64,000 nucleotides of DNA, taken from the IMG/VR virus record IMGVR_UViG_3300036944_000513, positions 37,644 to 101,643 of that record; one strand, written 5' to 3'. Positions 1 to 64,000 of this stretch are shown one piece after another. The notes under the pieces were generated by a model. The model did not search any database, had not been told where the DNA came from, and was given only the letters and a program-made list of their open reading frames with translations. Position 1 is the stretch's first letter. Every line of letters begins with the position of its first letter. A program made the translations under genes and the position numbers. Source of the stretch: a virus (lineage: Duplodnaviria > Heunggongvirae > Uroviricota > Caudoviricetes).

Positions 1-683
1 ACGTCATCCATTCGTAAAACTCTAACTTCACCACCACCAGCACTTGTGGCAGCAACACGACTCATCCATTGTTCCAGATATTTAATCTTCTGAGTCAATG
101 CATTAATTTCTAACTTAGTAGTATCAAGTTCTTCTTCTACGTTATCATCTGCTCTGTCCGCAATAAACTTAGAAGCAACATCAACTAAAGTATCAATCTT
201 CTCAGGTACAACAGGCTCTACAATTTCTTCTACGGTATCAACAATAACTTCTTCTACGGGTAAACTAGTAAAGAACTCAGTTAATTCCTCTAATGAAGGC
301 GGTGTAGGATAAGAAATCTCTTTAGTTTCAACCAGAGGTACAATAACATCTTCAAATTCTAAATTAACAACATCACTTAAAGATGGTGGTTTTGGATAAG
401 AAGCCTTAGTTTCTTCTATAATCTGCACACGTTTAGCAGCAGTACCAAAGTCTTTAGAGAAATTGGAACGAATAGAAGATTTAAGTTTTTCTTGAATACT
501 ATTATAACGATCAATCTCAGCAACAATTTTAGGATCAGGAACTTCACCAAATTGCTTTGCTAGATTAACTAGTAGTATTTTTTCTTTGATGTTATCTTTA
601 ATGGACACGATGTAAAGGGAATTAGAATTAATTCTATATTTATTAGAATAGAAAACTCTAGAATCATCCTTTACACACCACAT
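1..683 (-). CDS. hypothetical protein, 3' end truncated by the window edge (acidic, PP/E-rich repeats)
   Basis: Open minus-strand frame from the ATG at 683 to position 1 with no stop. It has protein-like composition but is absent from the ORF track because it is incomplete. Confidence 0.45.
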   Translation of the reverse strand, partial: MWCVKDDSRVFYSNKYRINSNSLYIVSIKDNIKEKILLVNLAKQFGEVPDPKIVAEIDRYNSIQEKLKSSIRSNFSKDFGTAAKRVQIIEETKASYPKPPSLSDVVNLEFEDVIVPLVETKEISYPTPPSLEELTEFFTSLPVEEVIVDTVEEIVEPVVPEKIDTLVDVASKFIADRADDNVEEELDTTKLEINALTQKIKYLEQWMSRVAATSAGGGEVRVLRMDD

Positions 684-847
684 AGCGAATTTAACACAGG
701 TGTCAATACAAGTCAATACATAAAGCCCCATTGTCTTTCTATTTCATATAAAGCCTTTTTTTGACGATTTTTTTGGCGGGAAATTTTTTCCAGAAAATCG
801 AGTCCACCTCTTTTTTCAGATTTAAGGGGTAGGGTGCTAAATAAAGA

Positions 848-1441
848 ATGATTAAAACTGACCCTATAGCATACTCCGCATACCCACAGGATTGCCACCT
901 GTATAATAAACTAGCACTGTCACGCATCCTTGGCTATACATGTGGCACAGGACATATTCCTTATAGCGGAACATGGATTGTACGCCCAATAATCAATCTA
1001 GATGGAATGGGACTTGGTGCTGTTATAAAACACTATGAGTATGGTGAAAGTATACCAGAAGGAATGTTCTACAGTGAAGTCTTTAAAGGTAGACATATCA
1101 CGATAGACTATGAGAGAAAAGGCAATGTATGGAAACAAACAGATACATTTGAAGGATTCAATACGCCAGATAATCTAATCCAGTTTAGTCACTGGAAGCG
1201 CGTAGAATTCCCATACCATTTGCCGCTGCTATTACGCTCAGTAGAAGCAAAGCATATCAACATAGAAATTATAGATGGAAATATAATTGAAGTGCATCTA
1301 CGTAGAAATCCAGATCCAGTAATGTATGATGAATTTTGGCCCATCTGGTTAGAAGATCAGAAGCCATTTGATGGATATAAGAGAATCGTAGACGTAGAAG
1401 ATCACATTGGGAGACTTGGATTCTACGTGCCAGCTTCTTAG
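848..1441 (+). CDS. ATP-grasp-like protein (putative)
   Basis: 197 aa; the motif IVRPIINLDGMGLG resembles the ATP-grasp KPxxGSxGxGV loop and IIEVHLRRNP resembles the ATP-grasp E-x-N motif. It is the only plus-strand gene in the region and lies immediately upstream of the iteron array. Confidence 0.45.
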   Translation: MIKTDPIAYSAYPQDCHLYNKLALSRILGYTCGTGHIPYSGTWIVRPIINLDGMGLGAVIKHYEYGESIPEGMFYSEVFKGRHITIDYERKGNVWKQTDTFEGFNTPDNLIQFSHWKRVEFPYHLPLLLRSVEAKHINIEIIDGNIIEVHLRRNPDPVMYDEFWPIWLEDQKPFDGYKRIVDVEDHIGRLGFYVPAS

Positions 1442-1522
1442 AATTACTATGGTATTGGAGAGAAATTTACTATGGTATAGCAGAAAAGGGTGATGGGGAT
1501 AGACTTAGAAGCACCATAGGAT

Positions 1523-1600
1523 GGGCGTAGAGAAGGCGTAGAAGAGCCGCAGTATAGACGTAGAATTGACGTAGAATTGACGTAGAAGGTTTAGAAGTAT
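1523..1600. repeat. iteron-like array: seven 11-bp-periodic copies of (A/G)CGTAGAA
   Basis: gcgtagagaag gcgtagaagag ccgcagtatag acgtagaattg acgtagaattg acgtagaaggt ttagaagtata, in a 250-bp non-coding stretch. Confidence 0.7.
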
Positions 1601-1808
1601 AAAGGTTAAAAGATGTTAAAAATAGGGTGGCACTAAACCCGCCAAAAACGACCCCACCCCGAAATTTCAAAAATGCAGGAGGGTTGTCTTTTTGGCAACT
1701 ATTACCACAATAAAAACCCCACGACCTGTGGGGCTTCTACGTCTCTTTTTTACAACAAAATATATATTTTTTTCTGTTGTATTTTCACCACAGTTCTACG
1801 TTGTATTT

Positions 1809-2048
1809 TTACAACATAGCCTTGAGTTCAGCCTTAACGCGCCGCGCAGTCTCCCCACGGTACGTCCCAGCGTTACCCAGAAAATACGACACCACGGAGC
1901 GCCCAGAATCAAGGCCGTAGGCGTCACTGATGGACTCTAGCCCCATCATGGCATCAAGGTAGGGCTTGGCACTGTAGTGTACCTTAGCGCCCCAATCACG
2001 GCGAATCTCACGGGCAATCGTAGAAATGGTTCGGGAAATGGTTTGCAT
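1809..2048 (-). CDS. hypothetical protein (GC-rich)
   Basis: 79-aa ORF with ATG and an AGGAAC SD; local GC is clearly above the window average. Confidence 0.45.
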   Translation of the reverse strand: MQTISRTISTIAREIRRDWGAKVHYSAKPYLDAMMGLESISDAYGLDSGRSVVSYFLGNAGTYRGETARRVKAELKAML

Positions 2049-2087
2049 TTTATCGTTCCTAATATGGTTGTGAATATGGATTATCGT

Positions 2088-2396
2088 TTAGGCGCGAACA
2101 GTTTGCATATTGATAACTGAATTAAATTCGTTCATGAATGGTGTGTCATCAGTGGCCGACACTGTTTCATCATTCTCGCAGCCGAATGGTATAACCAAAG
2201 CCAACCCCACAGTTTTGCCCGCTGCGTCACGTATGGTCAATCCAGCTTCTTCTACGCTCTCAATGGCTTCAATGATGGCCTTGTAGTCGCTGCTACGCTT
2301 TGCGGCGTAGGCTTCGCCGTCATACACAGAAATGGTGAAATTACGCTCCAGAGCCATGTTGACCAGAGTGATGTAGGATTTTGGGAAGAATTTCAT
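2088..2396 (-). CDS. hypothetical protein (GC-rich)
   Basis: In-frame ATG at 2396 preceded by a PeSL-variant leader; 103 aa. Confidence 0.45.
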   Translation of the reverse strand: MKFFPKSYITLVNMALERNFTISVYDGEAYAAKRSSDYKAIIEAIESVEEAGLTIRDAAGKTVGLALVIPFGCENDETVSATDDTPFMNEFNSVINMQTVRA

Positions 2397-2475
2397 TTTG
2401 TAGTCCTTAGTGAGTAGAAGTCTAGTATAAGCGAAAAGCGATTCTTTGTGTAAATTATTTTGCAGTGTGTTGTAT

Positions 2476-2694
2476 TTACGCAACACACTCAGTGCGACGA
2501 TCAATATACCCTGCACCCTTACGAATCTCAGCAGCCCAGTCGCTGTTAAAAACAATGTCGCGGATTACAACCGAGTAGCCAGCAATTTTATGGTTGCAAT
2601 ATGCGTCAAATGCTTGATCGTAAGTATCAAATTCCATGATGCCGTTTTCAAGGGTTTCAACGCAGGCATAAGAGAGAAAGTAGTTGCAGATCAT
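2476..2694 (-). CDS. hypothetical protein
   Basis: 72-aa ORF with an ATG start downstream of a PeSL-variant cassette. Confidence 0.4.
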   Translation of the reverse strand: MICNYFLSYACVETLENGIMEFDTYDQAFDAYCNHKIAGYSVVIRDIVFNSDWAAEIRKGAGYIDRRTECVA

Positions 2695-2792
2695 TTTAGA
2701 GTTCCTTGTTGGTAGGACTCTAGTATATCAAAAAACAGCCCTTCTACGTAGAAATTTACAAATATATTTGCACTGTTGTTTCTACGTCACAC

Positions 2793-2996
2793 TCAAAAAT
2801 ATTCATTGACATTTGCCGAACGATCCCGTAACTTCTCAGCCTGCTTGATTCTACGTTTAAGCGCATCAATCTCAAAGTCAATACGTTTGTCTTTTTGGCG
2901 AATCTCATCACGTTGGTCAATGAGTGCATTCAGTTCGTCGTACAGTTCTTCAATGTTTTTCATAATGTTAATCGTTGTCAAGGTTGATAAGGTCAT
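2793..2996 (-). CDS. hypothetical coiled-coil protein
   Basis: 67 aa with charged heptad-like sequence. Confidence 0.35.
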   Translation of the reverse strand: MTLSTLTTINIMKNIEELYDELNALIDQRDEIRQKDKRIDFEIDALKRRIKQAEKLRDRSANVNEYF

Positions 2997-3348
2997 CTTT
3001 TGGTTCTACGTATGCAACAGGCTGATTCCACAGCAATTGCACAATGTTATCAGAATGTATACTATTTTGCGTACAGAAATCAATGGCAAGTTGTCTACGT
3101 ATAAACAAATGGGGAACAAAGTCACCCTGATGATTCCTAACAGTATAACCAGCAAATTTAATCATAGTATAAAACGTAGAAACCCATGGAATAATCCAGT
3201 GATAAAACCAGTGAATGCCACAAGTATAATTAGATCAGTGAATGACATAGTTACCATAAGTATAATATTAGAGTTTCTCATTATCGCCCACATGGCGATT
3301 ATTACATAGAGTCAATAGAATGTCAATAGAATCTTTGTAGTGTTGTAT

Positions 3349-3558
3349 TTACGCAACAGAGTCAATTTCGTATACTTCTTCGTCCTCGCAGCCAATCCAC
3401 GTAGAATTAATTGAAGGCCCACCAAAGCCGTGAACGTACTCAGTGGTGACATTGTATTCAGATTCGCCAGTACCAGCGAGTTCCATTGCTTCATGCTTAG
3501 AATCAGCTTCGACTTCGATTTCTACGACGAAATACTGACGAACAATATAAGTAGCCAT
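3349..3558 (-). CDS. hypothetical protein, MATY(I/Y)V...VEVEA(D/E)SK family
   Basis: In-frame ATG at 3558 (MATYIVRQYF...); paralogous to 9755..9946; preceded by a PeSL-variant leader. Confidence 0.5.
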   Translation of the reverse strand: MATYIVRQYFVVEIEVEADSKHEAMELAGTGESEYNVTTEYVHGFGGPSINSTWIGCEDEEVYEIDSVA

Positions 3559-3827
3559 TTTGATATCCTTTGTTGGTAGAATTACAGTATAACACAAAAG
3601 TCAATATTCAGCGTTGTTTTCGCGCAACATTTACGTAGAATAACCTGTCAAGCATTTCGTGGTATAAAAGAGACACATTGACGTAGAATCTTATATAAGT
3701 AATGGCTTATTCAATTGTTTAGTTAAATAGTTAAATAGTTTAATAAGCAAAGACTTATACTTCAAAAACGCCTTATTTATACTACTAAATTCTAGGCCCA
3801 TTTGCACAATTTACCACTTTCACCCAC

Positions 3828-4115
3828 TTATTCTACGTTATTGCCCCGAGTTTTCTTTTTACGAATATTTTCATATAATTTCCATAGTATCGCCCATAAT
3901 GGTAATTGCTTTTCTTTTTCTACGTAGTATTTTCCCTCAATGCCGCATGGATTCTGTGGTATTCTATACCCAAAAACATTTTCCCTATGGTCTGAGCACT
4001 TATAATATACTTTATTACCATTAACCGGATTAGAATACATTGCAGTATACTTGCATATTTCAGTACCGCCACTCATGGAATAATAATACTTACAGTTTAT
4101 ACAGAATTTGCTCAT
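3828..4115 (-). CDS. hypothetical Cys-rich protein
   Basis: 95 aa with multiple CxxC pairs; ATGA stop/start overlap with the upstream gene. Confidence 0.45.
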   Translation of the reverse strand: MSKFCINCKYYYSMSGGTEICKYTAMYSNPVNGNKVYYKCSDHRENVFGYRIPQNPCGIEGKYYVEKEKQLPLWAILWKLYENIRKKKTRGNNVE

Positions 4116-4714
4116 TTTATTCCCTTATAAAATACGTGTGCCCCAGCCGTTGCTACTAATGCGGTTTTATCCCCCCATTTTGGTTGCACGTATGTTGCAT
4201 GATAATGTAGTATTTTAGTTGATGCCAATGGTTCTACGCGCATACCTTCACGCATCATGCCTGTTGCAATGGTCATATAATAGTCTTGCTGCTTTGCTGA
4301 CCAATTGACCACTTTCTTTTCCAGTGTCCAAGAGAATTGTGCCTTAGCAAACACCACTTTGCACATGCTAGAACCCCAATTCCCGGCCTTTAAACGGTTG
4401 ATGTGTACCTGACCCACTGCATACTGGTCTTGGGGCTTCTGGTTGCCTGCTTCCCTGAATATAGAGTATGCCAGACACTTTACATCTTTATTTGTTTGTC
4501 CCTTGATTGGAGTATATCCGGGCTGTATATCATCATCAGTTATACTATGCAGTTTAGCTTTAACTGGTTTTTGTACCGGCTTTTTAAACATTGCATCTAA
4601 TTTGGCTGTGATATCTTTTGATAATGCAAATTCTTTTGCGGTTTCTGTCCACATAGCATTTGCTGTTGTGCATACTAATGCAGATAATAATACTGTTAAT
4701 TTAATAGTTATCAT
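4112..4714 (-). CDS. secreted SleB/CwlJ-like cell-wall hydrolase
   Basis: N-terminal signal peptide (MITIKLTVLLSALVCTTANA); motifs CLAYSIFREAG and GQVHINR are typical of the SleB (Hydrolase_2) family. Confidence 0.6.
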   Translation of the reverse strand: MITIKLTVLLSALVCTTANAMWTETAKEFALSKDITAKLDAMFKKPVQKPVKAKLHSITDDDIQPGYTPIKGQTNKDVKCLAYSIFREAGNQKPQDQYAVGQVHINRLKAGNWGSSMCKVVFAKAQFSWTLEKKVVNWSAKQQDYYMTIATGMMREGMRVEPLASTKILHYHATYVQPKWGDKTALVATAGAHVFYKGIK

Positions 4715-4952
4715 GGTTTTTTACCGCTTTATCCATATCATCATAGATTCGGTCATAATCTTCTTGAGTTATCTTTTTTTCTAACCACTTCGCTGGCTTT
4801 CCCTTTGTGGTCAGCACTTCAAAAGTATTATCATTGATATAGTCGCCGAATGAAGTAATCTCAATGATGCAGGGAATTCCTTGGATTTTAGAATCAAACG
4901 GTATCATTTGGTTATACTTTGAAAAACGATTTAATCTGATCTGATGCGGCAT
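4701..4952 (-). CDS. hypothetical protein
   Basis: 83-aa ORF. Confidence 0.4.
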   Translation of the reverse strand: MPHQIRLNRFSKYNQMIPFDSKIQGIPCIIEITSFGDYINDNTFEVLTTKGKPAKWLEKKITQEDYDRIYDDMDKAVKNHDNY

Positions 4953-5166
4953 TTAATACTGCACTATCGCCGCCTTCTACATCTTCCAAATTAGTATTGC
5001 GGACAATAGACGCGCATTGGGCAATGATTAACTCAGCGAATTTCTGAATTTGCTCTAATTGCGCTTGTTCTGTTTGAGTTAACGCATTAACCGTGCCATA
5101 GTGGTTCAGCGCGATGACTGACCCAAATTTGGCTTGTAGAGCAAGTTGTTTGATTTGCTGGTTCAT
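4912..5166 (-). CDS. MNxRIKELAEQAG / FAELIVKEC / FGVEE family small protein (paralog)
   Basis: In-frame ATG at 5166 directly after the PeSL leader ...CACTTCAAG-ATG; sequence MNQQIKQLALQAKFG...KFAELIIAQCA...SFFKV. Confidence 0.55.
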   Translation of the reverse strand: MNQQIKQLALQAKFGSVIALNHYGTVNALTQTEQAQLEQIQKFAELIIAQCASIVRNTNLEDVEGGDSAVLNAASDQIKSFFKV

Positions 5167-5257
5167 CTTGAAGTGTCTTTTCGTTGCGATAACTGATTGT
5201 AACCGATTTTCTGGGTGAAACACCAAAATATTTTTTAGTGTCTCTTTTTTACAACAG
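5167..5257 (-). promoter_or_regulatory. PeSL-like early promoter cassette
   Basis: Conserved TTGTTGCGATAACTGATTGTAACCGAT (plus strand; equals -10 TACAAT plus leader on the minus strand) and a TGTTGTAAAAAAGAGACAC box at the upstream stop codon. Confidence 0.6.
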
Positions 5258-5482
5258 TTATACTCCGAAAAACTCTTTGATTTTGTTTTGTACCTGAGTT
5301 GCTGCCGCATACGTCAATTCCGAATCTTCATCACGCAATACGTCCCTGACGCATTCAGTGGCGTGATTTATAATTAACTCAGCGAATTTATTACTGTCAA
5401 AGCCTGATGTAAGTAATTCACCGTTGATGCCGTGAATTTCAATCTGACATTGGTCAGCGAGTTCTTGGATTCTATTTTGCAT
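5258..5482 (-). CDS. MNxRIKELAEQAG / FAELIVKEC / FGVEE family small protein (paralog)
   Basis: MQNRIQELADQCQ...KFAELIINHATEC...EFFGV. Confidence 0.55.
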   Translation of the reverse strand: MQNRIQELADQCQIEIHGINGELLTSGFDSNKFAELIINHATECVRDVLRDEDSELTYAAATQVQNKIKEFFGV

Positions 5483-5483
5483 A

Positions 5484-5927
5484 TTAGTCCACGTAGAATT
5501 TAAATACTGCCAGAATGCGTGTGCCCGCTTTCATGCGTCCGGTATCAACTAATTGACCATTTTCGACTACCGTAGCATGACCGCGCACAATCACGATAAA
5601 CTTACCAAAAGGATTAGCTTCCATGAACGATTTGATGGTCATACTTTTGTCATGGAATACACCGCTGATTTTGCGATACTTTGCCCAAATCACAGTTTTT
5701 GCGCCGTAGAATTCGGTGCTGATTGCGCCGTTACGCTTATAGCATTCGATCACGTTTTCTATGGTCATACCGCGATTTTTGGTGCGGTATTTCATGGTAG
5801 CTTTGTGCGCTTCTGGGTACTCGATTTCCAGAGCATTTGCCAATGCACGAACTGTGCAGTCACGGGTTTCGCTGATGCCGTGAGAGGAAGGATTTTCACC
5901 GCGAGAGACTGGAGCAATGTAGGCCAT
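5484..5927 (-). CDS. hypothetical protein (GC-rich island)
   Basis: 147 aa; start directly after a PeSL cassette. Confidence 0.5.
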   Translation of the reverse strand: MAYIAPVSRGENPSSHGISETRDCTVRALANALEIEYPEAHKATMKYRTKNRGMTIENVIECYKRNGAISTEFYGAKTVIWAKYRKISGVFHDKSMTIKSFMEANPFGKFIVIVRGHATVVENGQLVDTGRMKAGTRILAVFKFYVD

Positions 5928-6019
5928 AATTCAGTACCGTTTTTTGTTGCGATAAGGTATTGTAACCGATTTTCGGGGTCTTTTTACAGTTTCCCCGAAA
6001 ATATTTCTAACCGTTGTTT
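5928..6019 (-). promoter_or_regulatory. PeSL-like early promoter cassette
   Basis: Box GTTGCTTAAAAACAAC overlaps the upstream stop codon; a 10-bp-stem hairpin ATTTTCGGGG/CCCCGAAAAT carries TGTAAAAA in its loop; -10 TACAAT; leader TTATCGCAACAAAAAAC. Confidence 0.65.
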
Positions 6020-6850
6020 TTAAGCAACTTCTGCAACTTCCACTTGCTTTTTGTACGATAAGCGAGTAATGATGGTCTGATTCACGCCATCATAGACATT
6101 GTGTTCTTTAACGCTGAATGAAGCGGTCTCAAATGCCTCATACGCGGGTTCGCCGTTAGTGGTGTACCAAGTCAACACATTGCCCTCTGCGGTCTCCAAT
6201 TTGACCACATAGCGCGTCAGAAAGGGGTAGAAATCAGTCTTACCAATTGCAAAGCAGGCGGTCACGCGAACCTGAGCATCTTTAACACGTTTGCCAATTT
6301 GACCAACGTGTTTGCTGTTGGCGCGTTGGGCTTCGATGCGCTCAGTGGCTGCAAAGCTGGACGCTACGGCGCTGGCGTGGCGGTCAGTCAATCGCCCCCA
6401 CAATGCCAAGCTGGCTTGCGAATCGAGCAAGAACTGATTGATGCCATTGTATGCGCGTAAACGCGCCACTAATGCCGCATTCCCATTGCGCCATTGCTCG
6501 GTGGCTTCCAAGCGAGTGTGCAGGCGCTCAAGGCGTTCTGCTGCCACTTTTGCAGCGCGTTGCTCACGGCGTACAACTGCACCAGCTTCGCGGCGGGATT
6601 TGATGTTGGCTTTGCGAACCGTATCAAAATCTTCAATCATTCCCGTTTTTTCTACGCAGTCGCAGCCAACATGAAAATGTGCGCCATCAGTGGATTTGAT
6701 TTGATACGCCCAGCGAATTCCAGTACCGCAATACTGACAAGCGCCACCGGCCTTAGATTCACCACCGGGCATAGTGAACACCATTTCTTCTACGCCAATG
6801 CACCGAAAAGGTGCTTTACCGAGACCAGCTTTTTCAAAGGGGTGTGTCAT
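6020..6850 (-). CDS. hypothetical Cys/His-rich (zinc-binding?) protein (GC-rich island)
   Basis: 276 aa with CQYCGTG...HFHVGCDC and an Arg/Ala-rich coiled middle; elevated GC. Confidence 0.5.
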   Translation of the reverse strand: MTHPFEKAGLGKAPFRCIGVEEMVFTMPGGESKAGGACQYCGTGIRWAYQIKSTDGAHFHVGCDCVEKTGMIEDFDTVRKANIKSRREAGAVVRREQRAAKVAAERLERLHTRLEATEQWRNGNAALVARLRAYNGINQFLLDSQASLALWGRLTDRHASAVASSFAATERIEAQRANSKHVGQIGKRVKDAQVRVTACFAIGKTDFYPFLTRYVVKLETAEGNVLTWYTTNGEPAYEAFETASFSVKEHNVYDGVNQTIITRLSYKKQVEVAEVA

Positions 6851-6924
6851 AATGTCAGTACCAATTTTGTTGCGATAAAGAATTGTAACCGATAAATCAG
6901 AGTAAAAGTGCAGTTGTAGTAAAT
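6851..6924 (-). promoter_or_regulatory. PeSL-like early promoter cassette
   Basis: AATTTTGTTGCGATAAAGAATTGTAACCGATAAATCAGAG...AAATTTACAACAA. Confidence 0.6.
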
Positions 6925-7227
6925 TTACAACAATTCTGCTGGAATATCAACTTCTTCGCCCAGCTTGGACGCTACGTAGCAGCGCATTGCTGCAATCAGG
7001 GGTGTGGGGCCGTCCTCTTGATACAGCGGTGTGTCAAGGTCTGTCGAGTCTTGCGTTGTAGCTGTCCAGCAGTCGTGCTTGGGGTGCGTCAGCACAATGA
7101 TCTCCCTTTCAATGATCGGGCCGCCGTGTGACCAATTGGTGGAGGGACTGAAATAGCCCCAAACATTCGCTTCGATCTTTGCCACCGCCCAGTCAAGGGC
7201 AATGTCTGTTAGTTCTGATGTTTTCAT
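6925..7227 (-). CDS. hypothetical protein (GC-rich island)
   Basis: 100-aa ORF. Confidence 0.5.
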   Translation of the reverse strand: MKTSELTDIALDWAVAKIEANVWGYFSPSTNWSHGGPIIEREIIVLTHPKHDCWTATTQDSTDLDTPLYQEDGPTPLIAAMRCYVASKLGEEVDIPAELL

Positions 7228-7328
7228 AATGTCAGTACCAATTTTGTTGCGATAACTGATTGTAAGCGATTTCCGAGACTTTTTTAACTTTTTTACAGAA
7301 ATATTTTTTCTGTTGTTTTTTTGCTACT
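7228..7328 (-). promoter_or_regulatory. PeSL-like early promoter cassette
   Basis: The same conserved core is present, with a G in place of C in the TTGTAACCGAT element (TTGTAAGCGAT). Confidence 0.6.
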
Positions 7329-7637
7329 TTAGAAATTGTAGTCGTAGAATCGGCGTGGAGCATCAGCAAGACCGAATTTGCGACCATTGGCGTCTTTCCA
7401 AGTACCAGCTTTATTCAAACGAATACGAACAACCGGATTATTTTCATTTTGGGAAATAACCCACTTTTGCTCATTCTGATTAGTACAATGACCAGCAAAG
7501 CCGCCAACAACCCAATTCAATTCTACGCTTGCGTCTTTTTCGGCGTCCATTTCACGCACTTCAACGCATTTGTCGCTGATCTTGCGAACTACTTCGTAAG
7601 GATAAACATCAGAGTAACCGTATTGATTTGCGTACAT
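7329..7637 (-). CDS. hypothetical protein
   Basis: 102-aa ORF; leader ...ACTTCAAA-ATG. Confidence 0.5.
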   Translation of the reverse strand: MYANQYGYSDVYPYEVVRKISDKCVEVREMDAEKDASVELNWVVGGFAGHCTNQNEQKWVISQNENNPVVRIRLNKAGTWKDANGRKFGLADAPRRFYDYNF

Positions 7638-7740
7638 TTTGAAGTCCAGTTTTGTTGCGATAACTGATTCTAGTTGATTTTCAACTCTTTTTTACAAAAA
7701 AATAAAAAATAATTTATTCTGTTGTATTTTTACAACAACC
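7638..7740 (-). promoter_or_regulatory. PeSL-like early promoter cassette
   Basis: TTGAAGTCCAGTTTTGTTGCGATAACTGATTCTAGTTGA...TGTTGTATTTTTACAACAA. Confidence 0.6.
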
Positions 7741-7850
7741 ATAAAAAAACACACTGTAAGAATTGCACCCCCCAAGTTCCTACGCTTGGTTACGTCTAGG
7801 GGTTACAGACCGATTCGGCAGTCCTGCAAGAAATGTGTTTTTGTATGTAA

Positions 7851-7883
7851 AGACCCCACGCCATGCAGGGTCTTTGTTTTTGT
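7851..7883. terminator. hairpin terminator (GC stem agaccc/gggtct plus T-run)
   Basis: agaccccacgccatgcagggtct followed by ttgtttttgtg, just downstream of the end of 7885..8151. Confidence 0.4.
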
Positions 7884-7884
7884 G

Positions 7885-8151
7885 TTATACAATCACTGCG
7901 AGTTGATTTTCCATTGCTACCGAAATGATAGCATCACGATCAATTGCGCGATAGCCTTTTTTGGTCATGTCGTAAACGATAACGAATTTGTCAGCGTCCA
8001 ATGTAGACTGACCACCACGCAAATCTTTTGTCACACCAGTGCGGCAATTCATTTTGCGAATGCTACCGTCTTTTTTAACGAAATTCACTGTGAGAAATTT
8101 GCCCTTAGAGTTAGCAATTGCGGATGCGAGAGAGCGGGATACTGCGTTCAT
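7885..8151 (-). CDS. hypothetical protein
   Basis: 88-aa ORF; PeSL leader upstream. Confidence 0.5.
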   Translation of the reverse strand: MNAVSRSLASAIANSKGKFLTVNFVKKDGSIRKMNCRTGVTKDLRGGQSTLDADKFVIVYDMTKKGYRAIDRDAIISVAMENQLAVIV

Positions 8152-8242
8152 TTTGAAGTCCTGTTTTGTTGTCGATAAGTAATTATAAGCGATTTCGGGG
8201 TCTTTTTACCGATTTCCCGAAAATAAATTTCTTTTGTTGTTT
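8152..8242 (-). promoter_or_regulatory. PeSL-like early promoter cassette
   Basis: TTGAAGTCCTGTTTTGTTGTCGATAAGTAATTATAAGCGAT...TTGTTGTTTTTAAGCAAC. Confidence 0.6.
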
Positions 8243-8440
8243 TTAAGCAACAGTCTCTTTGATAGTCACTTCTACGTCTTGTTTCAGTGCGCGAATCATG
8301 CAGTCCATTGCCACTCTGCCCGGAATTGCGTCGAGTTTACGATCAAATTGTCCGCTGTTAAGTTTGAGTTCGTCCACAATTCCAAATAAAATAGTCATTG
8401 CTTTGTGGGCTTCGATCAAGTCAAGTGAAGAAATTTTCAT
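8243..8440 (-). CDS. hypothetical protein
   Basis: In-frame ATG placed after the stop of the upstream gene; the longer track ORF overlaps 8451..8633. Confidence 0.3.
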   Translation of the reverse strand: MKISSLDLIEAHKAMTILFGIVDELKLNSGQFDRKLDAIPGRVAMDCMIRALKQDVEVTIKETVA

Positions 8441-8450
8441 TTTAGTCCAA

Positions 8451-8633
8451 TCAGCAAACTTGATGCAGTTTTTGGACTTCATCAAAATAAAAATCATACA
8501 GTTTAATGGCACTGCCCCAAACTGCCAGCTTCTTCGAATCATATTCGAATTGGTTGTTCCAAGTTTCCTCGTCATCCCACGTTGTGAGATCAACAACCTT
8601 GCCTTCGCGTAGATAGATGATGTAGTATTTCAT
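8451..8633 (-). CDS. hypothetical protein
   Basis: Canonical PeSL leader GGACTTCAAA-ATG at 8633; 60 aa. Confidence 0.5.
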   Translation of the reverse strand: MKYYIIYLREGKVVDLTTWDDEETWNNQFEYDSKKLAVWGSAIKLYDFYFDEVQKLHQVC

Positions 8634-8723
8634 TTTGAAGTCCTGTTTTGCCGTCGATAAGTAATTATAAGCGATTTTCAGGGAATTTTTAGAGTTCCCC
8701 GAAAATAAATTTAACTGTTGTTT
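8634..8723 (-). promoter_or_regulatory. PeSL-like early promoter cassette
   Basis: Conserved core plus hairpin CAGGGAA/TTCCCCG. Confidence 0.6.
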
Positions 8724-8987
8724 TTATGCAACTTCGTACATATAATTTTTAACGCTTGGGTCAAGTGCGATCAATTCTTTTACTGCGCCCATCAAAGCCT
8801 TATAATTCGCATTCACTTGGCTTGCAGACAATTCGCCGTCACAAGTGAGATTCTCAGGGCTCAAATCTGAATCAAGAGATTGTGCAATAGATTTGCGATC
8901 ATCCGCATTTTGAATACTAAGTTGCTTGGAACCAACCAATTTGGCAAATGCGTTCTTGCGGTCTACGTAGGCGGTGAGTTTAGACAT
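8724..8987 (-). CDS. hypothetical protein
   Basis: 87-aa ORF. Confidence 0.5.
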   Translation of the reverse strand: MSKLTAYVDRKNAFAKLVGSKQLSIQNADDRKSIAQSLDSDLSPENLTCDGELSASQVNANYKALMGAVKELIALDPSVKNYMYEVA

Positions 8988-9078
8988 TTTGCGAATCCGT
9001 TTTTTGTTGCGATAATGTATTCTAGTTGATTTTCAGGGAATTTTTACAGTTCCCCGAAAATAAATATTTCTGTTGTTT
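8988..9078 (-). promoter_or_regulatory. PeSL-like early promoter cassette
   Basis: Conserved core plus hairpin. Confidence 0.6.
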
Positions 9079-9486
9079 TTACGCCACAAGTTCGTATGGC
9101 TTGTCCCATTTGCCAATGTTTACGCCAACATACCAACCCACATCAAAGTAATCAGATTGAATGTCAGAACGATTATGATTGCCAACATTCATTGCTTGCA
9201 ATACTTCATTCAAAAACGCCACAGCTTCGCCATCAAACTGCTCATGATACCAGTAAGGATTAACGCCGATATATTTTATATCTTTATTATTGTGATAATT
9301 ATACTCAGGACGCTTTGATGTGACATTGACAAAGCTATTGATAAAGTCAATACTTCCAGCTTTGACATTCAATTGCAAGCTAGAATGATTGTCGATTGAC
9401 AACGTAGCCTTCACGCCGTACTTGGCGCAAATTGGCTTGATGACTGCTGCAATTTGCTTCTTTTTGATTTGGTCAATGTATGCCAT
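9079..9486 (-). CDS. hypothetical protein
   Basis: 135-aa ORF. Confidence 0.5.
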   Translation of the reverse strand: MAYIDQIKKKQIAAVIKPICAKYGVKATLSIDNHSSLQLNVKAGSIDFINSFVNVTSKRPEYNYHNNKDIKYIGVNPYWYHEQFDGEAVAFLNEVLQAMNVGNHNRSDIQSDYFDVGWYVGVNIGKWDKPYELVA

Positions 9487-9572
9487 TTTAAAGTTCCAGT
9501 TTTTGTTGCGATAAAGAATTATAACCGATAAATCAGAATAAAAACGCCATTGTGGCGAAAATACAACAAATC
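9487..9572 (-). promoter_or_regulatory. PeSL-like cassette with terminator hairpin followed by a TATAAT -10
   Basis: Minus-strand reading: GCCACAATGGC hairpin, then TTTTTATT, then GGTTATAAT, then leader TTATCGCAACAAAAACTGGAACTTTAAA-ATG. Confidence 0.6.
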
Positions 9573-9754
9573 TGTTTATGCGTCAAAAGTGTGGTAGCGT
9601 TTCTGTGTGTCATTGACCAAACGCTCATGTTCTGCTTTTTCCAATGATGATTTCAATTGTTTGAACAATTCCCGATTGAAGTAACTCATTTCTGCCAAAA
9701 AAGTATCCATTTCTTTTTTTGACAAGTTATTCAATTTGCGAATGATTTCTTCCA

Positions 9755-9946
9755 TTAGATTACATCCATATTAGAATTGACAACGATTGGGTCATCATAC
9801 TCATTGAGTTCCATTTGTGCGCCTGAATCACTATCATCAACGAAATCATATTCAATATCAAGAGCTTTATCAATTGCTTCTGCTTTTGATTCTGCTTCCA
9901 CTTCAACCCAAACCGTATAGGTGCGACCCACATAATATGTTGCCAT
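9755..9946 (-). CDS. hypothetical protein, MATY family paralog
   Basis: In-frame ATG (MATYYVGRTYTVWVEVEAESKAEA); paralog of 3349..3558. Confidence 0.45.
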   Translation of the reverse strand: MATYYVGRTYTVWVEVEAESKAEAIDKALDIEYDFVDDSDSGAQMELNEYDDPIVVNSNMDVI

Positions 9947-9965
9947 TTTTATATCTTTCAGTAAA

Positions 9966-10160
9966 TTAGCAAACTTCGCACATATCAATGGAAACTTCTT
10001 CCATGATATAACCTTTGGCAATGATTCTAGCGTCTGCTATGCTATCAGCGCAGCCAATCCAAGTAGTACCCCTAGCATCAGAATAAATCTCATACACCCA
10101 TGCAACATCATCATAGCTGCAATAGATTTGATAACCATCTAAATCAAGTAGTAAGAACAT
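9966..10160 (-). CDS. hypothetical protein
   Basis: 64 aa; PeSL leader upstream; shares a TWIGC motif with 3349..3558. Confidence 0.45.
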   Translation of the reverse strand: MFLLLDLDGYQIYCSYDDVAWVYEIYSDARGTTWIGCADSIADARIIAKGYIMEEVSIDMCEVC

Positions 10161-10234
10161 TTTGAAGTTCCAGTTTTTGTTGCGATAAGCTATTGTAACC
10201 GATAAATCAGGGTAAAAACGCTACTGTGGTAAAT
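10161..10234 (-). promoter_or_regulatory. PeSL-like early promoter cassette
   Basis: Conserved core. Confidence 0.6.
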
Positions 10235-10423
10235 TTACAACACCGTCAGAATTACTTCATCATTCAATTCAAATGGGCAATCCATTTCAGTTTGGAAAGC
10301 ATTGCCACCAGTTATAAAGATTGCTGTGGTATCGCCCGTCTTTTCAAAGTATTCACCAGAAAAGGGGTCAAAGAAAGTGTCACCCGTATTGAGTGTTTGG
10401 AATTGGGTCAGTGTATCGGTCAT
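10235..10423 (-). CDS. hypothetical protein
   Basis: In-frame ATG with an AGGGGG SD, placed after the stop of 10434..10688. Confidence 0.45.
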   Translation of the reverse strand: MTDTLTQFQTLNTGDTFFDPFSGEYFEKTGDTTAIFITGGNAFQTEMDCPFELNDEVILTVL

Positions 10424-10433
10424 GTGTTCCCCC

Positions 10434-10688
10434 TTAAATTTTGATGCCCGAATAGCTGAATACACGGCGCATTTCTGCGACTGTTTCGGCTTGCGCAATA
10501 CTTCCCAAAAGAGAATTCATATATCCGGTCATGTAGGCAAATTTATCTGATGGCTGACTTGTTGGGTGTGCTGCATCATACTCTTGCATTTTAGCTGCAA
10601 TGGCAGCGTTAACAATTTCACGGCGCTTTTGGGCGCGATCAATGGATTTGTTCAGTTTGTCATTGGTGGAGAATGCTGCTTTGGACAT
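10434..10688 (-). CDS. hypothetical protein
   Basis: 84-aa ORF after a PeSL cassette. Confidence 0.5.
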   Translation of the reverse strand: MSKAAFSTNDKLNKSIDRAQKRREIVNAAIAAKMQEYDAAHPTSQPSDKFAYMTGYMNSLLGSIAQAETVAEMRRVFSYSGIKI

Positions 10689-10792
10689 TTTAAACTTTCG
10701 TTTTTTGTTGCGATAACTGATTGTAACCGACTTCCAATGCTTTTTTCCAAAAAAACTAAAAATAACTTTCTTTGTTGTTTTTATGCAACAAG
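10689..10792 (-). promoter_or_regulatory. PeSL-like early promoter cassette
   Basis: Conserved core. Confidence 0.6.
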
Positions 10793-11134
10793 TTACGCAA
10801 AATTATAGTAAGCGAATTTTGTATTAACTACTTGCCCAATACCTTCAACGATTCGATTATAAACTTCCTTTTTGCTCATGTAATAAGCATAATCAGAATC
10901 AGATGGATTAAAATTCTGCCATTGATTATATCGTTGATTTTGGAGAATATCACGCACAAGTGAATGAGTATCGTAATAATCAATGAAACCATTAAGGTTA
11001 TAGTGAGCAATAAACCCACTTGCCAAATTGATAAATTTGTAACCCGTAGAATTCAGTTTTGTAATATCCTGCACAGCCTTGAGGACATTTGACACAATAA
11101 GGTCTTGCTGGCGCTGAGAGAGAGGTTCAATCAT
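10793..11134 (-). CDS. hypothetical protein
   Basis: 113-aa ORF. Confidence 0.5.
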   Translation of the reverse strand: MIEPLSQRQQDLIVSNVLKAVQDITKLNSTGYKFINLASGFIAHYNLNGFIDYYDTHSLVRDILQNQRYNQWQNFNPSDSDYAYYMSKKEVYNRIVEGIGQVVNTKFAYYNFA

Positions 11135-11219
11135 GATAAAGATTCCGTTTTGTTGTCGATAAAGTATTGTAACCGACTCTCAGCACTTTTTGTAAAAAAT
11201 CTTCTACGCTGTTGTTTTT
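11135..11219 (-). promoter_or_regulatory. PeSL-like early promoter cassette
   Basis: Conserved core (TTGTTGTCGATAAAGTATTGTAACCGAC). Confidence 0.6.
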
Positions 11220-11495
11220 TTACAACTGCACAGCAGCGTAATAATCGGCCAATGCTGCGTCCATACCAATGCCTTCTTCCCCTTCCCATACCCACACGAT
11301 ATCGGCGTCAGGTTCGGCGTTTAAACACTGTTCTTCGGCGTGATCTACATCTTCCGCCCAGCACTGAAACCCAAATGGAGAATCAGTTGCACACATAATG
11401 GATTCAATACGAAAGAGTACGATATAATTTTGCATTTGATTTTCCTGTTGCAGTTGATCTTGTTTGAATTGACGTTTTGAATTAAATCCGGTCAT
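11220..11495 (-). CDS. hypothetical acidic protein
   Basis: 91-aa ORF. Confidence 0.45.
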   Translation of the reverse strand: MTGFNSKRQFKQDQLQQENQMQNYIVLFRIESIMCATDSPFGFQCWAEDVDHAEEQCLNAEPDADIVWVWEGEEGIGMDAALADYYAAVQL

Positions 11496-11645
11496 TTACT
11501 TTTTTCCAATCTACTCATTGCAGTTTGTAATTGCTGCTCATACTTTTCAAGGTTTTCACCTAGTTGCAATATTGCACTCTGAGTTTCTTCGATGCACATT
11601 TTCCAATGTGCAATCTCTGCGTTTAGAATATCTGCGTCCATTATA

Positions 11646-12086
11646 TCACCAAGACGCCTGATACTCAAAATCGAATCCTTTGAGCAATGGATTATTAATT
11701 AGCGCAGTCAATTCATTTTTGGTGCGCTCCAATTCTTCAAAATAATAATCATCATACTCAGTTGAACCAAAAAAGAATCCTGAGCCAGTTGGTAGAATTT
11801 CTTCTGCTTTGCCTCGGTTTTCCAATACAGTTGCAATATCATTAATCAATTGCTCAATATTTTCTTGACTAACATTATATGGCGCACAATTATCTTCACC
11901 ATCTTGAACATTTTCCACAAACCAATTATGGATTGCGTTTGCCTTGCGCCAGTACATAGCGCGGACACTAATTTCTTTTACATCAAGTCCACCAAAAATT
12001 TCGCATACTGCTACGCGCTTTTCTGCGACTGCATCATCATATTCAGACAAATATTTCTTTGCGGTCAAGTACATATCCAAACCCAT
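11646..12086 (-). CDS. hypothetical protein
   Basis: 146-aa ORF. Confidence 0.5.
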   Translation of the reverse strand: MGLDMYLTAKKYLSEYDDAVAEKRVAVCEIFGGLDVKEISVRAMYWRKANAIHNWFVENVQDGEDNCAPYNVSQENIEQLINDIATVLENRGKAEEILPTGSGFFFGSTEYDDYYFEELERTKNELTALINNPLLKGFDFEYQASW

Positions 12087-12110
12087 AATATTCTCCTAGT
12101 TAAAATAAAA

Positions 12111-12377
12111 TTATACTGCTTTGTAGCTGTTATAGCTACGAATTTTGCTGCTTTTGTTGCTAGATTTCTCAACAAATTTTACACCAATGTTTCGCGTAGT
12201 CAACTCACGCGCCAACAATCCCAAATCACAATCTTCTTCCAAGTATACATGATTTTTGCGCTCATAACTGTAACGGCTGATTTTATTTGCAATGCCAAGA
12301 AAATCAATCACGCTGCGTTCAACTTTGCCCCATGCGTGGGCTGGGTCTTGGTATACTGTGATGGTCAAATTTTTCAT
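12111..12377 (-). CDS. hypothetical protein
   Basis: 88 aa; PeSL leader ACTTAAAA-ATG. Confidence 0.5.
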   Translation of the reverse strand: MKNLTITVYQDPAHAWGKVERSVIDFLGIANKISRYSYERKNHVYLEEDCDLGLLARELTTRNIGVKFVEKSSNKSSKIRSYNSYKAV

Positions 12378-12445
12378 TTTTAAGTCCAGTTTTTGTTGCG
12401 ATAACGTATTGTAACCGACTTCCGAAACTTTTTGTAGAAAATCTT
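12378..12445 (-). promoter_or_regulatory. PeSL-like early promoter cassette
   Basis: Conserved core. Confidence 0.6.
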
Positions 12446-12787
12446 TTAATCGTTGTTTTTACGCAACGCCACACGCTCTTTGAGTTCTTCGAGTTCAATT
12501 TCCAGCGCAGCATTTAGCATTTCGACAAATATTTTCAATTCCGTTTTTTTCATACATGCAACAACAACTTCCCCCATCATATCGGTGACTTTAATAGCAA
12601 CGCCATAATTTTCTTTTGTCCATGACGCTTCGATAATGCCATCACCCTCGGAATCTGTGATATAAACCCTTCGCTGAGTATTATCAGAATAATCTTCATC
12701 AATTTCATCTGTCATATCACAATATGATGTAAATCCCATTTCATCAGTAATAATCAATGGTGAAATCATTTCAATTAATTTTCTCAT
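12446..12787 (-). CDS. hypothetical protein
   Basis: 113 aa; ATGA overlap with the upstream family gene. Confidence 0.5.
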   Translation of the reverse strand: MRKLIEMISPLIITDEMGFTSYCDMTDEIDEDYSDNTQRRVYITDSEGDGIIEASWTKENYGVAIKVTDMMGEVVVACMKKTELKIFVEMLNAALEIELEELKERVALRKNND

Positions 12788-12993
12788 TCTTCAACTCCAA
12801 AATGTTCTAAAATACCACGGGGGCCGTCATATGCAAGTGTGGCGCATTCTTTAACAATCAATTCGGCAAACTTTTGATCATAAACATGAAGGAAAGTATA
12901 ATCTATTTCTCCGCCATCATCAAAAAAACTACCAAATTTTTCTTCGGTGTCATCCCACGCCTGTTCAGCAAGTTCTTTAATTCGTTCGTTCAT
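12784..12993 (-). CDS. MNERIKELAEQAG / FAELIVKEC / HFGVEE family small protein (paralog)
   Basis: MNERIKELAEQAWDD...KFAELIVKECATLAY...EHFGVEE. Confidence 0.6.
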   Translation of the reverse strand: MNERIKELAEQAWDDTEEKFGSFFDDGGEIDYTFLHVYDQKFAELIVKECATLAYDGPRGILEHFGVEE

Positions 12994-13002
12994 GCGCTTC
13001 CC

Positions 13003-13233
13003 CTAGTTTTTAACGGTGCGGCGCACAGTACAAAGACGATCATGCACAGTCTTTTCCACTTTTGCATCATTGACCATCATAAACCCGATAAACCCCGCCA
13101 AATAGCCAAGAGTCATTTCTGCAATATCATGATTGCTGGTCTCTGGACTACGATTCTTTTCGCGTTCTTTGAGGGTTTTAATCAACTCGGATGCCATTTG
13201 CAGACATTTATCGTCGTGGGACATTGTGGTCAT
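13003..13233 (-). CDS. hypothetical protein
   Basis: 76-aa ORF. Confidence 0.4.
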   Translation of the reverse strand: MTTMSHDDKCLQMASELIKTLKEREKNRSPETSNHDIAEMTLGYLAGFIGFMMVNDAKVEKTVHDRLCTVRRTVKN

Positions 13234-13234
13234 A

Positions 13235-13417
13235 TTAAGTATTCCATTCAGTTACTAGGGATTCTTTGAAGTCATCAAACAACTCATGGTTTTCCATTGC
13301 ATTGATGAGCATTGTACCATTTCCGATACTCATGTGTTCCATGATATACTCGGCATATTGGTCATCGAGTTCATATCGGTCATACATATCTTCAAATTGA
13401 TCTTCTGTCATGGTCAT
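13235..13417 (-). CDS. hypothetical acidic protein
   Basis: 60-aa ORF. Confidence 0.4.
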   Translation of the reverse strand: MTMTEDQFEDMYDRYELDDQYAEYIMEHMSIGNGTMLINAMENHELFDDFKESLVTEWNT

Positions 13418-13488
13418 CCTTTGTTGCTATGAAAGTATTGTAACCGATTTTTAGACTTTGTGCGCGTTTGTTGCGAATTTACAACAAC
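13418..13488 (-). promoter_or_regulatory. PeSL-like early promoter cassette (degenerate)
   Basis: GAAAGTATTGTAACCGATTTTTAG...GAATTTACAACAA. Confidence 0.5.
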
Positions 13489-13677
13489 TTAAATATATCC
13501 AATGTGGCGCTGAAATACCATGTCGTATACTTCAATGCACCGCTTATTGGTGATTTCATCATATGCAACATCTAAAATATATTCTTCGCAAGTATCTTTA
13601 TCAACCTTATCAATAAACTTATTTGCCAAATCAATAGTGGCAAAAAATGTAGTTGGGTGTGGCTTTACTTTAATCAT
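13489..13677 (-). CDS. hypothetical protein
   Basis: 62-aa ORF. Confidence 0.4.
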   Translation of the reverse strand: MIKVKPHPTTFFATIDLANKFIDKVDKDTCEEYILDVAYDEITNKRCIEVYDMVFQRHIGYI

Positions 13678-13830
13678 ATTCTGCTGGTGCGTAGTGGTCT
13701 TGAATATAATCCATTAGGTGGATAATACCATCAATCAATTCTACATTTGCCAATTGACCAGCAGGTGGATTGTCTGCCAATGATACAAGATATTGCTTTT
13801 GTACTTTAAACATTTCCCAATCAATATTCA

Positions 13831-14016
13831 TCATACAACTGCCCCATAATTTAGTGGATTAACATTATATGCAATTGCTTTATGAATTGCATTATTTAAA
13901 ACTTGATAAGTTCCAATTGCTTCACTGCATTCTGGATAATTGTCAAAAAGAGAAGTTGCTTCAATGCAAGCCGCCAGCAACTCGGATGCAATTTCTTCAA
14001 TGGTTGGAGTTTTCAT
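13831..14016 (-). CDS. hypothetical protein
   Basis: 61-aa ORF. Confidence 0.35.
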   Translation of the reverse strand: MKTPTIEEIASELLAACIEATSLFDNYPECSEAIGTYQVLNNAIHKAIAYNVNPLNYGAVV

Positions 14017-14309
14017 GTAATTATCTCTACTGTTTTTGGGTTGCCAGTCTCGCCGTCAAAGGTGATTTTGAGATTGTGTTCGTTGTATTGTTCTTCGCAA
14101 AAGCGCAGCCATTTGCCTTCATGGGCATAAGCATAAGAAACAATATCAGGTTTCGGCTCGGGCTTGATGCGGTAGTCTTGATATTCTTCCCATGTTGGTG
14201 CGGAACCTCCACATTCAACCCACTGTGCGCCGTATTTTTCCCAATATTCAATTTCAGCGCCATCTGCCCATGCTTTGATGAGGGCTGCGTGTTTGTGTGG
14301 TGTTTTCAT
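14013..14309 (-). CDS. hypothetical protein
   Basis: 98 aa; ATGA overlaps. Confidence 0.45.
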   Translation of the reverse strand: MKTPHKHAALIKAWADGAEIEYWEKYGAQWVECGGSAPTWEEYQDYRIKPEPKPDIVSYAYAHEGKWLRFCEEQYNEHNLKITFDGETGNPKTVEIIT

Positions 14310-14310
14310 A

Positions 14311-14571
14311 TTAATGTTGATTCAGTTGAATTTGATGTTGTGACCAAGTTCCTGCAATTCCGACTGTGCATTGATCTGCAATCCCCGCGCCGCCCTTGCT
14401 GTTTTCAAGCGCAGCCAATGCTTGCTGAATGCCAAGATTAACACTTGTAAAATCACCTACGCCATCACGAATTGCTTTTGCAGTAGTGTAAAAAGACACA
14501 CCATTGATAACTACCCGAAATTTTTGTGTTTGCTTAAATTTCATAACAGTCCTTCGTTGTTGATGTGTCAA
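14311..14571 (-). CDS. hypothetical protein
   Basis: 86-aa ORF. Confidence 0.4.
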   Translation of the reverse strand: MTHQQRRTVMKFKQTQKFRVVINGVSFYTTAKAIRDGVGDFTSVNLGIQQALAALENSKGGAGIADQCTVGIAGTWSQHQIQLNQH

Positions 14572-14622
14572 GTATACACGACTTTTTACTAAAAAACTGG
14601 CTTGTGGTAAAAATACAACAAA

Positions 14623-15549
14623 TTATGCACCAGCAGTCAAGACGTATTTTGCCAAGTTTTTCCAGTCGCCACCATCATCTTCTGCGCGAATTTTTACAGT
14701 AGAAATCAGTGAGCGCAAAGAAAGATTGTCAATTTTATCAGCAACTGATGTAATAAAATCTAGTGCGTCCATCTTGCATTCTAGCGAATACTCGGGCATA
14801 AAATCATCATCCAGCAAAATAGATTCCATGCGCTCAATTTTTTGTGCATCCGTCATGCCCACATCAACGCACATTGCCCGACTGCGAACAGCTTGGTCAA
14901 TTTGCTCGGGCATCATGTTACTGATAAAAATAACCGACCCAGTAAACAAAAAACTACGTGGCAAATCTTCATCTTTCATGTCGGCATTCCATGAAATGTA
15001 ACGCTCACCATAAGAGTCAAGCGCACCCTTCAATAGATTGAGTGCCTTAGAATCTTCCAATACGCTATCGCAGTCATCAAAGATCAAAGTCATTCCATTG
15101 CCCTCAAAAAGAGTGCGATACAATCCTTTTGCAGAACTATAACCCTTAATGAAACGATAACTATTTGAACTTTGAAGTTTGGTTCCTTCTTCAAATTTTG
15201 ATAGATCGCTAACATCTACCATGTTTTGTTTCTTTAACGCTTTGGTAACAGTATGCGTCTTGCCAAGTCCACCCTGACCAGTAATGATTGCTGATGCAAT
15301 AGTTTTCTTTGAAACCATTGTAACCATTTTGGAAACGAACTCGAATCGTTGCGTAATTGAAAACTCTGAGTTTACTTTTTCAGGGGCAACTTTTGTTTGC
15401 ATTTGATCGGCTGGAATGCTTGCACCCAGAGACAATACTTTGCTTTCTACGTGCTGGCGTGATGCCGACCACGATACAATTTTGCCATTAATAAAACCAT
15501 CGTAACGACCTTTTGCGTCATTATAAACTACTGTGCCATTCAATTGCAT
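14623..15549 (-). CDS. P-loop NTPase (AAA-type ATPase) with an N-terminal extra domain
   Basis: Walker A GQGGLGKTH and Walker B LIFDDCD; 308 aa. Confidence 0.6.
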   Translation of the reverse strand: MQLNGTVVYNDAKGRYDGFINGKIVSWSASRQHVESKVLSLGASIPADQMQTKVAPEKVNSEFSITQRFEFVSKMVTMVSKKTIASAIITGQGGLGKTHTVTKALKKQNMVDVSDLSKFEEGTKLQSSNSYRFIKGYSSAKGLYRTLFEGNGMTLIFDDCDSVLEDSKALNLLKGALDSYGERYISWNADMKDEDLPRSFLFTGSVIFISNMMPEQIDQAVRSRAMCVDVGMTDAQKIERMESILLDDDFMPEYSLECKMDALDFITSVADKIDNLSLRSLISTVKIRAEDDGGDWKNLAKYVLTAGA

Positions 15550-15782
15550 ACGATTCCTAAGTTGTTATGGATGAAGTATAACAGAAAAACAATAACCCTT
15601 TACTTAAAGGGGTCATAGGGAATAATGTTGTGTTTGCCTTTATATTTTGTAGCTGCTTTGATCTTCAATGCTTCGATGTGCTTGATGTTGTCTGCGTATG
15701 CGACTTTCTTTGCGCCAGCCAAAATTGCAATCATGTTTTCCCAAGGGGTCATTTTAAATCTCCAGTTGTTGATGATGAACGA

Positions 15783-15812
15783 ATTGTATCAGACTTCTAA
15801 TACCCAAGTCAA
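15783..15812 (-). promoter_or_regulatory. sigma70-type promoter (-35 TTGACT, 18 bp, -10 TACAAT)
   Basis: Read on the minus strand, immediately downstream of a terminator; it drives a 49-aa ORF and the ATPase gene. Confidence 0.5.
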
Positions 15813-15832
15813 GCGTAGGGGCATTACAAACA

Positions 15833-15868
15833 AAAAAGCCCAACTACGTGTGCGTTGGGCTTTTTCAT
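15833..15868. terminator. bidirectional rho-independent terminator
   Basis: aaaaaagcccaac-tacgtgtgcg-ttgggcttttt: an 8-bp GC stem flanked by an A-run and a T-run. Confidence 0.6.
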
Positions 15869-15881
15869 GGGCATACACTAA

Positions 15882-16082
15882 TCAATAGGTATCGTCGTAG
15901 TCATCCGAGTAGCTATCGGTATCCTCTGCCATTTCAGGGATAAAGTCATTGGACGCAAGCATATCTTGCACATCAGCAAGTGACATATACTTTAGACACG
16001 CCGTAAGCATATCTTCTGCGCTCACAATACCATCATTGACCAGTTCATGTGCCAAGTCGCGGGAATGTTGATTTTTTGCCAT
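15882..16082 (-). CDS. hypothetical acidic protein
   Basis: 66 aa; GGAG SD. Confidence 0.45.
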   Translation of the reverse strand: MAKNQHSRDLAHELVNDGIVSAEDMLTACLKYMSLADVQDMLASNDFIPEMAEDTDSYSDDYDDTY

Positions 16083-16110
16083 ATAGTTAGCTCCGGTGGT
16101 TGAAAATTAA

Positions 16111-16139
16111 ATTTTAAGGGAAAATCAAATCGGTGTCAA
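16111..16139 (-). promoter_or_regulatory. sigma70-type promoter (-35 TTGACA, 17 bp, -10 TAAAAT)
   Basis: The -35 element overlaps the stop of the upstream gene, within the recurring AAAAATGCTTGAC motif. Confidence 0.5.
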
Positions 16140-16486
16140 GCATTTTTGAAAGAAAGAATTTTTTCTGGCGACACTTCAATAAATTTGTAGTCATCAATTG
16201 ATTCTTCAAATTCAACTTCTTTTTCGGTACACTCTTTCATGTATGCTTCAACGAAATCGGGGGAAATCCAGCGAAATTGTTGACCATTAATCCATGCTTG
16301 CATTTCATAGACAAATTGCGTTTTCTTATCAAAAACGATTGTAAAAATTCGTTCATCGCTAAAATGGCTACCATTCCAAGAATCCAATGAATAAGCATTT
16401 GGGCCATATGAATTCCAATGATACTCACTTCCTTCGGTAATTTTGTAATCAATTGATTCAAACCAGTCTTTTAGCGTGGGGGTCAT
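16136..16486 (-). CDS. hypothetical protein
   Basis: 116-aa ORF. Confidence 0.5.
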   Translation of the reverse strand: MTPTLKDWFESIDYKITEGSEYHWNSYGPNAYSLDSWNGSHFSDERIFTIVFDKKTQFVYEMQAWINGQQFRWISPDFVEAYMKECTEKEVEFEESIDDYKFIEVSPEKILSFKNA

Positions 16487-16776
16487 TTCAAATTTCCTTT
16501 AATATTGTTAATTACATCATTTGCATCGGATAAATCGGAATAAAATACTGATTCATCCTGCAACTCTCCGAGAGAATTTTCATAGCGTCTTAGCAACTCC
16601 TGTGCATAGATAATATCGTCTGCATCTGCCTGAGCATACCATCGCTTAATTGTATCCGTGCTTGATTCAATGAGGAACTTTAAATTATCTGCATCGCGTG
16701 GATTCAAAATATGGTTCCTTAAAATATCGTTTTCCGAAATATTGTTTTTGAAAGTCAACGAAATATGGGTTATCAT
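16483..16776 (-). CDS. hypothetical protein
   Basis: 97-aa ORF. Confidence 0.5.
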   Translation of the reverse strand: MITHISLTFKNNISENDILRNHILNPRDADNLKFLIESSTDTIKRWYAQADADDIIYAQELLRRYENSLGELQDESVFYSDLSDANDVINNIKGNLK

Positions 16777-17002
16777 TTCTGATTACCGGTAATATCCGAC
16801 TTAAACAGCAATCCACACAAAAACATAATACCCCATGCTTGCAGCCACTCAATTTCATGAATGGATGGAATTGCGGGAACAAGACAGGCATTCCATAGCA
16901 GCATAATTGGATATGACATAATCAATCCAAGTACAACCATCAGCACAAGAATACCAAATAATTTTAAGAATAATTTCCATGATTTCTCCAGTTAAAAAAT
17001 AC

Positions 17003-17032
17003 AGTTTACCAAAATATCGTTTCGTTGTCAAG
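17003..17032 (-). promoter_or_regulatory. sigma70-type promoter (-35 TTGACA, 17 bp, -10 TAAACT)
   Basis: Immediately downstream of the macro-domain gene stop; followed by a GGAGA SD and an ATG. Confidence 0.5.
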
Positions 17033-17495
17033 CAAATTCTACGACAGTTACACTTCCAAAAAAATTACTTTCAATTTTTTCAGAAAATGATTCAAGTAGT
17101 GCCATGATTTTTTCTGAATCGCCGCCAGCCAATCCCATTCCAATCATTGGAAATCCAATCTTTTTATCGTTATAGCGAACAATAAGTTTATTGAGAATTT
17201 TTTCAAATGAATCATATTCAAAAAGGTCTTTCATATCATCGCCACGATTCATGCCATATTGAGTATATGCGTTAACGATAACCAAGTCATGCCAATTACC
17301 AATAGTATAGCAGCCAAGTTTATCGGTATCGCCCCATACACTATGCTGATCTGCTAACCAAGCATCGGGAAAATGCTCTTTAATTTGACGCGCAATGCCA
17401 CCGCCCATTGTATTAAAACAATTTGCGCCATGCACGATAACATCGAATCTACCCTCTTTTGCGAGAGCAATCAAATCACCTTTAATTTTATTCAT
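17028..17495 (-). CDS. macro-domain protein (ADP-ribose / ADP-ribose-1''-phosphate processing)
   Basis: GDLIALAKEGRFDVIVHGANCFNTMGGGIA matches the macro-domain GD...NAAN...GGGV signature. The in-frame ATG at 17495 was used, because the track start is TTG. Confidence 0.65.
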   Translation of the reverse strand: MNKIKGDLIALAKEGRFDVIVHGANCFNTMGGGIARQIKEHFPDAWLADQHSVWGDTDKLGCYTIGNWHDLVIVNAYTQYGMNRGDDMKDLFEYDSFEKILNKLIVRYNDKKIGFPMIGMGLAGGDSEKIMALLESFSEKIESNFFGSVTVVEFA

Positions 17496-17691
17496 CTTTA
17501 AGCTCAAATATTGATTTAATTAAATCCACGCATTCTTGTGGAGTTCCATCTGCAATTTTTACAACATTGCAAGCTATTATTGCATGATCTAAAATATTAA
17601 GTGCAAAATATTCAAGTTCTTCTACTTTAATCCATTTTCCACTGGTATCAGTAGGAACCAGTGAAATGTATTCTTTCAATTGTTTATTCAT
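17488..17691 (-). CDS. hypothetical protein
   Basis: 67-aa ORF. Confidence 0.4.
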   Translation of the reverse strand: MNKQLKEYISLVPTDTSGKWIKVEELEYFALNILDHAIIACNVVKIADGTPQECVDLIKSIFELKDE

Positions 17692-17698
17692 AATATCC

Positions 17699-18163
17699 TT
17701 AATTAATTATAATAATTTCTGAGTAACCTTCATCGGTGGTTGGCATCTGAAATTGAGAAATCATTGAGTCTACCACATTTTTTGGAATATGCTTTCCTGC
17801 CCGACCAGACAATCGTACATCCAATTCATCACGCCTTGGAGTAGGAAATACTACTGCAATATGAGTATATCGTTTCAACATATTGAATTTCTTTTTGCGA
17901 CTGGCAATTGTCGTAGAAGTTTGATCCCAAATAATATCTTTCCCTGTAATGCGCGCATTGATAACATCATCCATCATCAAATCAATTGCAGTTGGCATAT
18001 ATTCAGCAAACACTTCATTATAGGTAAGATCAAGTTTTTTTGCTTGGGCTTCAATATGATGGTCAGTTGAAATATAAACGTAATCCTTCGTGAGAGTTTG
18101 ATTCTTAACCCACGTAGATTTACCAGCAGCAGGGACACCAACTAACACGTATACTTTCAACAT
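17699..18163 (-). CDS. P-loop kinase (polynucleotide-kinase-like / AAA_33)
   Basis: VLVGVPAAGKST Walker A close to the N-terminus; 154 aa. Its size and position next to a phosphoesterase and an RNA ligase suggest a Pnk kinase-domain analogue. Confidence 0.55.
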   Translation of the reverse strand: MLKVYVLVGVPAAGKSTWVKNQTLTKDYVYISTDHHIEAQAKKLDLTYNEVFAEYMPTAIDLMMDDVINARITGKDIIWDQTSTTIASRKKKFNMLKRYTHIAVVFPTPRRDELDVRLSGRAGKHIPKNVVDSMISQFQMPTTDEGYSEIIIIN

Positions 18164-18171
18164 ACTTTCCT

Positions 18172-18717
18172 TTAATGATTATGACGTTTAATTTCGCCCT
18201 TTAATGCCATATCAATCGCCGTACTTAATTGAATTGGATAGCAATTATGATTATCCATACCAACATCAATGCAACGATATTGTTCCATTCCACTTTTGCC
18301 GCCATGCAAATGTCCATGAAAATGAACAGACCCACGATGCATCTGATCCCATTCGCATATGGGGTAATGAAACATTATAACTTTAGTTTTATCAATTGTC
18401 AACGAATAATAATCTTGAATTGCATCAAACTCATTGCAAAATGCTCTGTCGTTTATCAGTTTAACATCATGATTGCCACGAATCAAGGTTTTATTACCAT
18501 TGAGCCGCTTCAAATATCGTACTGCTTTTTCTGCATTACAAAAAGCCACATCACCCAAAATATAGGTATGGTCATTGGGCTGAACTACTGAGTTCCATCG
18601 CCGAATAATTTCTTCATCCATTTTATCCGCATCACCTTCGCCAAATGCCCGTGATACAGGACAAAAGCTCATGATGTTTTTATGCGAAAAATGAATATCG
18701 CTTGTAATAAAATCCAT
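18172..18717 (-). CDS. calcineurin-like metallophosphoesterase
   Basis: Motifs DIHFSH, GDVAF, GNHD and HGHLH. Confidence 0.65.
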   Translation of the reverse strand: MDFITSDIHFSHKNIMSFCPVSRAFGEGDADKMDEEIIRRWNSVVQPNDHTYILGDVAFCNAEKAVRYLKRLNGNKTLIRGNHDVKLINDRAFCNEFDAIQDYYSLTIDKTKVIMFHYPICEWDQMHRGSVHFHGHLHGGKSGMEQYRCIDVGMDNHNCYPIQLSTAIDMALKGEIKRHNH

Positions 18718-18728
18718 AACTATCTTTC

Positions 18729-19097
18729 TTATTTTTGCTCTAATGCCTTAAAAAGCATTTCCCATTTTTCGGCTGGAGTAATTGTACCCATTGCCATTTC
18801 CTTTAATACTTCTTTCATTTCTTCTGGATGTTTAAAGTAAATGTTTGCATAGGTGCAATCAAAATCATCATCATCATCGTAATCATACAAAGGATGCTCT
18901 GACATTTCATCAAAAACATCTTCATAATCCTCGCGGTTTCCACCGCCATTGCGGGTATGAATAACGATATGAGTATCGGTAACATAGGCATCACGATAAC
19001 GACCAAAGTCTCCTTGGGTCTTGCCAAGCAATTCAAGGAGAAATTGAGAATGGTCAAAATTCTCACCAAACAACATATTATACAAACTCATTTTCAA
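18729..19097 (-). CDS. hypothetical acidic protein
   Basis: 122-aa ORF. Confidence 0.45.
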   Translation of the reverse strand: MKMSLYNMLFGENFDHSQFLLELLGKTQGDFGRYRDAYVTDTHIVIHTRNGGGNREDYEDVFDEMSEHPLYDYDDDDDFDCTYANIYFKHPEEMKEVLKEMAMGTITPAEKWEMLFKALEQK

Positions 19098-19145
19098 TCC
19101 TCCAAAAAGTTACGAACCCAAGATAAACGCGAAAATTGCATTTTA

Positions 19146-19153
19146 TATAAATA
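19146..19153 (+). promoter_or_regulatory. T4-type late promoter box TATAAATA
   Basis: Exact TATAAATA about 95 nt upstream of the plus-strand homing endonuclease gene. Confidence 0.4.
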
Positions 19154-19247
19154 AGTATAGCACAACATTTTGTGCGTGTCAACAAAAATGTCCATCGCCG
19201 TACTGGTAATACGCATGGACTCTAACAGTTTAAAAGGAACTATCAGC

Positions 19248-19919
19248 ATGACTATTTATTGCGTCTATCTAACCATATACCGAGGAATAAGACTTCCCCC
19301 ATTTTACATTGGTTCAAGTTCAGTAGAAAAAGTTCAAACCGGCTATCATGGATCAGTATGTTCCAACGAGTATAAGTCTATTTGGAAATCGGAACTTAGA
19401 TTTAACTCTAACTTATTTGAAACAAAAATAATTTCCATTCATTCGAACAGAAAAGAAGCAACTCTTAAAGAACATACGCTTCAAAAGAAAGTCGATGCTG
19501 TTAAAAATCCTCTTTATATTAATAAATCATTTGCTGTATATGATGGTTTTACAGATATGGATCAGTCTGGCAAAAATAACCCAATGTATGGCACCTCCCG
19601 CACCGGAGAAGCAAATCCGTTTTATGGGCAAAAACACACAGAAGAAGCTATTGCTAAGATGAGAGGAAGAAAATGTTCAGATAAAAACAAAAGGTTATAT
19701 AGCAAACTCAAATCGGGCATTACTGACTCTGCGGAAACTAAACAAAAAAAGAGTATATCCAAAAAAGGGAAGCCGCCAAACAGTTCCAAAGTTCTCAACT
19801 TGATATTAAAACAGAAGTTTATCTGTATGCTTGATACTAAGAAAGAATATACCTATGTAAATGCTTGTCAACGGCTCCCTGAGATTAAACATCTTTTTTG
19901 GAAAAAAAAGTTAGTTTAA
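19248..19919 (+). CDS. GIY-YIG homing endonuclease (Seg-like, with NUMOD3 repeats)
   Basis: TIYCVYL...FYIGSS is a GIY-YIG signature; two NUMOD3-like NPMYG / NPFYGQKHTEE motifs. It is on the opposite strand to its neighbours, with an AAAGGAA SD before the ATG at 19248. Confidence 0.7.
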   Translation: MTIYCVYLTIYRGIRLPPFYIGSSSVEKVQTGYHGSVCSNEYKSIWKSELRFNSNLFETKIISIHSNRKEATLKEHTLQKKVDAVKNPLYINKSFAVYDGFTDMDQSGKNNPMYGTSRTGEANPFYGQKHTEEAIAKMRGRKCSDKNKRLYSKLKSGITDSAETKQKKSISKKGKPPNSSKVLNLILKQKFICMLDTKKEYTYVNACQRLPEIKHLFWKKKLV

Positions 19920-20810
19920 AAACTCTCGAACCCACTTCAATTTTTCTTGTTCAGTCTTTGTGGTGTATGCGTCAATATTTTCACGAATCGCAGAAAGCAA
20001 CGGGTAATATTCCTCATCAATTTGTTCTTTAAACTCCTTGGTGAGCAATTTTTCAGTTTTAGGATTGCGTGCTACCCATTTACTTACTAAATAGTAAGGG
20101 CTTTTAATTTTAAAAGACTGACTATCTTCTGTGTATGCAATGAATCCTTCGTGCTTAACCTTCTTTGATTCAGCAATCAATTCACCCACGGTCATACGAT
20201 AAGATTCTACCGGATGACATTTAATTGTATCCTCAGAAAATATCTTCCATACTACATCACAAACAAAGCCGTTAACCTTAGACTCCCATGAGTTTTCACG
20301 CCAGCCAAGAAAATACATTCCTGCTTTTTCTGGGACAATGTGTGGGTCACTTGGATGCACACATTCAAACATGAAAGTATGACCTTCATTGCTGGCAATA
20401 TTGATAACCCAATCCTCCCAGCACATATGCTTTAACATCATTTCTTTTGCATAGTCAACGTAATCGTTGGCAGTGCTTCCAGTGGTGGATATTAAAATAT
20501 CGTTATTGTGCCAAGTCATCGCAATCATAAAGCCATTAACTTTACGATATGCAATTACCGGAGTATCATCCGATAAAATAGGAGATTTATCTTCTACGCC
20601 ATAATTATAGATTTTCGTGAATGGGCGTGATATTACATTGAAATCTTTATCAATGATTGTACCACGACATTCCTCAAGAAAATCGTTCCATAAATTATCA
20701 TAAAATACTTTTTTAGAATATTTTAGTACAAAAATTCCATCACCGGCTGGCTTCATTGAAACCAGAGTTGGATTAGATTCTACGAAATGTTTTAGTGCAG
20801 CTTTGTTCAT
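19911..20810 (-). CDS. RNA ligase 1 (T4 RnlA-like)
   Basis: ECRGTIID / SRPFTKIYN / YRKVNGFM (motif I KxNG) / TTGS align with T4 Rnl1 ECRGIMF / SRPMEKFFN / KEDGSL / SKGS; HEGFIAY (motif IV) and FKIKSP (motif V). Confidence 0.6.
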   Translation of the reverse strand: MNKAALKHFVESNPTLVSMKPAGDGIFVLKYSKKVFYDNLWNDFLEECRGTIIDKDFNVISRPFTKIYNYGVEDKSPILSDDTPVIAYRKVNGFMIAMTWHNNDILISTTGSTANDYVDYAKEMMLKHMCWEDWVINIASNEGHTFMFECVHPSDPHIVPEKAGMYFLGWRENSWESKVNGFVCDVVWKIFSEDTIKCHPVESYRMTVGELIAESKKVKHEGFIAYTEDSQSFKIKSPYYLVSKWVARNPKTEKLLTKEFKEQIDEEYYPLLSAIRENIDAYTTKTEQEKLKWVREFLN

Positions 20811-20816
20811 GGATGC

Positions 20817-20845
20817 AGTATAACGTAGACTTTACTATGCGTCAA
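20817..20845 (-). promoter_or_regulatory. sigma70-type promoter (-35 TTGACG, 17 bp, -10 TATACT), near-leaderless
   Basis: The -35 overlaps the TGA stop of the upstream gene; the ATG of the ligase gene lies 6 nt after the -10. Confidence 0.45.
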
Positions 20846-21324
20846 GCATTTTTTGATTTTAGTTTGGCTTCGATGGCTCGGGCACGGCCCTCTGCTGTGA
20901 GGTAGCTATCTAAAATTTCATCGCGTTCCTCATCCGTCAGCCCTACCCACGGGCGCGGTTGTGGGGTGGTGTAGAGTTTGGTTCCCACAGGCAAATCCTT
21001 GAACAACATACCTTCATTTGGTCGATCCTCACCGACGTACTCAACGACGGCCACCGGCTCCTGCGCTGACCTCAATTCGTGGGGCGCATGTTGTTCAAGC
21101 CAAGCAGTGCCTAGCAGCGCCATTGCCTTAGCCTGTTCTATTGTGGTTGGCATTGAAATGCGGGCGACTGGCTGTGATAGCCCATCGGGGCGGTAGGCCA
21201 TATCACTGGATTTCCACTCTTGGCGCATACGCTGCTCCATTTCAATGCGGGTAAACTCATCATCTTCATCGTCTTTAGTCATTTTAAATCCAATATTAAA
21301 ATTTGTCAATCTGTCATTTATCAA
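20842..21324 (-). CDS. hypothetical protein (GC-rich island)
   Basis: 160 aa with clearly elevated GC. Confidence 0.45.
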   Translation of the reverse strand: MINDRLTNFNIGFKMTKDDEDDEFTRIEMEQRMRQEWKSSDMAYRPDGLSQPVARISMPTTIEQAKAMALLGTAWLEQHAPHELRSAQEPVAVVEYVGEDRPNEGMLFKDLPVGTKLYTTPQPRPWVGLTDEERDEILDSYLTAEGRARAIEAKLKSKNA

Positions 21325-21520
21325 ACTCGTCTGCTGGATAGTAACGACCCATCTTCAAGTCATCAATATCAACTTCCATGCGCAAAACATTTTCATGGCT
21401 AGATTCGTACATACACAGCAGCCATTCTACGCGCTCAACTACGCTTCCCTCGCGCCAGTCTTTGCTATCCTCAAATAGCTCAGTTGGCAGCAGTTTTTTG
21501 ATTCGGTCTAGTTCGTTCAT
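21314..21520 (-). CDS. hypothetical protein
   Basis: 68-aa ORF. Confidence 0.4.
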   Translation of the reverse strand: MNELDRIKKLLPTELFEDSKDWREGSVVERVEWLLCMYESSHENVLRMEVDIDDLKMGRYYPADEFDK

Positions 21521-21936
21521 TTTAAAAAAGAATTTCTAATTGCAACTGCATCATGGAGAGCATTATGTGGGATTCTTGACTCATATTCAATAGCAAGATT
21601 CAACTCAAAATTAATTTTTGTGGGCATCAAAATTCGTTCACCCGGCCCCGTAATCAAAGACTCACAGAAATATTTAATATCATCGGGCCAATCCGCAACA
21701 ATGGTGCATTTATTGAACATGAAAAGATAGGATGATAGTTTGGATTGGAACTCACCCCTTGAAAGTGGAACATGAAACATATGCGGCACGACATTATCCC
21801 GAACCCAAGGGTCAAGTTGATCTGTCATTTCCAACTCACAATAAAATACTGGAATATTTACATCTTCTGGCACAAGCGCCATAGACATTAGTTTACCACC
21901 AAATCCATTAAATTCTGTATCTAAAAATAGTTTCAT
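21517..21936 (-). CDS. DEDD-family 3'-5' exonuclease (DnaQ/RNase T-like)
   Basis: Exo I LDTEFNG and Exo III HNALHDA motifs. Confidence 0.6.
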   Translation of the reverse strand: MKLFLDTEFNGFGGKLMSMALVPEDVNIPVFYCELEMTDQLDPWVRDNVVPHMFHVPLSRGEFQSKLSSYLFMFNKCTIVADWPDDIKYFCESLITGPGERILMPTKINFELNLAIEYESRIPHNALHDAVAIRNSFLK

Positions 21937-22268
21937 TTTTCTATCCTATCATATTTAAATTTTTCATGCAACATAATAATATAATTTGCTTTAGCAAAAA
22001 CCCATGGATTTCGATGCGGAAGATGGTTTCCGGTTGCGCCAGTCCAATCTTTAAATTCCCAATCGTAAAAATCAATATTACAATCCTTTGGATTTTCTTT
22101 CTGCAAAGTTTCTAATTCATCTGCCCATTTTTGCCATAAGTGGTCACTCACTATTTCCGTATTCAGTTCATAGTAGATACATGAATGAATAAGCATTTGT
22201 GCCCTTCGCTGCCGTATCTTATCTTTAATGCTTTGCTGCATACTCATTTCAAAAATATCGACTATCAA
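21933..22268 (-). CDS. hypothetical protein
   Basis: 111-aa ORF. Confidence 0.45.
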   Translation of the reverse strand: MIVDIFEMSMQQSIKDKIRQRRAQMLIHSCIYYELNTEIVSDHLWQKWADELETLQKENPKDCNIDFYDWEFKDWTGATGNHLPHRNPWVFAKANYIIMLHEKFKYDRIEK

Positions 22269-22655
22269 TTAGTAAGACATATTTCCCATGCGATCAAATG
22301 CAGTTTCACCTTTAGTCTTTGCATTCAAAATATAAATATTTTTTACATTGTACCGCTTTTCGTTAACATCGTCAAGATAGACGTATGGATTAAGTTCCCA
22401 TTTACAGACTTTATTATAGTTTTTCTTTAGATCAGCGAGTTCTTCTGGGGGGAGTTGATAGTCCCAATCTTTACGATCAATGCATTGTTCTAAGCGACAT
22501 GATTCCAGCCAATATTTCTCAGTCATTTTTACAAGGTCAGATTCAGCCAACTCTGGGTTAATATCCATCCAGTCTCCAACCATGCCATTCCATAGTTTGA
22601 TTTCTGGGTCTCCTTTTAAGGAATTCAATATTTCAATCAATTTAGATTTCTTCAT
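22269..22655 (-). CDS. hypothetical protein
   Basis: 128-aa ORF. Confidence 0.45.
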   Translation of the reverse strand: MKKSKLIEILNSLKGDPEIKLWNGMVGDWMDINPELAESDLVKMTEKYWLESCRLEQCIDRKDWDYQLPPEELADLKKNYNKVCKWELNPYVYLDDVNEKRYNVKNIYILNAKTKGETAFDRMGNMSY

Positions 22656-22879
22656 TCTTCAACTCCGAAATGTTTATCAACCTCATCAAAGATATCATCA
22701 ATGTCTCGTTCAGGGTCATGAGGATTCATTTCCTCAATAACGCTTAAACATTCCTTCACAATCAACTCGGCGAATCTAACTTCTTTTGGCATATACGTCA
22801 GCATATCAAAATCATCAAGATTGCCCTGCCCATAAATCATACCTGCTTCTTTAGCAAGTTCTAAGATTCGTTTGTTCAT
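22652..22879 (-). CDS. MNxRIKELAEQAG / FAELIVKEC / HFGVEE family small protein (paralog)
   Basis: MNKRILELAKEAG...RFAELIVKECLS...KHFGVEE. Confidence 0.6.
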   Translation of the reverse strand: MNKRILELAKEAGMIYGQGNLDDFDMLTYMPKEVRFAELIVKECLSVIEEMNPHDPERDIDDIFDEVDKHFGVEE

Positions 22880-23385
22880 TTTTCAACTCCAATATATCGT
22901 TTAGCTTCTGCCATGAGAGTTGCATCGCCCTTAGTTAATACTTCAAGGAGCAATCTTTTTTCTTCAAGATATACAACTGCAAAGTTTGGGTCATACTGCA
23001 TAATACTTTTCGTATTACTAATCAAGTCTGCAAGTTTAACTGTTTGCGCTTCTGCTGGAGCATTGAAAATATACTCTCTGTCCATGCGCTTGCGAAATTC
23101 TCTGTTACCATATTCTGGTTTAGAGATATCGGTCAACCAACCAACCAATCCAGCAATAATACTGCCAAATTCTTGGGTAATAATTTCGTTGGTAACTTTA
23201 GTATCTTCTACAACATCATGCAGCCATGCAGCAGCAATCATATCAGGAGTGCCACCCACACGTTTTACGATGCTGGCAACTTCTGCTGGATGGACGATAT
23301 AAGGCGCACCAGTGTATTTCCTGCGCTGGTCAACGGCTGCGTGTGCAGCGGTGGCAAAAATCCTTGCCTTTTCCACTTTGTCCAT
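22876..23385 (-). CDS. HD-domain (p)ppGpp hydrolase-like protein (small alarmone hydrolase, RelA/SpoT HD family)
   Basis: ATAAHAAVDQRRKYTGAPYIVHP...AAWLHDVVEDT matches the SpoT/Mesh1 HD hydrolase signature. Confidence 0.65.
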   Translation of the reverse strand: MDKVEKARIFATAAHAAVDQRRKYTGAPYIVHPAEVASIVKRVGGTPDMIAAAWLHDVVEDTKVTNEIITQEFGSIIAGLVGWLTDISKPEYGNREFRKRMDREYIFNAPAEAQTVKLADLISNTKSIMQYDPNFAVVYLEEKRLLLEVLTKGDATLMAEAKRYIGVEK

Positions 23386-23416
23386 TACTATTCTCCATAT
23401 GAATGTCTATAAACGT

Positions 23417-23446
23417 AGTTTACAACAACATTGGAGTCTATGTCAA
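23417..23446 (-). promoter_or_regulatory. sigma70-type promoter (-35 TTGACA, 18 bp, -10 TAAACT)
   Basis: Upstream of the HD hydrolase gene; GGAGAA SD. Confidence 0.45.
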
Positions 23447-23568
23447 GCATTTCTTCTGGTGTTCTATAAGAAAATGCTTTATTTTGACTTTTCCACCACA
23501 ATTCTATTAAAGCATTGCTGCCAAGTAATGCTAATAGATACGGTTGCAATTTTTCTTTAATTGCAATA

Positions 23569-23814
23569 TTATTTCTGAGTATATTCTTTGCCATCAATAA
23601 TAACTGAGGTGGTGCGAGCTTTATTGCCCATTTGTACCGTAGTTGAACTTTCTGGGCAGCGACCAACGGTAATGCGGGAACCGGTGCCGTTGACTATCTC
23701 ATAAAACTTACAATCCTTTAGCTCATCAGGTACGGCAGGAAAGTTTATTTGTGTTGCGCTTGGTGTACATCCAACCAATAATGCTAGGGTTGATACTAAG
23801 ATAAATCGTTTCAT
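23569..23814 (-). CDS. lipoprotein (signal peptide with lipobox LVGC)
   Basis: MKRFILVSTLALLVGCTPS. Confidence 0.55.
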   Translation of the reverse strand: MKRFILVSTLALLVGCTPSATQINFPAVPDELKDCKFYEIVNGTGSRITVGRCPESSTTVQMGNKARTTSVIIDGKEYTQK

Positions 23815-23817
23815 TCT

Positions 23818-23940
23818 TCAACTCCAAAACATTTTTTTAACAAAACTAAAGATAATCATAAAAATTGTAAAGTAAGCAGCAACACCTATCATCAATAAAA
23901 ATAAAGTAGCCAACCAACCTGCTTTATCGCCTTCACTCAT
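23818..23940 (-). CDS. small membrane protein (40 aa, single TM)
   Basis: MSEGDKAGWLATLFLLMIGVAAYFTIFMIIFSFVKKMFWS; ATGA overlaps at both ends. Confidence 0.4.
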   Translation of the reverse strand: MSEGDKAGWLATLFLLMIGVAAYFTIFMIIFSFVKKMFWS

Positions 23941-24197
23941 TCTTCAACTCCGAAATGTTCTTTAATCCGATATGCTGACCAATTTGCCCCATGACCAAAC
24001 TCTGGACTACCATCTAACTCATCGCTTATATGAGCATGGCCTATTTCACTGCAAATTTTAGCACATTCTTTAACAATCAACTCGGCGAAATTTGCAATTT
24101 GATTCTCGCCCCAGAGCACATTTTCAGGCATACCATAACCTAGCGAACACTCTCTCATTCCAGCCTGTTCAGCCAGTTGTTTAATTCGTTCGTTCAT
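23937..24197 (-). CDS. MNERIKELAEQAG / FAELIVKEC / HFGVEE family small protein (paralog)
   Basis: MNERIKQLAEQAG...NFAELIVKECAKIC...EHFGVEE. Confidence 0.6.
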   Translation of the reverse strand: MNERIKQLAEQAGMRECSLGYGMPENVLWGENQIANFAELIVKECAKICSEIGHAHISDELDGSPEFGHGANWSAYRIKEHFGVEE

Positions 24198-24394
24198 ACC
24201 TTCGCCACCTGTTCAGGAAATTTCAAACATTCATCGGCAGAATAAGACCAACATTTATTAGTAAGTTTTATCTTCACCTTCATCGGCGTAAATCCAATAA
24301 TGACTCCCATTGACAACTCGTGTGTATAACCATTTTGCGGAATCAACACGATCTTGTCGCCTACTGCCAATTCTTTACCGGTTACGTCTTTCAT
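24194..24394 (-). CDS. hypothetical protein
   Basis: In-frame ATG at 24394 with an ATGA overlap to the upstream 57-aa ORF; the track start is TTG. Confidence 0.45.
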   Translation of the reverse strand: MKDVTGKELAVGDKIVLIPQNGYTHELSMGVIIGFTPMKVKIKLTNKCWSYSADECLKFPEQVAKV

Positions 24395-24564
24395 TCTTTT
24401 ACTCCCGTTTCCCAAAGACCATTACTAATCATCAAGCGCAACCAGTATGTAAACTTACGATTGCCAAACTTTCGGCGATACTTGTTTAGCATGGCCTTGG
24501 CTTCAACATACTCATTGCTATTGATAGCGTCCGCAATTCTTTCAACTGCTGTTTTGACTTTCAT
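24391..24564 (-). CDS. hypothetical small protein (57 aa)
   Basis: MKVKTAVERIADAINSNEYVEAKAML...; below the track's size cut-off; ATGA coupling at both ends. Confidence 0.4.
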   Translation of the reverse strand: MKVKTAVERIADAINSNEYVEAKAMLNKYRRKFGNRKFTYWLRLMISNGLWETGVKE

Positions 24565-24836
24565 TCTTCAACTCCGAAATGTTGTTTCATTTTGAATCGC
24601 AATATGTCACAAGCCGCTTCACCCTCTGTATAGATTTTCTTCATCTTAAGGTCTGTTTGTTCTTTTCGATTATTAAAGTATTGTGCTTCCAGTTCGGTTG
24701 CCATTCCCATACATTCTTTCACAATCAACTCGGCGAACTTTTCAGCAAAGTCTTTACTGTATGGAATAGTCACAGGATATCCATCAGGACTTTGATGTGA
24801 AGCCTGTTCAGCCAGTTCTAGAATTCGTTCATTCAT
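24561..24836 (-). CDS. MNERIKELAEQAG / FAELIVKEC / HFGVEE family small protein (paralog)
   Basis: MNERILELAEQAS...KFAELIVKECMG...QHFGVEE. Confidence 0.6.
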   Translation of the reverse strand: MNERILELAEQASHQSPDGYPVTIPYSKDFAEKFAELIVKECMGMATELEAQYFNNRKEQTDLKMKKIYTEGEAACDILRFKMKQHFGVEE

Positions 24837-24999
24837 TCTTCAACTCCGAAATGTTGTTTCAAGACCAACTTAAATTCAATCTCCGGCGTGAGCATTGGAT
24901 GCTCAACTTTGTCTTGGATTAGTTGGTGTCGCCCTTCGGTATTTGATCTACCAAGCAACACACCATTATAGTATACTTCCCACTCATAATTTTCGTAAA

Positions 25000-25239
25000 T
25001 CATTCCTCAACTCCGAAATGTTCTTTTACTCGTCTTGCCGCATTTTGAACAGCATTGGCGCTTTCAAATTCATCTTTATCCCAGTACCACTTTGATTCTT
25101 TAAGAATAGTGGTCATACATTCTGCCACAATCAACTCGGCGAACTTTTCTAATTCATTGTTACGAAATACAAGCCCGCTAATGCCTGCCCTTCGTCCAGC
25201 GCCAGCCTGTTCGGCAAGTTCTTGTATTCGTTCGTTCAT
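25000..25239 (-). CDS. MNERIKELAEQAG / FAELIVKEC / HFGVEE family small protein (paralog)
   Basis: MNERIQELAEQAGAG...KFAELIVAECMT...EHFGVEE. Confidence 0.6.
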   Translation of the reverse strand: MNERIQELAEQAGAGRRAGISGLVFRNNELEKFAELIVAECMTTILKESKWYWDKDEFESANAVQNAARRVKEHFGVEE

Positions 25240-25721
25240 TCAATCCGTTCCTCATATACAGTTGTTGGCGTATATGGGAATTCTACTGCAACTCGGCTCT
25301 CTCTGCAAGTAAAATGTGATTTACTTTTTACGCCTGTTTCTGGGTCGGTATACCAATCCCAAAAAACTTTACCGTCAATATCATATGCGCTGCCATCGGC
25401 ATCTTTAAAAACCCTACTGGCGCGTTTATTTTGATAGTGAGGTGTGCCATCGCCATACCCTGAAACATCTACCCATTCGTCATCTTCACCAGTAAGTGGG
25501 GTCAATGGATCAAATCTAAGGAGTTTTTCAAGCACATTAACAGCATAACTTGCAGAGAATCCAGAAAATCCAGAATTACTAAATACTAATATGATATTCA
25601 AAATAGATTCCCGCATCATGCGATTTATTTCATCGGGAGAATCTTCGGTCATTCCAATAATATCCAACTCTCGCTTACTAAATTCAATCATAAAACTATG
25701 CCCCATATAAAAATTAAACAT
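25236..25721 (-). CDS. hypothetical protein
   Basis: 161-aa ORF. Confidence 0.45.
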   Translation of the reverse strand: MFNFYMGHSFMIEFSKRELDIIGMTEDSPDEINRMMRESILNIILVFSNSGFSGFSASYAVNVLEKLLRFDPLTPLTGEDDEWVDVSGYGDGTPHYQNKRASRVFKDADGSAYDIDGKVFWDWYTDPETGVKSKSHFTCRESRVAVEFPYTPTTVYEERIE

Positions 25722-26642
25722 ACTTGCACGGATAGAACACCATATACCTATTTAATTGGCTGGTCAAACATGAATATATATTATTATGGTAGACGAACCG
25801 CAAAAAATTGTCATCCCAGTGATCTATTTGTGACTTATTATACATCATCAAAATATGTCTGTCAACATATAAAAGACCACGGAATCCCCGATATTATTAA
25901 AATTAGAAAAACATTTAATTCAATAAAAAAATGCATTCGTTGGGAAGAAAAAGTTTTAAAAAAATTAGATGCAAAAAATCATAAGCAATTTTTGAATCAC
26001 TCAAATGGGCCAAATGATTTTCATAGCACCAATAAAGTAGCAGTTAAAGATATGAATGGAAATATATTTTTTGTATATACAAATGATCCAAAATTTATAT
26101 CAAAAGAATACGTTGCACTATCAAAGGGAAGAAAATATTCTAAAGAAATTAATTCAAAAAAGGCGTGTGCAATTGGAAAGGTTGCGGTTAAAGATAAGGA
26201 TAATAATTATTTTCAAGTGTTAAAGACCGATCCCCGATATATTTCAGGAGAATTAATCCCAGTTGCAACTGGAAATAAAAGGACTAAAGATCAAAATAAA
26301 AATTGTGGAAAACATATGGTTGGATTTCTTCTTGCAAAAGATTTAAATGGGGATACACTAAAAGTAAAAAAAGATGATCCATTAATTATTTCCGGAGGTT
26401 TAATTCCAATTGGAACTAATATGCCAATGGCAAAAGATTTAAATGGAAAAATATTTAGAACTACGCGAGATGACCCAAGGTGGCTCACTGGAGAAATAAT
26501 AAACCCAAATACAGGAAAAAGTTTTAATAAGGGCATATCAAAACCAAAATTATTATGCCCACACTGCGATAAATTAATTGCAATTAATATGTTCAATAGG
26601 TATCACGGGGATGCATGCAAATTAAAATCAATATTTGAATAA
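25698..26642 (+). CDS. repeat protein, possible degenerate GIY-YIG-type homing endonuclease with five ~35-aa tandem repeats
   Basis: N-terminal YTYLIGWSNMNIYYYGRR (GIY...YIG-like spacing); five repeats of KD(L/M)NG......DP(R/K)(Y/F)ISGELIP..TG; opposite strand to its neighbours. Confidence 0.4.
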   Translation: MPHIKIKHTCTDRTPYTYLIGWSNMNIYYYGRRTAKNCHPSDLFVTYYTSSKYVCQHIKDHGIPDIIKIRKTFNSIKKCIRWEEKVLKKLDAKNHKQFLNHSNGPNDFHSTNKVAVKDMNGNIFFVYTNDPKFISKEYVALSKGRKYSKEINSKKACAIGKVAVKDKDNNYFQVLKTDPRYISGELIPVATGNKRTKDQNKNCGKHMVGFLLAKDLNGDTLKVKKDDPLIISGGLIPIGTNMPMAKDLNGKIFRTTRDDPRWLTGEIINPNTGKSFNKGISKPKLLCPHCDKLIAINMFNRYHGDACKLKSIFE

Positions 26643-26939
26643 TTATCCTTTTCTTTCATTCATATTGATTATATCAAGGTCTAAGTTTGGATGGACTTCA
26701 AACGAATCTTGAATATATTGTTCCAGTCTTTGAATCTCATTAGCAGCTTCTTCAAGCAAATCTGAAATACGATCAGGCTTACCTTCTTCTACGCTTTTAC
26801 GACTTTGAATCTGTCTGCGTATCTCTGCGCGTTTACGCAGACGAAATACTAGGCTTTGTTCTGAAACTGGCAAATGACTCTCATCTTTTAAAATATCGTT
26901 TGCCATATGTTCTTCAAAGCGATCAAATTCTTCCTTCAT
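26643..26939 (-). CDS. hypothetical protein
   Basis: 98-aa ORF. Confidence 0.4.
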   Translation of the reverse strand: MKEEFDRFEEHMANDILKDESHLPVSEQSLVFRLRKRAEIRRQIQSRKSVEEGKPDRISDLLEEAANEIQRLEQYIQDSFEVHPNLDLDIINMNERKG

Positions 26940-27138
26940 CTTTTTTCGCTAAAGAGTGGAGAAAGTGTTCATATACGCTACGTAAAATGAGATAAAGCAT
27001 TCCAATTAGTAGACCAAATATAATAAAATTGACTCCAAAATATTGAATTGCAGAACCAATCACCAATGAAAGCAAAAGCATCCCAAAAAACACCAGTGCA
27101 GTAAAAAACGCAGCAGTGAGTTTATCATTTTTAAACAT
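26923..27138 (-). CDS. small membrane protein
   Basis: 71 aa with two hydrophobic segments. Confidence 0.4.
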   Translation of the reverse strand: MFKNDKLTAAFFTALVFFGMLLLSLVIGSAIQYFGVNFIIFGLLIGMLYLILRSVYEHFLHSLAKKDEGRI

Positions 27139-27157
27139 AAAATATCCTTTATAAAAA

Positions 27158-27532
27158 TTAATCTAGGGTAACGTCAAACATTTTCTTTTCCATCGCATGC
27201 AACTGAACTCGCGCAGTTTCAACATCACTATCATATAGACTACGTTCAATATTTCGGAAGTCTTCCCTAAACTCTCCAAATATGGCTTCAATTACTTGGC
27301 GCTTGGTGCGCTGAACCGCCAACTCAATCGCATTATCATTTCTTATTATTGCAAGGTCATCAACCCAACATTGTGAACCTAGAGTAATTCCAATCCTATA
27401 TTGCGTCTGAGTCATGGCTTGCACTTCTGCAATATCTTCTCTTACAGAAAATACATCTTGAAATAGCCTTGTTTGTTTAAGTCGGCGGCGATCACCTTTA
27501 ATTGCCGTGATTGCGTTTACTACTTGGCTCAT
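27158..27532 (-). CDS. hypothetical protein
   Basis: 124-aa ORF. Confidence 0.45.
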   Translation of the reverse strand: MSQVVNAITAIKGDRRRLKQTRLFQDVFSVREDIAEVQAMTQTQYRIGITLGSQCWVDDLAIIRNDNAIELAVQRTKRQVIEAIFGEFREDFRNIERSLYDSDVETARVQLHAMEKKMFDVTLD

Positions 27533-27795
27533 ACTTTATCTTTCTCTTGAGTGAATACAATATCCCACATCTTATACTTGTCAATACAATCATTCAAATC
27601 AACATCAATAATAGTTGCATCTTGTTTCAAGATTTTATTGATATAACCAGCAGGTTCTCTGCTCATGTAGCAGTCATCATATTCGCGTTCATAAACGACA
27701 ACTTTACCAACCATATCCCGATACCACATGAGTGAATCGGAACACTGTTTGATTAGGATTGCTTTAATGAAAGATGAGTAGTTGTGAGTGGTCAT
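27529..27795 (-). CDS. hypothetical protein (leaderless mRNA predicted)
   Basis: The second ATG, at 27795, lies 6 nt downstream of the TACAAT -10; the first track ATG overlaps the -10 itself. Confidence 0.45.
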   Translation of the reverse strand: MTTHNYSSFIKAILIKQCSDSLMWYRDMVGKVVVYEREYDDCYMSREPAGYINKILKQDATIIDVDLNDCIDKYKMWDIVFTQEKDKV

Positions 27796-27801
27796 AATAT
27801 G

Positions 27802-27830
27802 ATTGTACCTCAAATATCGTTCTGTGTCAA
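27802..27830 (-). promoter_or_regulatory. sigma70-type promoter (-35 TTGACA, 17 bp, -10 TACAAT)
   Basis: Read on the minus strand. Confidence 0.5.
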
Positions 27831-28087
27831 GGAGTTTTTACCCAAGTGCAGCCAAGGCAAATTTTCATCATCCAGCGAATGAACCAGTTTGGTACTTTGC
27901 CTTCAACTGGCTGATATGTAATGCCGTTAGTGCCATCGCTGCCAAACAGGTGACACTTCCAGTTAGCGTGTTTTGGGGTTTCAAAGAAAGAATATTTGGC
28001 ATTTGATGGATCAATATAATGATCTGGGTAATGATCTGGGGTTTTAATATCTGCTGTAAAAAATTCGGGGGGTATACCAGTGGTCAT
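27827..28087 (-). CDS. hypothetical protein
   Basis: 86-aa ORF. Confidence 0.4.
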   Translation of the reverse strand: MTTGIPPEFFTADIKTPDHYPDHYIDPSNAKYSFFETPKHANWKCHLFGSDGTNGITYQPVEGKVPNWFIRWMMKICLGCTWVKTP

Positions 28088-28356
28088 AATTTTAATTCTG
28101 GGTTATCGTTCACCAACGCCAAAATTGCATGTGATGCAAACGTGACTTGTTCATGAGACAATTTTAGATTATATGCCATATCAATGATGTGCAATACTTC
28201 ATGATACAGTGCTAGGTTTTGAGATTGTTGAGTAATCTCCAAGTTAATGGAAATCTCTTGTTTATTGAAATCTGCTAAACCAAGAGTGCCATTCATTTCA
28301 GCGGAAGATTTATAAACAATATCATAAATCATTCCGCATATTTTTATATTTTTCAT
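28084..28356 (-). CDS. hypothetical protein
   Basis: 90-aa ORF. Confidence 0.4.
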   Translation of the reverse strand: MKNIKICGMIYDIVYKSSAEMNGTLGLADFNKQEISINLEITQQSQNLALYHEVLHIIDMAYNLKLSHEQVTFASHAILALVNDNPELKL

Positions 28357-28571
28357 AGTCTATCAAATTTAGTTGTTGCTCCATGATATAAATCATATTC
28401 TTTAATTGGAACCCATTCTTCAATTGGTTGTTTTCCATGAACATTGAGCAACAAGAATTTATGATTAGTTAAATCGGCATCTATCTTTTTTTTAATAGAT
28501 ACTTCTATCGTAATCGGATTTCCTTCGTTATCGGTTCTTGGGCCGAGCATTACAATATATTCAGTTGTCAT
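28353..28571 (-). CDS. hypothetical protein
   Basis: 72-aa ORF. Confidence 0.4.
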   Translation of the reverse strand: MTTEYIVMLGPRTDNEGNPITIEVSIKKKIDADLTNHKFLLLNVHGKQPIEEWVPIKEYDLYHGATTKFDRL

Positions 28572-28786
28572 TCTGTTATTCCGAAATTCTTTTTAATCAT
28601 AAACTTAGCAAAGTCAATATCACCATCTTCCATATATGACATACATTCTTTCACAATCAACTCGGCGAACTTTTCTTGAAAATCATCATCAAAAGAATAT
28701 TCATAATCTTCATCATCGCCTTCATTGGATTTATCCAAAGCATATTGTACAGCCTGTTTAGCATGTTCTTGAATTCGTGCGTTCAT
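28568..28786 (-). CDS. MNxRIKELAEQAG / FAELIVKEC family small protein (paralog, divergent C-terminus NFGITE)
   Basis: MNARIQEHAKQAV...KFAELIVKECMSYM. Confidence 0.55.
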   Translation of the reverse strand: MNARIQEHAKQAVQYALDKSNEGDDEDYEYSFDDDFQEKFAELIVKECMSYMEDGDIDFAKFMIKKNFGITE

Positions 28787-29049
28787 AGGTTTACTCCAAG
28801 TCGTTGCTGAATGCGTTTGTTGATGGCGTGTGCAGTGTTAATTGGTTCCGCTGTGTTAGTGTTTGCTCGACCTACCCATGTGGCGCAACTCATGCATTCC
28901 TGAACAATCAACTCGGCGAACTTTTCTAAGGCATCTTCGGTAAACTCAACTCCCATCTTGCCACTCTCATATTCTATGGTATATACACCCGGCATTAAAA
29001 GGGCAGTTTTATCGGCTAAAGATTTAATTCGTTTGTTCAATTGTATCAC
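28783..29049 (-). CDS. MNxRIKELAEQAG / FAELIVKEC family small protein (divergent paralog)
   Basis: LNKRIKSLADKTA...KFAELIVQECMS...RLGVNL. Confidence 0.5.
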   Translation of the reverse strand: MIQLNKRIKSLADKTALLMPGVYTIEYESGKMGVEFTEDALEKFAELIVQECMSCATWVGRANTNTAEPINTAHAINKRIQQRLGVNL

Positions 29050-29236
29050 CCCACGCTTTCTGGTATTTTTCCATCACATACTCTCGTTCCCAAAGACCAG
29101 CATACTTTTTTAGCAGCAACAGATATGCCTTCGTTTCTTCAACAGATAGGTATTGTTTCATATTTGTAAGCTGATACTCAATCTCCATCAGTACCACTTG
29201 CTCACGTTGATAATGTGATAATTGTAGTTCAAACAT
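29024..29236 (-). CDS. hypothetical protein
   Basis: 70-aa ORF. Confidence 0.35.
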   Translation of the reverse strand: MFELQLSHYQREQVVLMEIEYQLTNMKQYLSVEETKAYLLLLKKYAGLWEREYVMEKYQKAWGDTIEQTN

Positions 29237-29490
29237 TATTCTATATCTTCCAACTGATTACTGACCAACTCAAGCTGTGCAATTAAATCTTTGCAGAGCT
29301 GCTTGCTCATTGTGAATGTTGTATGGCCAAGATTGAGTGTCATATGCGTATCGATATCAGTTCTACCAATACTATACCATACTTCTGGCTCTTTTAGTTC
29401 TGGTTTAATATACTCAGTTGGTTCAGGCAAGTTATACTCGCGTCTATTGAAGAAATTCATCATTCGTTCTTTCATCTGGGTCTTTCTCAT
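29236..29490 (-). CDS. hypothetical protein
   Basis: 84-aa ORF. Confidence 0.4.
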   Translation of the reverse strand: MRKTQMKERMMNFFNRREYNLPEPTEYIKPELKEPEVWYSIGRTDIDTHMTLNLGHTTFTMSKQLCKDLIAQLELVSNQLEDIE

Positions 29491-29662
29491 AACAAGTTAA
29501 ACATACTGCATCATAACATGGGCCACCCATAGATGCAATAGCTCCACGACAATATTTGCATAAAATAAATGCCGCAGTTACAATATAACCGCGAGGTATT
29601 TCATATAAAGGATAAAATCCTTCTTCTCGCTCAGTATACCCGATTAGTTTGCGTTCGCTCAT
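29444..29662 (-). CDS. hypothetical Cys-rich protein
   Basis: 72 aa; CKYC...C...CLTC. Confidence 0.4.
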   Translation of the reverse strand: MSERKLIGYTEREEGFYPLYEIPRGYIVTAAFILCKYCRGAIASMGGPCYDAVCLTCYEKDPDERTNDEFLQ

Positions 29663-29830
29663 CGCAATTCTTCCAATGCTTTCTTTACATGCTTCTTTTT
29701 GTAGTGTGAAAAATATTTTATGATATCCTCATCAAACAGATAGTGAGGATTGCTAAGATTGTGCTCTCCAATAAACTCTTCTATCTCATCTTTTAGTTTA
29801 TCGAATTTCTCTTGCCTCATACTTCAATCC

Positions 29831-30151
29831 TTAAAAAGGGATGTCATCATCCATCATATCAACAAACACCACTGGCTCACGTTTAGGTGCAACATAGTCA
29901 ACATTATCAAAATTATTGAACACCTCTTGATATTCACCACGCAACCTATCTTGATTGTCTGACAGAATCTCTACTCGATCAAGTGAACTGAAGTCGCCCC
30001 CCGGTGCTCCGTAGATTGTGATCCATCCATCAATGTACTTGCCTTTCCAAGCACCATTGACGACCCAGAATTCAAATATGTCAAGATCAAAGTCTTCGGA
30101 TACATCGACCAACAGACTTGGATTGTCTTTGGTGCCTAGCATAAGTCTCAT
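29831..30151 (-). CDS. hypothetical protein
   Basis: 106-aa ORF. Confidence 0.45.
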   Translation of the reverse strand: MRLMLGTKDNPSLLVDVSEDFDLDIFEFWVVNGAWKGKYIDGWITIYGAPGGDFSSLDRVEILSDNQDRLRGEYQEVFNNFDNVDYVAPKREPVVFVDMMDDDIPF

Positions 30152-30387
30152 ACTTCATGCTCCCAGTATAATGGTTCTTGTTTTATAATTTTCCATTGAA
30201 GATTCCGGCGATAATATCCATCGCCATAATTCGTGGGAATATTTTTGTACTCTTCGGTTATTTCATAAGTCTCAAGCCAAACATAATACAATTCAGTGTC
30301 GATATAGAAATGCACTGGTAGCCAAGCGAACTTACGGCGAACTCGAATAGTGCCTTCTTTTTTATTTGATTCTGCTTTCCATTTCAT
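30148..30387 (-). CDS. hypothetical protein
   Basis: 79-aa ORF. Confidence 0.4.
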   Translation of the reverse strand: MKWKAESNKKEGTIRVRRKFAWLPVHFYIDTELYYVWLETYEITEEYKNIPTNYGDGYYRRNLQWKIIKQEPLYWEHEV

Positions 30388-30587
30388 CCCTCAACTCCAA
30401 AGTGCTTCTTGGCAGCATTCCAGCCGGTTTGGAAGGCATCCCATTCAACTTCATCATAACCAACCGCACCACTATGATGCCTTTGCCTATCGTAGAAGTC
30501 AGCCGTTAGCTTAGTCCACTCATCAAATGCATTACATTGTTCTTCGGTATCATAATCATCATTCTGATTTATCATGTTCAACCTCAA
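30384..30587 (-). CDS. hypothetical protein sharing only the family's C-terminal KHFGVEG tail
   Basis: The C-terminus KKHFGVEG resembles the HFGVEE tail, but the N-terminal and FAELIV motifs are absent. Confidence 0.4.
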   Translation of the reverse strand: MRLNMINQNDDYDTEEQCNAFDEWTKLTADFYDRQRHHSGAVGYDEVEWDAFQTGWNAAKKHFGVEG

Positions 30588-30753
30588 TCACTTCTGACCA
30601 AAATATATAAGATTCCGATTTACCAAACAGACCAAATTTGCCAAAATCAGATTGTAGTTTGGCGTGATCTTCACAATATGGCTGGCTTCCCTCAAGCTCA
30701 GTGAATCGAATGTGTTTAGCGGGTTTGGCGCATTCTACGCATACTATTACCAT
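30559..30753 (-). CDS. hypothetical zinc-ribbon protein
   Basis: CVEC...C.DH. Confidence 0.4.
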   Translation of the reverse strand: MVIVCVECAKPAKHIRFTELEGSQPYCEDHAKLQSDFGKFGLFGKSESYIFWSEVIEVEHDKSE

Positions 30754-30947
30754 GATGATTCATCCACAATGATTTTACTAATGGTCACTTCATCCCCATT
30801 TAGTTCAGTGGAAATATTGGCTTTAATAATAGAACCAATTCCAGAGGATGAATCAGTAGTAATTTCAACATAACTTACATGCGGATACTTATCCATGAAA
30901 CGTATAATTTCAATTAAGGCATCTTTTCTCAACGTAACTTCTTGCAT
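30747..30947 (-). CDS. hypothetical protein
   Basis: 66-aa ORF. Confidence 0.4.
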   Translation of the reverse strand: MQEVTLRKDALIEIIRFMDKYPHVSYVEITTDSSSGIGSIIKANISTELNGDEVTISKIIVDESSW

Positions 30948-30950
30948 ATA

Positions 30951-31235
30951 TTATTCCTGTGTTTCAGTTTTATATTTCTCATCTAATTGTTTAATATTGG
31001 TGAATCCAACTTTAAACAAAAAACTTTCGACTATTGTAAGCCAATGTGGAGTACCGTCGGAGCAAATTAATAGAGGGCCGTCAACATGATACCAATTGAT
31101 ATGTGGTTCACCATCTTCTGGATAACTAAACATTATTTGACCTAATCTTACGCCATACGATCTGAAATGTATCTGCTTTAAACAGCACTTCCCATCCAGC
31201 GGGAATATGTTCTGGAAAAAGACTACGAGTACCAT
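30951..31235 (-). CDS. hypothetical protein
   Basis: 94-aa ORF. Confidence 0.4.
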   Translation of the reverse strand: MVLVVFFQNIFPLDGKCCLKQIHFRSYGVRLGQIMFSYPEDGEPHINWYHVDGPLLICSDGTPHWLTIVESFLFKVGFTNIKQLDEKYKTETQE

Positions 31236-31253
31236 TACTATGTGTATATAATT

Positions 31254-31475
31254 TCATTTTCTATCCAATCCATTCCAACAGTTAATCAATTGCGCTTGGG
31301 CATTACGTATATTCCAGAAGTCAGCATTAAGGCACAAATCCATTCCGCAGTTCTCATCTTTCTCTTTAGTACATTCAATATAAAGAGTTTGCCAATCATG
31401 ATGAGCTTCCATTGTACCAGTTGCATCTAAAATTGCAGGCGACCCACACATCGGGCATGGCAATATTGAGTGCAT
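31254..31475 (-). CDS. Lar-like restriction-alleviation family protein (putative)
   Basis: An N-terminal LPCPMCGSPAIL resembling the CPFCG signature of Lar-family proteins, plus further Cys/His residues; 73 aa. Confidence 0.4.
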   Translation of the reverse strand: MHSILPCPMCGSPAILDATGTMEAHHDWQTLYIECTKEKDENCGMDLCLNADFWNIRNAQAQLINCWNGLDRK

Positions 31476-31699
31476 TATTTTACTTTGAACTGTTTTTTTA
31501 ATTCTTTAACATACACATCATACTGTTCGCCATTATCAATAGACCAGTATATACGGGCACATTTTCGTATAATCAACTCGGCGAACGTTTCCAAATCTTC
31601 TCCCCATGCTTCAACAAACACTCTCGTTGGTGTTTCAGTTGGGTCATAAGTAAATTCTAGTCCAGCTTGTTTAGCAAGTTCTTTAATTTGTTTGTTCAT
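31475..31699 (-). CDS. MNxRIKELAEQAG / FAELIVKEC family small protein (paralog)
   Basis: In-frame ATG at 31699 with an ATGA overlap to the upstream paralog; MNKQIKELAKQAGLEF...TFAELIIRKCARIY. Confidence 0.55.
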   Translation of the reverse strand: MNKQIKELAKQAGLEFTYDPTETPTRVFVEAWGEDLETFAELIIRKCARIYWSIDNGEQYDVYVKELKKQFKVK

Positions 31700-31899
31700 T
31701 CTTTGACTCCGAAATGTTCTACCAATGCAATATATGCCGTAGGACTTGCACACTTTTTAGCAACAACATCCATACATTCACCCACAATCAACTCAGCAAA
31801 CTTTTCAATTGCTGCGCGATCATATGCGTCCATTGTATCCCAACAACCGGCTGCTGTCAACCCCGCGTGATACATTAAATCTTCAATTTTTTTGTTCAT
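31696..31899 (-). CDS. MNxRIKELAEQAG / FAELIVKEC / HFGVKE family small protein (paralog)
   Basis: MNKKIEDLMYHAG...KFAELIVGECMD...EHFGVKE. Confidence 0.55.
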   Translation of the reverse strand: MNKKIEDLMYHAGLTAAGCWDTMDAYDRAAIEKFAELIVGECMDVVAKKCASPTAYIALVEHFGVKE

Positions 31900-32039
31900 C
31901 TTTCACGCTCATCATAAATAAAATTGCCAGCAGATATGTCCACATACTCCAATTGTAATTAATTACAACATAAGTAGTTCCTGCAACTATTGCAAAATTA
32001 TATAGTAAAACTCCGATAATTTCAACACTTTTCATAATA

Positions 32040-32507
32040 TTATTTTAGTTTAGATATTGGTAAATTGTAGCAATTACTTTTTACTTTAAAATTATTTGAT
32101 GGGTCAACTTGACCCTTGATTAAATATGTCGCATCACGATAATAGTTATCTTTTTTATAGACGCCCAGAAACCATCCGACATTGCGTTCTACGTTTACTC
32201 GAACAAATGCGTAATAATCGCAATCTTGTTTGGTATTAAGTTCTGCAACACTGCATTCATAATGTGGTAACGGCGCAACTGTTGTGCGCTTAGTTTTAAC
32301 ATCTACCTTGAATCCGGTTTTGCTAACTAAATCATAATCATATGTGTTAGTTATTTTGCCACCGATTATACTTAATGCAATTTCTTCACCTATGAATCCA
32401 GCAAGGTTGCCTTCGCCATCGGTAATACTATTTCGCAGAGTTCCCATTTCAAATGCCTTTGCCTTGGCATTTGAAATCATATTTGGGGTAATGGATACTT
32501 CAATCAT
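32040..32507 (-). CDS. hypothetical protein
   Basis: 155-aa ORF. Confidence 0.5.
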   Translation of the reverse strand: MIEVSITPNMISNAKAKAFEMGTLRNSITDGEGNLAGFIGEEIALSIIGGKITNTYDYDLVSKTGFKVDVKTKRTTVAPLPHYECSVAELNTKQDCDYYAFVRVNVERNVGWFLGVYKKDNYYRDATYLIKGQVDPSNNFKVKSNCYNLPISKLK

Positions 32508-32573
32508 TGGGTTATCGAAACGGACTTATTGACATTGCCGTTACGCACACCGCAGGGATTTATTGTGACAATC

Positions 32574-33371
32574 TTACTTGTTCATCATCAAAGCATTGAA
32601 GTTTGATGGCACAACAATTGTTTGTACTTTACCAGTCTTAATACCTTCTGAGATATTCAACATAGCTTGGGCTTGCATGAATGCAATTGAAGAACCGGAG
32701 TTGTTAGCTAGTGCAGCCATACGACGAGATTCGGCTTCGGCAGTTTTAACTTCAACTTCCTTTTGTTTCAGTTCGTTCTTAGCCTTCACCAATTCGTTAG
32801 CACTTGCTACAACTGAATCTGCGGGCACTACATTACGAATCAAAACCTGACTGATAGTGATAGAACCATCCAGCTTTTCTTCGGTGAGGTTACGGACAAT
32901 TTCTTCCTTGATAAAGTTTTCCATATCGGAACGAGCATCTGCCATATCCAAGGCTTCGTATTTACGCGCTGCCTTGTAAATGGAGTTACGAGCATTTTGT
33001 ACAATGTAGTTATACATCACATAGGTATCACCTTTGGCTTCGGCATGGAAGCTCTTGTTCTTGGTGGAGTAAAGTTCAGCCACTTGTTGTGGGTTGATAT
33101 TATAAACAACCACCGCATCAAAGTCTTTCATGGTGGAGTTGTCTTTAGCAACCGGAGTCATGTTCTCCAAAACTACATTAACATCTTTGATAGGGAAAGT
33201 TAGCACATTACCAATCAATTCTTGATTAAAAGACCCCGGCAAGAGTTCACCACTTTGAACTTGCTTATCAAAACCAACACGAACACCAACTTGGCCGGTT
33301 TCAATACGAGTACATGCGGAAGTCAAAGCAACGGCAGCAACAACCAAAAACAATTTTACAAAACGATTCAT
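32574..33371 (-). CDS. SPFH/band-7 domain lipoprotein (HflK/C-prohibitin-like)
   Basis: Signal peptide with lipobox LTSAC, an SPFH-domain-like region, and a C-terminal coiled coil (KAKNELKQKEVEVKTAEAESRR). Confidence 0.55.
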   Translation of the reverse strand: MNRFVKLFLVVAAVALTSACTRIETGQVGVRVGFDKQVQSGELLPGSFNQELIGNVLTFPIKDVNVVLENMTPVAKDNSTMKDFDAVVVYNINPQQVAELYSTKNKSFHAEAKGDTYVMYNYIVQNARNSIYKAARKYEALDMADARSDMENFIKEEIVRNLTEEKLDGSITISQVLIRNVVPADSVVASANELVKAKNELKQKEVEVKTAEAESRRMAALANNSGSSIAFMQAQAMLNISEGIKTGKVQTIVVPSNFNALMMNK

Positions 33372-33383
33372 TTCAAATTTCCT

Positions 33384-33560
33384 TTAGAATAAATTAACAA
33401 TAACAAACAAAATTACAAACGCAATGGATGCGAACACAGTAGCTTTAAACAGTGCTATTAAAACAAAAGCACGTTCTTCCTTACCTGCTTGCGACCACAT
33501 ATTATATGTGAAAGCAATAACCACGATCAACACTGAAAAAATAAAAGCCATACCAATCAT
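33384..33560 (-). CDS. small two-TM membrane protein (NfeD/YqiJ-like partner of the SPFH protein?)
   Basis: 58 aa: MIGMAFIFSVLIVVIAFTYNMW...FVILFVIVNLF; GGAGAA SD; located immediately upstream of the SPFH gene. Confidence 0.4.
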   Translation of the reverse strand: MIGMAFIFSVLIVVIAFTYNMWSQAGKEERAFVLIALFKATVFASIAFVILFVIVNLF

Positions 33561-33561
33561 A

Positions 33562-34101
33562 TTACTTTTCTCCTTTTGCTAAAATTAGATTTTTACCAGT
33601 CTGCCAAATGCATTCTTCCAGAATTAAACCTTGTTTTACCGTTCCATCACATAAAATATGATATAAAGATTGAACAGTAATTTCAAATTCAACTCCCCGT
33701 GGATCTAAAATTTTAAACAATTTATTTCCACGATAACGATTCACTGTGTCAATCAATTTAAATCCACTGAGAGGAACATTATCCCATATTCGGGGAGCAT
33801 AGTCAAGCTCAATTGGTCTATCAAACTTAATTTCATTGCGTTGGCGAGTAACGGAGTCATATGCAAATGTTGATCCCCTTTCCCACCATTCGTTTCCATT
33901 TTTATATGCAGTTCCAGTATAAGCCCAATGCATTTGCGTTTCTTTACGCGCAGCATCGGTTTTTTTATTTGGTTCATGTGGATGAAGAAACCCAAAATTA
34001 TGGGATTCTTCATTATATGTATTCCAATCACCTTTAATTGGATAACTACGCTCAGAACGATTCTTTGAAACTACAAATATTTTATCTGGAATTTTAGTCA
34101 T
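33562..34101 (-). CDS. hypothetical protein
   Basis: 179 aa; ATGA overlap with the ligase gene. Confidence 0.5.
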   Translation of the reverse strand: MTKIPDKIFVVSKNRSERSYPIKGDWNTYNEESHNFGFLHPHEPNKKTDAARKETQMHWAYTGTAYKNGNEWWERGSTFAYDSVTRQRNEIKFDRPIELDYAPRIWDNVPLSGFKLIDTVNRYRGNKLFKILDPRGVEFEITVQSLYHILCDGTVKQGLILEECIWQTGKNLILAKGEK

Positions 34102-35144
34102 TGCGTTTCTCCAAGCAAATATTTGTTGCTGATGCTTTTAAAAGTCATTCCCCCCGCAACATGCTTAAACACAATACCTTCACGCTCCACACTAGGATTC
34201 AGTTTAGACTTATCCTCCGCCCATTGTAGAATTTCTTCCACTGAACCAACGCCAAGGTCTTTATCTACAAACAATACGGGGACATGAAGTAGTTCAAGAG
34301 AATCTACAAAATGACGCCTTACTGCTGGCTCAAAATATTTGCCGCTATTGATATGGTAGCAATCAAATACGCGAAACTCTGGCTTAGATAGCTTATAGAT
34401 ATTACCCTGAATTCCGGGGCCAATCAATTCACCTTGAATAGCAATATCATATGGCAAAGACATAATCTTTTCCTTAATATTGTTTTCAATTGCAGCTTTC
34501 CAGAATGCGTTATTCTCATCTTCCTTCAAGTCAAGATTGCGTGAGCATACACCAAATGTATCACCAATCTTATATACAGTCATCGAAGAGCCTTCCAGCT
34601 TTTCAGTGACTTCAAAGTGCATAGTCTTACATGCTGCAATTTCTTTGGTAAGATTTTGGGCACGTTCTTGATCGGTCTTAGGAATCAGTGATGGGAAGTT
34701 ACCCTTTGCCATGCCAGCCAACTGAGCATTCATAGGCTTTTCCCACTTTTGAATGCCAAGCAGTTCAGATACATCTTGCTCCATAGTAACTGTCCATTTG
34801 TGCGGGCTACCGTTGGCGTCAATGCCATGGATGAAGTTGCCAACTGATGTTTGATAAACCGGTAGCAACAGACCCTGAGACAATTGACCGCGCAACTTTA
34901 CAGTACGCAGACGTTCGCCTTTCACTCCATCGTATTCCCGTGGTTCTTTGCCTTTGCTAAGAAAAGGCGCCAACGCTGTAGGCACCCATGAATCGATCTC
35001 CAAATAAACTGCAAGCTCTCCAACATTATATTCGCCTTTTTTAACAACAACTTTCCAACCACCCACGGTTGCGCATTCAATAGCATCTGCACCCTCGATA
35101 GGATTCAGTGCATCAATCTTTCTAATAGTAGCTAATTTTCTCAT
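34098..35144 (-). CDS. RNA ligase, Rnl2/DraRnl-type (second RNA ligase)
   Basis: N-terminal MRKLATIRKIDALNPIEGADAIECATVGGWKVVVKKGE resembles the N-domain of DraRnl-type ligases; motif-I-like EVTEKLEGSSM (KxxG[ST]). Confidence 0.5.
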   Translation of the reverse strand: MRKLATIRKIDALNPIEGADAIECATVGGWKVVVKKGEYNVGELAVYLEIDSWVPTALAPFLSKGKEPREYDGVKGERLRTVKLRGQLSQGLLLPVYQTSVGNFIHGIDANGSPHKWTVTMEQDVSELLGIQKWEKPMNAQLAGMAKGNFPSLIPKTDQERAQNLTKEIAACKTMHFEVTEKLEGSSMTVYKIGDTFGVCSRNLDLKEDENNAFWKAAIENNIKEKIMSLPYDIAIQGELIGPGIQGNIYKLSKPEFRVFDCYHINSGKYFEPAVRRHFVDSLELLHVPVLFVDKDLGVGSVEEILQWAEDKSKLNPSVEREGIVFKHVAGGMTFKSISNKYLLGETQ

Positions 35145-35351
35145 AATATAATCCTCAATAACAAATCATGATGCAAGTATAACACATTCAATAAAAAAAG
35201 CAACTGGCTTGTTGCATTTATACCACACTAAAATGGTGCATCTTCTAATTCATTCCAGTTAATAGGTTCTGGCTTATCTGGAAAATATGGTACATGCTCA
35301 AGTTTTTCTGGCAACTTAGACGGAAAAGGCCATGTAACTTTTTTCGGAACT

Positions 35352-35579
35352 TCATTCATATTTGACTCCCAATGTAGCTGGATTGTGATCTAACAACAAT
35401 GTTTCTCCATCTTCATAGAGAGTTGCATCTTCATCATCAATTGTAACATACAAATCAGAGTGAAGCAACTCATAATCCTTGAAGCTAAAAGTTTTTTCGG
35501 TATAAACACGAAAGAAATATTTACCGCCCATTGTGCGAATTAAATGACCGGAAACGCCATTTGCCGATTTAATTTTCAT
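35352..35579 (-). CDS. hypothetical protein
   Basis: In-frame ATG at 35579; the track start is GTG. Confidence 0.4.
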   Translation of the reverse strand: MKIKSANGVSGHLIRTMGGKYFFRVYTEKTFSFKDYELLHSDLYVTIDDEDATLYEDGETLLLDHNPATLGVKYE

Positions 35580-35745
35580 CTGGTTGTTCCTCACTGAACC
35601 AGAAAACTATACGGGCAAATGCTGCCGTGATAGAAACATAGCAAAATGCTTCAAAAAATAAAGCTGGATTATGCCATGCATAGTTTCCACTGAAAATGAA
35701 TAATATTACTGCGGAAAGCCATACGCTAATTGGGATACTTTTCAT
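35569..35745 (-). CDS. small membrane protein (58 aa)
   Basis: MKSIPISVWLSAVILFIFSGNYAWHNPALFFEAFCYVSITAAFARIVFWF; below the track cut-off. Confidence 0.4.
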   Translation of the reverse strand: MKSIPISVWLSAVILFIFSGNYAWHNPALFFEAFCYVSITAAFARIVFWFSEEQPDEN

Positions 35746-35748
35746 AAT

Positions 35749-36168
35749 TTAATTCCTGTTAAGATAATCAACTGCCTTCATCACGCCTTCAAGTGTATCA
35801 CCAAGAGACCCAATAGATTTATTACAATCATCGCATAACCAGCCCCTGAATGTTTTAGTAATCGGGTCATGATCTAGAACAAGTCCCCGTATTCTTCTAT
35901 TCGGATTTGCATTTGGGCCACTGTTTGGGGCTTTGCCACAACACTCGCACACACTTGTTTTTGGTGGCGCGGTTAGTCTAATTTTCTCTACTTCTTTACT
36001 TCGCGTTTTAATGCATACCCGGCATCGAGTATCATGCCCATCGGAAATATGTGAATGCTTTGGAAAATCAGTTAACGGCTTATCTTCTTTACAGTATATG
36101 CAGGATTTGGTTGTAACTTCATGTTCTCCAAATACTGTATTAACTTTCAACTGCGCCACCAATAACAT
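35749..36168 (-). CDS. endonuclease VII-family protein (T4 gp49-like Holliday-junction resolvase)
   Basis: LVLDHDPITKTFRGWLCDDCNKSIGSLGD matches the EndoVII signature (LDHDH...RGLLC..CN...G), with an N-terminal Cys cluster. Confidence 0.6.
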   Translation of the reverse strand: MLLVAQLKVNTVFGEHEVTTKSCIYCKEDKPLTDFPKHSHISDGHDTRCRVCIKTRSKEVEKIRLTAPPKTSVCECCGKAPNSGPNANPNRRIRGLVLDHDPITKTFRGWLCDDCNKSIGSLGDTLEGVMKAVDYLNRN

Positions 36169-36649
36169 GATATTTCAACTTAGCTGCTTGATATGCTTCA
36201 CTGGCTAGTTCTGGGGTTTCATAGTGACCAAGGCAAATATCCTTGCCATTCAACATAATTCGTGCCCGCCAAGAACGAGATTTATATTTAGACACACCCA
36301 AATATCCAGATTTTGCTAAAATCTTGTTGATATTAAATTGATTTTCCTGATTGGTAACATCCCGCAAATTACTGAGTTTATTATTTGATCTATTTCCGTC
36401 AATATGATCAATATGATTGGTAGGCCATTTTCCATAAGTAAATAGCCAAGCCAAACGATGGGCGCGATAACTTTTAAAATTAAACTTAATACCAATATAC
36501 CCACGGCTTAAACTACCAATAATATCACCCACTTTAGATTTAGATTTCAATTTAACTTTAATCCAAGTAAAATGACCCGTCTCTGGGTCATAAGACAAAT
36601 ATTGTTTCATTTCTTCCAACAGAGCCGTAACATCATCAACTTTATCCAT
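36140..36649 (-). CDS. HNH homing endonuclease with an AP2 DNA-binding domain
   Basis: HRLAWLFTYGKWPTNHIDHIDGNRSNNKLSNLR (HNH) and GYLGVSKYKSRSWRARI (AP2-like). The in-frame ATG at 36649 has a GGGGGA SD. Confidence 0.6.
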   Translation of the reverse strand: MDKVDDVTALLEEMKQYLSYDPETGHFTWIKVKLKSKSKVGDIIGSLSRGYIGIKFNFKSYRAHRLAWLFTYGKWPTNHIDHIDGNRSNNKLSNLRDVTNQENQFNINKILAKSGYLGVSKYKSRSWRARIMLNGKDICLGHYETPELASEAYQAAKLKYHVIGGAVES

Positions 36650-36712
36650 GCGTCCCCCAATTTTATAAGATTCCAAAGTGTATACTAATTTTACCCGATT
36701 GTCAACTACTTT

Positions 36713-37075
36713 TTAGAAATCGTTATCAACTTCCCATATGCTTCCATCTGCAACATAGGTTGATGGTTCAACATCATAGCCAAGTTCCGGTAACATAAAA
36801 AAATCTTCCGCTGTAATTTCTTCCGCATCAAGTTCAGGATTCAGCCCAAATAATCTTTCGTTTTTAATTATCTGTGTCACTTTCCATTTATGCAATTCAA
36901 CTTCTGGCGTATCCTTTGCCATGTATTCAGTCTGCTTCTTTGAAAAATTAGCTTTCTGTTCATCTGACCAAGTTCTTGAAGCATTGGAGCAAGATTTTGA
37001 ACAAAATGGCCCACGCTGACGGTGCATCAGACTACAAGTAGGACAAGGTTTTTCTAATTTTTTTCTGCGGCCCAT
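36713..37075 (-). CDS. hypothetical zinc-finger protein
   Basis: CPTC...C.KSCSN. Confidence 0.45.
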   Translation of the reverse strand: MGRRKKLEKPCPTCSLMHRQRGPFCSKSCSNASRTWSDEQKANFSKKQTEYMAKDTPEVELHKWKVTQIIKNERLFGLNPELDAEEITAEDFFMLPELGYDVEPSTYVADGSIWEVDNDF

Positions 37076-37292
37076 ATTATTTCTCTATGCAAAAAGCGCC
37101 GAGTGGCGCTTTGTTTTATTCCTCTGTTTCAATTATTCCTTCATCCTCAAGATATTCTATCGTATCTTGAACTCCCTTTACGTGACCAGCTTTGTAACAT
37201 GCATAACATGCTCCGAGCATTAGAAAAATTTGGCCCATATCTAACCAAGAAAAGACATTTTGTGACATTGGTATATTCCTTATATTTTTTTA

Positions 37293-37934
37293 TTATCTTG
37301 CATGGGGCAACCACTTGGTTACTTGTTCTAGCAAGTTTGGCTTTACTGCACTCCACCCTTCCTTTTTAAAAGATTGTTTGTAATAGTTATATGAATTGAG
37401 TTTTCGCTTTTTATCTATGTTATTTAACACTTCATACGGGTCTTGGTTTTTATAATAAAATTTTATCTCCATTGCAATATCATGTCCACGCGCATCCATT
37501 TCATCTGGGTCAATTAAGTATTCAAGCGTATCTTTTTCAGATACTTCATAATTTAAATATAGCTTCTTAAAATTGATTTTCTGAATTGGTTCTCTGCGTT
37601 TAACTCTTTTCCATTGGTCTGAGTGTATTGTTTCATGTTGTATTGTCTGGGATATAGAAAAATGAAACTCTTTAAATTTAGTTGGGGGTAATCTAAGATC
37701 ATCTACATGTTCTGAAAAAAATAAAACTACATGTCTAATGTTTCTATAAGAATCATATACTCCCCCAACTGCATATTCATCTGGGGGAAGATTTATCTTT
37801 TGGAAATTAAACTTCAATGTTTCACTGCCCAATTCAGACTTGAGTAGTTTAACTATTTTTTTATATGAATTTGTCCCAATTAATTCTGGTTTAATATTAC
37901 GAATTCCTTCGTTTATTTTATCAGCAAAATGCAT
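37293..37934 (-). CDS. hypothetical protein
   Basis: 213-aa ORF. Confidence 0.5.
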   Translation of the reverse strand: MHFADKINEGIRNIKPELIGTNSYKKIVKLLKSELGSETLKFNFQKINLPPDEYAVGGVYDSYRNIRHVVLFFSEHVDDLRLPPTKFKEFHFSISQTIQHETIHSDQWKRVKRREPIQKINFKKLYLNYEVSEKDTLEYLIDPDEMDARGHDIAMEIKFYYKNQDPYEVLNNIDKKRKLNSYNYYKQSFKKEGWSAVKPNLLEQVTKWLPHAR

Positions 37935-37988
37935 ATAGTTCTCCCAAACTTTATAAACTTATTTATCGCTTATAAAGTTTAGGAGAAT

Positions 37989-39392
37989 TTAAAACTTAAT
38001 CCCAGAGAAATCTGCCGCTGGTTTGCGACCAAAATCTAATTGACTATTGTGTTCCTTTGCAATTGGCTTTTCTGGCAGTGGTTGCCCAGAATCGGTCAAT
38101 CCTTTTTGTGCATCCGGCTCCAGATCATACAATTTCATTTTTGCTCTATCAATCCCAAGAACAAATCGCTTATAACTATTTGGATCACCATAACGATTTT
38201 TCAATTGCTTAACCATAATCTGATTCATTGCATCCAATTCCTCTGATGCAATCAATGCAAACATCAAGTCAGCAGTAGCAGGGAGTCCAAACGATTCTGA
38301 GGTATCAGTCAATTCAACATCGGTGTTACCATAGCCACCACGAGTAGTTTGTGTAGCACTTAGAATTGGGACATTCATTTCAACCGCAAGTCCCCGCAAT
38401 TCTTCTGCAATGGATTTAATAATGGTGTAACTGTTTACGTTTGATCCACCTTTAAATCTAGAACTGGTACAAATGTTCAAATAGTCAACAATAATAATAT
38501 CTGGCTTAAATGATCGCTTCATGGACAATTCTGTTAGAAGACCTTTGAAGTGTCCAACGTGAGCACCAGCAGTTGGATATTCCTTGATAATCAATCTGCC
38601 TTCGGTTTTATTGCGAATCTTCTCAATTCTACTATCAAATACTTCCCGTGGAATTTCTCTCAACTGATCTAATGTAATATTCATTAGATTGGCATCAATA
38701 CGTTCTGCAATGCGTTCCTCTGCCATTTCAAGGGTAATGTATAGAACATTTCTTCCTTGCGTCAAACAGGCTGCTGCTTGGTGACACATGAATAGAGATT
38801 TTCCTGCACCAGTTCCAGCAAGAATAATATTAAGGGTTTTGTTTGGCATTCCCCCGTTAGTAATCTTGTTCAACAACTCCAAGTCAAATGGAATTCTGGT
38901 TGTTAACTTGTGGTAGAAATCGTAACGACTTTCGGCATTATCAATATAATCGTGTCCAATATTTGTATCAAAGCAAACACTGAGTGCAGCTTGTAGAATT
39001 GATGGAATTCCATCTTTAGATGCAGTGGAATTCTTTTCGTCAATGAGACTAATTGATTCTAAAATTGCATTGTATAATGCCTTATCTTTGCAGAATTTTT
39101 CGCTCTCGACAATCAACCACTCCAAATTATTATCAGTTGGCTCCAGTTGATGAATGATATCCACTACTTGCGCATATTGCATCTCTGCAATCTTTTTATC
39201 ATTTTGAACTGAAATAATCAACGCATCTTGGTCAGGCAATGCATTATATTGATTTATAAAATGAACAATTTTATCAAACACTACCTTCTCATTACTATCA
39301 CTAAAATACTCCCGTGTTAAAAATGGGAGTACCTTTCTCATGTAAATTTCGTTATTAACTAGATTCGCTAAAATTACCTGTTCGATTTTCAT
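37989..39392 (-). CDS. 41: replicative DNA helicase gp41 (DnaB-like)
   Basis: N-terminus MKIEQVILANLVNNEIYMRKVLPFL aligns with T4 gp41 MVEIILSHLIFDQAYFSKVWPYM; Walker A AGTGAGKS; length 467 aa. Confidence 0.9.
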   Translation of the reverse strand: MKIEQVILANLVNNEIYMRKVLPFLTREYFSDSNEKVVFDKIVHFINQYNALPDQDALIISVQNDKKIAEMQYAQVVDIIHQLEPTDNNLEWLIVESEKFCKDKALYNAILESISLIDEKNSTASKDGIPSILQAALSVCFDTNIGHDYIDNAESRYDFYHKLTTRIPFDLELLNKITNGGMPNKTLNIILAGTGAGKSLFMCHQAAACLTQGRNVLYITLEMAEERIAERIDANLMNITLDQLREIPREVFDSRIEKIRNKTEGRLIIKEYPTAGAHVGHFKGLLTELSMKRSFKPDIIIVDYLNICTSSRFKGGSNVNSYTIIKSIAEELRGLAVEMNVPILSATQTTRGGYGNTDVELTDTSESFGLPATADLMFALIASEELDAMNQIMVKQLKNRYGDPNSYKRFVLGIDRAKMKLYDLEPDAQKGLTDSGQPLPEKPIAKEHNSQLDFGRKPAADFSGIKF

Positions 39393-39672
39393 GCTCTTTA
39401 ACTACCTCTTTAATCAGTGTTGCAACTATGTCTTGTAAGATATATTGGAATTCAGTATCAGCATAAATGCTTTCATCAATTCCTTCTGGCTTGTTTACAA
39501 CATGGTAGTTTAGTTGCACTTCATTATCATCGCCAAAGTCAAGTTGTTGAATTTGGATAATTGTTCCATTAAATTTACCCGCAGCCGTTAAAGTTACTCC
39601 CCAATCAGTTTCGCTTACATACCACGGCTCAAAGTTTTCAGACATTTTTAAGTTCATCATCCAGTTCCTCAT
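39355..39672 (-). CDS. hypothetical protein at the T4 gene-40 position
   Basis: 105-aa ORF between gene 41 and uvsX; the start is probably the internal MSENF (39645); no recognisable similarity. Confidence 0.4.
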   Translation of the reverse strand: MRNWMMNLKMSENFEPWYVSETDWGVTLTAAGKFNGTIIQIQQLDFGDDNEVQLNYHVVNKPEGIDESIYADTEFQYILQDIVATLIKEVVKEHENRTGNFSESS

Positions 39673-40729
39673 CGGTCATAGTTCCACCACTTTCAATTTC
39701 TTCATTAATCATCAATCCGCCGTTACTTAGCTGGTATTTTTGTTTAACAAACTCATTAAATCTTTTATCAGCAAGGATAGAAGTCCAGAAATCAGATGTG
39801 TTCGTATCTGCTTCACGATATTTCTTTGCTTCCATTTCTCCGGTTTCCAAATCTACTTTTGAATACCAACCATTGCTTGGCTTTATGACATGCTTTGATT
39901 CAAGAGCAATGTCAAGTAAGCCAGACCACTTGCTGATGCCACCATTATAAGATAGAGAGACAGGTATTTTAGATTTTTCTTTAACATAGCGAGATTTTTC
40001 TACATTGATAATAAAATTGTAACCAGTAACTTCTGTGCCATCTTTTTCTTGCTGGCGACCAAGAATAAAAATATTGTCTGCGCTGTAATAACTTCCAGTG
40101 CCACCACCAACAACATCTTTTGCATATAGCTCAAGAGTTTTATAGGTATGGTTCACCACAATCATTGGAATATCCTTCAATGATAGATGCGGAGTTATCA
40201 TGCGAAACAATGACTTAACTTGTTTTGCTCGGGACATGTCTGCAACAGATTTCCCATCCATTGCATCATCAACTTCCTTCTTGGATGCAAGATTGCCAAT
40301 AGAGTCGATGACAATGATTAGATTATCTCCGCGCTGAACTTCACTTAGCTGCTTCATGATATCAAACTTCAACTGTTCAATGTCGGTGAGCGGCGTATGC
40401 AAAACCCTGCTTGTATCAATTCCAAATGCATCAAAATAACTTTGTGGAGTTCCAAACTCCGAATCATAGAATAGCAATGCTGCTTCTGGGTACTTGTCCA
40501 AATAAGACTTTGCCATCAACAACGAGAACCCGGTCTTAAAGTGTTTTGATGGGCCAGCCCACATAGTAAGTCCCGGAGTCAATCCACCATCCAATTTACC
40601 AGACAATGCAACATTGATGATTGGAATTGATGTTGGAATCATATCCTTCTGATTGAAGAACTTTGACTTTGATAGAATGGCAGAATCCTTGATGCTGCTA
40701 TTCTTTTTAATTTTATCTAGTATGCTCAT
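39638..40729 (-). CDS. uvsX: UvsX recombinase (RecA-like)
   Basis: Close alignment to T4 UvsX throughout, for example VNHTYETQE / GGGTG / FIINVEKSR. Confidence 0.9.
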   Translation of the reverse strand: MSILDKIKKNSSIKDSAILSKSKFFNQKDMIPTSIPIINVALSGKLDGGLTPGLTMWAGPSKHFKTGFSLLMAKSYLDKYPEAALLFYDSEFGTPQSYFDAFGIDTSRVLHTPLTDIEQLKFDIMKQLSEVQRGDNLIIVIDSIGNLASKKEVDDAMDGKSVADMSRAKQVKSLFRMITPHLSLKDIPMIVVNHTYKTLELYAKDVVGGGTGSYYSADNIFILGRQQEKDGTEVTGYNFIINVEKSRYVKEKSKIPVSLSYNGGISKWSGLLDIALESKHVIKPSNGWYSKVDLETGEMEAKKYREADTNTSDFWTSILADKRFNEFVKQKYQLSNGGLMINEEIESGGTMTDEELDDELKNV

Positions 40730-40780
40730 AATTTTCCTATAAAGCTGAATTCTAACTGACTATTATAAAAAATGCAATAC

Positions 40781-41221
40781 TTAATCGCACCAGCTTTTCT
40801 TCGCATCGCCATAATATTCTCTAGCATATCCTTTTTTGATTAGCATTTCGCGTAGACTTTTTCCATCAAGAAAAACATCACCTAAAACTCTGCCGCCGTA
40901 CTTATCCCAATCAATAATGACAATCTCGGTTTTTTTACTATCACGGATAGTTTGCTTGGTAAACTCAGTCGCAGTTTGCCCCAATGTATTTTCCTTTGGA
41001 CACTTTGCTCTAAATCCTTTTTCTGGTGTATCGACACCAAATACTCGAATAGATAATTCTTTCTTCAATGGCTCTGGTAGAAAGTTTGCTTGAAATGCAA
41101 CAGTATCCCCATCAATTACGCGGGTCAAAGGATAGTCATATGTTACTCCATCTTTTTGCTTTTGTGCAAATGCAGATGTTGCCAATACGGCAAGTAAGAT
41201 AAATGTTAGTAATTTTTTCAT
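40781..41221 (-). CDS. secreted thermonuclease (staphylococcal-nuclease/SNase-like)
   Basis: Signal peptide MKKLLTFILLAVLATSAFA; SNase-like RVIDGDTV...VFGVDTPE...YGRVLGDV. Confidence 0.6.
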   Translation of the reverse strand: MKKLLTFILLAVLATSAFAQKQKDGVTYDYPLTRVIDGDTVAFQANFLPEPLKKELSIRVFGVDTPEKGFRAKCPKENTLGQTATEFTKQTIRDSKKTEIVIIDWDKYGGRVLGDVFLDGKSLREMLIKKGYAREYYGDAKKSWCD

Positions 41222-41409
41222 TCTGATAATCCTTTAATTAAATTTTGTATTTCTTCTTGGGTTAGATAGTATTTTTGTACCGTAGGTGCATCTTTTAATC
41301 CCAAATTTTCAGAGATTAATTTAACCTCTTTAATATTGAATTTTGGTATTTCACTGACTACCATTGTAAAACGGTATGCTGGGGTTTCACTGATAATAAA
41401 ATGTTTCAT
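41218..41409 (-). CDS. hypothetical protein
   Basis: 63-aa ORF coupled to its neighbours. Confidence 0.4.
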   Translation of the reverse strand: MKHFIISETPAYRFTMVVSEIPKFNIKEVKLISENLGLKDAPTVQKYYLTQEEIQNLIKGLSE

Positions 41410-43898
41410 GTAAATAATCCTTCAAGGGTTGCTTTGGGTTTGGCTGACCATTTGATGCCTTCCAAAATGGTGTTCAATGGTTCAATGAATGATTTTTCAA
41501 ACATCAAATCATAATCAATATATTTGTGAATATCGAATTCTGCGGGTATGTTATTTATAAATGCAATGCAGTTTTCTCCAATAGTATTTGGCTCTCTCAA
41601 GTAAATAAACTTAACTTTACTCCCTTCTTTAATTTCCTCATAAGTCATATCTAGCTTATGCTTCTTTAGATGGAAATTATAAAGCAATGATCCCCTTACA
41701 TGAATCGGAGTTGCTTTTTTGTATATCATTGAAGAATCGGTATACTTCATCAATCCATTAACGCCACGGGGAAATGCAATATTCTCAGGAGTCATTTTCA
41801 TATACTCAGCTTCAAACTTGGAGATATATTTCTGCAATTCGCTTTCGGTGGATGTTAAAGCCAGATTAACTGCCTTTTTTAACCCTTTACGGATTGGCTC
41901 AGGCGTAGACGATCTAACAATCTCCAATCCCATGACCTTCAATTTTGGTTCAGCGTATTGCACACCTTCATTGTTATAAACATTTAATGCGTATCGTTTC
42001 TTTGCTACCCAAATTCCTCTATCCGCAATTGCTTCGCGCTTAAAGAAAATCTTATTCTCAAATGCATTAGTATTATTTGCAAGTTTCTGACATGCAATAT
42101 TCAATTGCTTCTCAATCTTTTCTTTGCAAATCTTATCAAGAATTTCAATGATCTTTTCTTTGCTGGCATCTTTATAATACTTATCAACCAATGGGCCAAA
42201 TGTTACATAGCATGAATCGGTGTCTGAGTAGAATACATAATCGAACCCAACAGTACCACAGACACCATTCAAATAGTCATTCAATGCCGCAGCAACTTCA
42301 CGAATGATATATTGCCCAGTCATTGTAATACCTTCTGCGATATATGAATCATAGAATCTAAAGTATTCATTGGAGAATGCCCCGAACAATGAGTTAAGCA
42401 AAATCTTGTATGCCATTTGCTTATTATTGAACTTGGAAATCTCATTCAAATACTTTTTGTCCTTAGTATCCTCATACTTAGTCTGTGACGCAAGCATCAG
42501 CTTCTTTGCAGTCTGCCTATTACCAAATAGCTTTGCAGTAATCTCTGGAAACAATCCTTGCTTATCTCTGGAATAGCATCGACCATTTGACGCCATTGCA
42601 TAATCAACTTCTGTTAAGTCACTTAGATCAACATTATTTTTCAATAGCTGTTCAACGGTAATATCAAAGTGTTTAGTATAATTAGGAATTAATGTCTCGG
42701 GAGACATATTATATTGCATAATAATACTTGGATACAAACTTGTTGCATCAAATGATACTACCCAATCATACTGACCGGGAACTGGAGTCTGAACATATGC
42801 ACCAACAATGCTGCGAGAAGGCTTGTGATCCTTCTGCGGAATCATGATATTCTGTTTCCATAGGTGATTATATAAAATACAATCCCACGTTCTAACCGCA
42901 GAAAAGATATCCACGAAATTGCACTTGGCATCATATGCCATAGTCATAATCAAGTCAATAAGACGCATCTTATCTTCAAGTTGATCGACTCGTTCAACGT
43001 CAACAATATTGTATTCTACGAATAGATTCCAATCTTTTGTATAGAATTCCTTGAATGTGGAATATGGATTTTCAAGTTTACCTGCCCCCAATTCAAGTTT
43101 TGCAATATGATCTAGCTTATAACTTTCTTGCACGTTATAAGTAAACTTCTTATACAATTGCAGATAGTCTAGAATAGAAATGCCAAAAATATCATAAACG
43201 ATATCAATGGATTTTCCGCGTTCTATTTCTCTACGATTAACATTTTTCCACGGTGACAATCTATTAAGAAAATCTTTTCCAAGCATCTTCTCAATTCTGG
43301 CACATAAATAGCCAATGTCAAATAGTTCAACATTCCAGCCAGTGACAATATGCGGATAATCTCCCTCAAAGAACTCAATGACGCGCTTCAATAAACCAAT
43401 TTCACTGTGGCAGTTAATATATGTTTTATTCGGGTGAGTTTGCTCATATGGCTTTATGCCAAATGTAGTAATAGCCTTGGATACATTATCCTGAATAGAT
43501 ACCAGAATAACTTCTTCCATGGGGTCGGAAACATCGGGAAACCCATGCTCGACAGTAGTTTCAATATCGAGTGTCCAGATTTTCATCTGTGACGAATCAT
43601 ATTCTATTTCTTCGGGGAAAGTCTCGGTGATGTACTGATATGCGTAATTAGTATTCCCAAAGACTGGGAAGTTAGAAACTTCGCTGTACGTTTTCACATA
43701 TTCTTTGGCATCATTGATATCCGTAAACTTAATAGAATCAAGAGTATCGCCAAAAAGTGATTTGTATTTTGTTTGTTCTTTTGTTTTAACAAACAGGCTT
43801 GGGCGAAAGCCTACCTTTTCATGGACTTGCTTTCCTTCATTGATTCCGCGAACAAGAATCTTGTTTCCATACTGTATGACTGACGTATAAAATCGCAT
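41406..43898 (-). CDS. 43: DNA polymerase gp43 (family B, with 3'-5' exonuclease domain)
   Basis: Exo I DIETT; polymerase motifs DFTSLYPSI and YGDTDS-like (YSDTDSCYV); N- and C-termini align to T4 gp43. The start was moved to MRFY (AAGGA SD) at 43898. Confidence 0.9.
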   Translation of the reverse strand: MRFYTSVIQYGNKILVRGINEGKQVHEKVGFRPSLFVKTKEQTKYKSLFGDTLDSIKFTDINDAKEYVKTYSEVSNFPVFGNTNYAYQYITETFPEEIEYDSSQMKIWTLDIETTVEHGFPDVSDPMEEVILVSIQDNVSKAITTFGIKPYEQTHPNKTYINCHSEIGLLKRVIEFFEGDYPHIVTGWNVELFDIGYLCARIEKMLGKDFLNRLSPWKNVNRREIERGKSIDIVYDIFGISILDYLQLYKKFTYNVQESYKLDHIAKLELGAGKLENPYSTFKEFYTKDWNLFVEYNIVDVERVDQLEDKMRLIDLIMTMAYDAKCNFVDIFSAVRTWDCILYNHLWKQNIMIPQKDHKPSRSIVGAYVQTPVPGQYDWVVSFDATSLYPSIIMQYNMSPETLIPNYTKHFDITVEQLLKNNVDLSDLTEVDYAMASNGRCYSRDKQGLFPEITAKLFGNRQTAKKLMLASQTKYEDTKDKKYLNEISKFNNKQMAYKILLNSLFGAFSNEYFRFYDSYIAEGITMTGQYIIREVAAALNDYLNGVCGTVGFDYVFYSDTDSCYVTFGPLVDKYYKDASKEKIIEILDKICKEKIEKQLNIACQKLANNTNAFENKIFFKREAIADRGIWVAKKRYALNVYNNEGVQYAEPKLKVMGLEIVRSSTPEPIRKGLKKAVNLALTSTESELQKYISKFEAEYMKMTPENIAFPRGVNGLMKYTDSSMIYKKATPIHVRGSLLYNFHLKKHKLDMTYEEIKEGSKVKFIYLREPNTIGENCIAFINNIPAEFDIHKYIDYDLMFEKSFIEPLNTILEGIKWSAKPKATLEGLFT

Positions 43899-43946
43899 AA
43901 TATCCTTAGACTCAAATTCATATCTTACCACACCCCAACACGAATG

Positions 43947-44774
43947 TCAACTGATCGCACATGGAAATACCAATTCCTGAACAATTTCTTCTGCGGAGTA
44001 GCTGCTATAATAGCCCAAGTTTTTAAGTTTAGAATTATCCATGTACATTGACTTCACCTGTACAATTTTATGGAAGTCTGCCTGCGGAATATTCTTGATC
44101 TGAGATGTTGACAATGATATTTTTTTAGCATATCTAATAATATCACCAAAGTTCACTGGAATCCCATTGCCAACATTATAAATTGTATTATACTCGCCAA
44201 CAGTTACAATCATGTTGATTGCTCTACACAAGTCTGATACATGAATATAATCACGATAAAAATCACCGTTATCGTATAATTCAATATCTCTATTTGCGCT
44301 AATTTCATTAACAAGATATGTTAATGCATTTTTCTTTTTCGATACTTTTTTATCGTTTCCACCAACTACATTTGCAAATCTCAAAATGCGATACTTTATA
44401 TTAAAGGTTTCGCAGTATGAGATAAGCAACTGTTCAGCGGTGCGTTTGGTGATGGAATAAAATCCTTTTGGATTACATGGTGATGTTTCTTTTGCTGGCA
44501 ATTCGGTATCACCATAAACAAACCATGAACTAACAAAATTGAAAACTGTGTCAGGATTATCCTTACACTTTTCTAATACTCGCATGAGAGTTGTTAGATT
44601 AGTTTCAATATCTATAAAAGGATTTGTTGAAACCGAATAGTTATCAACTGTAGAAATCATGTATAAAATATCATTTAACTTTGGGGTCAAATCATTTCTA
44701 TCATTGACGATGCACATATACTTAGAAGCATATGCTGAACCAACATACCCCTTTCCACCAAACACATTAATCAT
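43947..44774 (-). CDS. NAD(P)-dependent SDR epimerase/reductase (nucleotide-sugar modifying)
   Basis: GGKGYVG Rossmann motif and a YSITK catalytic YxxxK. Confidence 0.55.
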   Translation of the reverse strand: MINVFGGKGYVGSAYASKYMCIVNDRNDLTPKLNDILYMISTVDNYSVSTNPFIDIETNLTTLMRVLEKCKDNPDTVFNFVSSWFVYGDTELPAKETSPCNPKGFYSITKRTAEQLLISYCETFNIKYRILRFANVVGGNDKKVSKKKNALTYLVNEISANRDIELYDNGDFYRDYIHVSDLCRAINMIVTVGEYNTIYNVGNGIPVNFGDIIRYAKKISLSTSQIKNIPQADFHKIVQVKSMYMDNSKLKNLGYYSSYSAEEIVQELVFPCAIS

Positions 44775-44783
44775 AATAAAATC

Positions 44784-45038
44784 TTATTGGTTAATAAATT
44801 CCATAAATGCAGTTTTAGTCATTCCACCAATCTTACGATGAGTCTCGACTCCATTTTCATCAAGTAAAACCAATGCAGGAATACTTCTGATATTGAATTT
44901 ATTTGCCATTTCAGTATTTTCGTCAATGTCAATATTTTCAAGTTCTACTGGCAACTCTTGAGAAATTCCGGCAATAGTATCTGACAACATTTTACATGGT
45001 TGGCACCATGTTGCATGGAACTTTAAAACTTTTTTCAT
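44784..45038 (-). CDS. thioredoxin-like protein
   Basis: WCQPCK active site; in-frame ATG with an ATGA overlap to the upstream gene. Confidence 0.65.
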   Translation of the reverse strand: MKKVLKFHATWCQPCKMLSDTIAGISQELPVELENIDIDENTEMANKFNIRSIPALVLLDENGVETHRKIGGMTKTAFMEFINQ

Positions 45039-45481
45039 ATCTTTTCCTCTATAATTTTTACATAATCGCTGCAAATAGCATAGCAATTGGTGGGTAACTT
45101 TTTAAATTCTGGATCATTCCATTCGGGTAAAACTGCAATGCTTTTTTGTGTCAACTCTTTATTTGGATATGCCCATATCCATTTATGGCTGGTTATAACA
45201 TAATCGTCATTTTGATGCCAAAAATAATTGTAGGAAGTATCGGTTAGCCAACGTAATGCGCCCAAGTTTTTTGCATGTATCCAAAATCCAATATCGTTTA
45301 AAAACTCCATTGATATTGGATATGTTGGTTCATCATGCCCCAAATAAAGTTCGGAGTGTATTACCCATAAATCTATTTCACAATCAAACCCAAGTTTTCT
45401 TGCTAACAAAATTTGTGCTGGGCTATTTTCTATGGCGGGATTTGGGCCATCAATTAAGCCACGATGGGCAATCAATTTCAT
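45035..45481 (-). CDS. glycerophosphodiester phosphodiesterase-like (GDPD) protein
   Basis: N-terminal IAHRG...EN...E.D..., characteristic of GP-PDE. Confidence 0.5.
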   Translation of the reverse strand: MKLIAHRGLIDGPNPAIENSPAQILLARKLGFDCEIDLWVIHSELYLGHDEPTYPISMEFLNDIGFWIHAKNLGALRWLTDTSYNYFWHQNDDYVITSHKWIWAYPNKELTQKSIAVLPEWNDPEFKKLPTNCYAICSDYVKIIEEKI

Positions 45482-46845
45482 TTTGTATTATTTAAGAAAT
45501 AATTCAAATCCTCTGGAGTACCAATTCCCCACATATTTTCAATTTCTTTGATTCTAATCTTTTTATTATCTTCAATTGCTTCATTGAAAACTGGACACAC
45601 ATAAAATTCATTGTTGACCCGAATATTTTTCTCGATCATTTTTTCCGCATATTTTACATAATCCGAGCCCTTAGACCAATAATATACCCCAACGGTTGCA
45701 TTATCGGAGATTGGTTTTTTCTCTGCAACTTCTGCGACAAACCCATCATCGCCAAGTCTTGCATAACTCCATTTTGGATGAGTGGATTTAAATGTTAACA
45801 TACCAGCATCTATTCCATCTGCTTTAAATGCATACATTACATTGTTGCTGTTCCATTCAATATACTGGTCACTGTTTGCAATGACAAGTGGATCATCGTT
45901 ATCAATCAAATCCTTTGCCAACAAAGTAGTACACGCTGCACCCTCAGTTATCCCATCCAATTGAACAATTTTACAATTTGGAGCAATTAGATTAAGCAAA
46001 TATTGCAAATTATACTTTTCATAATGTGATTTTTGAACTAAGAAAATATAGTTTGCTTGGATATTGAGATTCTCAACAACCACCTGAATCATCGGCTTAC
46101 CTCTAACATCAATTAAAGGCTTTGGAAATGTGTAGCCCTGAGTCTGGAATCTAGAGCCAGCCCCCGCCATAGGAATTAGCACATTTAACTTACTATCTTT
46201 CCATGGAATGGAAGTATTAACAGAATTTTTCATATCATTTATTTTATTAAATATTTTCTCAAATGTAACATCATGGCTATTTTCAACTGCCAATAAATTA
46301 GCGCCGCTATTTAATGCGCCTTCTCTTCCAATGTGACTATCTTCTACGATAATAGTATCTTTGGGCAATACATGCAATGCAGTCATACATTTCCAGTACA
46401 TTTCTGGATATGGTTTTGGGTGTTTAACGTCCTGATTACTTACAAAATAATCAACATACTCAATTACACCAATTTTTAGTAAACTTAATTTTACTGTTTC
46501 TCTGATGCTATTACTTGCAACGGCAATTAAATATCCGGCACTTTTAGCATACTTAAATATATCAATTAATTTTTTATCTATTGGAAAATTAGAAATCAAT
46601 TCCAATGTTGCAGATTGCTTCATTTCCCAAATTAAATTGTGGGAAGAGCTTGGCAATCCTTTTAACTTTGTTAAAATTTCTAATTTTTTAGTAGTATTTA
46701 ATCCATCATATGTAGAAAGATGTTCTTCTCTAGTAATTATATACTTCTCATCAATTTTAGCCAATGACATATTGAGTGTTTGGTAATGTAATTCTCTGCT
46801 TTCGATTAGAACTCCATCCAAATCAAATATTATAAGTTTATTCAT
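45478..46845 (-). CDS. bifunctional HAD-family phosphatase / sugar-phosphate nucleotidyltransferase
   Basis: N-terminal FDLDGVLIES (HAD motif I, beta-PGM-like); C-terminal LIPMAGAGSRF...PKPLIDVRGKPMI (NTP-transferase G-x-G-x-R motif). Confidence 0.6.
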   Translation of the reverse strand: MNKLIIFDLDGVLIESRELHYQTLNMSLAKIDEKYIITREEHLSTYDGLNTTKKLEILTKLKGLPSSSHNLIWEMKQSATLELISNFPIDKKLIDIFKYAKSAGYLIAVASNSIRETVKLSLLKIGVIEYVDYFVSNQDVKHPKPYPEMYWKCMTALHVLPKDTIIVEDSHIGREGALNSGANLLAVENSHDVTFEKIFNKINDMKNSVNTSIPWKDSKLNVLIPMAGAGSRFQTQGYTFPKPLIDVRGKPMIQVVVENLNIQANYIFLVQKSHYEKYNLQYLLNLIAPNCKIVQLDGITEGAACTTLLAKDLIDNDDPLVIANSDQYIEWNSNNVMYAFKADGIDAGMLTFKSTHPKWSYARLGDDGFVAEVAEKKPISDNATVGVYYWSKGSDYVKYAEKMIEKNIRVNNEFYVCPVFNEAIEDNKKIRIKEIENMWGIGTPEDLNYFLNNTK

Positions 46846-46851
46846 AATTAA

Positions 46852-47595
46852 TTATCTATGTAATGCCAATAGACGCATAGGATATCCAATAATATTATCG
46901 GTAGCGAATCTTTTAGCAAAAGTTGCAAATTTATATTTCTCTGGAATTGGGTCATCAATATCTTTATAAACATGATTTACATCATCAAACATATTGCTAG
47001 TCCATTCAAGGTATTTAGGATTAAATACTAATAGATTATCATCAAATGTTTTTCCATCAAAATCTACTCGTTGAGTATATAATTTATTCGGGTCAATTGT
47101 ATTTAAATTGGGAAGATCCCAAATCTGTGAATCATATCGTGTCATAACAACCGCATCATATTTAACCGAATTTTCAATTGAATATTTTTCAACTAGTTTT
47201 GATGCCTGCGAAATAGAATATAGTTGAGATAAAACATTACTATGATTAACTGTCCCAGCAGTCCACCACAAAGTTTTTGTTAAATTTTCATCGTGATATT
47301 TTTTAATCTCAGTATCATATTCAAATATTCTAGGCGGTTCAATCGTTAATATTTTAGGACGAAATACACTATTCAATACTAAAATTGAATCAGATAATTC
47401 GACTGGAACTTTTGAAATCTGTGACCAAGTAGAATTGACATATGTTTTATTCTTTCCAGACCACCATACATGCCCAAACACATCAGTATTATATTTTGAT
47501 AATATCTCATGATGCAATGTATTAACTACACTCCCATATTCAGGAGTATTGCTAACATGTCTAGCTTGCCCATAAAATAGTAGAGCAACTCTCAT
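46852..47595 (-). CDS. hypothetical protein (associated with the sugar locus)
   Basis: 247-aa ORF. Confidence 0.45.
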   Translation of the reverse strand: MRVALLFYGQARHVSNTPEYGSVVNTLHHEILSKYNTDVFGHVWWSGKNKTYVNSTWSQISKVPVELSDSILVLNSVFRPKILTIEPPRIFEYDTEIKKYHDENLTKTLWWTAGTVNHSNVLSQLYSISQASKLVEKYSIENSVKYDAVVMTRYDSQIWDLPNLNTIDPNKLYTQRVDFDGKTFDDNLLVFNPKYLEWTSNMFDDVNHVYKDIDDPIPEKYKFATFAKRFATDNIIGYPMRLLALHR

Positions 47596-47598
47596 ATG

Positions 47599-47892
47599 TT
47601 AGAGTTTACCGCCAACGATCTGAATGCCAGAACCAAAAATTCCGTTATATTGATTGTAAATTTCTTCGATGATATCGCCTTGCCAAATCACATGATTGGC
47701 TGAGATTTCAATTGAGTGGTCTTTGGTATATGGGCCATATGGAACCATTCCCATTGCTTGCTGTCCCGGCTGATCGCGGGATGGTACATATGCTAATGCG
47801 ACTGGCTTATCAATTCGCATTCTGTTATCTGGCAATGGAGTAACATCACCGATAATTTCTTCGCCGCTAATCAATTTAGTAATTTTAATCAT
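47599..47892 (-). CDS. hypothetical protein
   Basis: 97-aa ORF. Confidence 0.45.
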   Translation of the reverse strand: MIKITKLISGEEIIGDVTPLPDNRMRIDKPVALAYVPSRDQPGQQAMGMVPYGPYTKDHSIEISANHVIWQGDIIEEIYNQYNGIFGSGIQIVGGKL

Positions 47893-48101
47893 TTCATCAA
47901 TTCCTCTAATAATTCAAACGCTACATCTTCATTGTAGCACATTTTAAACATAATAATATTGCTATTACTATCTACGCATAACACTAATACTTGATCGCCA
48001 TAGGTGCTAACTTTTAAAATCCGAGAGCCATATCTAATAGCCCTCAGATCACAAAATTCTATGTGCTCACGCGCATTAGTCTTTTTTGGATACAAATCCA
48101 T
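47889..48101 (-). CDS. hypothetical protein
   Basis: 70-aa ORF. Confidence 0.4.
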   Translation of the reverse strand: MDLYPKKTNAREHIEFCDLRAIRYGSRILKVSTYGDQVLVLCVDSNSNIIMFKMCYNEDVAFELLEELMK

Positions 48102-48312
48102 ACATTTCTGTGGCTTTTTTAGTCAACTCATCAATTGAATATTGTGCTGGCGTAAAATCTTTCCATGTTTCAGCGGTGACTTTTCCGGCACTCAATGCAA
48201 CATCATATGCACGTTGTGCAAATTGCATATTGATTTCTTGTTGACGATCCATATAATCTTTAGCCATTGCCAAGATATCGGTACGAATTTCGAATGGGTT
48301 TTTATTTGACAT
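48076..48312 (-). CDS. hypothetical protein
   Basis: 78-aa ORF. Confidence 0.4.
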   Translation of the reverse strand: MSNKNPFEIRTDILAMAKDYMDRQQEINMQFAQRAYDVALSAGKVTAETWKDFTPAQYSIDELTKKATEMYGFVSKKD

Positions 48313-48555
48313 ATTTTTCCTTGTGTAGTGTGTTGTGATTATAGACCAAATTGTCTATTATGTCGATTCTTTTCATATTGATTTATCCAATATTCCACTT
48401 CATGAGTGGTAGTTGGATGCTTACTCGCAATGTATAGCTCAAGGTTATACTGTGAGTTCTGGTCTGGAAATATTTTATTGAATAATTCCGATAGATATTT
48501 TAACATGGTAATGTTTCTTTCTGTGATGTGTGTGTGATGTGTACGACATAGATAT

Positions 48556-49023
48556 TTATGCCTTAGTGGATTCAGTCAACAACTGTTTTTTAGATGTTGG
48601 CTTATAGTCACTAACTCCAATAGAAATTTTGCGTGGCTTCTTTTCTTCTGGTATAATCTTCTCGACATTGATTACGAGAATACCATTAGTCAATTCAGCA
48701 CTATTCACGACTACATGTTCTGCTAGTCTGAATGAACGCGAAAATTTGCGGGAAGAAATCCCTCTATGGGCATATGTTCTAGTATCTTCTTTTTCACCTG
48801 ATACAACCAAAGAATCATTTTCAACCTGAATGGTTAAATCTGATTCGGCAAATCCAGCAACAGCTAATTCAATAGCAAATTGGTTTTCACCAAGTTCTAT
48901 GATATTGTGTGGGGGATATGTTTCTTTTGCTGCGGTTGCAGATGATATTCGTTCAATTTCTTGGAACAATTGTTCAAAGCCGACGAATGAAGAACGTGGA
49001 ACGTAAAAATGATCTCTAGTCAT
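48556..49023 (-). CDS. small heat-shock protein (Hsp20/alpha-crystallin family)
   Basis: Alpha-crystallin-domain pattern FAIELAVAGF...L.I..........V.GE; 155 aa. Confidence 0.65.
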   Translation of the reverse strand: MTRDHFYVPRSSFVGFEQLFQEIERISSATAAKETYPPHNIIELGENQFAIELAVAGFAESDLTIQVENDSLVVSGEKEDTRTYAHRGISSRKFSRSFRLAEHVVVNSAELTNGILVINVEKIIPEEKKPRKISIGVSDYKPTSKKQLLTESTKA

Positions 49024-49120
49024 GAGAATCTCCTTAAAAGCAAGATTAAAAATGCCACCCCGAAGGCATGGCGGTAAATTCCAGCTTACTGTATACTGGG
49101 ATAGATATAAATTATACCCA

Positions 49121-49723
49121 TCAGATATGCTGAATTGTTCTTTTCAGCATTTTATTTATATTGACATAATCATCAATATAAAGATTTTTTCTCTGCGTAT
49201 TATTTACGCCTTCATCTAAATTAACTAACCAACCACCAAATGATACTAATCCAAATATATCAATGAGTTTTGATTCTAGACATAATGCTTCTTTTTCGGT
49301 AAGAGATGTTTTTAATATTTTTATTTGAATCTCTTTGCCGGATTTTTCTATCATTTGTCGCTTTTTACGATGACCATCATTGCGATTTATATTGTATGCC
49401 CGATCACCTTCGCCTTTACCGACATAAAATGGCAAATGCTCTATTCCCAATGTTGAAGCAAATGCAATTTTACCATTGGCATCTGCTTTCAATTTAAAAA
49501 ATGGATCGCAATGAACATAAACATAAAATTTTCTTTCATCAGACGATTCAATATCATTATAAAGATGAGCTATATCATATTCATGGATATAATTACATGA
49601 ATCAAAAACAGATGAATGCATTTTTTTCTGCACTTTATCTACTACTATTAATTGATTTAGCCGTCGATCTATTTTAGATCGCAGCGCCTTTAAATGTTCT
49701 ATCGAATCCCAATCTATATGCAT
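49121..49723 (-). CDS. GIY-YIG homing endonuclease (free-standing)
   Basis: FYVYVHCDP...PFYVGKGEGDR is a GIY-YIG signature; conserved E and N residues occur downstream. Confidence 0.6.
   Translation of the reverse strand: MHIDWDSIEHLKALRSKIDRRLNQLIVVDKVQKKMHSSVFDSCNYIHEYDIAHLYNDIESSDERKFYVYVHCDPFFKLKADANGKIAFASTLGIEHLPFYVGKGEGDRAYNINRNDGHRKKRQMIEKSGKEIQIKILKTSLTEKEALCLESKLIDIFGLVSFGGWLVNLDEGVNNTQRKNLYIDDYVNINKMLKRTIQHI
49153..49160 (-). promoter_or_regulatory. T4-type late promoter box TATAAATA (minus strand)
   Basis: Exact box about 130 nt upstream of the sHSP start, embedded in the 3' end of the endonuclease gene. Confidence 0.35.
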
Positions 49724-49985
49724 ACAGCTTCCTTTAAGAAACCGGTTACAAATCCGGTGATGCCTTATCGGAGCATCTGCTCGATTTTCCCGCTATATGT
49801 TAATCAAGTGGCGTTGATATTTTTTTACGTTACATATAGTACAACGGACGCCTGAAATTGCCATTGCTGGCAGCTTCTAACCGTTAGCATCAAACGGCCC
49901 CAAGGTAGGGTGAATCGGCACCGCTGGATAATTTTACTAGCCTTCAACGGTATGCTAGTTCCCATCCCTGAGAATATTTAACTAT

Positions 49986-50273
49986 TTAGCAATTCCACTT
50001 TTTCAGTGCCAATGCTTTGCGGGTCGGTTTCCCGTTTTCATCCTTCATTGGCCCATCTACGCCACTCATACGGGCACAAAAGGATTTACGGCGATTATAT
50101 GCCTTACTTCCTTTTTTCAACTCCGACGGCGGTGTAGTAACTGCCATTTTTAAATTTCCACCAGTTTCTCTATTATAAGCATCAACGCCTTTTTGCGTCA
50201 ACCCACCCTCAGAGGACTTATGCCCCTTAGAGTCGATTGCATATTCTGTAATGAATTCTTTAAAACTTTGCAT
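49986..50273 (-). CDS. hypothetical basic protein
   Basis: 95-aa ORF between regA and the endonuclease. Confidence 0.45.
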   Translation of the reverse strand: MQSFKEFITEYAIDSKGHKSSEGGLTQKGVDAYNRETGGNLKMAVTTPPSELKKGSKAYNRRKSFCARMSGVDGPMKDENGKPTRKALALKKWNC

Positions 50274-50283
50274 AGTGGATTAT

Positions 50284-50721
50284 TTATACTGAATCTTGTT
50301 TCTTTTTACCAATATTATATTTAGTTTCAAGTGTCCAATCATATTTTTCTTTGAAAGAAATAACTTTGATCTGGGATAATGGAGCAGTATCTTCAAAATC
50401 CTTTGCATCAATAATGGTGATTAATCCCCAATCAACGAGCAATTTTGCAATTGTATTTCTACGTTGAATGTCATTCTCAGCCAAATCAGCAACTTTTCCA
50501 TCAAGCGCAAAAAGTTCTTTAAAGTGAACAATAAAGTAGCGACCTTGTTTATGTAAAATATGGCAAGACTGAAATAAAGTCTTATCCTTACGAGAAGCTA
50601 CACCAATTCTAGTAAGCGTTTCACGCACCTTTAAGAAATCATCTGGTTCTTTTAATACTATTTCCAACGGCTTATAGCCGGGGAAATTAATGTGAAATAC
50701 ATCATCTGCCATTACGTCCAC
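50284..50721 (-). CDS. regA: RegA translational repressor
   Basis: LKEPDDFLKVRETLTRIGVASRKDKTLFQSCHILHKQGRYFIVHFKE aligns closely with T4 RegA. Confidence 0.9.
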   Translation of the reverse strand: MDVMADDVFHINFPGYKPLEIVLKEPDDFLKVRETLTRIGVASRKDKTLFQSCHILHKQGRYFIVHFKELFALDGKVADLAENDIQRRNTIAKLLVDWGLITIIDAKDFEDTAPLSQIKVISFKEKYDWTLETKYNIGKKKQDSV

Positions 50722-51151
50722 CCTTTATTGTTTTTATTCTCAAATTATCTAATTCTTGGTCATTGAATAATGGCAAAATTTGGCGAGCTTTTTCAGTGCT
50801 ATAACCATAATATTCCTTTATCACATCAATTCCATCTAGTTTTTCAGCCTTGATCCATTTGTTGAATCTTTTCTTAGCTCTCAAACTATTTATAAGAAAT
50901 AGAAATTTGAATTTATTATCAATATGGGGACGAGAATTCATCTCATTTGCATAAATTACAGTGTCATTTCCAAACGACAATCCTCGATTAACCAAGTAAG
51001 AATTGTACTGTTTTTCTGACCAGTCATCTACAATTAAGTTTTCCTTTGTAAAATGGATTGCATTAATGAAATCAAATGGGCTGATTGCTACTTCTTTTAC
51101 CTTTTCTACGGTATATTCTTTAACGGGCAATTCCCCAAATAAGGTATTCAT
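50702..51151 (-). CDS. 62: clamp-loader small subunit gp62
   Basis: Position between gene 44 and regA; RAKKRFNKWIK...LRIKTIKGG aligns with T4 gp62 PRGKRYGKWAK...LVLKELKG. Confidence 0.75.
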   Translation of the reverse strand: MNTLFGELPVKEYTVEKVKEVAISPFDFINAIHFTKENLIVDDWSEKQYNSYLVNRGLSFGNDTVIYANEMNSRPHIDNKFKFLFLINSLRAKKRFNKWIKAEKLDGIDVIKEYYGYSTEKARQILPLFNDQELDNLRIKTIKGGRNGR

Positions 51152-52092
51152 TTTTTAAACGAGCATCTAGCCATAATTTCAGTTAAACATGCGACCAAGT
51201 TAATTTCTTGATCTGATACGAATGCACTTTTATATGAGTAATCTGCCAGTATAAGAATTAGCTGTGGAATCTCTGCGACTTCTGTTGTGAGGGTATCATA
51301 CAACTTTCTAAAAATTGCGGATGGCTCACTGTCGATATTATTAACTACCCACCCACGCATCTTTTTCCAGTCCTTTTCCCGCAGAGAAGCAATCAATTCA
51401 TTGATATTTGTATCTGCCATATTAACAAGGATTCCCTCATCAATAACGCCAGATGAAGAATATCGTTGCAACTCATTAAGAATTCGACGATAATCTGGGA
51501 AATGCTTCTCAACGACCTTCGCAACTACCTTTTGGTCAAATTGAATTCCTTGGTGAGTTAGAATGCCACATGCACGTTTAAAGAATTGACCGGCAATCTT
51601 TGGCTTATCTTCTTTTAGTAATTTAAACTCAATTACTGCACAGCGAGAATGCAATGCAGGAATGATTCTGTGTTTGTAATTACAAGTTAAAATAAAGCGG
51701 CAGTTTGACGAGAATTCTTCAATAAATGCACGTAGTGCTGGCTGAAATGAATTGGGATTCAGATAGTCAGCTTCATCTAAAATTACGACCTTTGGATTTC
51801 CACTGAATGATACAGTGGATGCAAACTGCTTAATTTTTGTACGTAGAACATCAATGCCAGATTCCTCTGATCCATTGATAATCATGTAGTCAGTATTCAA
51901 TTCTTCACATAATGCACGAGCAACAGTGGTTTTACCCATTCCTGCACCGCCACACAAGAGCATATTCTGAATCTCGCCCTTCTCCAGCATTTCCTTAAAG
52001 ATATGCTTTTGATCTGCTGGCAAAACGCAGTCATCAATTGTGCGTGGACGAAATTTCTCTACCCACAAAAACTCTTCTTCACGAATATCCAT
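51148..52092 (-). CDS. 44: clamp-loader ATPase gp44 (RFC-like AAA+)
   Basis: GGAGMGKTT Walker A; DEAD-like VVILDEAD; SRC-like motif; conserved gene order. Confidence 0.9.
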   Translation of the reverse strand: MDIREEEFLWVEKFRPRTIDDCVLPADQKHIFKEMLEKGEIQNMLLCGGAGMGKTTVARALCEELNTDYMIINGSEESGIDVLRTKIKQFASTVSFSGNPKVVILDEADYLNPNSFQPALRAFIEEFSSNCRFILTCNYKHRIIPALHSRCAVIEFKLLKEDKPKIAGQFFKRACGILTHQGIQFDQKVVAKVVEKHFPDYRRILNELQRYSSSGVIDEGILVNMADTNINELIASLREKDWKKMRGWVVNNIDSEPSAIFRKLYDTLTTEVAEIPQLILILADYSYKSAFVSDQEINLVACLTEIMARCSFKK

Positions 52093-52110
52093 AATAATAT
52101 AATTTCCAAA

Positions 52111-52767
52111 TTAGATTGAAGAATCGGGTTCCATCGCAATAAAGTATTCAAGTTCCTTTGCAGAATTTTTAAAGTGCAGTAGTTTCTTTTTGGATACAGT
52201 CACAGTATATGCACCGGGAATAATCTTAAAGTTCTCAACTGCAACATGGCACTCAAAGTCGTTTTCTGCATCGCCAATAGTTTTGCGATATGTATTTGCA
52301 GTGTCGTTCTTTTTGTCGCCAACAACCAATACAACTTTTTCATCGCTGGACACGATGGAAATTGTTGGTGCTGCTGTAATTGCAGCCGCTTTCATAAGCA
52401 TATTAACTTCTTCTGCCGACAACTTAAATTCAAAGTAAGAATCCAATTCAATGGTCTTATCTGGTGCAGCAACAATAACATTCAAGTTAGAGTAGAAATA
52501 TTCAAATTTGCCATTATCTTTGGAGATAGTCAATGATTTTGCACCGAAGTCTACGTTTTGATTTTCCATCAATGTAAGCAAAGCAAGCAATGAATTAAGA
52601 TCATAGATTGCGACTTCCATTGGAAAATCTTCTGCAACAGTTGCTTTAGCAAAGATGTTTTTAGCAGTGCTAATTGTGGAAAGGGATTTGCCCTTACGGA
52701 TAAGAATGTTACCATTGATGGAGGCAAAATTCTTTAGGATTTGGATTGTTTCAGTGCTGATTTGCAT
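52111..52767 (-). CDS. 45: sliding clamp gp45
   Basis: Size (218 aa), position and the N-terminal MQISTETIQILKNFASING resemble T4 gp45. Confidence 0.8.
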   Translation of the reverse strand: MQISTETIQILKNFASINGNILIRKGKSLSTISTAKNIFAKATVAEDFPMEVAIYDLNSLLALLTLMENQNVDFGAKSLTISKDNGKFEYFYSNLNVIVAAPDKTIELDSYFEFKLSAEEVNMLMKAAAITAAPTISIVSSDEKVVLVVGDKKNDTANTYRKTIGDAENDFECHVAVENFKIIPGAYTVTVSKKKLLHFKNSAKELEYFIAMEPDSSI

Positions 52768-52783
52768 AATATAATTCTCTTAG

Positions 52784-53083
52784 TTAAACGGGGTGATAGT
52801 CTACGGTTTTTGTTTTGTGCTCTTCATCATGAACATGCAATAGCATGATTGCATAGTGTAACACCTTTAAAATGTCTTTTCTATTTGCACCTTCTTTTTT
52901 ACCATATCTTTGTGCATATTTCATGACATTACCAACAGTAAATCCAACTCCATGCCCAGAGTCAATGATAAACTCCGTTGCTTGAAATTTATCCTGTGAG
53001 TAATGTTCGCCATATGTTTTATCAATATATTCAGTCAATTCTTTGAGTAATTTGTCCTCATTGTATTTGTATTTTATAGCCAT
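52784..53083 (-). CDS. DUF3310-family phage protein
   Basis: GFTVGNVMKYAQRYGKKEG matches the DUF3310 signature. Confidence 0.5.
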   Translation of the reverse strand: MAIKYKYNEDKLLKELTEYIDKTYGEHYSQDKFQATEFIIDSGHGVGFTVGNVMKYAQRYGKKEGANRKDILKVLHYAIMLLHVHDEEHKTKTVDYHPV

Positions 53084-53096
53084 AATAAAAGTTCTT

Positions 53097-53792
53097 TCAA
53101 GTATTTAAAAGCGATTGGCATTTTTCATAAAAACGCTTTTGATTTCCGGGCATTCTGATTTGGAAATTATGATAAGACATTTCTCCAATAGAATCATTGC
53201 CATACGTTGTTCCAATGCCATATACTGGCATGCCATCGGCTAGGGGCCAATTGGGAGCTTCTCTGGGAGCAGCTTCAAATTTGATGGGCATAAACAACTC
53301 AATAGGTATATTACACTCTTCTGCCTTAAAAGTCAATTCTTCTGCCATATCTCCGCGATAAGTTTCTCTAAAAGATGGGCGACCAATTTTATTATAAGTT
53401 TCCATACTAAATGCAATCAAACTTGGAGCAGCAAATACGTGTTGATTATTTTGAATATGATTTGATCGTTGAGCATTACCAATTAAAATTCCTGATGCAG
53501 ATTGGGTGGCGAGGTAATCCAATGTTTTATCGGACAATGGAACACAATCAATATCAAGAATGATAATATTATCATATCCCATATCGTCTCTGGAATCATT
53601 AAGTTTAATAAATTCATCTACTCCATCTCCATTGTTATCAACCGTGGGCATTGGGCATTGCACCCGAATATGTGGAAATTTAGATACATTAAATTTTTCA
53701 ACCACCTGTCGTTGAGCCTCAACTGTTGCCTCATGAATGTTTGGCATAAAAAATGATACGATGCAAGTTCTCATGTGTTTTCTTCTTTCCAT
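53097..53792 (-). CDS. putative GT-A-fold glycosyltransferase (DxD motif)
   Basis: IIILDIDCVP is DxD-like; 231 aa. The start may instead be the second ATG, at 53774. Confidence 0.4.
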   Translation of the reverse strand: MERRKHMRTCIVSFFMPNIHEATVEAQRQVVEKFNVSKFPHIRVQCPMPTVDNNGDGVDEFIKLNDSRDDMGYDNIIILDIDCVPLSDKTLDYLATQSASGILIGNAQRSNHIQNNQHVFAAPSLIAFSMETYNKIGRPSFRETYRGDMAEELTFKAEECNIPIELFMPIKFEAAPREAPNWPLADGMPVYGIGTTYGNDSIGEMSYHNFQIRMPGNQKRFYEKCQSLLNT

Positions 53793-54619
53793 TGTTTAAT
53801 GTGTTCAATAACGTCAATTTTTGGGTTCCAGTTAGGAACATTATTCTTTGTACAAATTGTATCTTGCAACTCATACTTTCTATCCTCGATAAGCTGCAAT
53901 GGATGGGTAAATGCTCTAGCCAATTCCATAATAGATACATTTTTACCGGTTCCAAGATGATATGCATCTTCATAATCAGTAACATTAACTAAAATGTTCA
54001 ATGCGTCAACTGTATCTTCGACTGAGGTAAAATCGCGTTTACGAGTACCATCGCCAACAATTGTAAGTGGCTTATTTTCCAATACTAGCTGCTTGAATTT
54101 TCTAATGACGGTGGTATGTTCTCCGAGATCTTTTTCTCTCATTGAACCATATACGTTGTAGAATTTAACCAGACTATTTTGAATTTTGAATACTGTGCGA
54201 TAGAATTCTAATAGATAATCACACATATATTTTGAGAACGTATATGGATTATTGAATCTATCGGTAAATTCGGTAGTAGAAGATGACGCAAAGAATAAAT
54301 GACCTGAGCCAGTACGTCTAATATATTCACATAATGCAACAGTGCTGTTGTAATTATTTAATAGAGTTTCCTCTGTATATTCAAACGATCTAACAATTCT
54401 GGCACAGTTTGCAAGATGAAAAATCTTATCATACTTATAATCAAACTTGTGGCAAAACTCATCAACGCCCATTACAAAGGTTATGGCTTTATCATTTCTA
54501 TTTTCGAGTTTACCTGTGCTAATATTATCGACTACATGAACTTCATGTCCGCCATCAATAAATTTATCAACAAGATGACTTCCAACAAAGCCAAGCCCAC
54601 CTGTCACTAAAATTTTCAT
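53771..54619 (-). CDS. NAD-dependent sugar epimerase/dehydratase (SDR extended family)
   Basis: MKILVTGGLGFVGSHLV (GxxGxxG) and a YxxxK motif (YTFSK). Confidence 0.7.
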   Translation of the reverse strand: MKILVTGGLGFVGSHLVDKFIDGGHEVHVVDNISTGKLENRNDKAITFVMGVDEFCHKFDYKYDKIFHLANCARIVRSFEYTEETLLNNYNSTVALCEYIRRTGSGHLFFASSSTTEFTDRFNNPYTFSKYMCDYLLEFYRTVFKIQNSLVKFYNVYGSMREKDLGEHTTVIRKFKQLVLENKPLTIVGDGTRKRDFTSVEDTVDALNILVNVTDYEDAYHLGTGKNVSIMELARAFTHPLQLIEDRKYELQDTICTKNNVPNWNPKIDVIEHIKQWKEENT

Positions 54620-55368
54620 TATTTACTTTCTTTCACCCAAGGTAATTTGCCGTTTAAATAATTCGACATTACCTTATTACCATTTATAAAAAATTCTTTT
54701 TGCACAGAATTTGGAGTATTACCTGCTCGGTAATTAACTGAGTATTTATACGTAGAATCAAAATCCAGATACTTATTACTCAAGAAATTATAAATTGCCC
54801 TATCAATTTCCATGACTCCCGGCTGTCTAAATTTCCTATACCAAATTGGCGACATTTCTATTGCAATATTTTTTGGAATAATGTAACAATTTACATCAAC
54901 AAAAAAGTCATTTGAATTTATAACAGTATGCCATTGCCCAAGACTTTCACAGTTATCTTGGCACAAGAAATTGCTATCTGCATCAATGATGTTTCTAAGG
55001 GAATATGCCCATACATTAGGCTTCTTAGTCACTGCATGTACCATTGATGCTACGTGGCCTCTTTCTAACGTGTTATCGTCATCCAGATAGATGACATAAT
55101 CACCTTTCATTAGATAAGTACACGCACCATAAATTCGATGCCCATTGTATCCATCTTCGCCAACTGAATATGGCAAAATAATGAATTCAGTATTTGCGTT
55201 ACCATACTTATAGATAGCGCTCATGGCATCGCCTTGGCGGTGTTTACCATCAACTACTACCAGATGTTGTATGTTCTTATATGTTTGCTCTGCAACGCTT
55301 TTAAGAGTGTACTCCAGAAATTTGGAGCCAGTGGTCGCAGTTATAATTGTTACTAATGGTTCAGACAT
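54619..55368 (-). CDS. family 2 glycosyltransferase
   Basis: TIITATTGSKFLEYTLKSVAEQTY...VVVDG...YLDDDN (GT2 DxD). Confidence 0.65.
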   Translation of the reverse strand: MSEPLVTIITATTGSKFLEYTLKSVAEQTYKNIQHLVVVDGKHRQGDAMSAIYKYGNANTEFIILPYSVGEDGYNGHRIYGACTYLMKGDYVIYLDDDNTLERGHVASMVHAVTKKPNVWAYSLRNIIDADSNFLCQDNCESLGQWHTVINSNDFFVDVNCYIIPKNIAIEMSPIWYRKFRQPGVMEIDRAIYNFLSNKYLDFDSTYKYSVNYRAGNTPNSVQKEFFINGNKVMSNYLNGKLPWVKESK

Positions 55369-56074
55369 TTGATTTATATCCCTTTATCATTCTATCATCA
55401 AAGACCCAAAGATGGTCTATATCATATTTTTTTCTGTAATGCCAAATATCAGGCTCAGAAATTTCAAGTCGCGGCGTAACTGGTTTGGTATGCTTTACTG
55501 GATACTTATCAATGAATGCAACCCAGCCACCTAACTCAGTTCTACCAGTATAAGATTCTAGCACCCATTGCCAAGAATATTCTAATCCATATCCCATACT
55601 ATATGGAGCAGTATCAAAGTCAAATACGCAATTAGCAAATGCTTTTTGCGAGAAAAATGGACACATGATTTCAACAGTATTAGTTATCCTAAAATCATAT
55701 CCTTCATGTTTCAATGTCTGGGGATGCGATATGTAACTATCATGAGTCAAAGTTGGCTGGCATAAATCAAATTTATGATACTTTGCCATTTTAAAAATAT
55801 TGTCTATTGTTTCTGGCGTAGTTTCAATATCATCATCAATATTTCCAATAAACTCATACTTAGAATATATTTCAGGAGTTATATGACGCTTCATCAATGG
55901 GAATTTATATCCCTTGTCTTTTATTACCCACTTTGCTTTATTAATAACTTCGGGTGAGTAATCCGCATCATCATAAATCAATAAAAAAACATCAAAGTTG
56001 TATTGAGAATAATCTCCCCACTTTTGATGTAATGCATCTTTACCGCAACATATTACTAGTAAATTTGGCTTCAT
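55361..56074 (-). CDS. putative nucleotide-diphospho-sugar transferase-like protein
   Basis: LLIYDDAD and GNIDDD acidic motifs; 237 aa. Confidence 0.4.
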   Translation of the reverse strand: MKPNLLVICCGKDALHQKWGDYSQYNFDVFLLIYDDADYSPEVINKAKWVIKDKGYKFPLMKRHITPEIYSKYEFIGNIDDDIETTPETIDNIFKMAKYHKFDLCQPTLTHDSYISHPQTLKHEGYDFRITNTVEIMCPFFSQKAFANCVFDFDTAPYSMGYGLEYSWQWVLESYTGRTELGGWVAFIDKYPVKHTKPVTPRLEISEPDIWHYRKKYDIDHLWVFDDRMIKGYKSNV

Positions 56075-57069
56075 AAAAATACATCCTTAAATTTGCTCAT
56101 TACCAACTCAGGGGAGAATGATTTAACTCTTTTACTCCATTCAATATTAGTCATGCTAGGCAACTCTTGAATTTTATCAATTAAATTTGATTCTTCATAA
56201 AGAAGTCCAGAGTTATTTAACATCAAAAGATGATTTAAGTCATGTCCACCATTAAATGCTAATATCGGCTTATTTAAGTATAGAAATTCTGCAATGGATA
56301 GTCCAAAAGATTCGCCCCGCATTCTAGCATGAATTCCCGCATCGCATGAATTGATAATATCAGTTTTTAATTGAACATCATGAATCTCTTGCGTAAATTT
56401 TACATTTGGATGATTTATCCATGGAGCAGTGCCAATAAACAAGAATACAAATTTATCGGTTTTAGATACCAAATATTCAATTTGCTTTTTAACAAACTCA
56501 ATATCAAAAGTATAATATCCACCAATTCTACCAATTAAAAATTGATCAGGTCTTACGCCAAGCATATCTCTATAATTCTTGGTTGGCTCCGGCAACTTTA
56601 CAATATGTGGAACATATGGAACTTTTTGTTTTGTGATAGAATATACATGCCTAGATAGCCATTCTGAAATATATGCATACCTATCTCCATGCGGCTCAAA
56701 TTCTTGAAACACGCAATGCACAGCAGTCTTGGCAGTATTAATAACTTTCTCATCAAATGCATCATATGGAAGTTCTTGTGCTTTGCAACCAGCCTTAATA
56801 AAATATGCAAGATCGAGATTTTCTTTCTCGCATATGTTACTAACTTCTCTGAATGCATGATCGCCATTATAACCAATAACTTCAAATTCTTCTTTGAATT
56901 TATCTATTACTGCTTGCTCGTTGCCTTCATCTTTTACATATTTGTGATTAGAATTATATAAGATTACGCTTTCATTCCCCAATATTTCTTGGTTATATCT
57001 AGCGTAATCTCGTACTGCAACAGCAACACCTCTATAATTTAGAGTATGTGTATGAAACAGAACTTTCAT
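56071..57069 (-). CDS. GT-B glycosyltransferase (GT4-like)
   Basis: The C-terminal GESFGLSIAEFLYLNKPILA matches the GT4 E-x7-E region. Confidence 0.55.
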   Translation of the reverse strand: MKVLFHTHTLNYRGVAVAVRDYARYNQEILGNESVILYNSNHKYVKDEGNEQAVIDKFKEEFEVIGYNGDHAFREVSNICEKENLDLAYFIKAGCKAQELPYDAFDEKVINTAKTAVHCVFQEFEPHGDRYAYISEWLSRHVYSITKQKVPYVPHIVKLPEPTKNYRDMLGVRPDQFLIGRIGGYYTFDIEFVKKQIEYLVSKTDKFVFLFIGTAPWINHPNVKFTQEIHDVQLKTDIINSCDAGIHARMRGESFGLSIAEFLYLNKPILAFNGGHDLNHLLMLNNSGLLYEESNLIDKIQELPSMTNIEWSKRVKSFSPELVMSKFKDVFL

Positions 57070-58361
57070 CAGTTATCCCATTTTTCCAATACAGACTCGA
57101 TATATGAAAATACCGCATCATTATAATGAGGTGGGCAACCAACAAAGAATACATGACTCAATGCCCGATTTGCATTTGGATATTTTGTATAGTCATCTAG
57201 ATGTTTGTAACCGGGATGCATTAGAATATTGCCAGCAAAATAGTTGCGAGTTTGAATCTTATTTGCTTCTAAGTGTTTTTGCAAACGTTCTTTTTGAATT
57301 TGGCTACGGCAAATAATAGGAACTCCAAACCAACTTGGATCAGCTAGATCATGATGTGATGCAACACGAATTCCGTTGACATGATTAGTCAAAATACTTT
57401 GAAACTTAATTTTATTCTCTCGGCGAGACTTGTCAACAATTTCCATTTTGTCAAGTTGTGCCAATCCGATGGAACCTTGCATATCCAATGGCTTTAGATT
57501 GTATCCCATGTTTGTAAATAGATACTTGTGGTCAATGACGCCCTCATAGCCATCAAGCCACTTATCAAAGCGTTTGCCGCATGTGCCACATGGCAATAGA
57601 TTATTAGCACCTACGCAGTAGCAATCACGACCCCACCATGCAATGCTTCTAACAGTATTCATGAAATCTGCATCATTGGAGCAAATCATTCCACCTTCAC
57701 CCGTAGTAATATGATGAGCAGGATAGAACGAAGTTGTCCATGCAGTATAATATTCAGTTAGAAATTCACCATTCCAGCGTGAACCAAGACTATCGCAGTT
57801 ATCACCAATCAACATGATATCATGGTCAAATGCAAGTTGTTGCAAATAATCCATATCAGGAGGATTGCCCAATACTGGAGACACGAAAATAGCTACAGTT
57901 TTATCAGTAATCTTTTCTGCAATCTTTGTTACATCAAAGTTTAATGTATTGAGTTCAATATCAACGAATACTGGAGTAAGATTGTTTTGTGCAATTGGCG
58001 CAATTGTAGTTGGGAATCCAACGGGAGAAACAATAATCTCTGCACCATCTTCCCATTTATAGAATTTTTTAAGTGCAGTAATAAGCACTAGATTGGCTGA
58101 ACTGCCAGAGTTAACCATGTGTGCATGTTCGACATTGAACATGGTAGCAAACTTCTCTTGAAACTTCTGAACTTGTTCACCTGATGGCAACCATGCACCA
58201 GTTAGAAAAGTCTTCATTGCACCATAAATTTCATTATGATCCCACAATGGGCCAGCATAATAAACGGGACTTACTCCGGGAACAAATGTTTCTTGATTGT
58301 AGGTGTATGGAGGCTTAACAGTTTTGCTAATTTCCATGAGAATTTCATCTAGATTTTCCAT
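57069..58361 (-). CDS. DegT/DnrJ/EryC1-family PLP-dependent enzyme (CDP-4-keto-6-deoxyglucose 3-dehydrase DdhC/RfbH-like)
   Basis: 430 aa with N-terminal region and overall length typical of E1 dehydrases and sugar aminotransferases; SGSSANL. Confidence 0.6.
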   Translation of the reverse strand: MENLDEILMEISKTVKPPYTYNQETFVPGVSPVYYAGPLWDHNEIYGAMKTFLTGAWLPSGEQVQKFQEKFATMFNVEHAHMVNSGSSANLVLITALKKFYKWEDGAEIIVSPVGFPTTIAPIAQNNLTPVFVDIELNTLNFDVTKIAEKITDKTVAIFVSPVLGNPPDMDYLQQLAFDHDIMLIGDNCDSLGSRWNGEFLTEYYTAWTTSFYPAHHITTGEGGMICSNDADFMNTVRSIAWWGRDCYCVGANNLLPCGTCGKRFDKWLDGYEGVIDHKYLFTNMGYNLKPLDMQGSIGLAQLDKMEIVDKSRRENKIKFQSILTNHVNGIRVASHHDLADPSWFGVPIICRSQIQKERLQKHLEANKIQTRNYFAGNILMHPGYKHLDDYTKYPNANRALSHVFFVGCPPHYNDAVFSYIESVLEKWDN

Positions 58362-58439
58362 AATTTTTCATTCTGTAGTCAAAGGGGGTTAATGTAAGCG
58401 TCAATTATAATATAGCTTTAATATAATATCAATACATAT

Positions 58440-58634
58440 TTATATTCTTCCAAGTAGCCAATCTAACATTTCGTCTTCTTGGAGCGCGTAGCCTTGGTCT
58501 TGGTAATATTCTTTACAGTCTTTGCAGTAGTGACCGTATTTGGAGGTGCGATTTTTGTTTTCGTCGAACGATTTGATAGAGAGATAAAAGCCGCCCCCTT
58601 CTTTGATATCGTGACCACAGGTTCCAGTGAGCAT
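58440..58634 (-). CDS. hypothetical Cys-rich protein
   Basis: CGHD...YCKDCKEYY. Confidence 0.4.
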   Translation of the reverse strand: MLTGTCGHDIKEGGGFYLSIKSFDENKNRTSKYGHYCKDCKEYYQDQGYALQEDEMLDWLLGRI

Positions 58635-58819
58635 GAATGATAATCCTCGTATTCTTGTTTTGTTATTTTCTTATACGTGGTATTATTTATCCATTCTATG
58701 CTTTCATTAGTTCTTAGCATACTGGTCAACTCAAATCCTCTACAATAAAGATCATGGGTGAATCCATGTTTCCATACTGTAGTTAAACAAATATAATCGT
58801 CGCGGGTAACACTATCCAT
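58463..58819 (-). CDS. hypothetical protein (frame conflict with 58440..58634; possible frameshift)
   Basis: The in-frame ATG at 58819 avoids overlap with the tRNA. The N-terminal half looks protein-like, whereas the C-terminal half is low-complexity and overlaps the Cys-rich ORF in another frame. Confidence 0.3.
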   Translation of the reverse strand: MDSVTRDDYICLTTVWKHGFTHDLYCRGFELTSMLRTNESIEWINNTTYKKITKQEYEDYHSCSLEPVVTISKKGAAFISLSNRSTKTKIAPPNTVTTAKTVKNITKTKATRSKKTKC

Positions 58820-58837
58820 ATTATTTTTATTATATTT

Positions 58838-58912
58838 TGGTCCGGGATGACGGAATCGAACCGCCATTTAGGGAGTAGAAATCCCCTGTATTATCCATTA
58901 TACGAATCCCAG
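58838..58912 (-). tRNA. tRNA-Arg (anticodon UCU)
   Basis: 75-nt cloverleaf: 7-bp acceptor stem, GTAT/ATAC D-stem, anticodon loop TT-TCT-AC, T-arm GGCGG-TTCGATT-CCGTC, encoded CCA. Confidence 0.85.
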
Positions 58913-58967
58913 ATAATTTATTCCGCTTACGTTTATGCGGAAACACCTAAGTGTTCGTGGGGTCTAA

Positions 58968-59213
58968 TTACTTAGAAAATACGTCTGCACCAAACATTTT
59001 GTATGCCAATGCAACCGCAGTTGTGCTATCACCGAGTTGGTAAAAAGTTCCGGTCTTGGTTTTGGTGGTATAGATTGCGTGACCCTCTGAGCGGAGTTCG
59101 CTAATGCGACCATGAACGGAATGACTTCCACCCGCAGCAACCATCGATACCAATTTAGCAGCACTAACTTGTTTACCGCTCTTCAAGACTTTCAAAATTT
59201 TTGCTTTAAGCAT
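58968..59213 (-). CDS. hypothetical winged-helix-like DNA-binding protein
   Basis: 81 aa; an HTH-like segment AAKLVSMVAAGGSHSVHGRISELRSEGH. Confidence 0.4.
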   Translation of the reverse strand: MLKAKILKVLKSGKQVSAAKLVSMVAAGGSHSVHGRISELRSEGHAIYTTKTKTGTFYQLGDSTTAVALAYKMFGADVFSK

Positions 59214-59270
59214 AATATAACTCCATAAAATAAATTAAAAAATATGCAGTAGCTACCGCATGCTCACATT

Positions 59271-59477
59271 CTACAACAATTCATCTTCATTGTCAAGAGA
59301 AATTTTATCTAAAGTTGATTTTAATTTATCTCGGTAGTCCATCCCACCAGTTTTAATTTGTAATCTTATAGGATGCAATAACACATTTACTAACTTATTT
59401 GAAAAATCTTCTAACACAATGTTAGCATCTTTTCCGTTCTTTAATTGTATTATTGCCTTCTCTATATGATTACTCAT
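59271..59477 (-). CDS. hypothetical protein
   Basis: 68-aa ORF. Confidence 0.4.
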   Translation of the reverse strand: MSNHIEKAIIQLKNGKDANIVLEDFSNKLVNVLLHPIRLQIKTGGMDYRDKLKSTLDKISLDNEDELL

Positions 59478-59667
59478 TCAATAGAGTTTTATTTGCTGGG
59501 ATTGAATTTTCTGGCATAGTTTCAGTCAATGGCTTATATTGAGTATTGTCAATATATTCAACCATTACTTCTTTTCCAAAAATTTCATTCCATCGTGTAG
59601 CATATTCTAAATTAGAAACGCTAAATGGTCTAGGAGAACTGCCTTTTCCGCCGTCTGATGTTGCCAT
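59470..59667 (-). CDS. hypothetical protein
   Basis: 65-aa ORF. Confidence 0.4.
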   Translation of the reverse strand: MATSDGGKGSSPRPFSVSNLEYATRWNEIFGKEVMVEYIDNTQYKPLTETMPENSIPANKTLLNE

Positions 59668-59683
59668 ATAATTACCTTAAAAA

Positions 59684-59760
59684 TGGTGCGACTTGTTGGG
59701 CTCGAACCAACGACCAATCGATTATGAGTCGAATGCTCTGACCAACTGAGCTAAAGTCGC
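59684..59760 (-). tRNA. tRNA-Met (anticodon CAU; elongator-type, or a lysidine-modified tRNA-Ile2)
   Basis: 77-nt cloverleaf: acceptor GCGACTT/AAGTCGC, D-arm GCTC/GAGC, anticodon loop CT-CAT-AA, T-arm GTTGG-TTCGAGC-CCAAC, encoded CCA. Confidence 0.85.
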
Positions 59761-59805
59761 ATAGAGAACCAGTCCGTACCAAATGAGGCAGAGGGACTAG
59801 CCGTG

Positions 59806-60300
59806 TTAAACTGCTGCTTCTGCTTGCTCCTGTTCAGCCAGAATACGTTTCAATCTATCAGCACAGAAGCTGGCTGCGGGAGCATCTGGTTTAACCATTG
59901 GTGTCATGTTACATGTACCTTTGATATAACCAATTGCTTGCTGAACCACGCAAGAGCTTCCATGCTCATCGGATTTGTTCAAATCCAAATGAACTTCTAC
60001 GTGACGATCTTCAAGAACATCTTGCAATTCTTGGAACAATTCAGAAACTTTATAGACTTCTGACATTAAACGCAAAGCTGGCTTAGATTTTTTGTGGTCG
60101 TAGTCAATTTCACGTTGAACATAACCAAAAATCTTGCAACCATGTTTGCCATCAATATGAACAACTACCGCCAAAGCATAGTCCGCATACCAAACTCCAT
60201 CAATGCGGATTCTTTCCGAATCTGCCCCAAGATAGATTTTTGTTTCTGGCCCCTGTGCCAAGATGAACTCTTTAGTTTTAGCTATGTCGAAGGTTTTCAT
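59806..60300 (-). CDS. conserved hypothetical protein (possible RNase-H-like fold)
   Basis: In-frame ATG at 60300 (the track start is TTG); 165 aa; KIYLGADSERIRIDGVWYADYALAVVVHIDG. Confidence 0.45.
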   Translation of the reverse strand: MKTFDIAKTKEFILAQGPETKIYLGADSERIRIDGVWYADYALAVVVHIDGKHGCKIFGYVQREIDYDHKKSKPALRLMSEVYKVSELFQELQDVLEDRHVEVHLDLNKSDEHGSSCVVQQAIGYIKGTCNMTPMVKPDAPAASFCADRLKRILAEQEQAEAAV

Positions 60301-60331
60301 TTCATGTACCAATGTAGTTAATGTGTGACGG

Positions 60332-60360
60332 ATTGTACCATCGTTTTTCAATGTTGTCAA
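60332..60360 (-). promoter_or_regulatory. sigma70-type promoter (-35 TTGACA, 17 bp, -10 TACAAT)
   Basis: Read on the minus strand, upstream of 59806..60300. Confidence 0.45.
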
Positions 60361-60399
60361 GCATTACATGTATTTATACGACTTTGAAGATAAAAAACA

Positions 60400-60407
60400 T
60401 ATAAATA
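60400..60407 (+). promoter_or_regulatory. T4-type late promoter box TATAAATA
   Basis: Exact box in the divergent intergenic region, heading the plus-strand block 60495..64000. A second box lies on the minus strand at 60371..60378. Confidence 0.45.
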
Positions 60408-60494
60408 TAGGGAATAAGTAAAATTAAATTATAGTGATTGCAGATTTATACTATTGGTTGATTATATCATCTAATCCATTAAATCCGCCCTATA

Positions 60495-60713
60495 ATGTTT
60501 GCACATATTCTAGCATTTCAGCTTTCATCTGTCCACGTTTTACCATATGAAAATTATAATCATTGGTCAAAATTAAAGGAAGTCTGCGAAAGTAAATCGT
60601 CAATCAATGGTAAACCAGTAACCTATTCCGCAAATGAATATGTTAAATCTGGTAGTGGAAATTCGTTCGTTATTTGCAGATGGGCATTAGTGCCATTAAA
60701 GGATAAAAAATGA
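60495..60713 (+). CDS. hypothetical protein
   Basis: 72 aa; ATGA coupling to the next gene. Confidence 0.4.
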   Translation: MFAHILAFQLSSVHVLPYENYNHWSKLKEVCESKSSINGKPVTYSANEYVKSGSGNSFVICRWALVPLKDKK

Positions 60714-61201
60714 TAGATCCATTTACCGCTTTCGCTATGGCTCAGGGGGCAGTTAAAGGAATTAAGGCAGCAATTGCATTGGGCAAAGATGTTAAAGGTC
60801 TTATAGACGATTTTAGCAAGTTTTATTCAAGTGCAGATGCGGTGCATGCGGCAAGCACCAAAATGAAAATTGATAATATCGGGAAAACCGATGCCCAAAT
60901 AAGTTCAGATGCTTTAAAAATTGCAATGGCATCTAAAGCATTAAGAGAGCATGAGAAAGAATTAAAGGATATTTTATTTTGGTCAGGTAATGCGCCGGTA
61001 TGGGAAGAAATGATGGCAGAGCGCACACGTATGACCAAAGAACGTAATGCAGCAGAAAAAGCAATTGCTGATAAGAAGCAAAAAGATAGAGAAGCAATGT
61101 ACAATTTATTCATGAATATGTTAATTTTTATTGCATGCGTTGCACTCTCTGCGCCTATTATATGGCTAACTTTTTATGTAATAACGAATCGAGGATTTTA
61201 A
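60710..61201 (+). CDS. hypothetical protein with a C-terminal TM anchor
   Basis: AAGGA SD; C-terminal LIFIACVALSAPIIWLTFYVI. Confidence 0.5.
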   Translation: MIDPFTAFAMAQGAVKGIKAAIALGKDVKGLIDDFSKFYSSADAVHAASTKMKIDNIGKTDAQISSDALKIAMASKALREHEKELKDILFWSGNAPVWEEMMAERTRMTKERNAAEKAIADKKQKDREAMYNLFMNMLIFIACVALSAPIIWLTFYVITNRGF

Positions 61202-61202
61202 A

Positions 61203-61811
61203 GTGGCAATATATATGCAAATTGGTGCGGGGGCAGGGGACAGAGATTCTAGATTAGATTTCAGAGACGGATTTACTGAGTTAGTTAAAAAACAAGATAA
61301 AAGTACAATTGATAAAATAATTTTAATCGAGCCCAATTTAACAAATATTCCAGAATTAACCGTATGCTGGAAAGATTATCCACAGGCAGTTATTTATCAA
61401 ATTGGTATATGTCTAGAATCTGCAATGGAAAAGTCTATAACATTTTTTTATGTAGAAGAAGATGCGCCACATTTTCAAGTATTTTCCATGAATAAAGAAC
61501 ATGTCCAAAAACACTATCCAGATAAAGAAATTAAATCAAAAATTGTTCAATGCAAAACGTTAATAGAATTTTTAAATGAAAATTTAAATGGGGCGTCTAT
61601 TGATACATTGGCAATAGACATTGAAGGAATAGACGCCGAATTAGTTTTAGAAACAGATTGGACTAAAATAGATTGCAGATATATTTCCATTGAGCATTTA
61701 CATTTAGGAGATAATTCAGAAAAAGTAAAACAGAAATTGATAGATGCGGGATACAAATATAATGGAGATGGAATAGATCATAAAGGGTATGATTGGTCAT
61801 TTATAAAATAA
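61203..61811 (+). CDS. FkbM-family methyltransferase
   Basis: MQIGAGAGD (SAM-binding glycine loop) and AIDIEGIDAELVL (the FkbM DIEG.E motif); GTG start with a GAGGAT SD. Confidence 0.6.
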   Translation: MAIYMQIGAGAGDRDSRLDFRDGFTELVKKQDKSTIDKIILIEPNLTNIPELTVCWKDYPQAVIYQIGICLESAMEKSITFFYVEEDAPHFQVFSMNKEHVQKHYPDKEIKSKIVQCKTLIEFLNENLNGASIDTLAIDIEGIDAELVLETDWTKIDCRYISIEHLHLGDNSEKVKQKLIDAGYKYNGDGIDHKGYDWSFIK

Positions 61812-61829
61812 ATAATAAAGGATTTTAGA

Positions 61830-62624
61830 GTGAAAAAATATAAAACAATTTTTATATCGGATATCCATTTAGGAACGCGGGATTGTAAAGCAGATAAATT
61901 AATTAATTTCTTAAAAAATAATAGCTGTGAAACATTATATCTAGTCGGGGATATTATTGATGCTTGGAGAATACAGCAAAATAAATGGCAGTGGAAACAA
62001 AGTCACACCAATGTAGTTAGAAGTATACTTAATCATGCTAAAAAGGGAACTAAAATCATTTATGTGACAGGGAATCACGATGAGTTTCTAAGACCACTTA
62101 TTCCTTATAGCATTGGATTTGGTAATGTAGAGATATTAAATCAAGTCACACATGTGGGAGTGGATGGTAAAAAATATCTCGTAATACACGGTGATTTATT
62201 TGATGGCATTACTAAACTGGCTCCGTGGATATCTTTCCTTGGAGATAAAGCGTATGACTTTATTTTAGGAGTTAATAATAAATACAACTGGATTCGCCAT
62301 AAATTTGGATTTGGATATTTTAGTATCAGTCGATATCTAAAGCATAAAGTAAAAACTGCGGTTGATTTTATTTTTAAATTTGAAGAAAATCTTACTAAGT
62401 ATTGTAAGAAACGTGGATTTGATGGCGTGATTTGTGGGCATATTCATCATGCTGAAATAAAAGAAATCGATGGAATTGCTTATATGAATGATGGTGATTG
62501 GGTTGAATCTTGTACCGCTTTGGTAGAACACCATGACGGAAGATGGGAAATTATTACTTGGACATTGGAAAAAGATAATGAAAAGAATTCTAATAATAAC
62601 GGACAATCTACCGGGCCAAATTAA
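61830..62624 (+). CDS. LpxH-family metallophosphoesterase (UDP-2,3-diacylglucosamine pyrophosphatase-like)
   Basis: FISDIHLG, LYLVGDIIDAWRI, YVTGNHDEF, LVIHGDLFDG, ICGHIHHAEIKEI and DGDWVESCTALV track the E. coli LpxH motif order (FIADLHLC, LYILGDLFEAWIGDD, FIHGNRDFL, LIMHGDTL, LIHGHTHRPAVHEL, GAWHTEG). Confidence 0.6.
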   Translation: MKKYKTIFISDIHLGTRDCKADKLINFLKNNSCETLYLVGDIIDAWRIQQNKWQWKQSHTNVVRSILNHAKKGTKIIYVTGNHDEFLRPLIPYSIGFGNVEILNQVTHVGVDGKKYLVIHGDLFDGITKLAPWISFLGDKAYDFILGVNNKYNWIRHKFGFGYFSISRYLKHKVKTAVDFIFKFEENLTKYCKKRGFDGVICGHIHHAEIKEIDGIAYMNDGDWVESCTALVEHHDGRWEIITWTLEKDNEKNSNNNGQSTGPN

Positions 62625-63579
62625 TGGCGTAGTTACTACATTTAGCAATATTGAACGCATCGCTAAGGAAGATGGGTATGAATTTTTTTATATCAATCCT
62701 GAGCAATTTACATATATAAATGCATATGGATATCCAGAAGTAAAATTATCTTTCCCATGGAGAATTGGGAAGAAAATCAGGGAAATAAATCCAGATTATA
62801 TTCATATAGCAACTGAGGGGCCAATAGGTCTGGCTGCAAGTCTATGGTGCTGGAAATATGATTATAAGTTTAATACCAGCTATCACACAAAATTTCCCGA
62901 ATTTTTAAAAGAAGTTTATGGAATACCGACATGGATAACATATCGGTATGTCAAGTGGTTTCATAGACATTCTGGCAAAGTATTAACAACGACTCAGACA
63001 ATGGTCGATGATTTACATGCACATGGATTTAAAACAAATATAATCCCATGGACACGCGGAGTTGACAGAAATATATTTAGAAGCGAGTTACGAAACGTAG
63101 AGAAAGTACATCCACCCGTATTATTAAGTGTTGGCAGAATAAGTAAAGAAAAGGGGCTCGATGATTTTTGTGAATTGAAATATCCAAAGGCAAAAAAGAT
63201 TATAGTTGGTGATGGGCCATATCGCAATGAATTGCAAGAAAAGTATCCAGACATAGAATTTGTTGGAACTAAAACTGGCGTAGAACTTGCAACTTATTAC
63301 GCAAATGCTGATGTGTTTGTATTTACTAGTAAACATGATACATTTGGGATAGTGATGATAGAAGCATTGGCAGTCGGCACACCAGTGGCGGCATATCCTG
63401 TTGCTGGCCCAAAAGATATTATACAGAATAGAAAGACTGGATATATGCACAGTGATTTAAAGTATGCGGTGAAACAGTCTCTTAGTATAAATAGAAAATT
63501 GATTGAATCCGAAAGTTTAAAATGGTCTTGGGATAATTGCTGGAAAATATTTAAAGAAAATTTAATAAAGGTAAAATAA
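62578..63579 (+). CDS. GT4-family glycosyltransferase
   Basis: N-terminal KRILIITDNLPGQINGVVTTFSNI is typical of GT4 (SqdX- and glycolipid-synthase-like); the C-terminus has E-x7-E (TFGIVMIEALAVGTPV). Confidence 0.65.
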   Translation: MKRILIITDNLPGQINGVVTTFSNIERIAKEDGYEFFYINPEQFTYINAYGYPEVKLSFPWRIGKKIREINPDYIHIATEGPIGLAASLWCWKYDYKFNTSYHTKFPEFLKEVYGIPTWITYRYVKWFHRHSGKVLTTTQTMVDDLHAHGFKTNIIPWTRGVDRNIFRSELRNVEKVHPPVLLSVGRISKEKGLDDFCELKYPKAKKIIVGDGPYRNELQEKYPDIEFVGTKTGVELATYYANADVFVFTSKHDTFGIVMIEALAVGTPVAAYPVAGPKDIIQNRKTGYMHSDLKYAVKQSLSINRKLIESESLKWSWDNCWKIFKENLIKVK

Positions 63580-63932
63580 TGGCAGAAAAAACAGCAGAAT
63601 CAGCACACGAAAAAGGTGCATTTATAGAGAAATTATTATTTGCTCTATTACCATTGTTAGTAGGATCAGTTGGATATTTAATATCTGCACTGGGCGCATT
63701 ACAGCACGATGTAACTATTCTAAATCAAAAAGTAAGTCTTGTTGTCACAACAGATAACAAACAAGCTAGTAACACTGGTGCAGAACTTGCACGTGAAAAA
63801 TTACGTCAAGATTTAGAAAAAGAAATCCAAAAGAACCGCGATATGATTGGTGAAAATCGTCAGCACATTGCTATTTTAGAGGAAAAAATAGGTGCTTCGA
63901 AAAAAATAGGATCAATATCTAGTAAGGATTGA
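63579..63932 (+). CDS. membrane-anchored coiled-coil protein
   Basis: TM segment LLFALLPLLVGSVGYLISALGAL followed by coiled-coil sequence; TAATG overlap. Confidence 0.45.
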   Translation: MAEKTAESAHEKGAFIEKLLFALLPLLVGSVGYLISALGALQHDVTILNQKVSLVVTTDNKQASNTGAELAREKLRQDLEKEIQKNRDMIGENRQHIAILEEKIGASKKIGSISSKD

Positions 63933-63934
63933 GA

Positions 63935-64000
63935 ATGACAGAAGAAAAATTATCACGCAGCGAACGTGAAGCAAAGATCAAAGATAAAGCGGGATGGGTA
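63935..64000 (+). CDS. hypothetical protein (5' fragment, runs off the window end)
   Basis: ATG with an AAGGA SD; the frame stays open to the end of the window. Confidence 0.35.
   Translation, partial: MTEEKLSRSEREAKIKDKAGWV

What the first reader, a model, noticed from the sequence alone, without database searches (positions are those of the whole stretch)
40781..41221. Secreted SNase-like nuclease inserted between uvsX and the DNA polymerase gene
T4 has beta-gt, gene 42 and imm at this position. Here a 146-aa protein with a cleavable signal peptide and a staphylococcal-nuclease fold motif takes their place. An exported nuclease encoded inside the replication module might degrade extracellular DNA or biofilm matrix, or attack periplasmic nucleic acids of competitors.
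Basis: partly seen in the sequence, partly recalled or inferred. Interest (0 to 1): 0.5.

Follow-up and report, generated by a model that had tools for sequence, protein, structure and literature searches.

The report
Exported mini staphylococcal-type nuclease in phage
A T4-like phage carries, in a swappable cargo slot between its DNA polymerase and recombinase genes, an intact gene for a small DNA/RNA-cutting enzyme that is built to be exported from the cell interior; it belongs to a very common, already annotated but experimentally unstudied family, so it is real and ordinary in kind, with an unknown biological role.

Summary
ORF 40781..41221 (minus strand, 146 aa) lies between uvsX and the family-B DNA polymerase. 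It is a genuine staphylococcal-nuclease (SNase) homologue: Pfam PF00565, phrog_452, a high-confidence AF2 model that matches S. aureus nuclease, and all catalytic and Ca2+ residues conserved. It has a canonical Sec/SPase-I leader (MKK-LLTFILLAVLATS-AFA|Q). It also has a Cys74/Cys145 pair that accompanies the leader across the subfamily; both are absent from the three leaderless cyanophage homologues examined. The gene is translationally coupled to the polymerase through a 63-aa ORF. It is under strong purifying selection.

It is accessory cargo. Of 70 UvsX-defined relatives, 43 have pol abutting uvsX, 4 carry a nuclease there, and about 23 carry other cargo. In unrelated phages, 66–78%-identical copies sit inside RNR/ThyX/thioredoxin modules or directly beside GH19 endolysins.

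Most likely it is a periplasm-sequestered, Ca2+-dependent non-specific nuclease that acts on nucleic acid outside the cytoplasm. Whether the payoff is salvage, exclusion of competing DNA, or clearing DNA at lysis is unresolved. It is a new member of a known kind, of modest interest.

The parts
40781..41221 (-). Complete CDS of the exported SNase-like nuclease (146 aa precursor; stop codon 40781-40783)
   Evidence: ORF list; Pfam SNase 48.6 bits; phrog_452; PDB thermonuclease; AF2 pLDDT 93.7; Foldseek match to SNase
41165..41221 (-). Signal-peptide coding part (residues 1-19: n-region MKK, h-region LLTFILLAVLATS, c-region AFA; predicted SPase I cut A19|Q20)
   Evidence: Sequence anatomy. In the 120 close homologues, position -1 is Ala in 118 and +1 is Gln in 115, while the h-region sequence drifts. 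No lipobox in any of the 120. The model shows an N-terminal helix at residues 2-16.
40784..41164 (-). Mature nuclease, 127 aa, 14.5 kDa, pI 8.8. Ca2+/catalytic residues D39, R59, D64, T65, E67, K107, Y108, R111. Conserved Cys74 and C-terminal Trp144-Cys145. No counterpart of SNase helix alpha3.
   Evidence: Alignment to S. aureus nuclease; conservation in 150 diverse representatives; secondary structure of the model; properties
41230..41234 (-). Shine-Dalgarno-like AAGGA, 8 nt upstream of the nuclease ATG
   Evidence: Sequence. The same AAGGATTAT-N-ATGAAA context precedes orf63; this is repeat D1.
41218..41409 (-). orf63: 63-aa ORF of unknown function. Its ATG overlaps the polymerase stop (ATGA) and its stop overlaps the nuclease ATG (ATGA), so it couples nuclease translation to the polymerase message.
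   Evidence: Kept with the nuclease in same-lineage contigs L087-L092. No family or homologue in Pfam, PHROGs, NCBIfam, PADLOC or the phage database.
41406..43931 (-). Upstream flank: family-B DNA polymerase (gp43-like)
   Evidence: Pfam DNA_pol_B and DNA_pol_B_exo1; about 49% identity to cyanomyovirus polymerases
39638..40729 (-). Downstream flank: UvsX recombinase. It is separated from the nuclease stop by a 51-bp spacer (40730-40780) that contains a TATAAT-like hexamer and GGAA before the uvsX ATG.
   Evidence: Pfam T4_UVSX_C and RecA; sequence

Best explanation
The gene encodes a small, non-specific, Ca2+-dependent nuclease of the staphylococcal-nuclease family that works outside the cytoplasm.

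Shown by computation: the fold and the full catalytic set; a canonical, evolutionarily maintained Sec/SPase-I leader; a near-invariant Cys pair; strong purifying selection; translational coupling to the DNA polymerase message; and status as movable accessory cargo.

Inferred: the precursor is made from early or middle infection together with the polymerase. It is exported by Sec, cut after Ala19 and oxidised to a Cys74-Cys145 disulfide. It then becomes active in the Ca2+-containing periplasm, while the inner membrane shields the replicating phage genome from it.

There it would act like a phage-supplied version of host periplasmic endonuclease I. It would degrade any DNA or RNA that reaches the periplasm, such as genomes of superinfecting phages or other incoming DNA, and environmental nucleic-acid fragments. 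This would remove competitors and feed phosphate and nucleoside salvage for phage DNA synthesis. Anything left is released at lysis.

My probabilities: about 0.8 that it is an exported active nuclease; about 0.5 that its main payoff comes during infection in the periplasm (salvage and/or exclusion) rather than after lysis.
For: Identity. All SNase Ca2+ and catalytic positions are present (D21/R35/D40/T41/E43/K84/Y85/R87 correspond to D39/R59/D64/T65/E67/K107/Y108/R111). All except the Y108 position (Tyr in 100, Phe in 33, Trp in 9 of 150) are at least 93% conserved in 150 diverse representatives.

Export: leader anatomy. A hydrophobic leader was called in 126 of 150 diverse representatives and a signal peptide was predicted in all 120 close homologues; among those 120, -1 is Ala in 118 and +1 is Gln in 115. 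The h-region sequence varies while its hydrophobicity is kept. Cys74 is present in 143 of 150 and Cys145 in 138 of 150 representatives; both Cys and the leader are absent from three cyanophage homologues. There is no in-frame ATG before codon 126, so no leaderless isoform initiating at ATG is encoded (in-frame TTG codons exist at 13 and 32).

Functionality: codon position 2 is 84-97% identical while 4-fold sites are near saturation.

Timing: two ATGA overlaps link pol, orf63 and the nuclease, and there is no promoter or terminator signal of its own.

Context with nucleotide-supply genes: NrdB lies within two genes in 49 loci, thioredoxin is immediately downstream in 26, and NrdA lies within two genes in 27 of the 104 loci in which the nuclease was located. 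The Rhizobium phage has nrdB-nrdA-hyp-nuclease. Thioredoxin is an alternative insert at the same pol-uvsX hotspot.

Precedents: SNase is toxic without, and tolerated with, a periplasmic leader (PMC13522737). Prophage-encoded YokF is a membrane-localised SNase-family nuclease that blocks plasmid traffic (10.1101/2025.10.26.684598). The T4 imm annotation states that superinfecting DNA is left in the periplasm to be degraded.
Against: No signal-peptide predictor and no experiment were available.

DNA ejected by phages is normally not exposed in the periplasm, so exclusion would need an Imm-like partner. None is evident: orf63 shows no hydrophobic transmembrane stretch by inspection of its sequence.

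Large environmental DNA cannot cross an outer membrane, which limits salvage.

SNase-type enzymes yield 3'-phosphorylated products (established enzymology of the family, not tested here), which need further host enzymes before reuse.

Genomic context is not uniform. In 13 loci from at least three backgrounds the gene abuts an endolysin, which favours the lysis-time rival.
Confidence: 0.5

Rival explanations
1. Lysis-time dispersal enzyme. The nuclease is stockpiled harmlessly in the periplasm. It matters only when the envelope is breached. It then digests released host chromosome, RNA and surrounding extracellular DNA, so progeny virions are not trapped in viscous DNA or biofilm/floc matrix.
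For: In L012 the gene is the last member of an Rz-like spanin / o-spanin-like lipoprotein / GH19 endolysin / nuclease run. In L032 a GH19 endolysin lies 10 bp upstream. In L001, an unrelated 61-kb phage, the nuclease lies 10 bp upstream of a GH19 endolysin. Endolysin adjacency was seen in 13 loci. Engineered E. coli with periplasmic SNase auto-hydrolyse nucleic acid and lower lysate viscosity on lysis (PMC13522737). This window's phage also exports a cell-wall hydrolase through a signal peptide (4112..4714).
Against: In this window the gene is coupled to the DNA polymerase, not to lysis genes. In most loci it sits in the RNR/thioredoxin module, which suggests early or middle expression. Viscosity is unlikely to matter for single planktonic cells in dilute water. 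In the large phage group the lysis cassette and the RNR module are only 4-6 kb apart, so some adjacency may be incidental.
Confidence: 0.3
2. Uncleaved signal-anchor. The N-terminal helix tethers the nuclease to the outer face of the inner membrane. There it acts as a gatekeeper at DNA entry or exit sites, like YokF.
For: YokF is membrane-localised and needs that localisation for its function. Cleavage was not tested here.
Against: The h-region is only 13 residues, followed by a conserved A-x-A|Q, which is typical of cleaved leaders. The YokF C-terminal TNM domain is absent. YncB, which has only SP plus TNase, had no such activity.
Confidence: 0.07
3. Cytoplasmic host-DNA/RNA-degrading enzyme (a denA-like role), with the hydrophobic N-terminus not used for export. 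Nucleotides for phage DNA would come from the host chromosome.
For: Leaderless homologues are widespread in cyanomyoviruses: 350 of the 369 matching records are Synechococcus, Prochlorococcus or cyanophage records, annotated 'endonuclease'. The gene often lies next to RNR genes.
Against: The leader and the Cys pair are conserved together in this clade and both are missing in the three cyanophage homologues examined. No in-frame ATG exists before codon 126. From general knowledge, not tested here: SNase chemistry needs Ca2+ at concentrations that are not free in the cytoplasm, and disulfides do not form there. Unsequestered SNase is toxic and would also cut phage DNA.
Confidence: 0.05
4. Neutral passenger: a selfish mobile cassette that hops between phage genomes and gives the phage no benefit.
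For: The gene occupies different sites in different phages. Its tree disagrees with its location: it is 70-75% identical to copies in unrelated phages but only 53-60% identical to copies at the same site in sister phages. A GIY-YIG-looking ORF lies two genes downstream in 15 loci.
Against: Strong purifying selection with saturated synonymous sites. All catalytic residues, the leader and the Cys pair are retained in representatives of 50%-identity clusters, with 1040 clusters at E<=1e-10. No repeat or recombination footprint flanks the gene.
Confidence: 0.05

Closest known systems
Staphylococcus aureus nuclease A (thermonuclease, micrococcal nuclease; Pfam PF00565)
   Same: Same fold (Foldseek E about 6e-10, TM 0.60-0.68). 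About 30% identity over the core. Every Ca2+-binding and catalytic residue is conserved. Made with an export leader.
   Different: The mature protein is only 127 aa. The C-terminal helix alpha3 is missing (only two helices in the model; Pfam match covers profile positions 2-78 of 107). It is replaced by a short tail ending in a conserved Trp144-Cys145, and there is a second conserved Cys74. S. aureus nuclease has no cysteines. The host is probably Gram-negative, so the destination would be the periplasm. It scores far below the NCBIfam NucI equivalog cutoff (47.7 vs 250 bits).
YokF / YncB of Bacillus subtilis (COG1525; YokF is encoded by prophage SPbeta)
   Same: A phage-borne SNase-family nuclease with an N-terminal signal peptide that acts at or outside the membrane. 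JGI names close homologues 'endonuclease YncB (thermonuclease family)'. YokF degrades mobile DNA at the envelope.
   Different: YokF has an extra C-terminal TNM regulatory domain that is needed for its function, and it acts on nanotube plasmid transfer in a Gram-positive host. The window protein has no such domain and belongs to a lytic T4-like phage.
Cyanomyovirus 'endonuclease' (T4-like gene cluster 228, PF00565 domain), e.g. P-HM1 PHM1_225, P-RSM6, S-P4
   Same: Homologous SNase-domain gene in T4-like phages, 33-38% identical in the alignment, with the same catalytic residues.
   Different: The three cyanophage proteins examined have no leader and no Cys74/Cys145 pair, and they have a different C-terminal extension. 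They sit elsewhere in the genome (next to the terminase gene, or near CP12/talC).
'Nuclease SNase-like protein' of Rhizobium T4-like phages (RHph_Y65 gp211), Manatee Spring myovirus MW202675 'nuclease-like protein', Sulfurimonas phage SNW-1 'thermonuclease family protein'
   Same: Same clade: hydrophobic leader, RAKC...WC Cys pair and same length; 37-53% identical in the alignment. They are already annotated as nucleases in GenBank.
   Different: Different genomic positions: after nrdB-nrdA, before a GH19 endolysin, and next to a small polymerase-like gene. None is characterised experimentally, as far as the searched library shows.
Host periplasmic endonuclease I (EndA) in T4 Imm-mediated superinfection exclusion
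   Same: A non-specific nuclease located in the periplasm. The T4 record states that excluded DNA is left in the periplasm to be degraded.
   Different: EndA is host-encoded and, from my own knowledge, belongs to a different fold family. No Imm or Sp counterpart was identified next to the window gene. This is an analogy of location only; it was not tested.

Membership tests
Staphylococcal nuclease / thermonuclease family (Pfam PF00565) | Profile match above the curated gathering score | tested here: met
   48.6 bits against a cutoff of 21, E=1.3e-12; phrog_452 E=2e-21
Staphylococcal nuclease / thermonuclease family (Pfam PF00565) | OB-fold beta-barrel with flanking helices, superimposable on solved SNase | tested here: met
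   AF2 pLDDT 93.7, pTM 0.80; the 50 Foldseek PDB matches listed are all S. aureus nuclease entries, best E=5.7e-10, TM 0.56-0.68
Staphylococcal nuclease / thermonuclease family (Pfam PF00565) | Ca2+ ligands Asp21, Asp40, Thr41 and catalytic Arg35, Glu43, Arg87 (S. aureus numbering) | tested here: met
   D39, D64, T65, R59, E67 and R111 in the pairwise and multiple alignments; at least 93% conserved in 150 representatives
Staphylococcal nuclease / thermonuclease family (Pfam PF00565) | C-terminal helix alpha3 and Trp140 packing | tested here: inconclusive
   The model has no third helix. The Pfam match stops at profile position 78 of 107. A conserved Trp144 (139 of 150) may substitute for Trp140.
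Staphylococcal nuclease / thermonuclease family (Pfam PF00565) | Ca2+-dependent hydrolysis of DNA and RNA | not testable with these tools
   Needs an enzyme assay
Sec / signal peptidase I substrates | Positively charged n-region, uncharged hydrophobic h-region of about 10-15 residues, c-region with small residues at -3 and -1, no lipobox cysteine | tested here: met
   MKK / LLTFILLAVLATS / AFA|Q. Among the 120 close homologues, -1 is Ala in 118 and none has a lipobox. This was a rule-based scan only; SignalP was not available.
Sec / signal peptidase I substrates | Actual translocation and cleavage | not testable with these tools
   Needs fusion reporters, fractionation or N-terminal mass spectrometry
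Extracytoplasmic disulfide-bonded proteins | Conserved cysteine pair close enough in 3D to bond, co-occurring with an export signal | tested here: inconclusive
   Co-occurrence is met: both Cys present in 136 of 150 representatives, and both Cys plus the leader are absent from the cyanophage homologues. Distance could not be measured because model coordinates are not exposed.
NCBIfam equivalogs NucI (NF047694) and EcnA (NF047969) | Score above the equivalog cutoff | tested here: not met
   47.7 bits against a cutoff of 250; 44.5 bits against a cutoff of 180
YokF-type inhibitors of nanotube plasmid exchange | Three-part architecture: signal peptide, TNase domain and C-terminal TNM domain | tested here: not met
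   The protein ends 9 residues after the nuclease core, so there is no C-terminal domain. The preprint reports that all three domains are required.
PADLOC candidate defence protein 'SNc+LTD' (PDLC01096) | SNase domain plus LTD domain | tested here: not met
   A weak, domain-only match (27 bits) to profile positions 50-149 of 279
T4 Imm / Sp superinfection-exclusion proteins | Sequence homology to Imm or Sp | not tested
   Only the positional analogy was checked. No direct sequence comparison was run.

The most novel reading that the evidence does not exclude
Lytic phages of several unrelated lineages carry their own periplasmic nuclease as an envelope-level weapon and resource tool. It would destroy genomes of superinfecting phages or other incoming DNA in the periplasm and convert them, together with environmental nucleic acid, into phosphate and nucleosides for the resident phage. 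That would make it a phage-encoded replacement for host endonuclease I, and a new class of auxiliary gene for nucleic-acid scavenging and exclusion.
Probability: 0.25. Interest if true: 0.6.

Novelty: new member of a known kind. Interest (0 to 1): 0.3.

Why it matters
The family is very large: 7955 proteins at E<=1e-5 and 1040 clusters (at 50% identity) at E<=1e-10. It is tightly conserved and spread over unrelated environmental phages, plasmids and bacterial genome bins, yet I found no experimental study of a phage-encoded, exported, Gram-negative-type SNase.

If its role were shown, it would add either a superinfection-exclusion effector or a nutrient-scavenging auxiliary gene to phage biology. 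The minimal 127-aa disulfide-bonded SNase scaffold could also be a useful enzyme.

For this window the finding is mainly an annotation. It identifies the gene, shows that it is cargo in a variable pol-uvsX hotspot, and corrects 'secreted' to 'most likely periplasmic'.

Tried and rejected
- Megablast of the locus against cultured phages found nothing. The phage is known only from metagenomes.
- orf63 has no Pfam, PHROG, NCBIfam or PADLOC family and no tblastn match. It is not related to the 51-aa ORF at the same place in a cyanomyovirus.
- The promoter and terminator scan gave fewer promoter-like sites than shuffled sequence and no minus-strand terminator between the polymerase and uvsX genes. 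No separate regulation can be claimed.
- GC content of the gene equals that of its neighbours, so there is no compositional sign of recent transfer.
- The 27-nt direct repeat D1 is just two similar ribosome-binding/start regions, not a recombination scar.
- Measuring the Cys74-Cys145 distance failed because model coordinates are not exposed.
- Host inference gave conflicting signals. Gln at +1 fits the Bacteroidota Q-rule, and three of the four bacterial-genome matches above 50% identity are bins labelled Haliscomenobacter, Sphingobacteriales and Planktophila. However, Shine-Dalgarno motifs are 4-fold enriched upstream of the window's genes. From my own knowledge that is atypical for Bacteroidota. 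I left this unresolved.
- Literature searches for EcnA and for RP4 ParB as an SNase homologue returned nothing usable. The RP4 ParB resemblance remains a recollection and was not tested.
- Plasmid contexts (toxin-antitoxin, zincin-like metallopeptidase, replication genes) gave no functional theme.
- The PADLOC match was domain-only.

Full report
**1. The observation**

The window holds an ORF at 40781..41221 on the minus strand, 146 aa, exactly as described. Downstream on the coding strand is UvsX (39638..40729; Pfam T4_UVSX_C and RecA). Upstream is a family-B DNA polymerase (41406..43931; DNA_pol_B and exonuclease domains).

Its start overlaps the polymerase stop and its stop overlaps the nuclease start, both as ATGA. 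An AAGGA sits 8 nt before the nuclease ATG.

No promoter or terminator signal separates the three genes. Promoter-like sites are fewer than in shuffled sequence. The nuclease is therefore most simply read as co-expressed with the polymerase.

The T4 record lists segA, beta-gt, 42, imm and imm.1 between uvsX and 43.

**2. What the protein is**

- Sequence: it matches Pfam SNase PF00565 at 48.6 bits (cutoff 21), phrog_452 'endonuclease' at E=2e-21, and S. aureus thermonuclease chains in the PDB at E=1e-8.
- Structure: an AlphaFold2 model built on an 87-sequence alignment has mean pLDDT 93.7. The 50 listed Foldseek matches in the PDB are all S. aureus nuclease entries (best E=5.7e-10, TM 0.56-0.68).
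- Active site: in the pairwise and multiple alignments, every residue that binds Ca2+ or takes part in catalysis in S. aureus nuclease is present. D21, R35, D40, T41, E43, K84, Y85 and R87 correspond to D39, R59, D64, T65, E67, K107, Y108 and R111.
- Difference from the classical enzyme: the model has only two helices (75-94 and 123-129) and no counterpart of helix alpha3. The Pfam match stops at profile position 78 of 107. The chain ends in a short tail with Trp144-Cys145.
- Naming: it is not an equivalog of the curated nucleases NucI or EcnA. It hits a PADLOC candidate defence model only through the shared domain.

**3. Export**

The N-terminus reads MKK / LLTFILLAVLATS / AFA | QKQK. This is a charged n-region, a 13-residue uncharged hydrophobic core, and small residues at -3 and -1.

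A rule-based scan I wrote flags 13 of 236 window ORFs of at least 60 aa. Some of those flagged lie on the opposite strand inside known genes and are probably not genes. This ORF scores highest among the flagged ORFs that are plausible genes.

The evolutionary pattern is more telling:
- In 120 close homologues the hydrophobic core changes in sequence but stays hydrophobic. Position -1 is Ala in 118 and +1 is Gln in 115. None has a lipobox.
- In 150 representatives of 50%-identity clusters (38-74% identical to the query), a hydrophobic leader was called in 126. Cys74 is present in 143, Cys145 in 138 and Trp144 in 139. Many of the exceptions are truncated fragments.
- The three T4-like cyanophage homologues I examined lack the leader and also lack both cysteines.

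A conserved Cys pair that travels with an export signal is what one expects of a disulfide formed outside the cytoplasm. I could not check the geometry because model coordinates are not exposed.

There is no in-frame ATG before codon 126 (in-frame TTG codons exist at 13 and 32), so no leaderless isoform initiating at ATG is encoded. The mature protein would be 127 aa, 14.5 kDa, pI 8.8.

The protein ends 9 residues after the nuclease core and has no further domain that could direct secretion across an outer membrane. In a diderm host the expected destination is therefore the periplasm, not the medium.

**4. A functional gene under selection**

Against homologues 70-86% identical in protein, codon position 2 is 84-97% identical. 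Four-fold degenerate sites are only 26-50% identical, close to what the A+T-rich third-position composition would give by chance. The similarity is therefore maintained by purifying selection and is not due to recent transfer.

GC content matches the neighbouring genes.

**5. Accessory cargo in a variable hotspot**

The phage has no close cultured relative. Its polymerase is about 49% identical to those of cyanomyoviruses. In those phages the polymerase is followed by a 51-aa ORF and then UvsX.

Contigs carrying the identical nuclease or an 86%-identical copy keep the order pol-orf63-nuclease; where sequence continues, a further gene that clusters with UvsX follows.

I fetched 80 viral contigs whose UvsX is about 80% identical to the window's. 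The pol-uvsX junction is captured in 70 of them:

| Content of the junction | Loci |
|---|---|
| Empty (gap of 65-120 bp) | 43 |
| Nuclease, without orf63 (gap about 550 bp) | 4 |
| Other inserts | about 23 |

The other inserts are:
- a 376-aa protein with several hydrophobic, apparently membrane-spanning stretches and no known family (12 loci);
- thioredoxin (4 loci);
- an Asp/Asn-hydroxylase-like cupin (3 loci);
- a 2OG-Fe(II) oxygenase.

So 'inserted' is correct, and the site is a cargo hotspot, much as it is in T4.

The window's nuclease is 70-75% identical to copies in unrelated phages but only 53-60% identical to the four copies at the same site in sister phages. This indicates independent acquisition or replacement. 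No repeat scar flanks the gene.

**6. Where the gene sits elsewhere**

The family is large: 7955 proteins at E<=1e-5 in the 90%-identity clustered collection, and 5461, 1040 and 29 cluster representatives at E<=1e-3, 1e-10 and 1e-30. Sources already name close members 'endonuclease YncB (thermonuclease family)' or 'micrococcal nuclease'.

None of the 80 best IMG/VR loci (66-78% identical) has a UvsX match nearby, and only distant family-B polymerase matches (25-30% identical) occur, in 9 of them. Neighbour clustering covered the 104 loci in which the nuclease was located:

| Neighbour | Loci |
|---|---|
| NrdB within two genes | 49 |
| NrdA within two genes | 27 |
| Thioredoxin immediately downstream | 26 |
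| phrog_3704 protein immediately upstream | 16 |
| GH19 endolysin directly adjacent | 13 |

Specific cases:
- In L012 the order is Rz-like spanin, lipobox lipoprotein, GH19 endolysin (phrog_181, E=1.6e-75), then the nuclease.
- In L032 a shorter GH19 endolysin lies 10 bp upstream.
- In the unrelated 61-kb Manatee Spring myovirus (MW202675) the nuclease lies 10 bp upstream of a GH19 endolysin.
- A Rhizobium T4-like phage has nrdB-nrdA-hypothetical-nuclease.
- Sulfurimonas phage SNW-1 has the gene next to a small polymerase-like gene and two genes from dnaB.
- Plasmid homologues (about 30-39% identical) lie in accessory or maintenance regions.

Context therefore points to replication, nucleotide supply and lysis in roughly two, two and three independent backgrounds. 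It does not settle the role.

**7. How it most likely works**

Shown by computation: identity, catalytic competence, export-type leader, Cys-pair co-variation, selection, translational coupling and mobility.

Inferred: Sec export, cleavage at A19|Q20, disulfide formation, and Ca2+-activated non-specific cleavage of DNA and RNA in the periplasm, with the inner membrane protecting the replicating phage genome.

This compartment logic matches engineering experience. SNase without a leader is toxic to E. coli. With an OmpA leader it accumulates harmlessly in the periplasm, and it digests nucleic acid once cells are broken (PMC13522737).

Because the gene is coupled to the polymerase here, and sits among RNR, ThyX and thioredoxin genes in most other phages, I favour action during infection (about 0.5). 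In this reading it is a phage-supplied analogue of host periplasmic endonuclease I. It would degrade DNA that reaches the periplasm, removing competing genomes and feeding phosphate and nucleoside salvage. Two precedents fit:
- the T4 imm annotation, which says excluded DNA is degraded in the periplasm;
- prophage-encoded YokF, a membrane-localised SNase-family nuclease that blocks plasmid traffic (10.1101/2025.10.26.684598).

The main rival (about 0.3) is a lysis-time role in clearing released or matrix DNA. It is supported by the recurrent endolysin adjacency.

Minor rivals are an uncleaved membrane anchor, a cytoplasmic denA-like role, and a neutral passenger. Their evidence and refutation tests are listed in the Rival explanations section.

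**8. Comparison and novelty**

The protein is a member of the SNase/thermonuclease family; the defining features I could test are met.
- It is not a YokF-type protein, because it has no TNM domain.
- It is not a NucI or EcnA equivalog.
- It belongs to a different clade from the leaderless cyanophage endonuclease.
- Close relatives are already annotated as nucleases in Rhizobium, Sulfurimonas and uncultured phages.

Searches of the paper library found no characterised phage-encoded exported SNase in a Gram-negative setting.

I rate it a new member of a known kind. The compact alpha3-less, disulfide-tethered architecture is a family-wide variant worth noting. Interest is modest at 0.3. The identity is ordinary and already annotated in databases. 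The unresolved role in lytic phages, together with the gene's abundance, is the interesting part.

Noticed in passing
window 4112..4714 (-): A 200-aa ORF with a signal-peptide-like N-terminus (MITIKLTVLLSALVCTTANA|M) and a Pfam Hydrolase_2 cell-wall hydrolase domain (E=7.5e-17). It is a candidate Sec-exported endolysin, so the phage may export a second enzyme.
   Followed up: partly
window 32574..33371 (-) and 23569..23814 (-): Two ORFs with lipobox-like leaders (…ALTSA|C and …LLVG|C). The first is an SPFH/Band-7 domain protein. The second is an 81-aa protein that could be an o-spanin-like lipoprotein.
   Followed up: partly
window 35749..36168 (-) and 36140..36676 (-): Adjacent ORFs with Endonuclease_7 and HNH_3 domains. 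These are homing-endonuclease-like genes, about 1.3 kb beyond the gp41 helicase gene on the side away from the finding.
   Followed up: partly
window 43947..47595 (-): Directly upstream of the polymerase lie an NAD-dependent epimerase/dehydratase, a thioredoxin, a 148-aa ORF of unknown family, a HAD hydrolase fused to a nucleotidyl transferase, and a 247-aa ORF. This looks like a sugar-nucleotide cluster (possibly for DNA or surface glycan modification). The 86%-identity relative L089 keeps the thioredoxin-epimerase-pol order.
   Followed up: partly
L140 about 4869-5999 (approximate); also L115, L135, L153, L157, L160, L166, L173, L176, L178, L179, L190: The commonest alternative insert at the pol-uvsX hotspot in relatives is a 376-aa protein with several hydrophobic, apparently membrane-spanning stretches and a charged, coiled-coil-like middle, with no Pfam or PHROG family. 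T4 carries the membrane protein Imm at the same junction.
   Followed up: partly
L114-L193 versus the window: Among these relatives UvsX is about 80% identical to the window's, but the adjacent polymerase is only about 40-56% identical. Neighbouring core genes therefore show unequal divergence, or the region is mosaic.
   Followed up: no
+2 position from the nuclease in 15 loci, e.g. L064: A 133-aa ORF whose N-terminus looks like a GIY-YIG motif (…GFIYEITN…YVGK…) recurs two genes downstream of the nuclease. It may be a homing endonuclease that helps move the region.
   Followed up: no
window 41165..41164 boundary (A19|Q20) and homologues P0001-P0120: Gln follows the predicted cleavage site in 115 of 120 close homologues, as in the Bacteroidota 'Q-rule' (PMC5837995). 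Bacterial-genome matches above 60% identity are bins labelled Haliscomenobacter, Sphingobacteriales and Planktophila. Yet Shine-Dalgarno motifs are 4-fold enriched upstream of the window's genes. The host phylum is unresolved.
   Followed up: partly
L057 (IMGVR_UViG_3300046787_000200, 352-kb contig): A jumbo-phage-sized contig carries a 68%-identical nuclease directly after a short GH19 endolysin.
   Followed up: no
window 34098..35144 (-); 58838..58912 and 59684..59760 (-): An RNA ligase (PHA02142 OB-fold plus RNA_ligase domains) and two tRNA genes (Arg-TCT and Met-CAT).
   Followed up: no

What the first reader, a model, noticed from the sequence alone, without database searches (positions are those of the whole stretch)
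43947..47595. Sugar-nucleotide and redox gene insertion between gene 43 and regA
In T4, regA directly follows gene 43. Here about 6 kb is inserted between them. It contains an SDR epimerase/reductase, a thioredoxin (WCQPC), a glycerophosphodiester phosphodiesterase-like protein, a HAD-phosphatase/nucleotidyltransferase fusion (which would make an NDP-sugar or NDP-polyol from a phosphorylated precursor), two unknown ORFs, an Hsp20 and a GIY-YIG endonuclease. The HAD-NT fusion plus the GDPD suggests synthesis or turnover of a CDP-alcohol- or phospho-sugar-type donor. That would be a precursor pathway feeding the glycosyltransferase clusters further downstream.
Basis: partly seen in the sequence, partly recalled or inferred. 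Interest (0 to 1): 0.55.

Follow-up and report, generated by a model that had tools for sequence, protein, structure and literature searches.

The report
Phage sugar-activation cassette with mini-phosphodiesterase
An uncultured marine T4-like phage carries, next to its DNA polymerase gene, a five-gene cassette for making and transferring an activated sugar; its core, a phosphatase-nucleotidyltransferase fusion paired with an unusually small phosphodiesterase, is a widespread but uncharacterised module also found in the cell-surface sugar loci of abundant ocean bacteria.

Summary
The genes are real and at the stated coordinates. All lie on the minus strand, tightly packed or overlapping. In order they are a 247-aa GT-A-fold glycosyltransferase, a HAD-nucleotidyltransferase (NT) fusion, a 148-aa minimal GDPD-fold protein, a thioredoxin and an extended SDR.

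The "6 kb insertion" holds only against T4. Cyanomyoviruses normally have Hsp20 and small ORFs between regA and gene 43. The true extras are the 3.65-kb cassette and a separate ~750-bp GIY-YIG indel.

The conserved core is NT + HAD + mini-GDPD.
- Of 45 dereplicated mini-GDPD loci, 43 have the NT and 38 a HAD protein within 5 kb.
- Two MAGs fuse these domains into one protein.
- The module sits in SAR11 and OM43 LPS/O-antigen loci.

The NT belongs to the uncharacterised 4EVW family and is closest to hexose-1-phosphate NTs, not CDP-alcohol enzymes. Related operons add an isomerase and a kinase, as in the heptose pathway.

Best reading: a phosphosugar is converted to sugar-1-P, then to an NDP-sugar, then tailored and transferred to a glycan. 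The mini-GDPD step is unknown. The sugar, the nucleotide and the acceptor are unidentified.

Sugar-gene islands in cyanophages are known; this module has not been described.

The parts
46852..47595 (-). 247-aa GT-A-fold glycosyltransferase-like protein (PHROG 13607, unknown function; no Pfam family).
46231..46845 (-). HAD domain (aa 1-205) of the fusion protein. Subfamily IA, beta-phosphoglucomutase-like. Acts as a phosphosugar phosphatase or mutase.
   Evidence: HAD_2 E 1.6e-26. TIGR02009 scores 85 bits, below its cut-off of 153. D8, D10, H20, K76, S114, K145, E169 and D170 equivalents are conserved across the family. The beta-PGM distal-phosphate residues R49, K117 and N118 are not.
45478..46191 (-). 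Nucleotidyltransferase domain (aa 219-455, plus stop) of the fusion. 4EVW-type sugar-phosphate NT.
   Evidence: PF00483 scores 40.6 bits against a cut-off of 21.2. Single sequence versus PDB: 4EVW E 3e-14. Family profile: 4EVW E 3e-40, then GMPP, RmlA, GlmU and HddC. The conserved PMAGxGSRF...PKPL motif is present. More than 8000 homologous clusters.
45035..45481 (-). 148-aa minimal GDPD-fold phosphodiesterase (mini-GDPD; PHROG 34507, unknown function). Overlaps the fusion gene and the thioredoxin gene by 4 nt each.
44784..45038 (-). 84-aa thioredoxin (WCQPC). An accessory specific to this lineage.
   Evidence: PF00085 E 1.2e-17. Present in the close relatives L004, L089 and L090 but in none of the other fetched loci. 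No homologue among cultured cyanophages.
43947..44774 (-). 275-aa extended SDR. Probably an NDP-(keto)sugar reductase or epimerase.
   Evidence: Epimerase E 5e-29. GxxGxxG and S...YxxxK are present, and there is no TDE dehydratase motif (sequence). Homologues at 46-48% identity in phages S-B05, S-B43 and S-H68 follow a 4,6-dehydratase and an RmlC-like gene, which is the RmlD position.
41406..43931 (-). Gene 43 DNA polymerase. Downstream boundary of the cassette, 15 nt after the SDR stop.
   Evidence: About 49% aa identity to cyanomyovirus gp43.
47599..48506 (-). Four small ORFs (97, 70, 78 and 55 aa). Variable junction genes, not part of the sugar cassette.
   Evidence: Only the 97-aa ORF hits PHROGs (527, 471, 431; best E 4e-13), none informative for function. 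Present in relative L089. Not found in cyanophages L087 and L088.
48556..49023 (-). Hsp20 small heat-shock protein. Resident gene of this junction in cyanomyoviruses.
   Evidence: PF00011 E 1e-19. Hsp20 lies between regA and gene 43 in many cyanomyoviruses.
49095..49843 (-). About 750-bp indel carrying the GIY-YIG-like ORF (49121-49723). A separate mobile insertion.
   Evidence: Absent from the 86-92% identical relative L089. The GIY-YIG and homing-endonuclease profile hits are weak.
50284..50721 (-). regA translational repressor. Upstream boundary of the interval.
   Evidence: 70-72% aa identity to cyanophage regA. PF01818 hits the orthologue in L089.
53097..58361 (-). Second glycan island, the likely consumer or partner pathway. 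Contains a 231-aa DxD protein, a 282-aa SDR, a GT2, a DUF707 protein, a GT4-like protein and an RfbH-like PLP enzyme.
   Evidence: The RfbH model NF011936 scores E 1e-109 (367 bits), below its cut-off of 423.

Best explanation
The block 43947-47595 is a five-gene cassette that is probably co-transcribed. It makes a nucleotide-activated sugar and transfers it to a glycan. It sits in the variable junction between Hsp20 and gene 43 of an uncultured marine T4-like myovirus.

Proposed flow (inferred):
1. The HAD domain yields a sugar-1-phosphate. It would do so by removing the distal phosphate of a sugar bisphosphate (the GmhB/AfhF role) or by acting as a 6-P to 1-P mutase.
2. The fused NT condenses the sugar-1-phosphate with an NTP to give an NDP-sugar.
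3. The 275-aa SDR reduces or epimerises the sugar moiety.
4. The GT-A-fold protein and the glycosyltransferases of the neighbouring islands transfer it to an acceptor. The acceptor is either a host envelope polysaccharide or a virion protein.

The 148-aa mini-GDPD is an obligate partner of the NT. It keeps the GDPD catalytic residues, so it should act on a phosphodiester or on the NDP-linked phosphate.
- My preferred guess is that it transfers sugar-1-phosphate from the NDP-sugar to an acceptor hydroxyl, releasing NMP.
- Alternatively it supplies or recycles the phosphosugar by hydrolysis.

The thioredoxin is a lineage-specific add-on.

Shown: gene identities, folds, conservation, linkage and fusions. 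Inferred: every substrate, the reaction order and the acceptor.
For: The genes overlap by 4 nt or are 3-15 nt apart. No minus-strand terminator-like site lies between Hsp20 and gene 43.

Linkage. Of 45 dereplicated mini-GDPD loci with at least 4 kb on both sides, 43 have the NT within 5 kb. 38 have a HAD protein and 23 have the 247-aa family.

Fusions. NT+mini-GDPD occurs in L102, and NT-miniGDPD-HAD-NT occurs in L114.

A recurring five-gene operon is HAD, PfkB kinase, NT-RpiB isomerase fusion, cupin, mini-GDPD. Its first three genes supply the isomerase, kinase, phosphatase and NT steps. That is the logic of NDP-heptose synthesis and of the phage UDP-arabinose pathway (PMC13326640).

In one lineage a PMM-type HAD mutase fills the HAD slot (PF03332, E 8e-22).

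The module lies in O-antigen-type loci of OM43 and SAR11, next to Wzx, Wzy_C, GT2 and rmlABCD. In phages it lies inside glycosyltransferase clusters.

SDR homologues occupy the RmlD position in other cyanophage clusters.
Against: - The cassette encodes no kinase, no isomerase and no 4,6-dehydratase. The entry substrate and the SDR's substrate must therefore come from the host or from elsewhere in the phage genome.
- The HAD domain lacks the beta-PGM distal-phosphate residues, so mutase activity is not supported by sequence.
- The closest solved NT structure, 4EVW, has no assigned function, so neither the nucleotide nor the sugar can be named.
- No GDPD-fold enzyme is known to me to work as a sugar-phosphate transferase (own knowledge), so that part is speculation.
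- Expression and the acceptor are untested.
Confidence: 0.55

Rival explanations
1. A phospho-alditol or phosphodiester decoration pathway, of the teichoic-acid or Hib-capsule type. The NT makes a CDP-alditol from a pentose-phosphate-derived alditol phosphate, with the SDR acting as a ribulose-5-P-type reductase. The mini-GDPD transfers the alditol phosphate to the glycan, forming a phosphodiester. The HAD domain trims a terminal phosphate, as the CrpP domain of Bcs3 does.
For: The NT is fused to an RpiB/LacAB pentose-phosphate isomerase in several lineages. An SDR lies next to the module in the window and in OM43. GDPD chemistry centres on phosphodiesters. HAD phosphatases and NT-SDR fusions work this way in Haemophilus Bcs1/Bcs3 (own knowledge).
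Against: The NT family profile prefers hexose- and heptose-1-P NTs (1e-12 to 1e-8) over inositol-1-P (1e-5) and ribitol-5-P (3e-4) cytidylyltransferases. The SDR is an extended NDP-sugar type, and its homologues sit in the RmlD position. Operons with kinase, phosphatase, isomerase and NT point to sugar-1-P formation.
Confidence: 0.2
2. A precursor pathway for DNA hypermodification. The cassette would make an NDP-sugar for glycosylating phage DNA, like the UDP-arabinose genes of RB69, DLP3 and HY126.
For: It is a T4-like phage and the cassette sits within the replication gene cluster. The phosphatase-plus-NT logic has a precedent in T-even-like phages (PMC13326640).
Against: The same module sits in bacterial O-antigen loci with Wzx and Wzy_C. 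In phages it lies inside multi-glycosyltransferase clusters far from replication genes. The ORFs I scanned show no hydroxy(methyl)pyrimidine synthase, but I profiled only part of the window and the window is only part of the genome. A junction that holds different genes in different phages explains the position.
Confidence: 0.07
3. A small-molecule or phosphorus-economy function. Either the cassette makes a glycosyl-glycerol-type solute (NDP-sugar plus glycerol-3-P, then dephosphorylation by HAD). Or the mini-GDPD scavenges phosphate or glycerol-3-P from glycerophosphodiesters during infection.
For: NT, GT-A protein and HAD phosphatase together match the generic scheme of compatible-solute synthesis, and GDPDs release glycerol-3-P (own knowledge). 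Marine phages often carry phosphate-acquisition genes (own knowledge).
Against: The mini-GDPD has no signal peptide. It is tied to one NT family, including by fusion, rather than to pho genes. The surrounding genes are polysaccharide-assembly genes such as Wzx, Wzy_C and WecG. Its invariant aromatic residues suggest a sugar ligand, which is an inference.
Confidence: 0.06

Closest known systems
NDP-heptose pathway (GmhA isomerase, HldE/HddA kinase, GmhB HAD phosphatase, HldC/HddC nucleotidyltransferase) and the phage UDP-arabinose pathway (AfhE kinase-NT, AfhF HAD phosphatase; PMC13326640)
   Same: A HAD phosphatase works just before a sugar-1-P NT. Related operons add a PfkB kinase and an isomerase in the same logic. 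HddC-type structures are among the PDB matches.
   Different: Here HAD and NT are fused. The HAD domain is subfamily IA (beta-PGM-like), not IIIA. The window cassette has no kinase or isomerase. The isomerase in relatives is RpiB-type, not SIS. A mini-GDPD partner, which neither known pathway has, is nearly always present.
Glycerophosphodiester phosphodiesterases (GDPD, PF03009; e.g. UgpQ, GlpQ, TM1621/1O1Z)
   Different: 148 aa against about 220-330 aa. Most helices on one side of the barrel and the GDPD insertion domain are missing. There is no Pfam match. In my manual alignment the third metal ligand appears to be His, not Glu. It is cytoplasmic and is genetically tied to a nucleotidyltransferase.
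4EVW, a Vibrio cholerae 'nucleoside-diphosphate-sugar pyrophosphorylase' (structural-genomics entry, function unassigned)
   Same: Same NT family over its full length (profile E 3e-40).
   Different: 4EVW stands alone, with no HAD domain. Its substrate and genomic partners are not known to me, and the only paper in the library that mentions it does not treat its function.
Cyanophage 'cell wall synthesis and modification' / LPS gene islands (P-SSM2, S-SCSM1, S-SCSM2R; PMC12801897)
   Same: Glycosyltransferases, NDP-sugar epimerases and nucleotidyltransferases carried by T4-like marine phages. Their role is proposed, not shown, to be host-surface modification.
   Different: Here the cassette lies in the replication-gene junction between Hsp20 and gene 43, not in the hli/petE/talC hypervariable region. 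The HAD-NT/mini-GDPD module itself is not mentioned in that paper.

Membership tests
GDPD (PF03009) phosphodiesterases | Eight-stranded TIM-barrel fold of GDPD type | tested here: met
GDPD (PF03009) phosphodiesterases | Catalytic motifs HR(G), EN, ExD and HD | tested here: met
   H6/R7, E18/N19, E35/D37 and H49/D50 are invariant in 42 sequences. Mapping to the canonical motifs is my own comparison.
GDPD (PF03009) phosphodiesterases | Match to the family's sequence model, and full-length domain with the GDPD insertion | tested here: not met
   No Pfam or NCBIfam hit at E<=0.01. 148 aa against 217-328 aa for the matched structures. I therefore file it as GDPD-fold and GDPD-like, not as a canonical GDPD.
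GDPD (PF03009) phosphodiesterases | Glycerophosphodiester hydrolase activity | not testable with these tools
   Needs an enzyme assay.
HAD superfamily, beta-phosphoglucomutase subfamily | HAD motifs I-IV (DxD nucleophile and acid, S/T, K, E/D-D) | tested here: met
   D8, D10, S111, K144 and E168/D169 are conserved in the family (S111 in 90%, the others in all). H20 and K76 equivalents are also invariant. HAD_2 E 1.6e-26.
HAD superfamily, beta-phosphoglucomutase subfamily | Beta-PGM distal-phosphate site (R49, K117, N118) and the curated model score | tested here: not met
   These residues are replaced. TIGR01990 scores 73.8 bits against a cut-off of 189, and TIGR02009 scores 85 against 153. 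It is not a bona fide beta-PGM.
Sugar-1-phosphate nucleotidyltransferases (PF00483) | Pfam gathering score and the N-terminal G-x-G-[ST]-R ... K signature | tested here: met
   40.6 bits against 21.2. The MAGxGSRF...PKPL motif is conserved.
Sugar-1-phosphate nucleotidyltransferases (PF00483) | Membership of a characterised specificity group (RmlA, GlmU, GalU, ManC, HddC, MurU, IspD/TarI, LicC) | tested here: not met
   All NCBIfam equivalog scores are far below their cut-offs, for example rmlA_long 50 against 320. The only close PDB relative is the unassigned 4EVW.
Extended SDR NDP-sugar epimerase/reductase | Rossmann GxxGxxG, catalytic S/T...YxxxK, Pfam Epimerase | tested here: met
   GGKGYVG, VSS and YSITK are in the sequence. 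PF01370 scores 101.8 bits.
Extended SDR NDP-sugar epimerase/reductase | Assignment to RmlD, GalE or 4,6-dehydratase equivalogs | tested here: not met
   rmlD scores 15 against 224, galE 64 against 262, and the dehydratase 86 against 365. There is no TDE motif. Only gene order in S-B05 and S-H68 suggests a reductase role.
GT-A fold glycosyltransferases (247-aa ORF) | GT-A Rossmann-like fold | tested here: met
GT-A fold glycosyltransferases (247-aa ORF) | DxD metal and nucleotide-sugar binding motif; membership of a named family | tested here: inconclusive
Thioredoxin | Thioredoxin fold model and CxxC active site | tested here: met
   PF00085 scores 64.3 bits against 23.5. The motif is WCQPC. 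TIGR01068 scores 72.5, below its cut-off of 96.8, so it is not the housekeeping equivalog.
Phage DNA arabinosylation (Afh) system | Arabinose-5-P isomerase, kinase-NT bifunctional enzyme, HAD phosphatase, 5-hydroxycytosine synthase and DNA glycosyltransferases | tested here: not met
   Of the precursor enzymes, the cassette has only the HAD and NT functions. It has no SIS isomerase, no kinase and no thymidylate-synthase homologue. Features are taken from PMC13326640. The rest of the genome was not available.
GIY-YIG homing endonuclease (49121-49723) | GIY-YIG catalytic domain match; presence/absence polymorphism | tested here: inconclusive
   Pfam E 0.005, below the cut-off. PHROG homing endonuclease E 3.6e-5. 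The ~750-bp segment is absent from relative L089, which fits mobility.

The most novel reading that the evidence does not exclude
The 148-aa mini-GDPD is a new enzyme class. It would be among the smallest natural TIM-barrel enzymes, working docked to (or fused with) its dedicated nucleotidyltransferase. It would use the NDP-activated product as a phosphoryl donor, transferring sugar-1-phosphate or polyol-phosphate to an acceptor to form phosphodiester-linked glycan decorations. That would be a soluble route distinct from the Stealth, LicD and TagF-type transferases. It would be shared by marine phages and by the surface-glycan loci of SAR11 and OM43.
Probability: 0.15. Interest if true: 0.8.

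Novelty: new variant of a known kind. Interest (0 to 1): 0.5.

Why it matters
Glycan-gene islands are common in marine phages and in the hypervariable surface loci of SAR11, OM43 and picocyanobacteria. These loci are thought to govern phage adsorption and grazing, yet their chemistry is largely unknown.

This cassette isolates a compact and very abundant module. The mini-GDPD family has at least 2138 clusters and the NT family more than 8000. The module is shared by virus and host loci and has no assigned function.

Working out its product would name a surface sugar or phospho-sugar of some of the most abundant organisms in the ocean. It would also show whether phages copy or alter that sugar.

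The mini-GDPD is of interest to protein scientists in its own right, as an extremely reduced TIM barrel that keeps a full catalytic set.

Tried and rejected
- The promoter scan was uninformative: 39 sites found against 39.5 expected.
- The small ORFs of 55-97 aa are not conserved in cyanophages L087 and L088, so the junction has no fixed 'native' content beyond Hsp20.
- The C-terminal extension of the L114 fusion gave faint LigT/2H phosphoesterase hits (E 0.005-0.007). The PDB search did not back them, so I dropped the cyclic-phosphate support.
- The afdb50 fold library was unavailable.
- I considered the 282-aa SDR at 53771-54619 as the missing 4,6-dehydratase and rejected it. It has no TDE motif and is too short.
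- I considered recent horizontal acquisition of the cassette and rejected it for this lineage. The cassette is 87% identical to relative L089, the same as the flanking core genes at 86%. GC content is only slightly lower over the 247-aa ORF.
- The beta-PGM identity of the HAD domain is rejected.
- Literature searches for the module, for 4EVW and for a cyanophage GDPD found nothing relevant.

Full report
**1. What is there**

The interval between regA (50284-50721) and gene 43 (41406-43931) is 6.35 kb. It is filled with minus-strand ORFs. In order of transcription they are:
- a 95-aa DUF6321 protein;
- a 200-aa GIY-YIG-like ORF;
- Hsp20;
- four small ORFs of 55, 78, 70 and 97 aa;

The flagged block contains five genes:
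- a 247-aa ORF (46852-47595);
- a 455-aa HAD-nucleotidyltransferase (NT) fusion (45478-46845);
- a 148-aa ORF (45035-45481);
- an 84-aa thioredoxin with WCQPC (44784-45038);
- a 275-aa extended SDR (43947-44774).

Pfam and NCBIfam confirm the SDR, the thioredoxin, both halves of the fusion, and Hsp20. They give nothing for the 148-aa and 247-aa proteins.

The five genes overlap by 4 nt or are 3-15 nt apart. No minus-strand terminator-like site lies between Hsp20 and gene 43. Co-transcription with the replication genes is therefore likely. The promoter scan was no better than chance.

**2. How much of it is an insertion**

The phage is an uncultured marine T4-like myovirus. Its gp43 is only about 49% identical to any cultured cyanomyovirus, so the host is not established.

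Cyanomyoviruses carry regA, Hsp20, two to five small ORFs and then gene 43. The content of this junction varies. One phage has a nucleotidyltransferase there and another a 2OG-Fe(II) oxygenase.

So Hsp20 is resident, and the T4 comparison overstates the event.

A metagenomic relative (L089) is 86-92% identical over the interval. It has the same five-gene cassette at the same place. It lacks a ~750-bp segment (window 49095-49843) that carries the GIY-YIG-like ORF. That ORF is therefore a separate mobile indel.

The cassette is as diverged from L089 (87%) as the flanking core genes are (86%). It has been inherited vertically within this lineage.

**3. The two unknown proteins**

*The 148-aa protein.*
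- Its family has at least 2138 clusters. The 120 listed are 146-167 aa, and none carries a Pfam domain.
- H6/R7, E18/N19, E35/D37 and H49/D50 are invariant. So are H69, K71, W88, H89 and E120.
- The model is confident (pLDDT 94.6).
- The top five Foldseek hits agree.

It is thus an eight-stranded GDPD-type barrel. It has lost most helices on one side and the GDPD insertion domain, but it keeps the catalytic set.

**4. The conserved module**

In cultured phages the fusion, the mini-GDPD and the 247-aa family co-occur only in Synechococcus phages. There they lie inside glycosyltransferase clusters near hli, petE and talC, not at gene 43.

I analysed 45 dereplicated mini-GDPD loci (31 viral, 14 genomic) that have at least 4 kb on both sides. 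The families found within 5 kb were:

| Neighbour family | Loci out of 45 |
|---|---|
| NT | 43 |
| HAD protein | 38 |
| 247-aa family | 23 |
| Cupin | 12 |
| SDR | 11 |
| RpiB isomerase | 7 |
| Kinase | 7 |
| FkbM methyltransferase | 5 |

Two MAGs encode fusions:
- NT+mini-GDPD (L102);
- NT-miniGDPD-HAD-NT (L114).

The module also lies in LPS/O-antigen-type loci of cellular genomes:
- In a complete OM43 genome it sits next to rmlBDAC, GT2 genes and Wzx.
- In SAR11 single-cell genomes it sits next to Wzy_C, GT2, WavE, Wzx and WecG.

**5. What the module probably does**

A profile of the NT family matches the unassigned structure 4EVW at E 3e-40. Next come mannose-1-P, glucose-1-P, GlcNAc-1-P and heptose-1-P NTs at 1e-12 to 1e-8. 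Inositol-1-P and ribitol-5-P cytidylyltransferases score far lower.

The HAD domain belongs to the beta-phosphoglucomutase subfamily. It keeps the catalytic residues, including the H20 and K76 equivalents. It lacks the distal-phosphate site of true beta-PGM.

Context helps most.
- Several viral loci carry the five-gene operon HAD, PfkB kinase, NT-RpiB isomerase fusion, cupin, mini-GDPD.
- Its first three genes supply the isomerase, kinase, phosphatase and NT steps. That is the sequence of NDP-heptose synthesis and of the recently described phage UDP-arabinose pathway (PMC13326640).
- In another lineage a PMM-type HAD mutase fills the HAD slot.

I therefore infer that the HAD domain delivers a sugar-1-phosphate to the NT, which makes an NDP-sugar.

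SDR homologues in phages S-B05, S-B43 and S-H68 follow a 4,6-dehydratase and an RmlC-like gene. This suggests a keto-reductase or epimerase role.

The window also holds two further glycan islands:
- 53097-58361, which includes an RfbH-like PLP enzyme at E 1e-109;
- one starting at 61203.

These could consume or extend the product.

**6. The open step**

Nothing known explains why a phosphodiesterase-type enzyme should be tied to an NT.
- It is cytoplasmic.
- It is the last gene of the operons where gene order was examined.
- It is rich in invariant aromatic residues.
- It lacks the lid domain.

My preferred guess is a phosphotransfer from the NDP-sugar that forms a phosphodiester. Hydrolytic supply or recycling of the phosphosugar is the alternative. 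Both are speculation.

The thioredoxin recurs only in the closest relatives. It has no homologue among cultured cyanophages, so I treat it as an add-on.

**7. Rivals**

A CDP-alditol, teichoic-acid-like route is the strongest rival. The RpiB fusions and the adjacent SDRs fit it. The NT's affinities and the kinase-containing operons argue against it.

DNA glycosylation is unlikely, because the module sits in bacterial O-antigen loci. I could not inspect the rest of the phage genome.

Solute synthesis and phosphate scavenging fit the surrounding genes poorly.

**8. Verdict**

Sugar-gene islands in T4-like marine phages are already known (PMC12801897). The HAD-NT/mini-GDPD module and the minimal GDPD barrel are not described in the literature I could search. 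The finding is a new variant of a known kind, of moderate interest.

Noticed in passing
window 49095-49843: A ~750-bp segment with a GIY-YIG-like ORF is absent from the 86-92% identical relative L089. L089 instead has an extra 92-aa ORF (L089 4858-5136) that the window lacks. This looks like homing-endonuclease-type indel turnover at the junction.
   Followed up: partly
window 53097-58361: A second glycan island lies just upstream of the gene 45 clamp. It holds a 231-aa protein with a DxD motif, a 282-aa SDR, a GT2, a DUF707 protein, a GT4-like protein and an RfbH-like PLP enzyme (E 1e-109, just below the curated cut-off). The last hints at a 3,6-dideoxy- or amino-sugar branch.
   Followed up: partly
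window 61203-63579: A third sugar-related group lies on the plus strand. It holds an FkbM-type methyltransferase, a calcineurin-like metallophosphoesterase and a GT4 glycosyltransferase.
   Followed up: no
window 34098-35144 and 19911-20810: There are two RNA ligase genes, one with PHA02142 OB plus RNA_ligase domains and one T4 Rnl1-like. An SPFH/Band 7 protein lies at 32574-33371.
   Followed up: no
L070 5565-6731; L007 6543-7694; L117 2166-3323: The same NT family is fused to an RpiB/LacAB sugar-phosphate isomerase (PF02502, E 2e-32). It is preceded by a small HAD protein and a PfkB kinase, and followed by a cupin and the mini-GDPD.
   Followed up: partly
L006 6209-7402; L053 5571-6764; L025 6811-8004: A 397-aa RuBisCO-like protein (PF00016, E 6e-37) sits just upstream of the mini-GDPD in large viral contigs. 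It is directly adjacent in L025 and one or two genes away in L006 and L053. In L025 no NT is nearby. Class II aldolase and split transketolase genes occur in S-SM2, Bellamy and L091. Together these suggest unusual ketose-phosphate chemistry feeding the module.
   Followed up: no
L102 7227-8435; L114 7218-10511: Single proteins combine NT+mini-GDPD (402 aa, Methanosarcinales MAG) and NT-miniGDPD-HAD-NT plus an unassigned C-terminal region of about 230 aa (1097 aa, gammaproteobacterial MAG).
   Followed up: partly
window 41406-43931: gp43 is only about 49% identical to the nearest cultured phages, which are all cyanomyoviruses. The window therefore represents a deep, uncultured T4-like marine lineage whose host is unknown.
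   Followed up: partly
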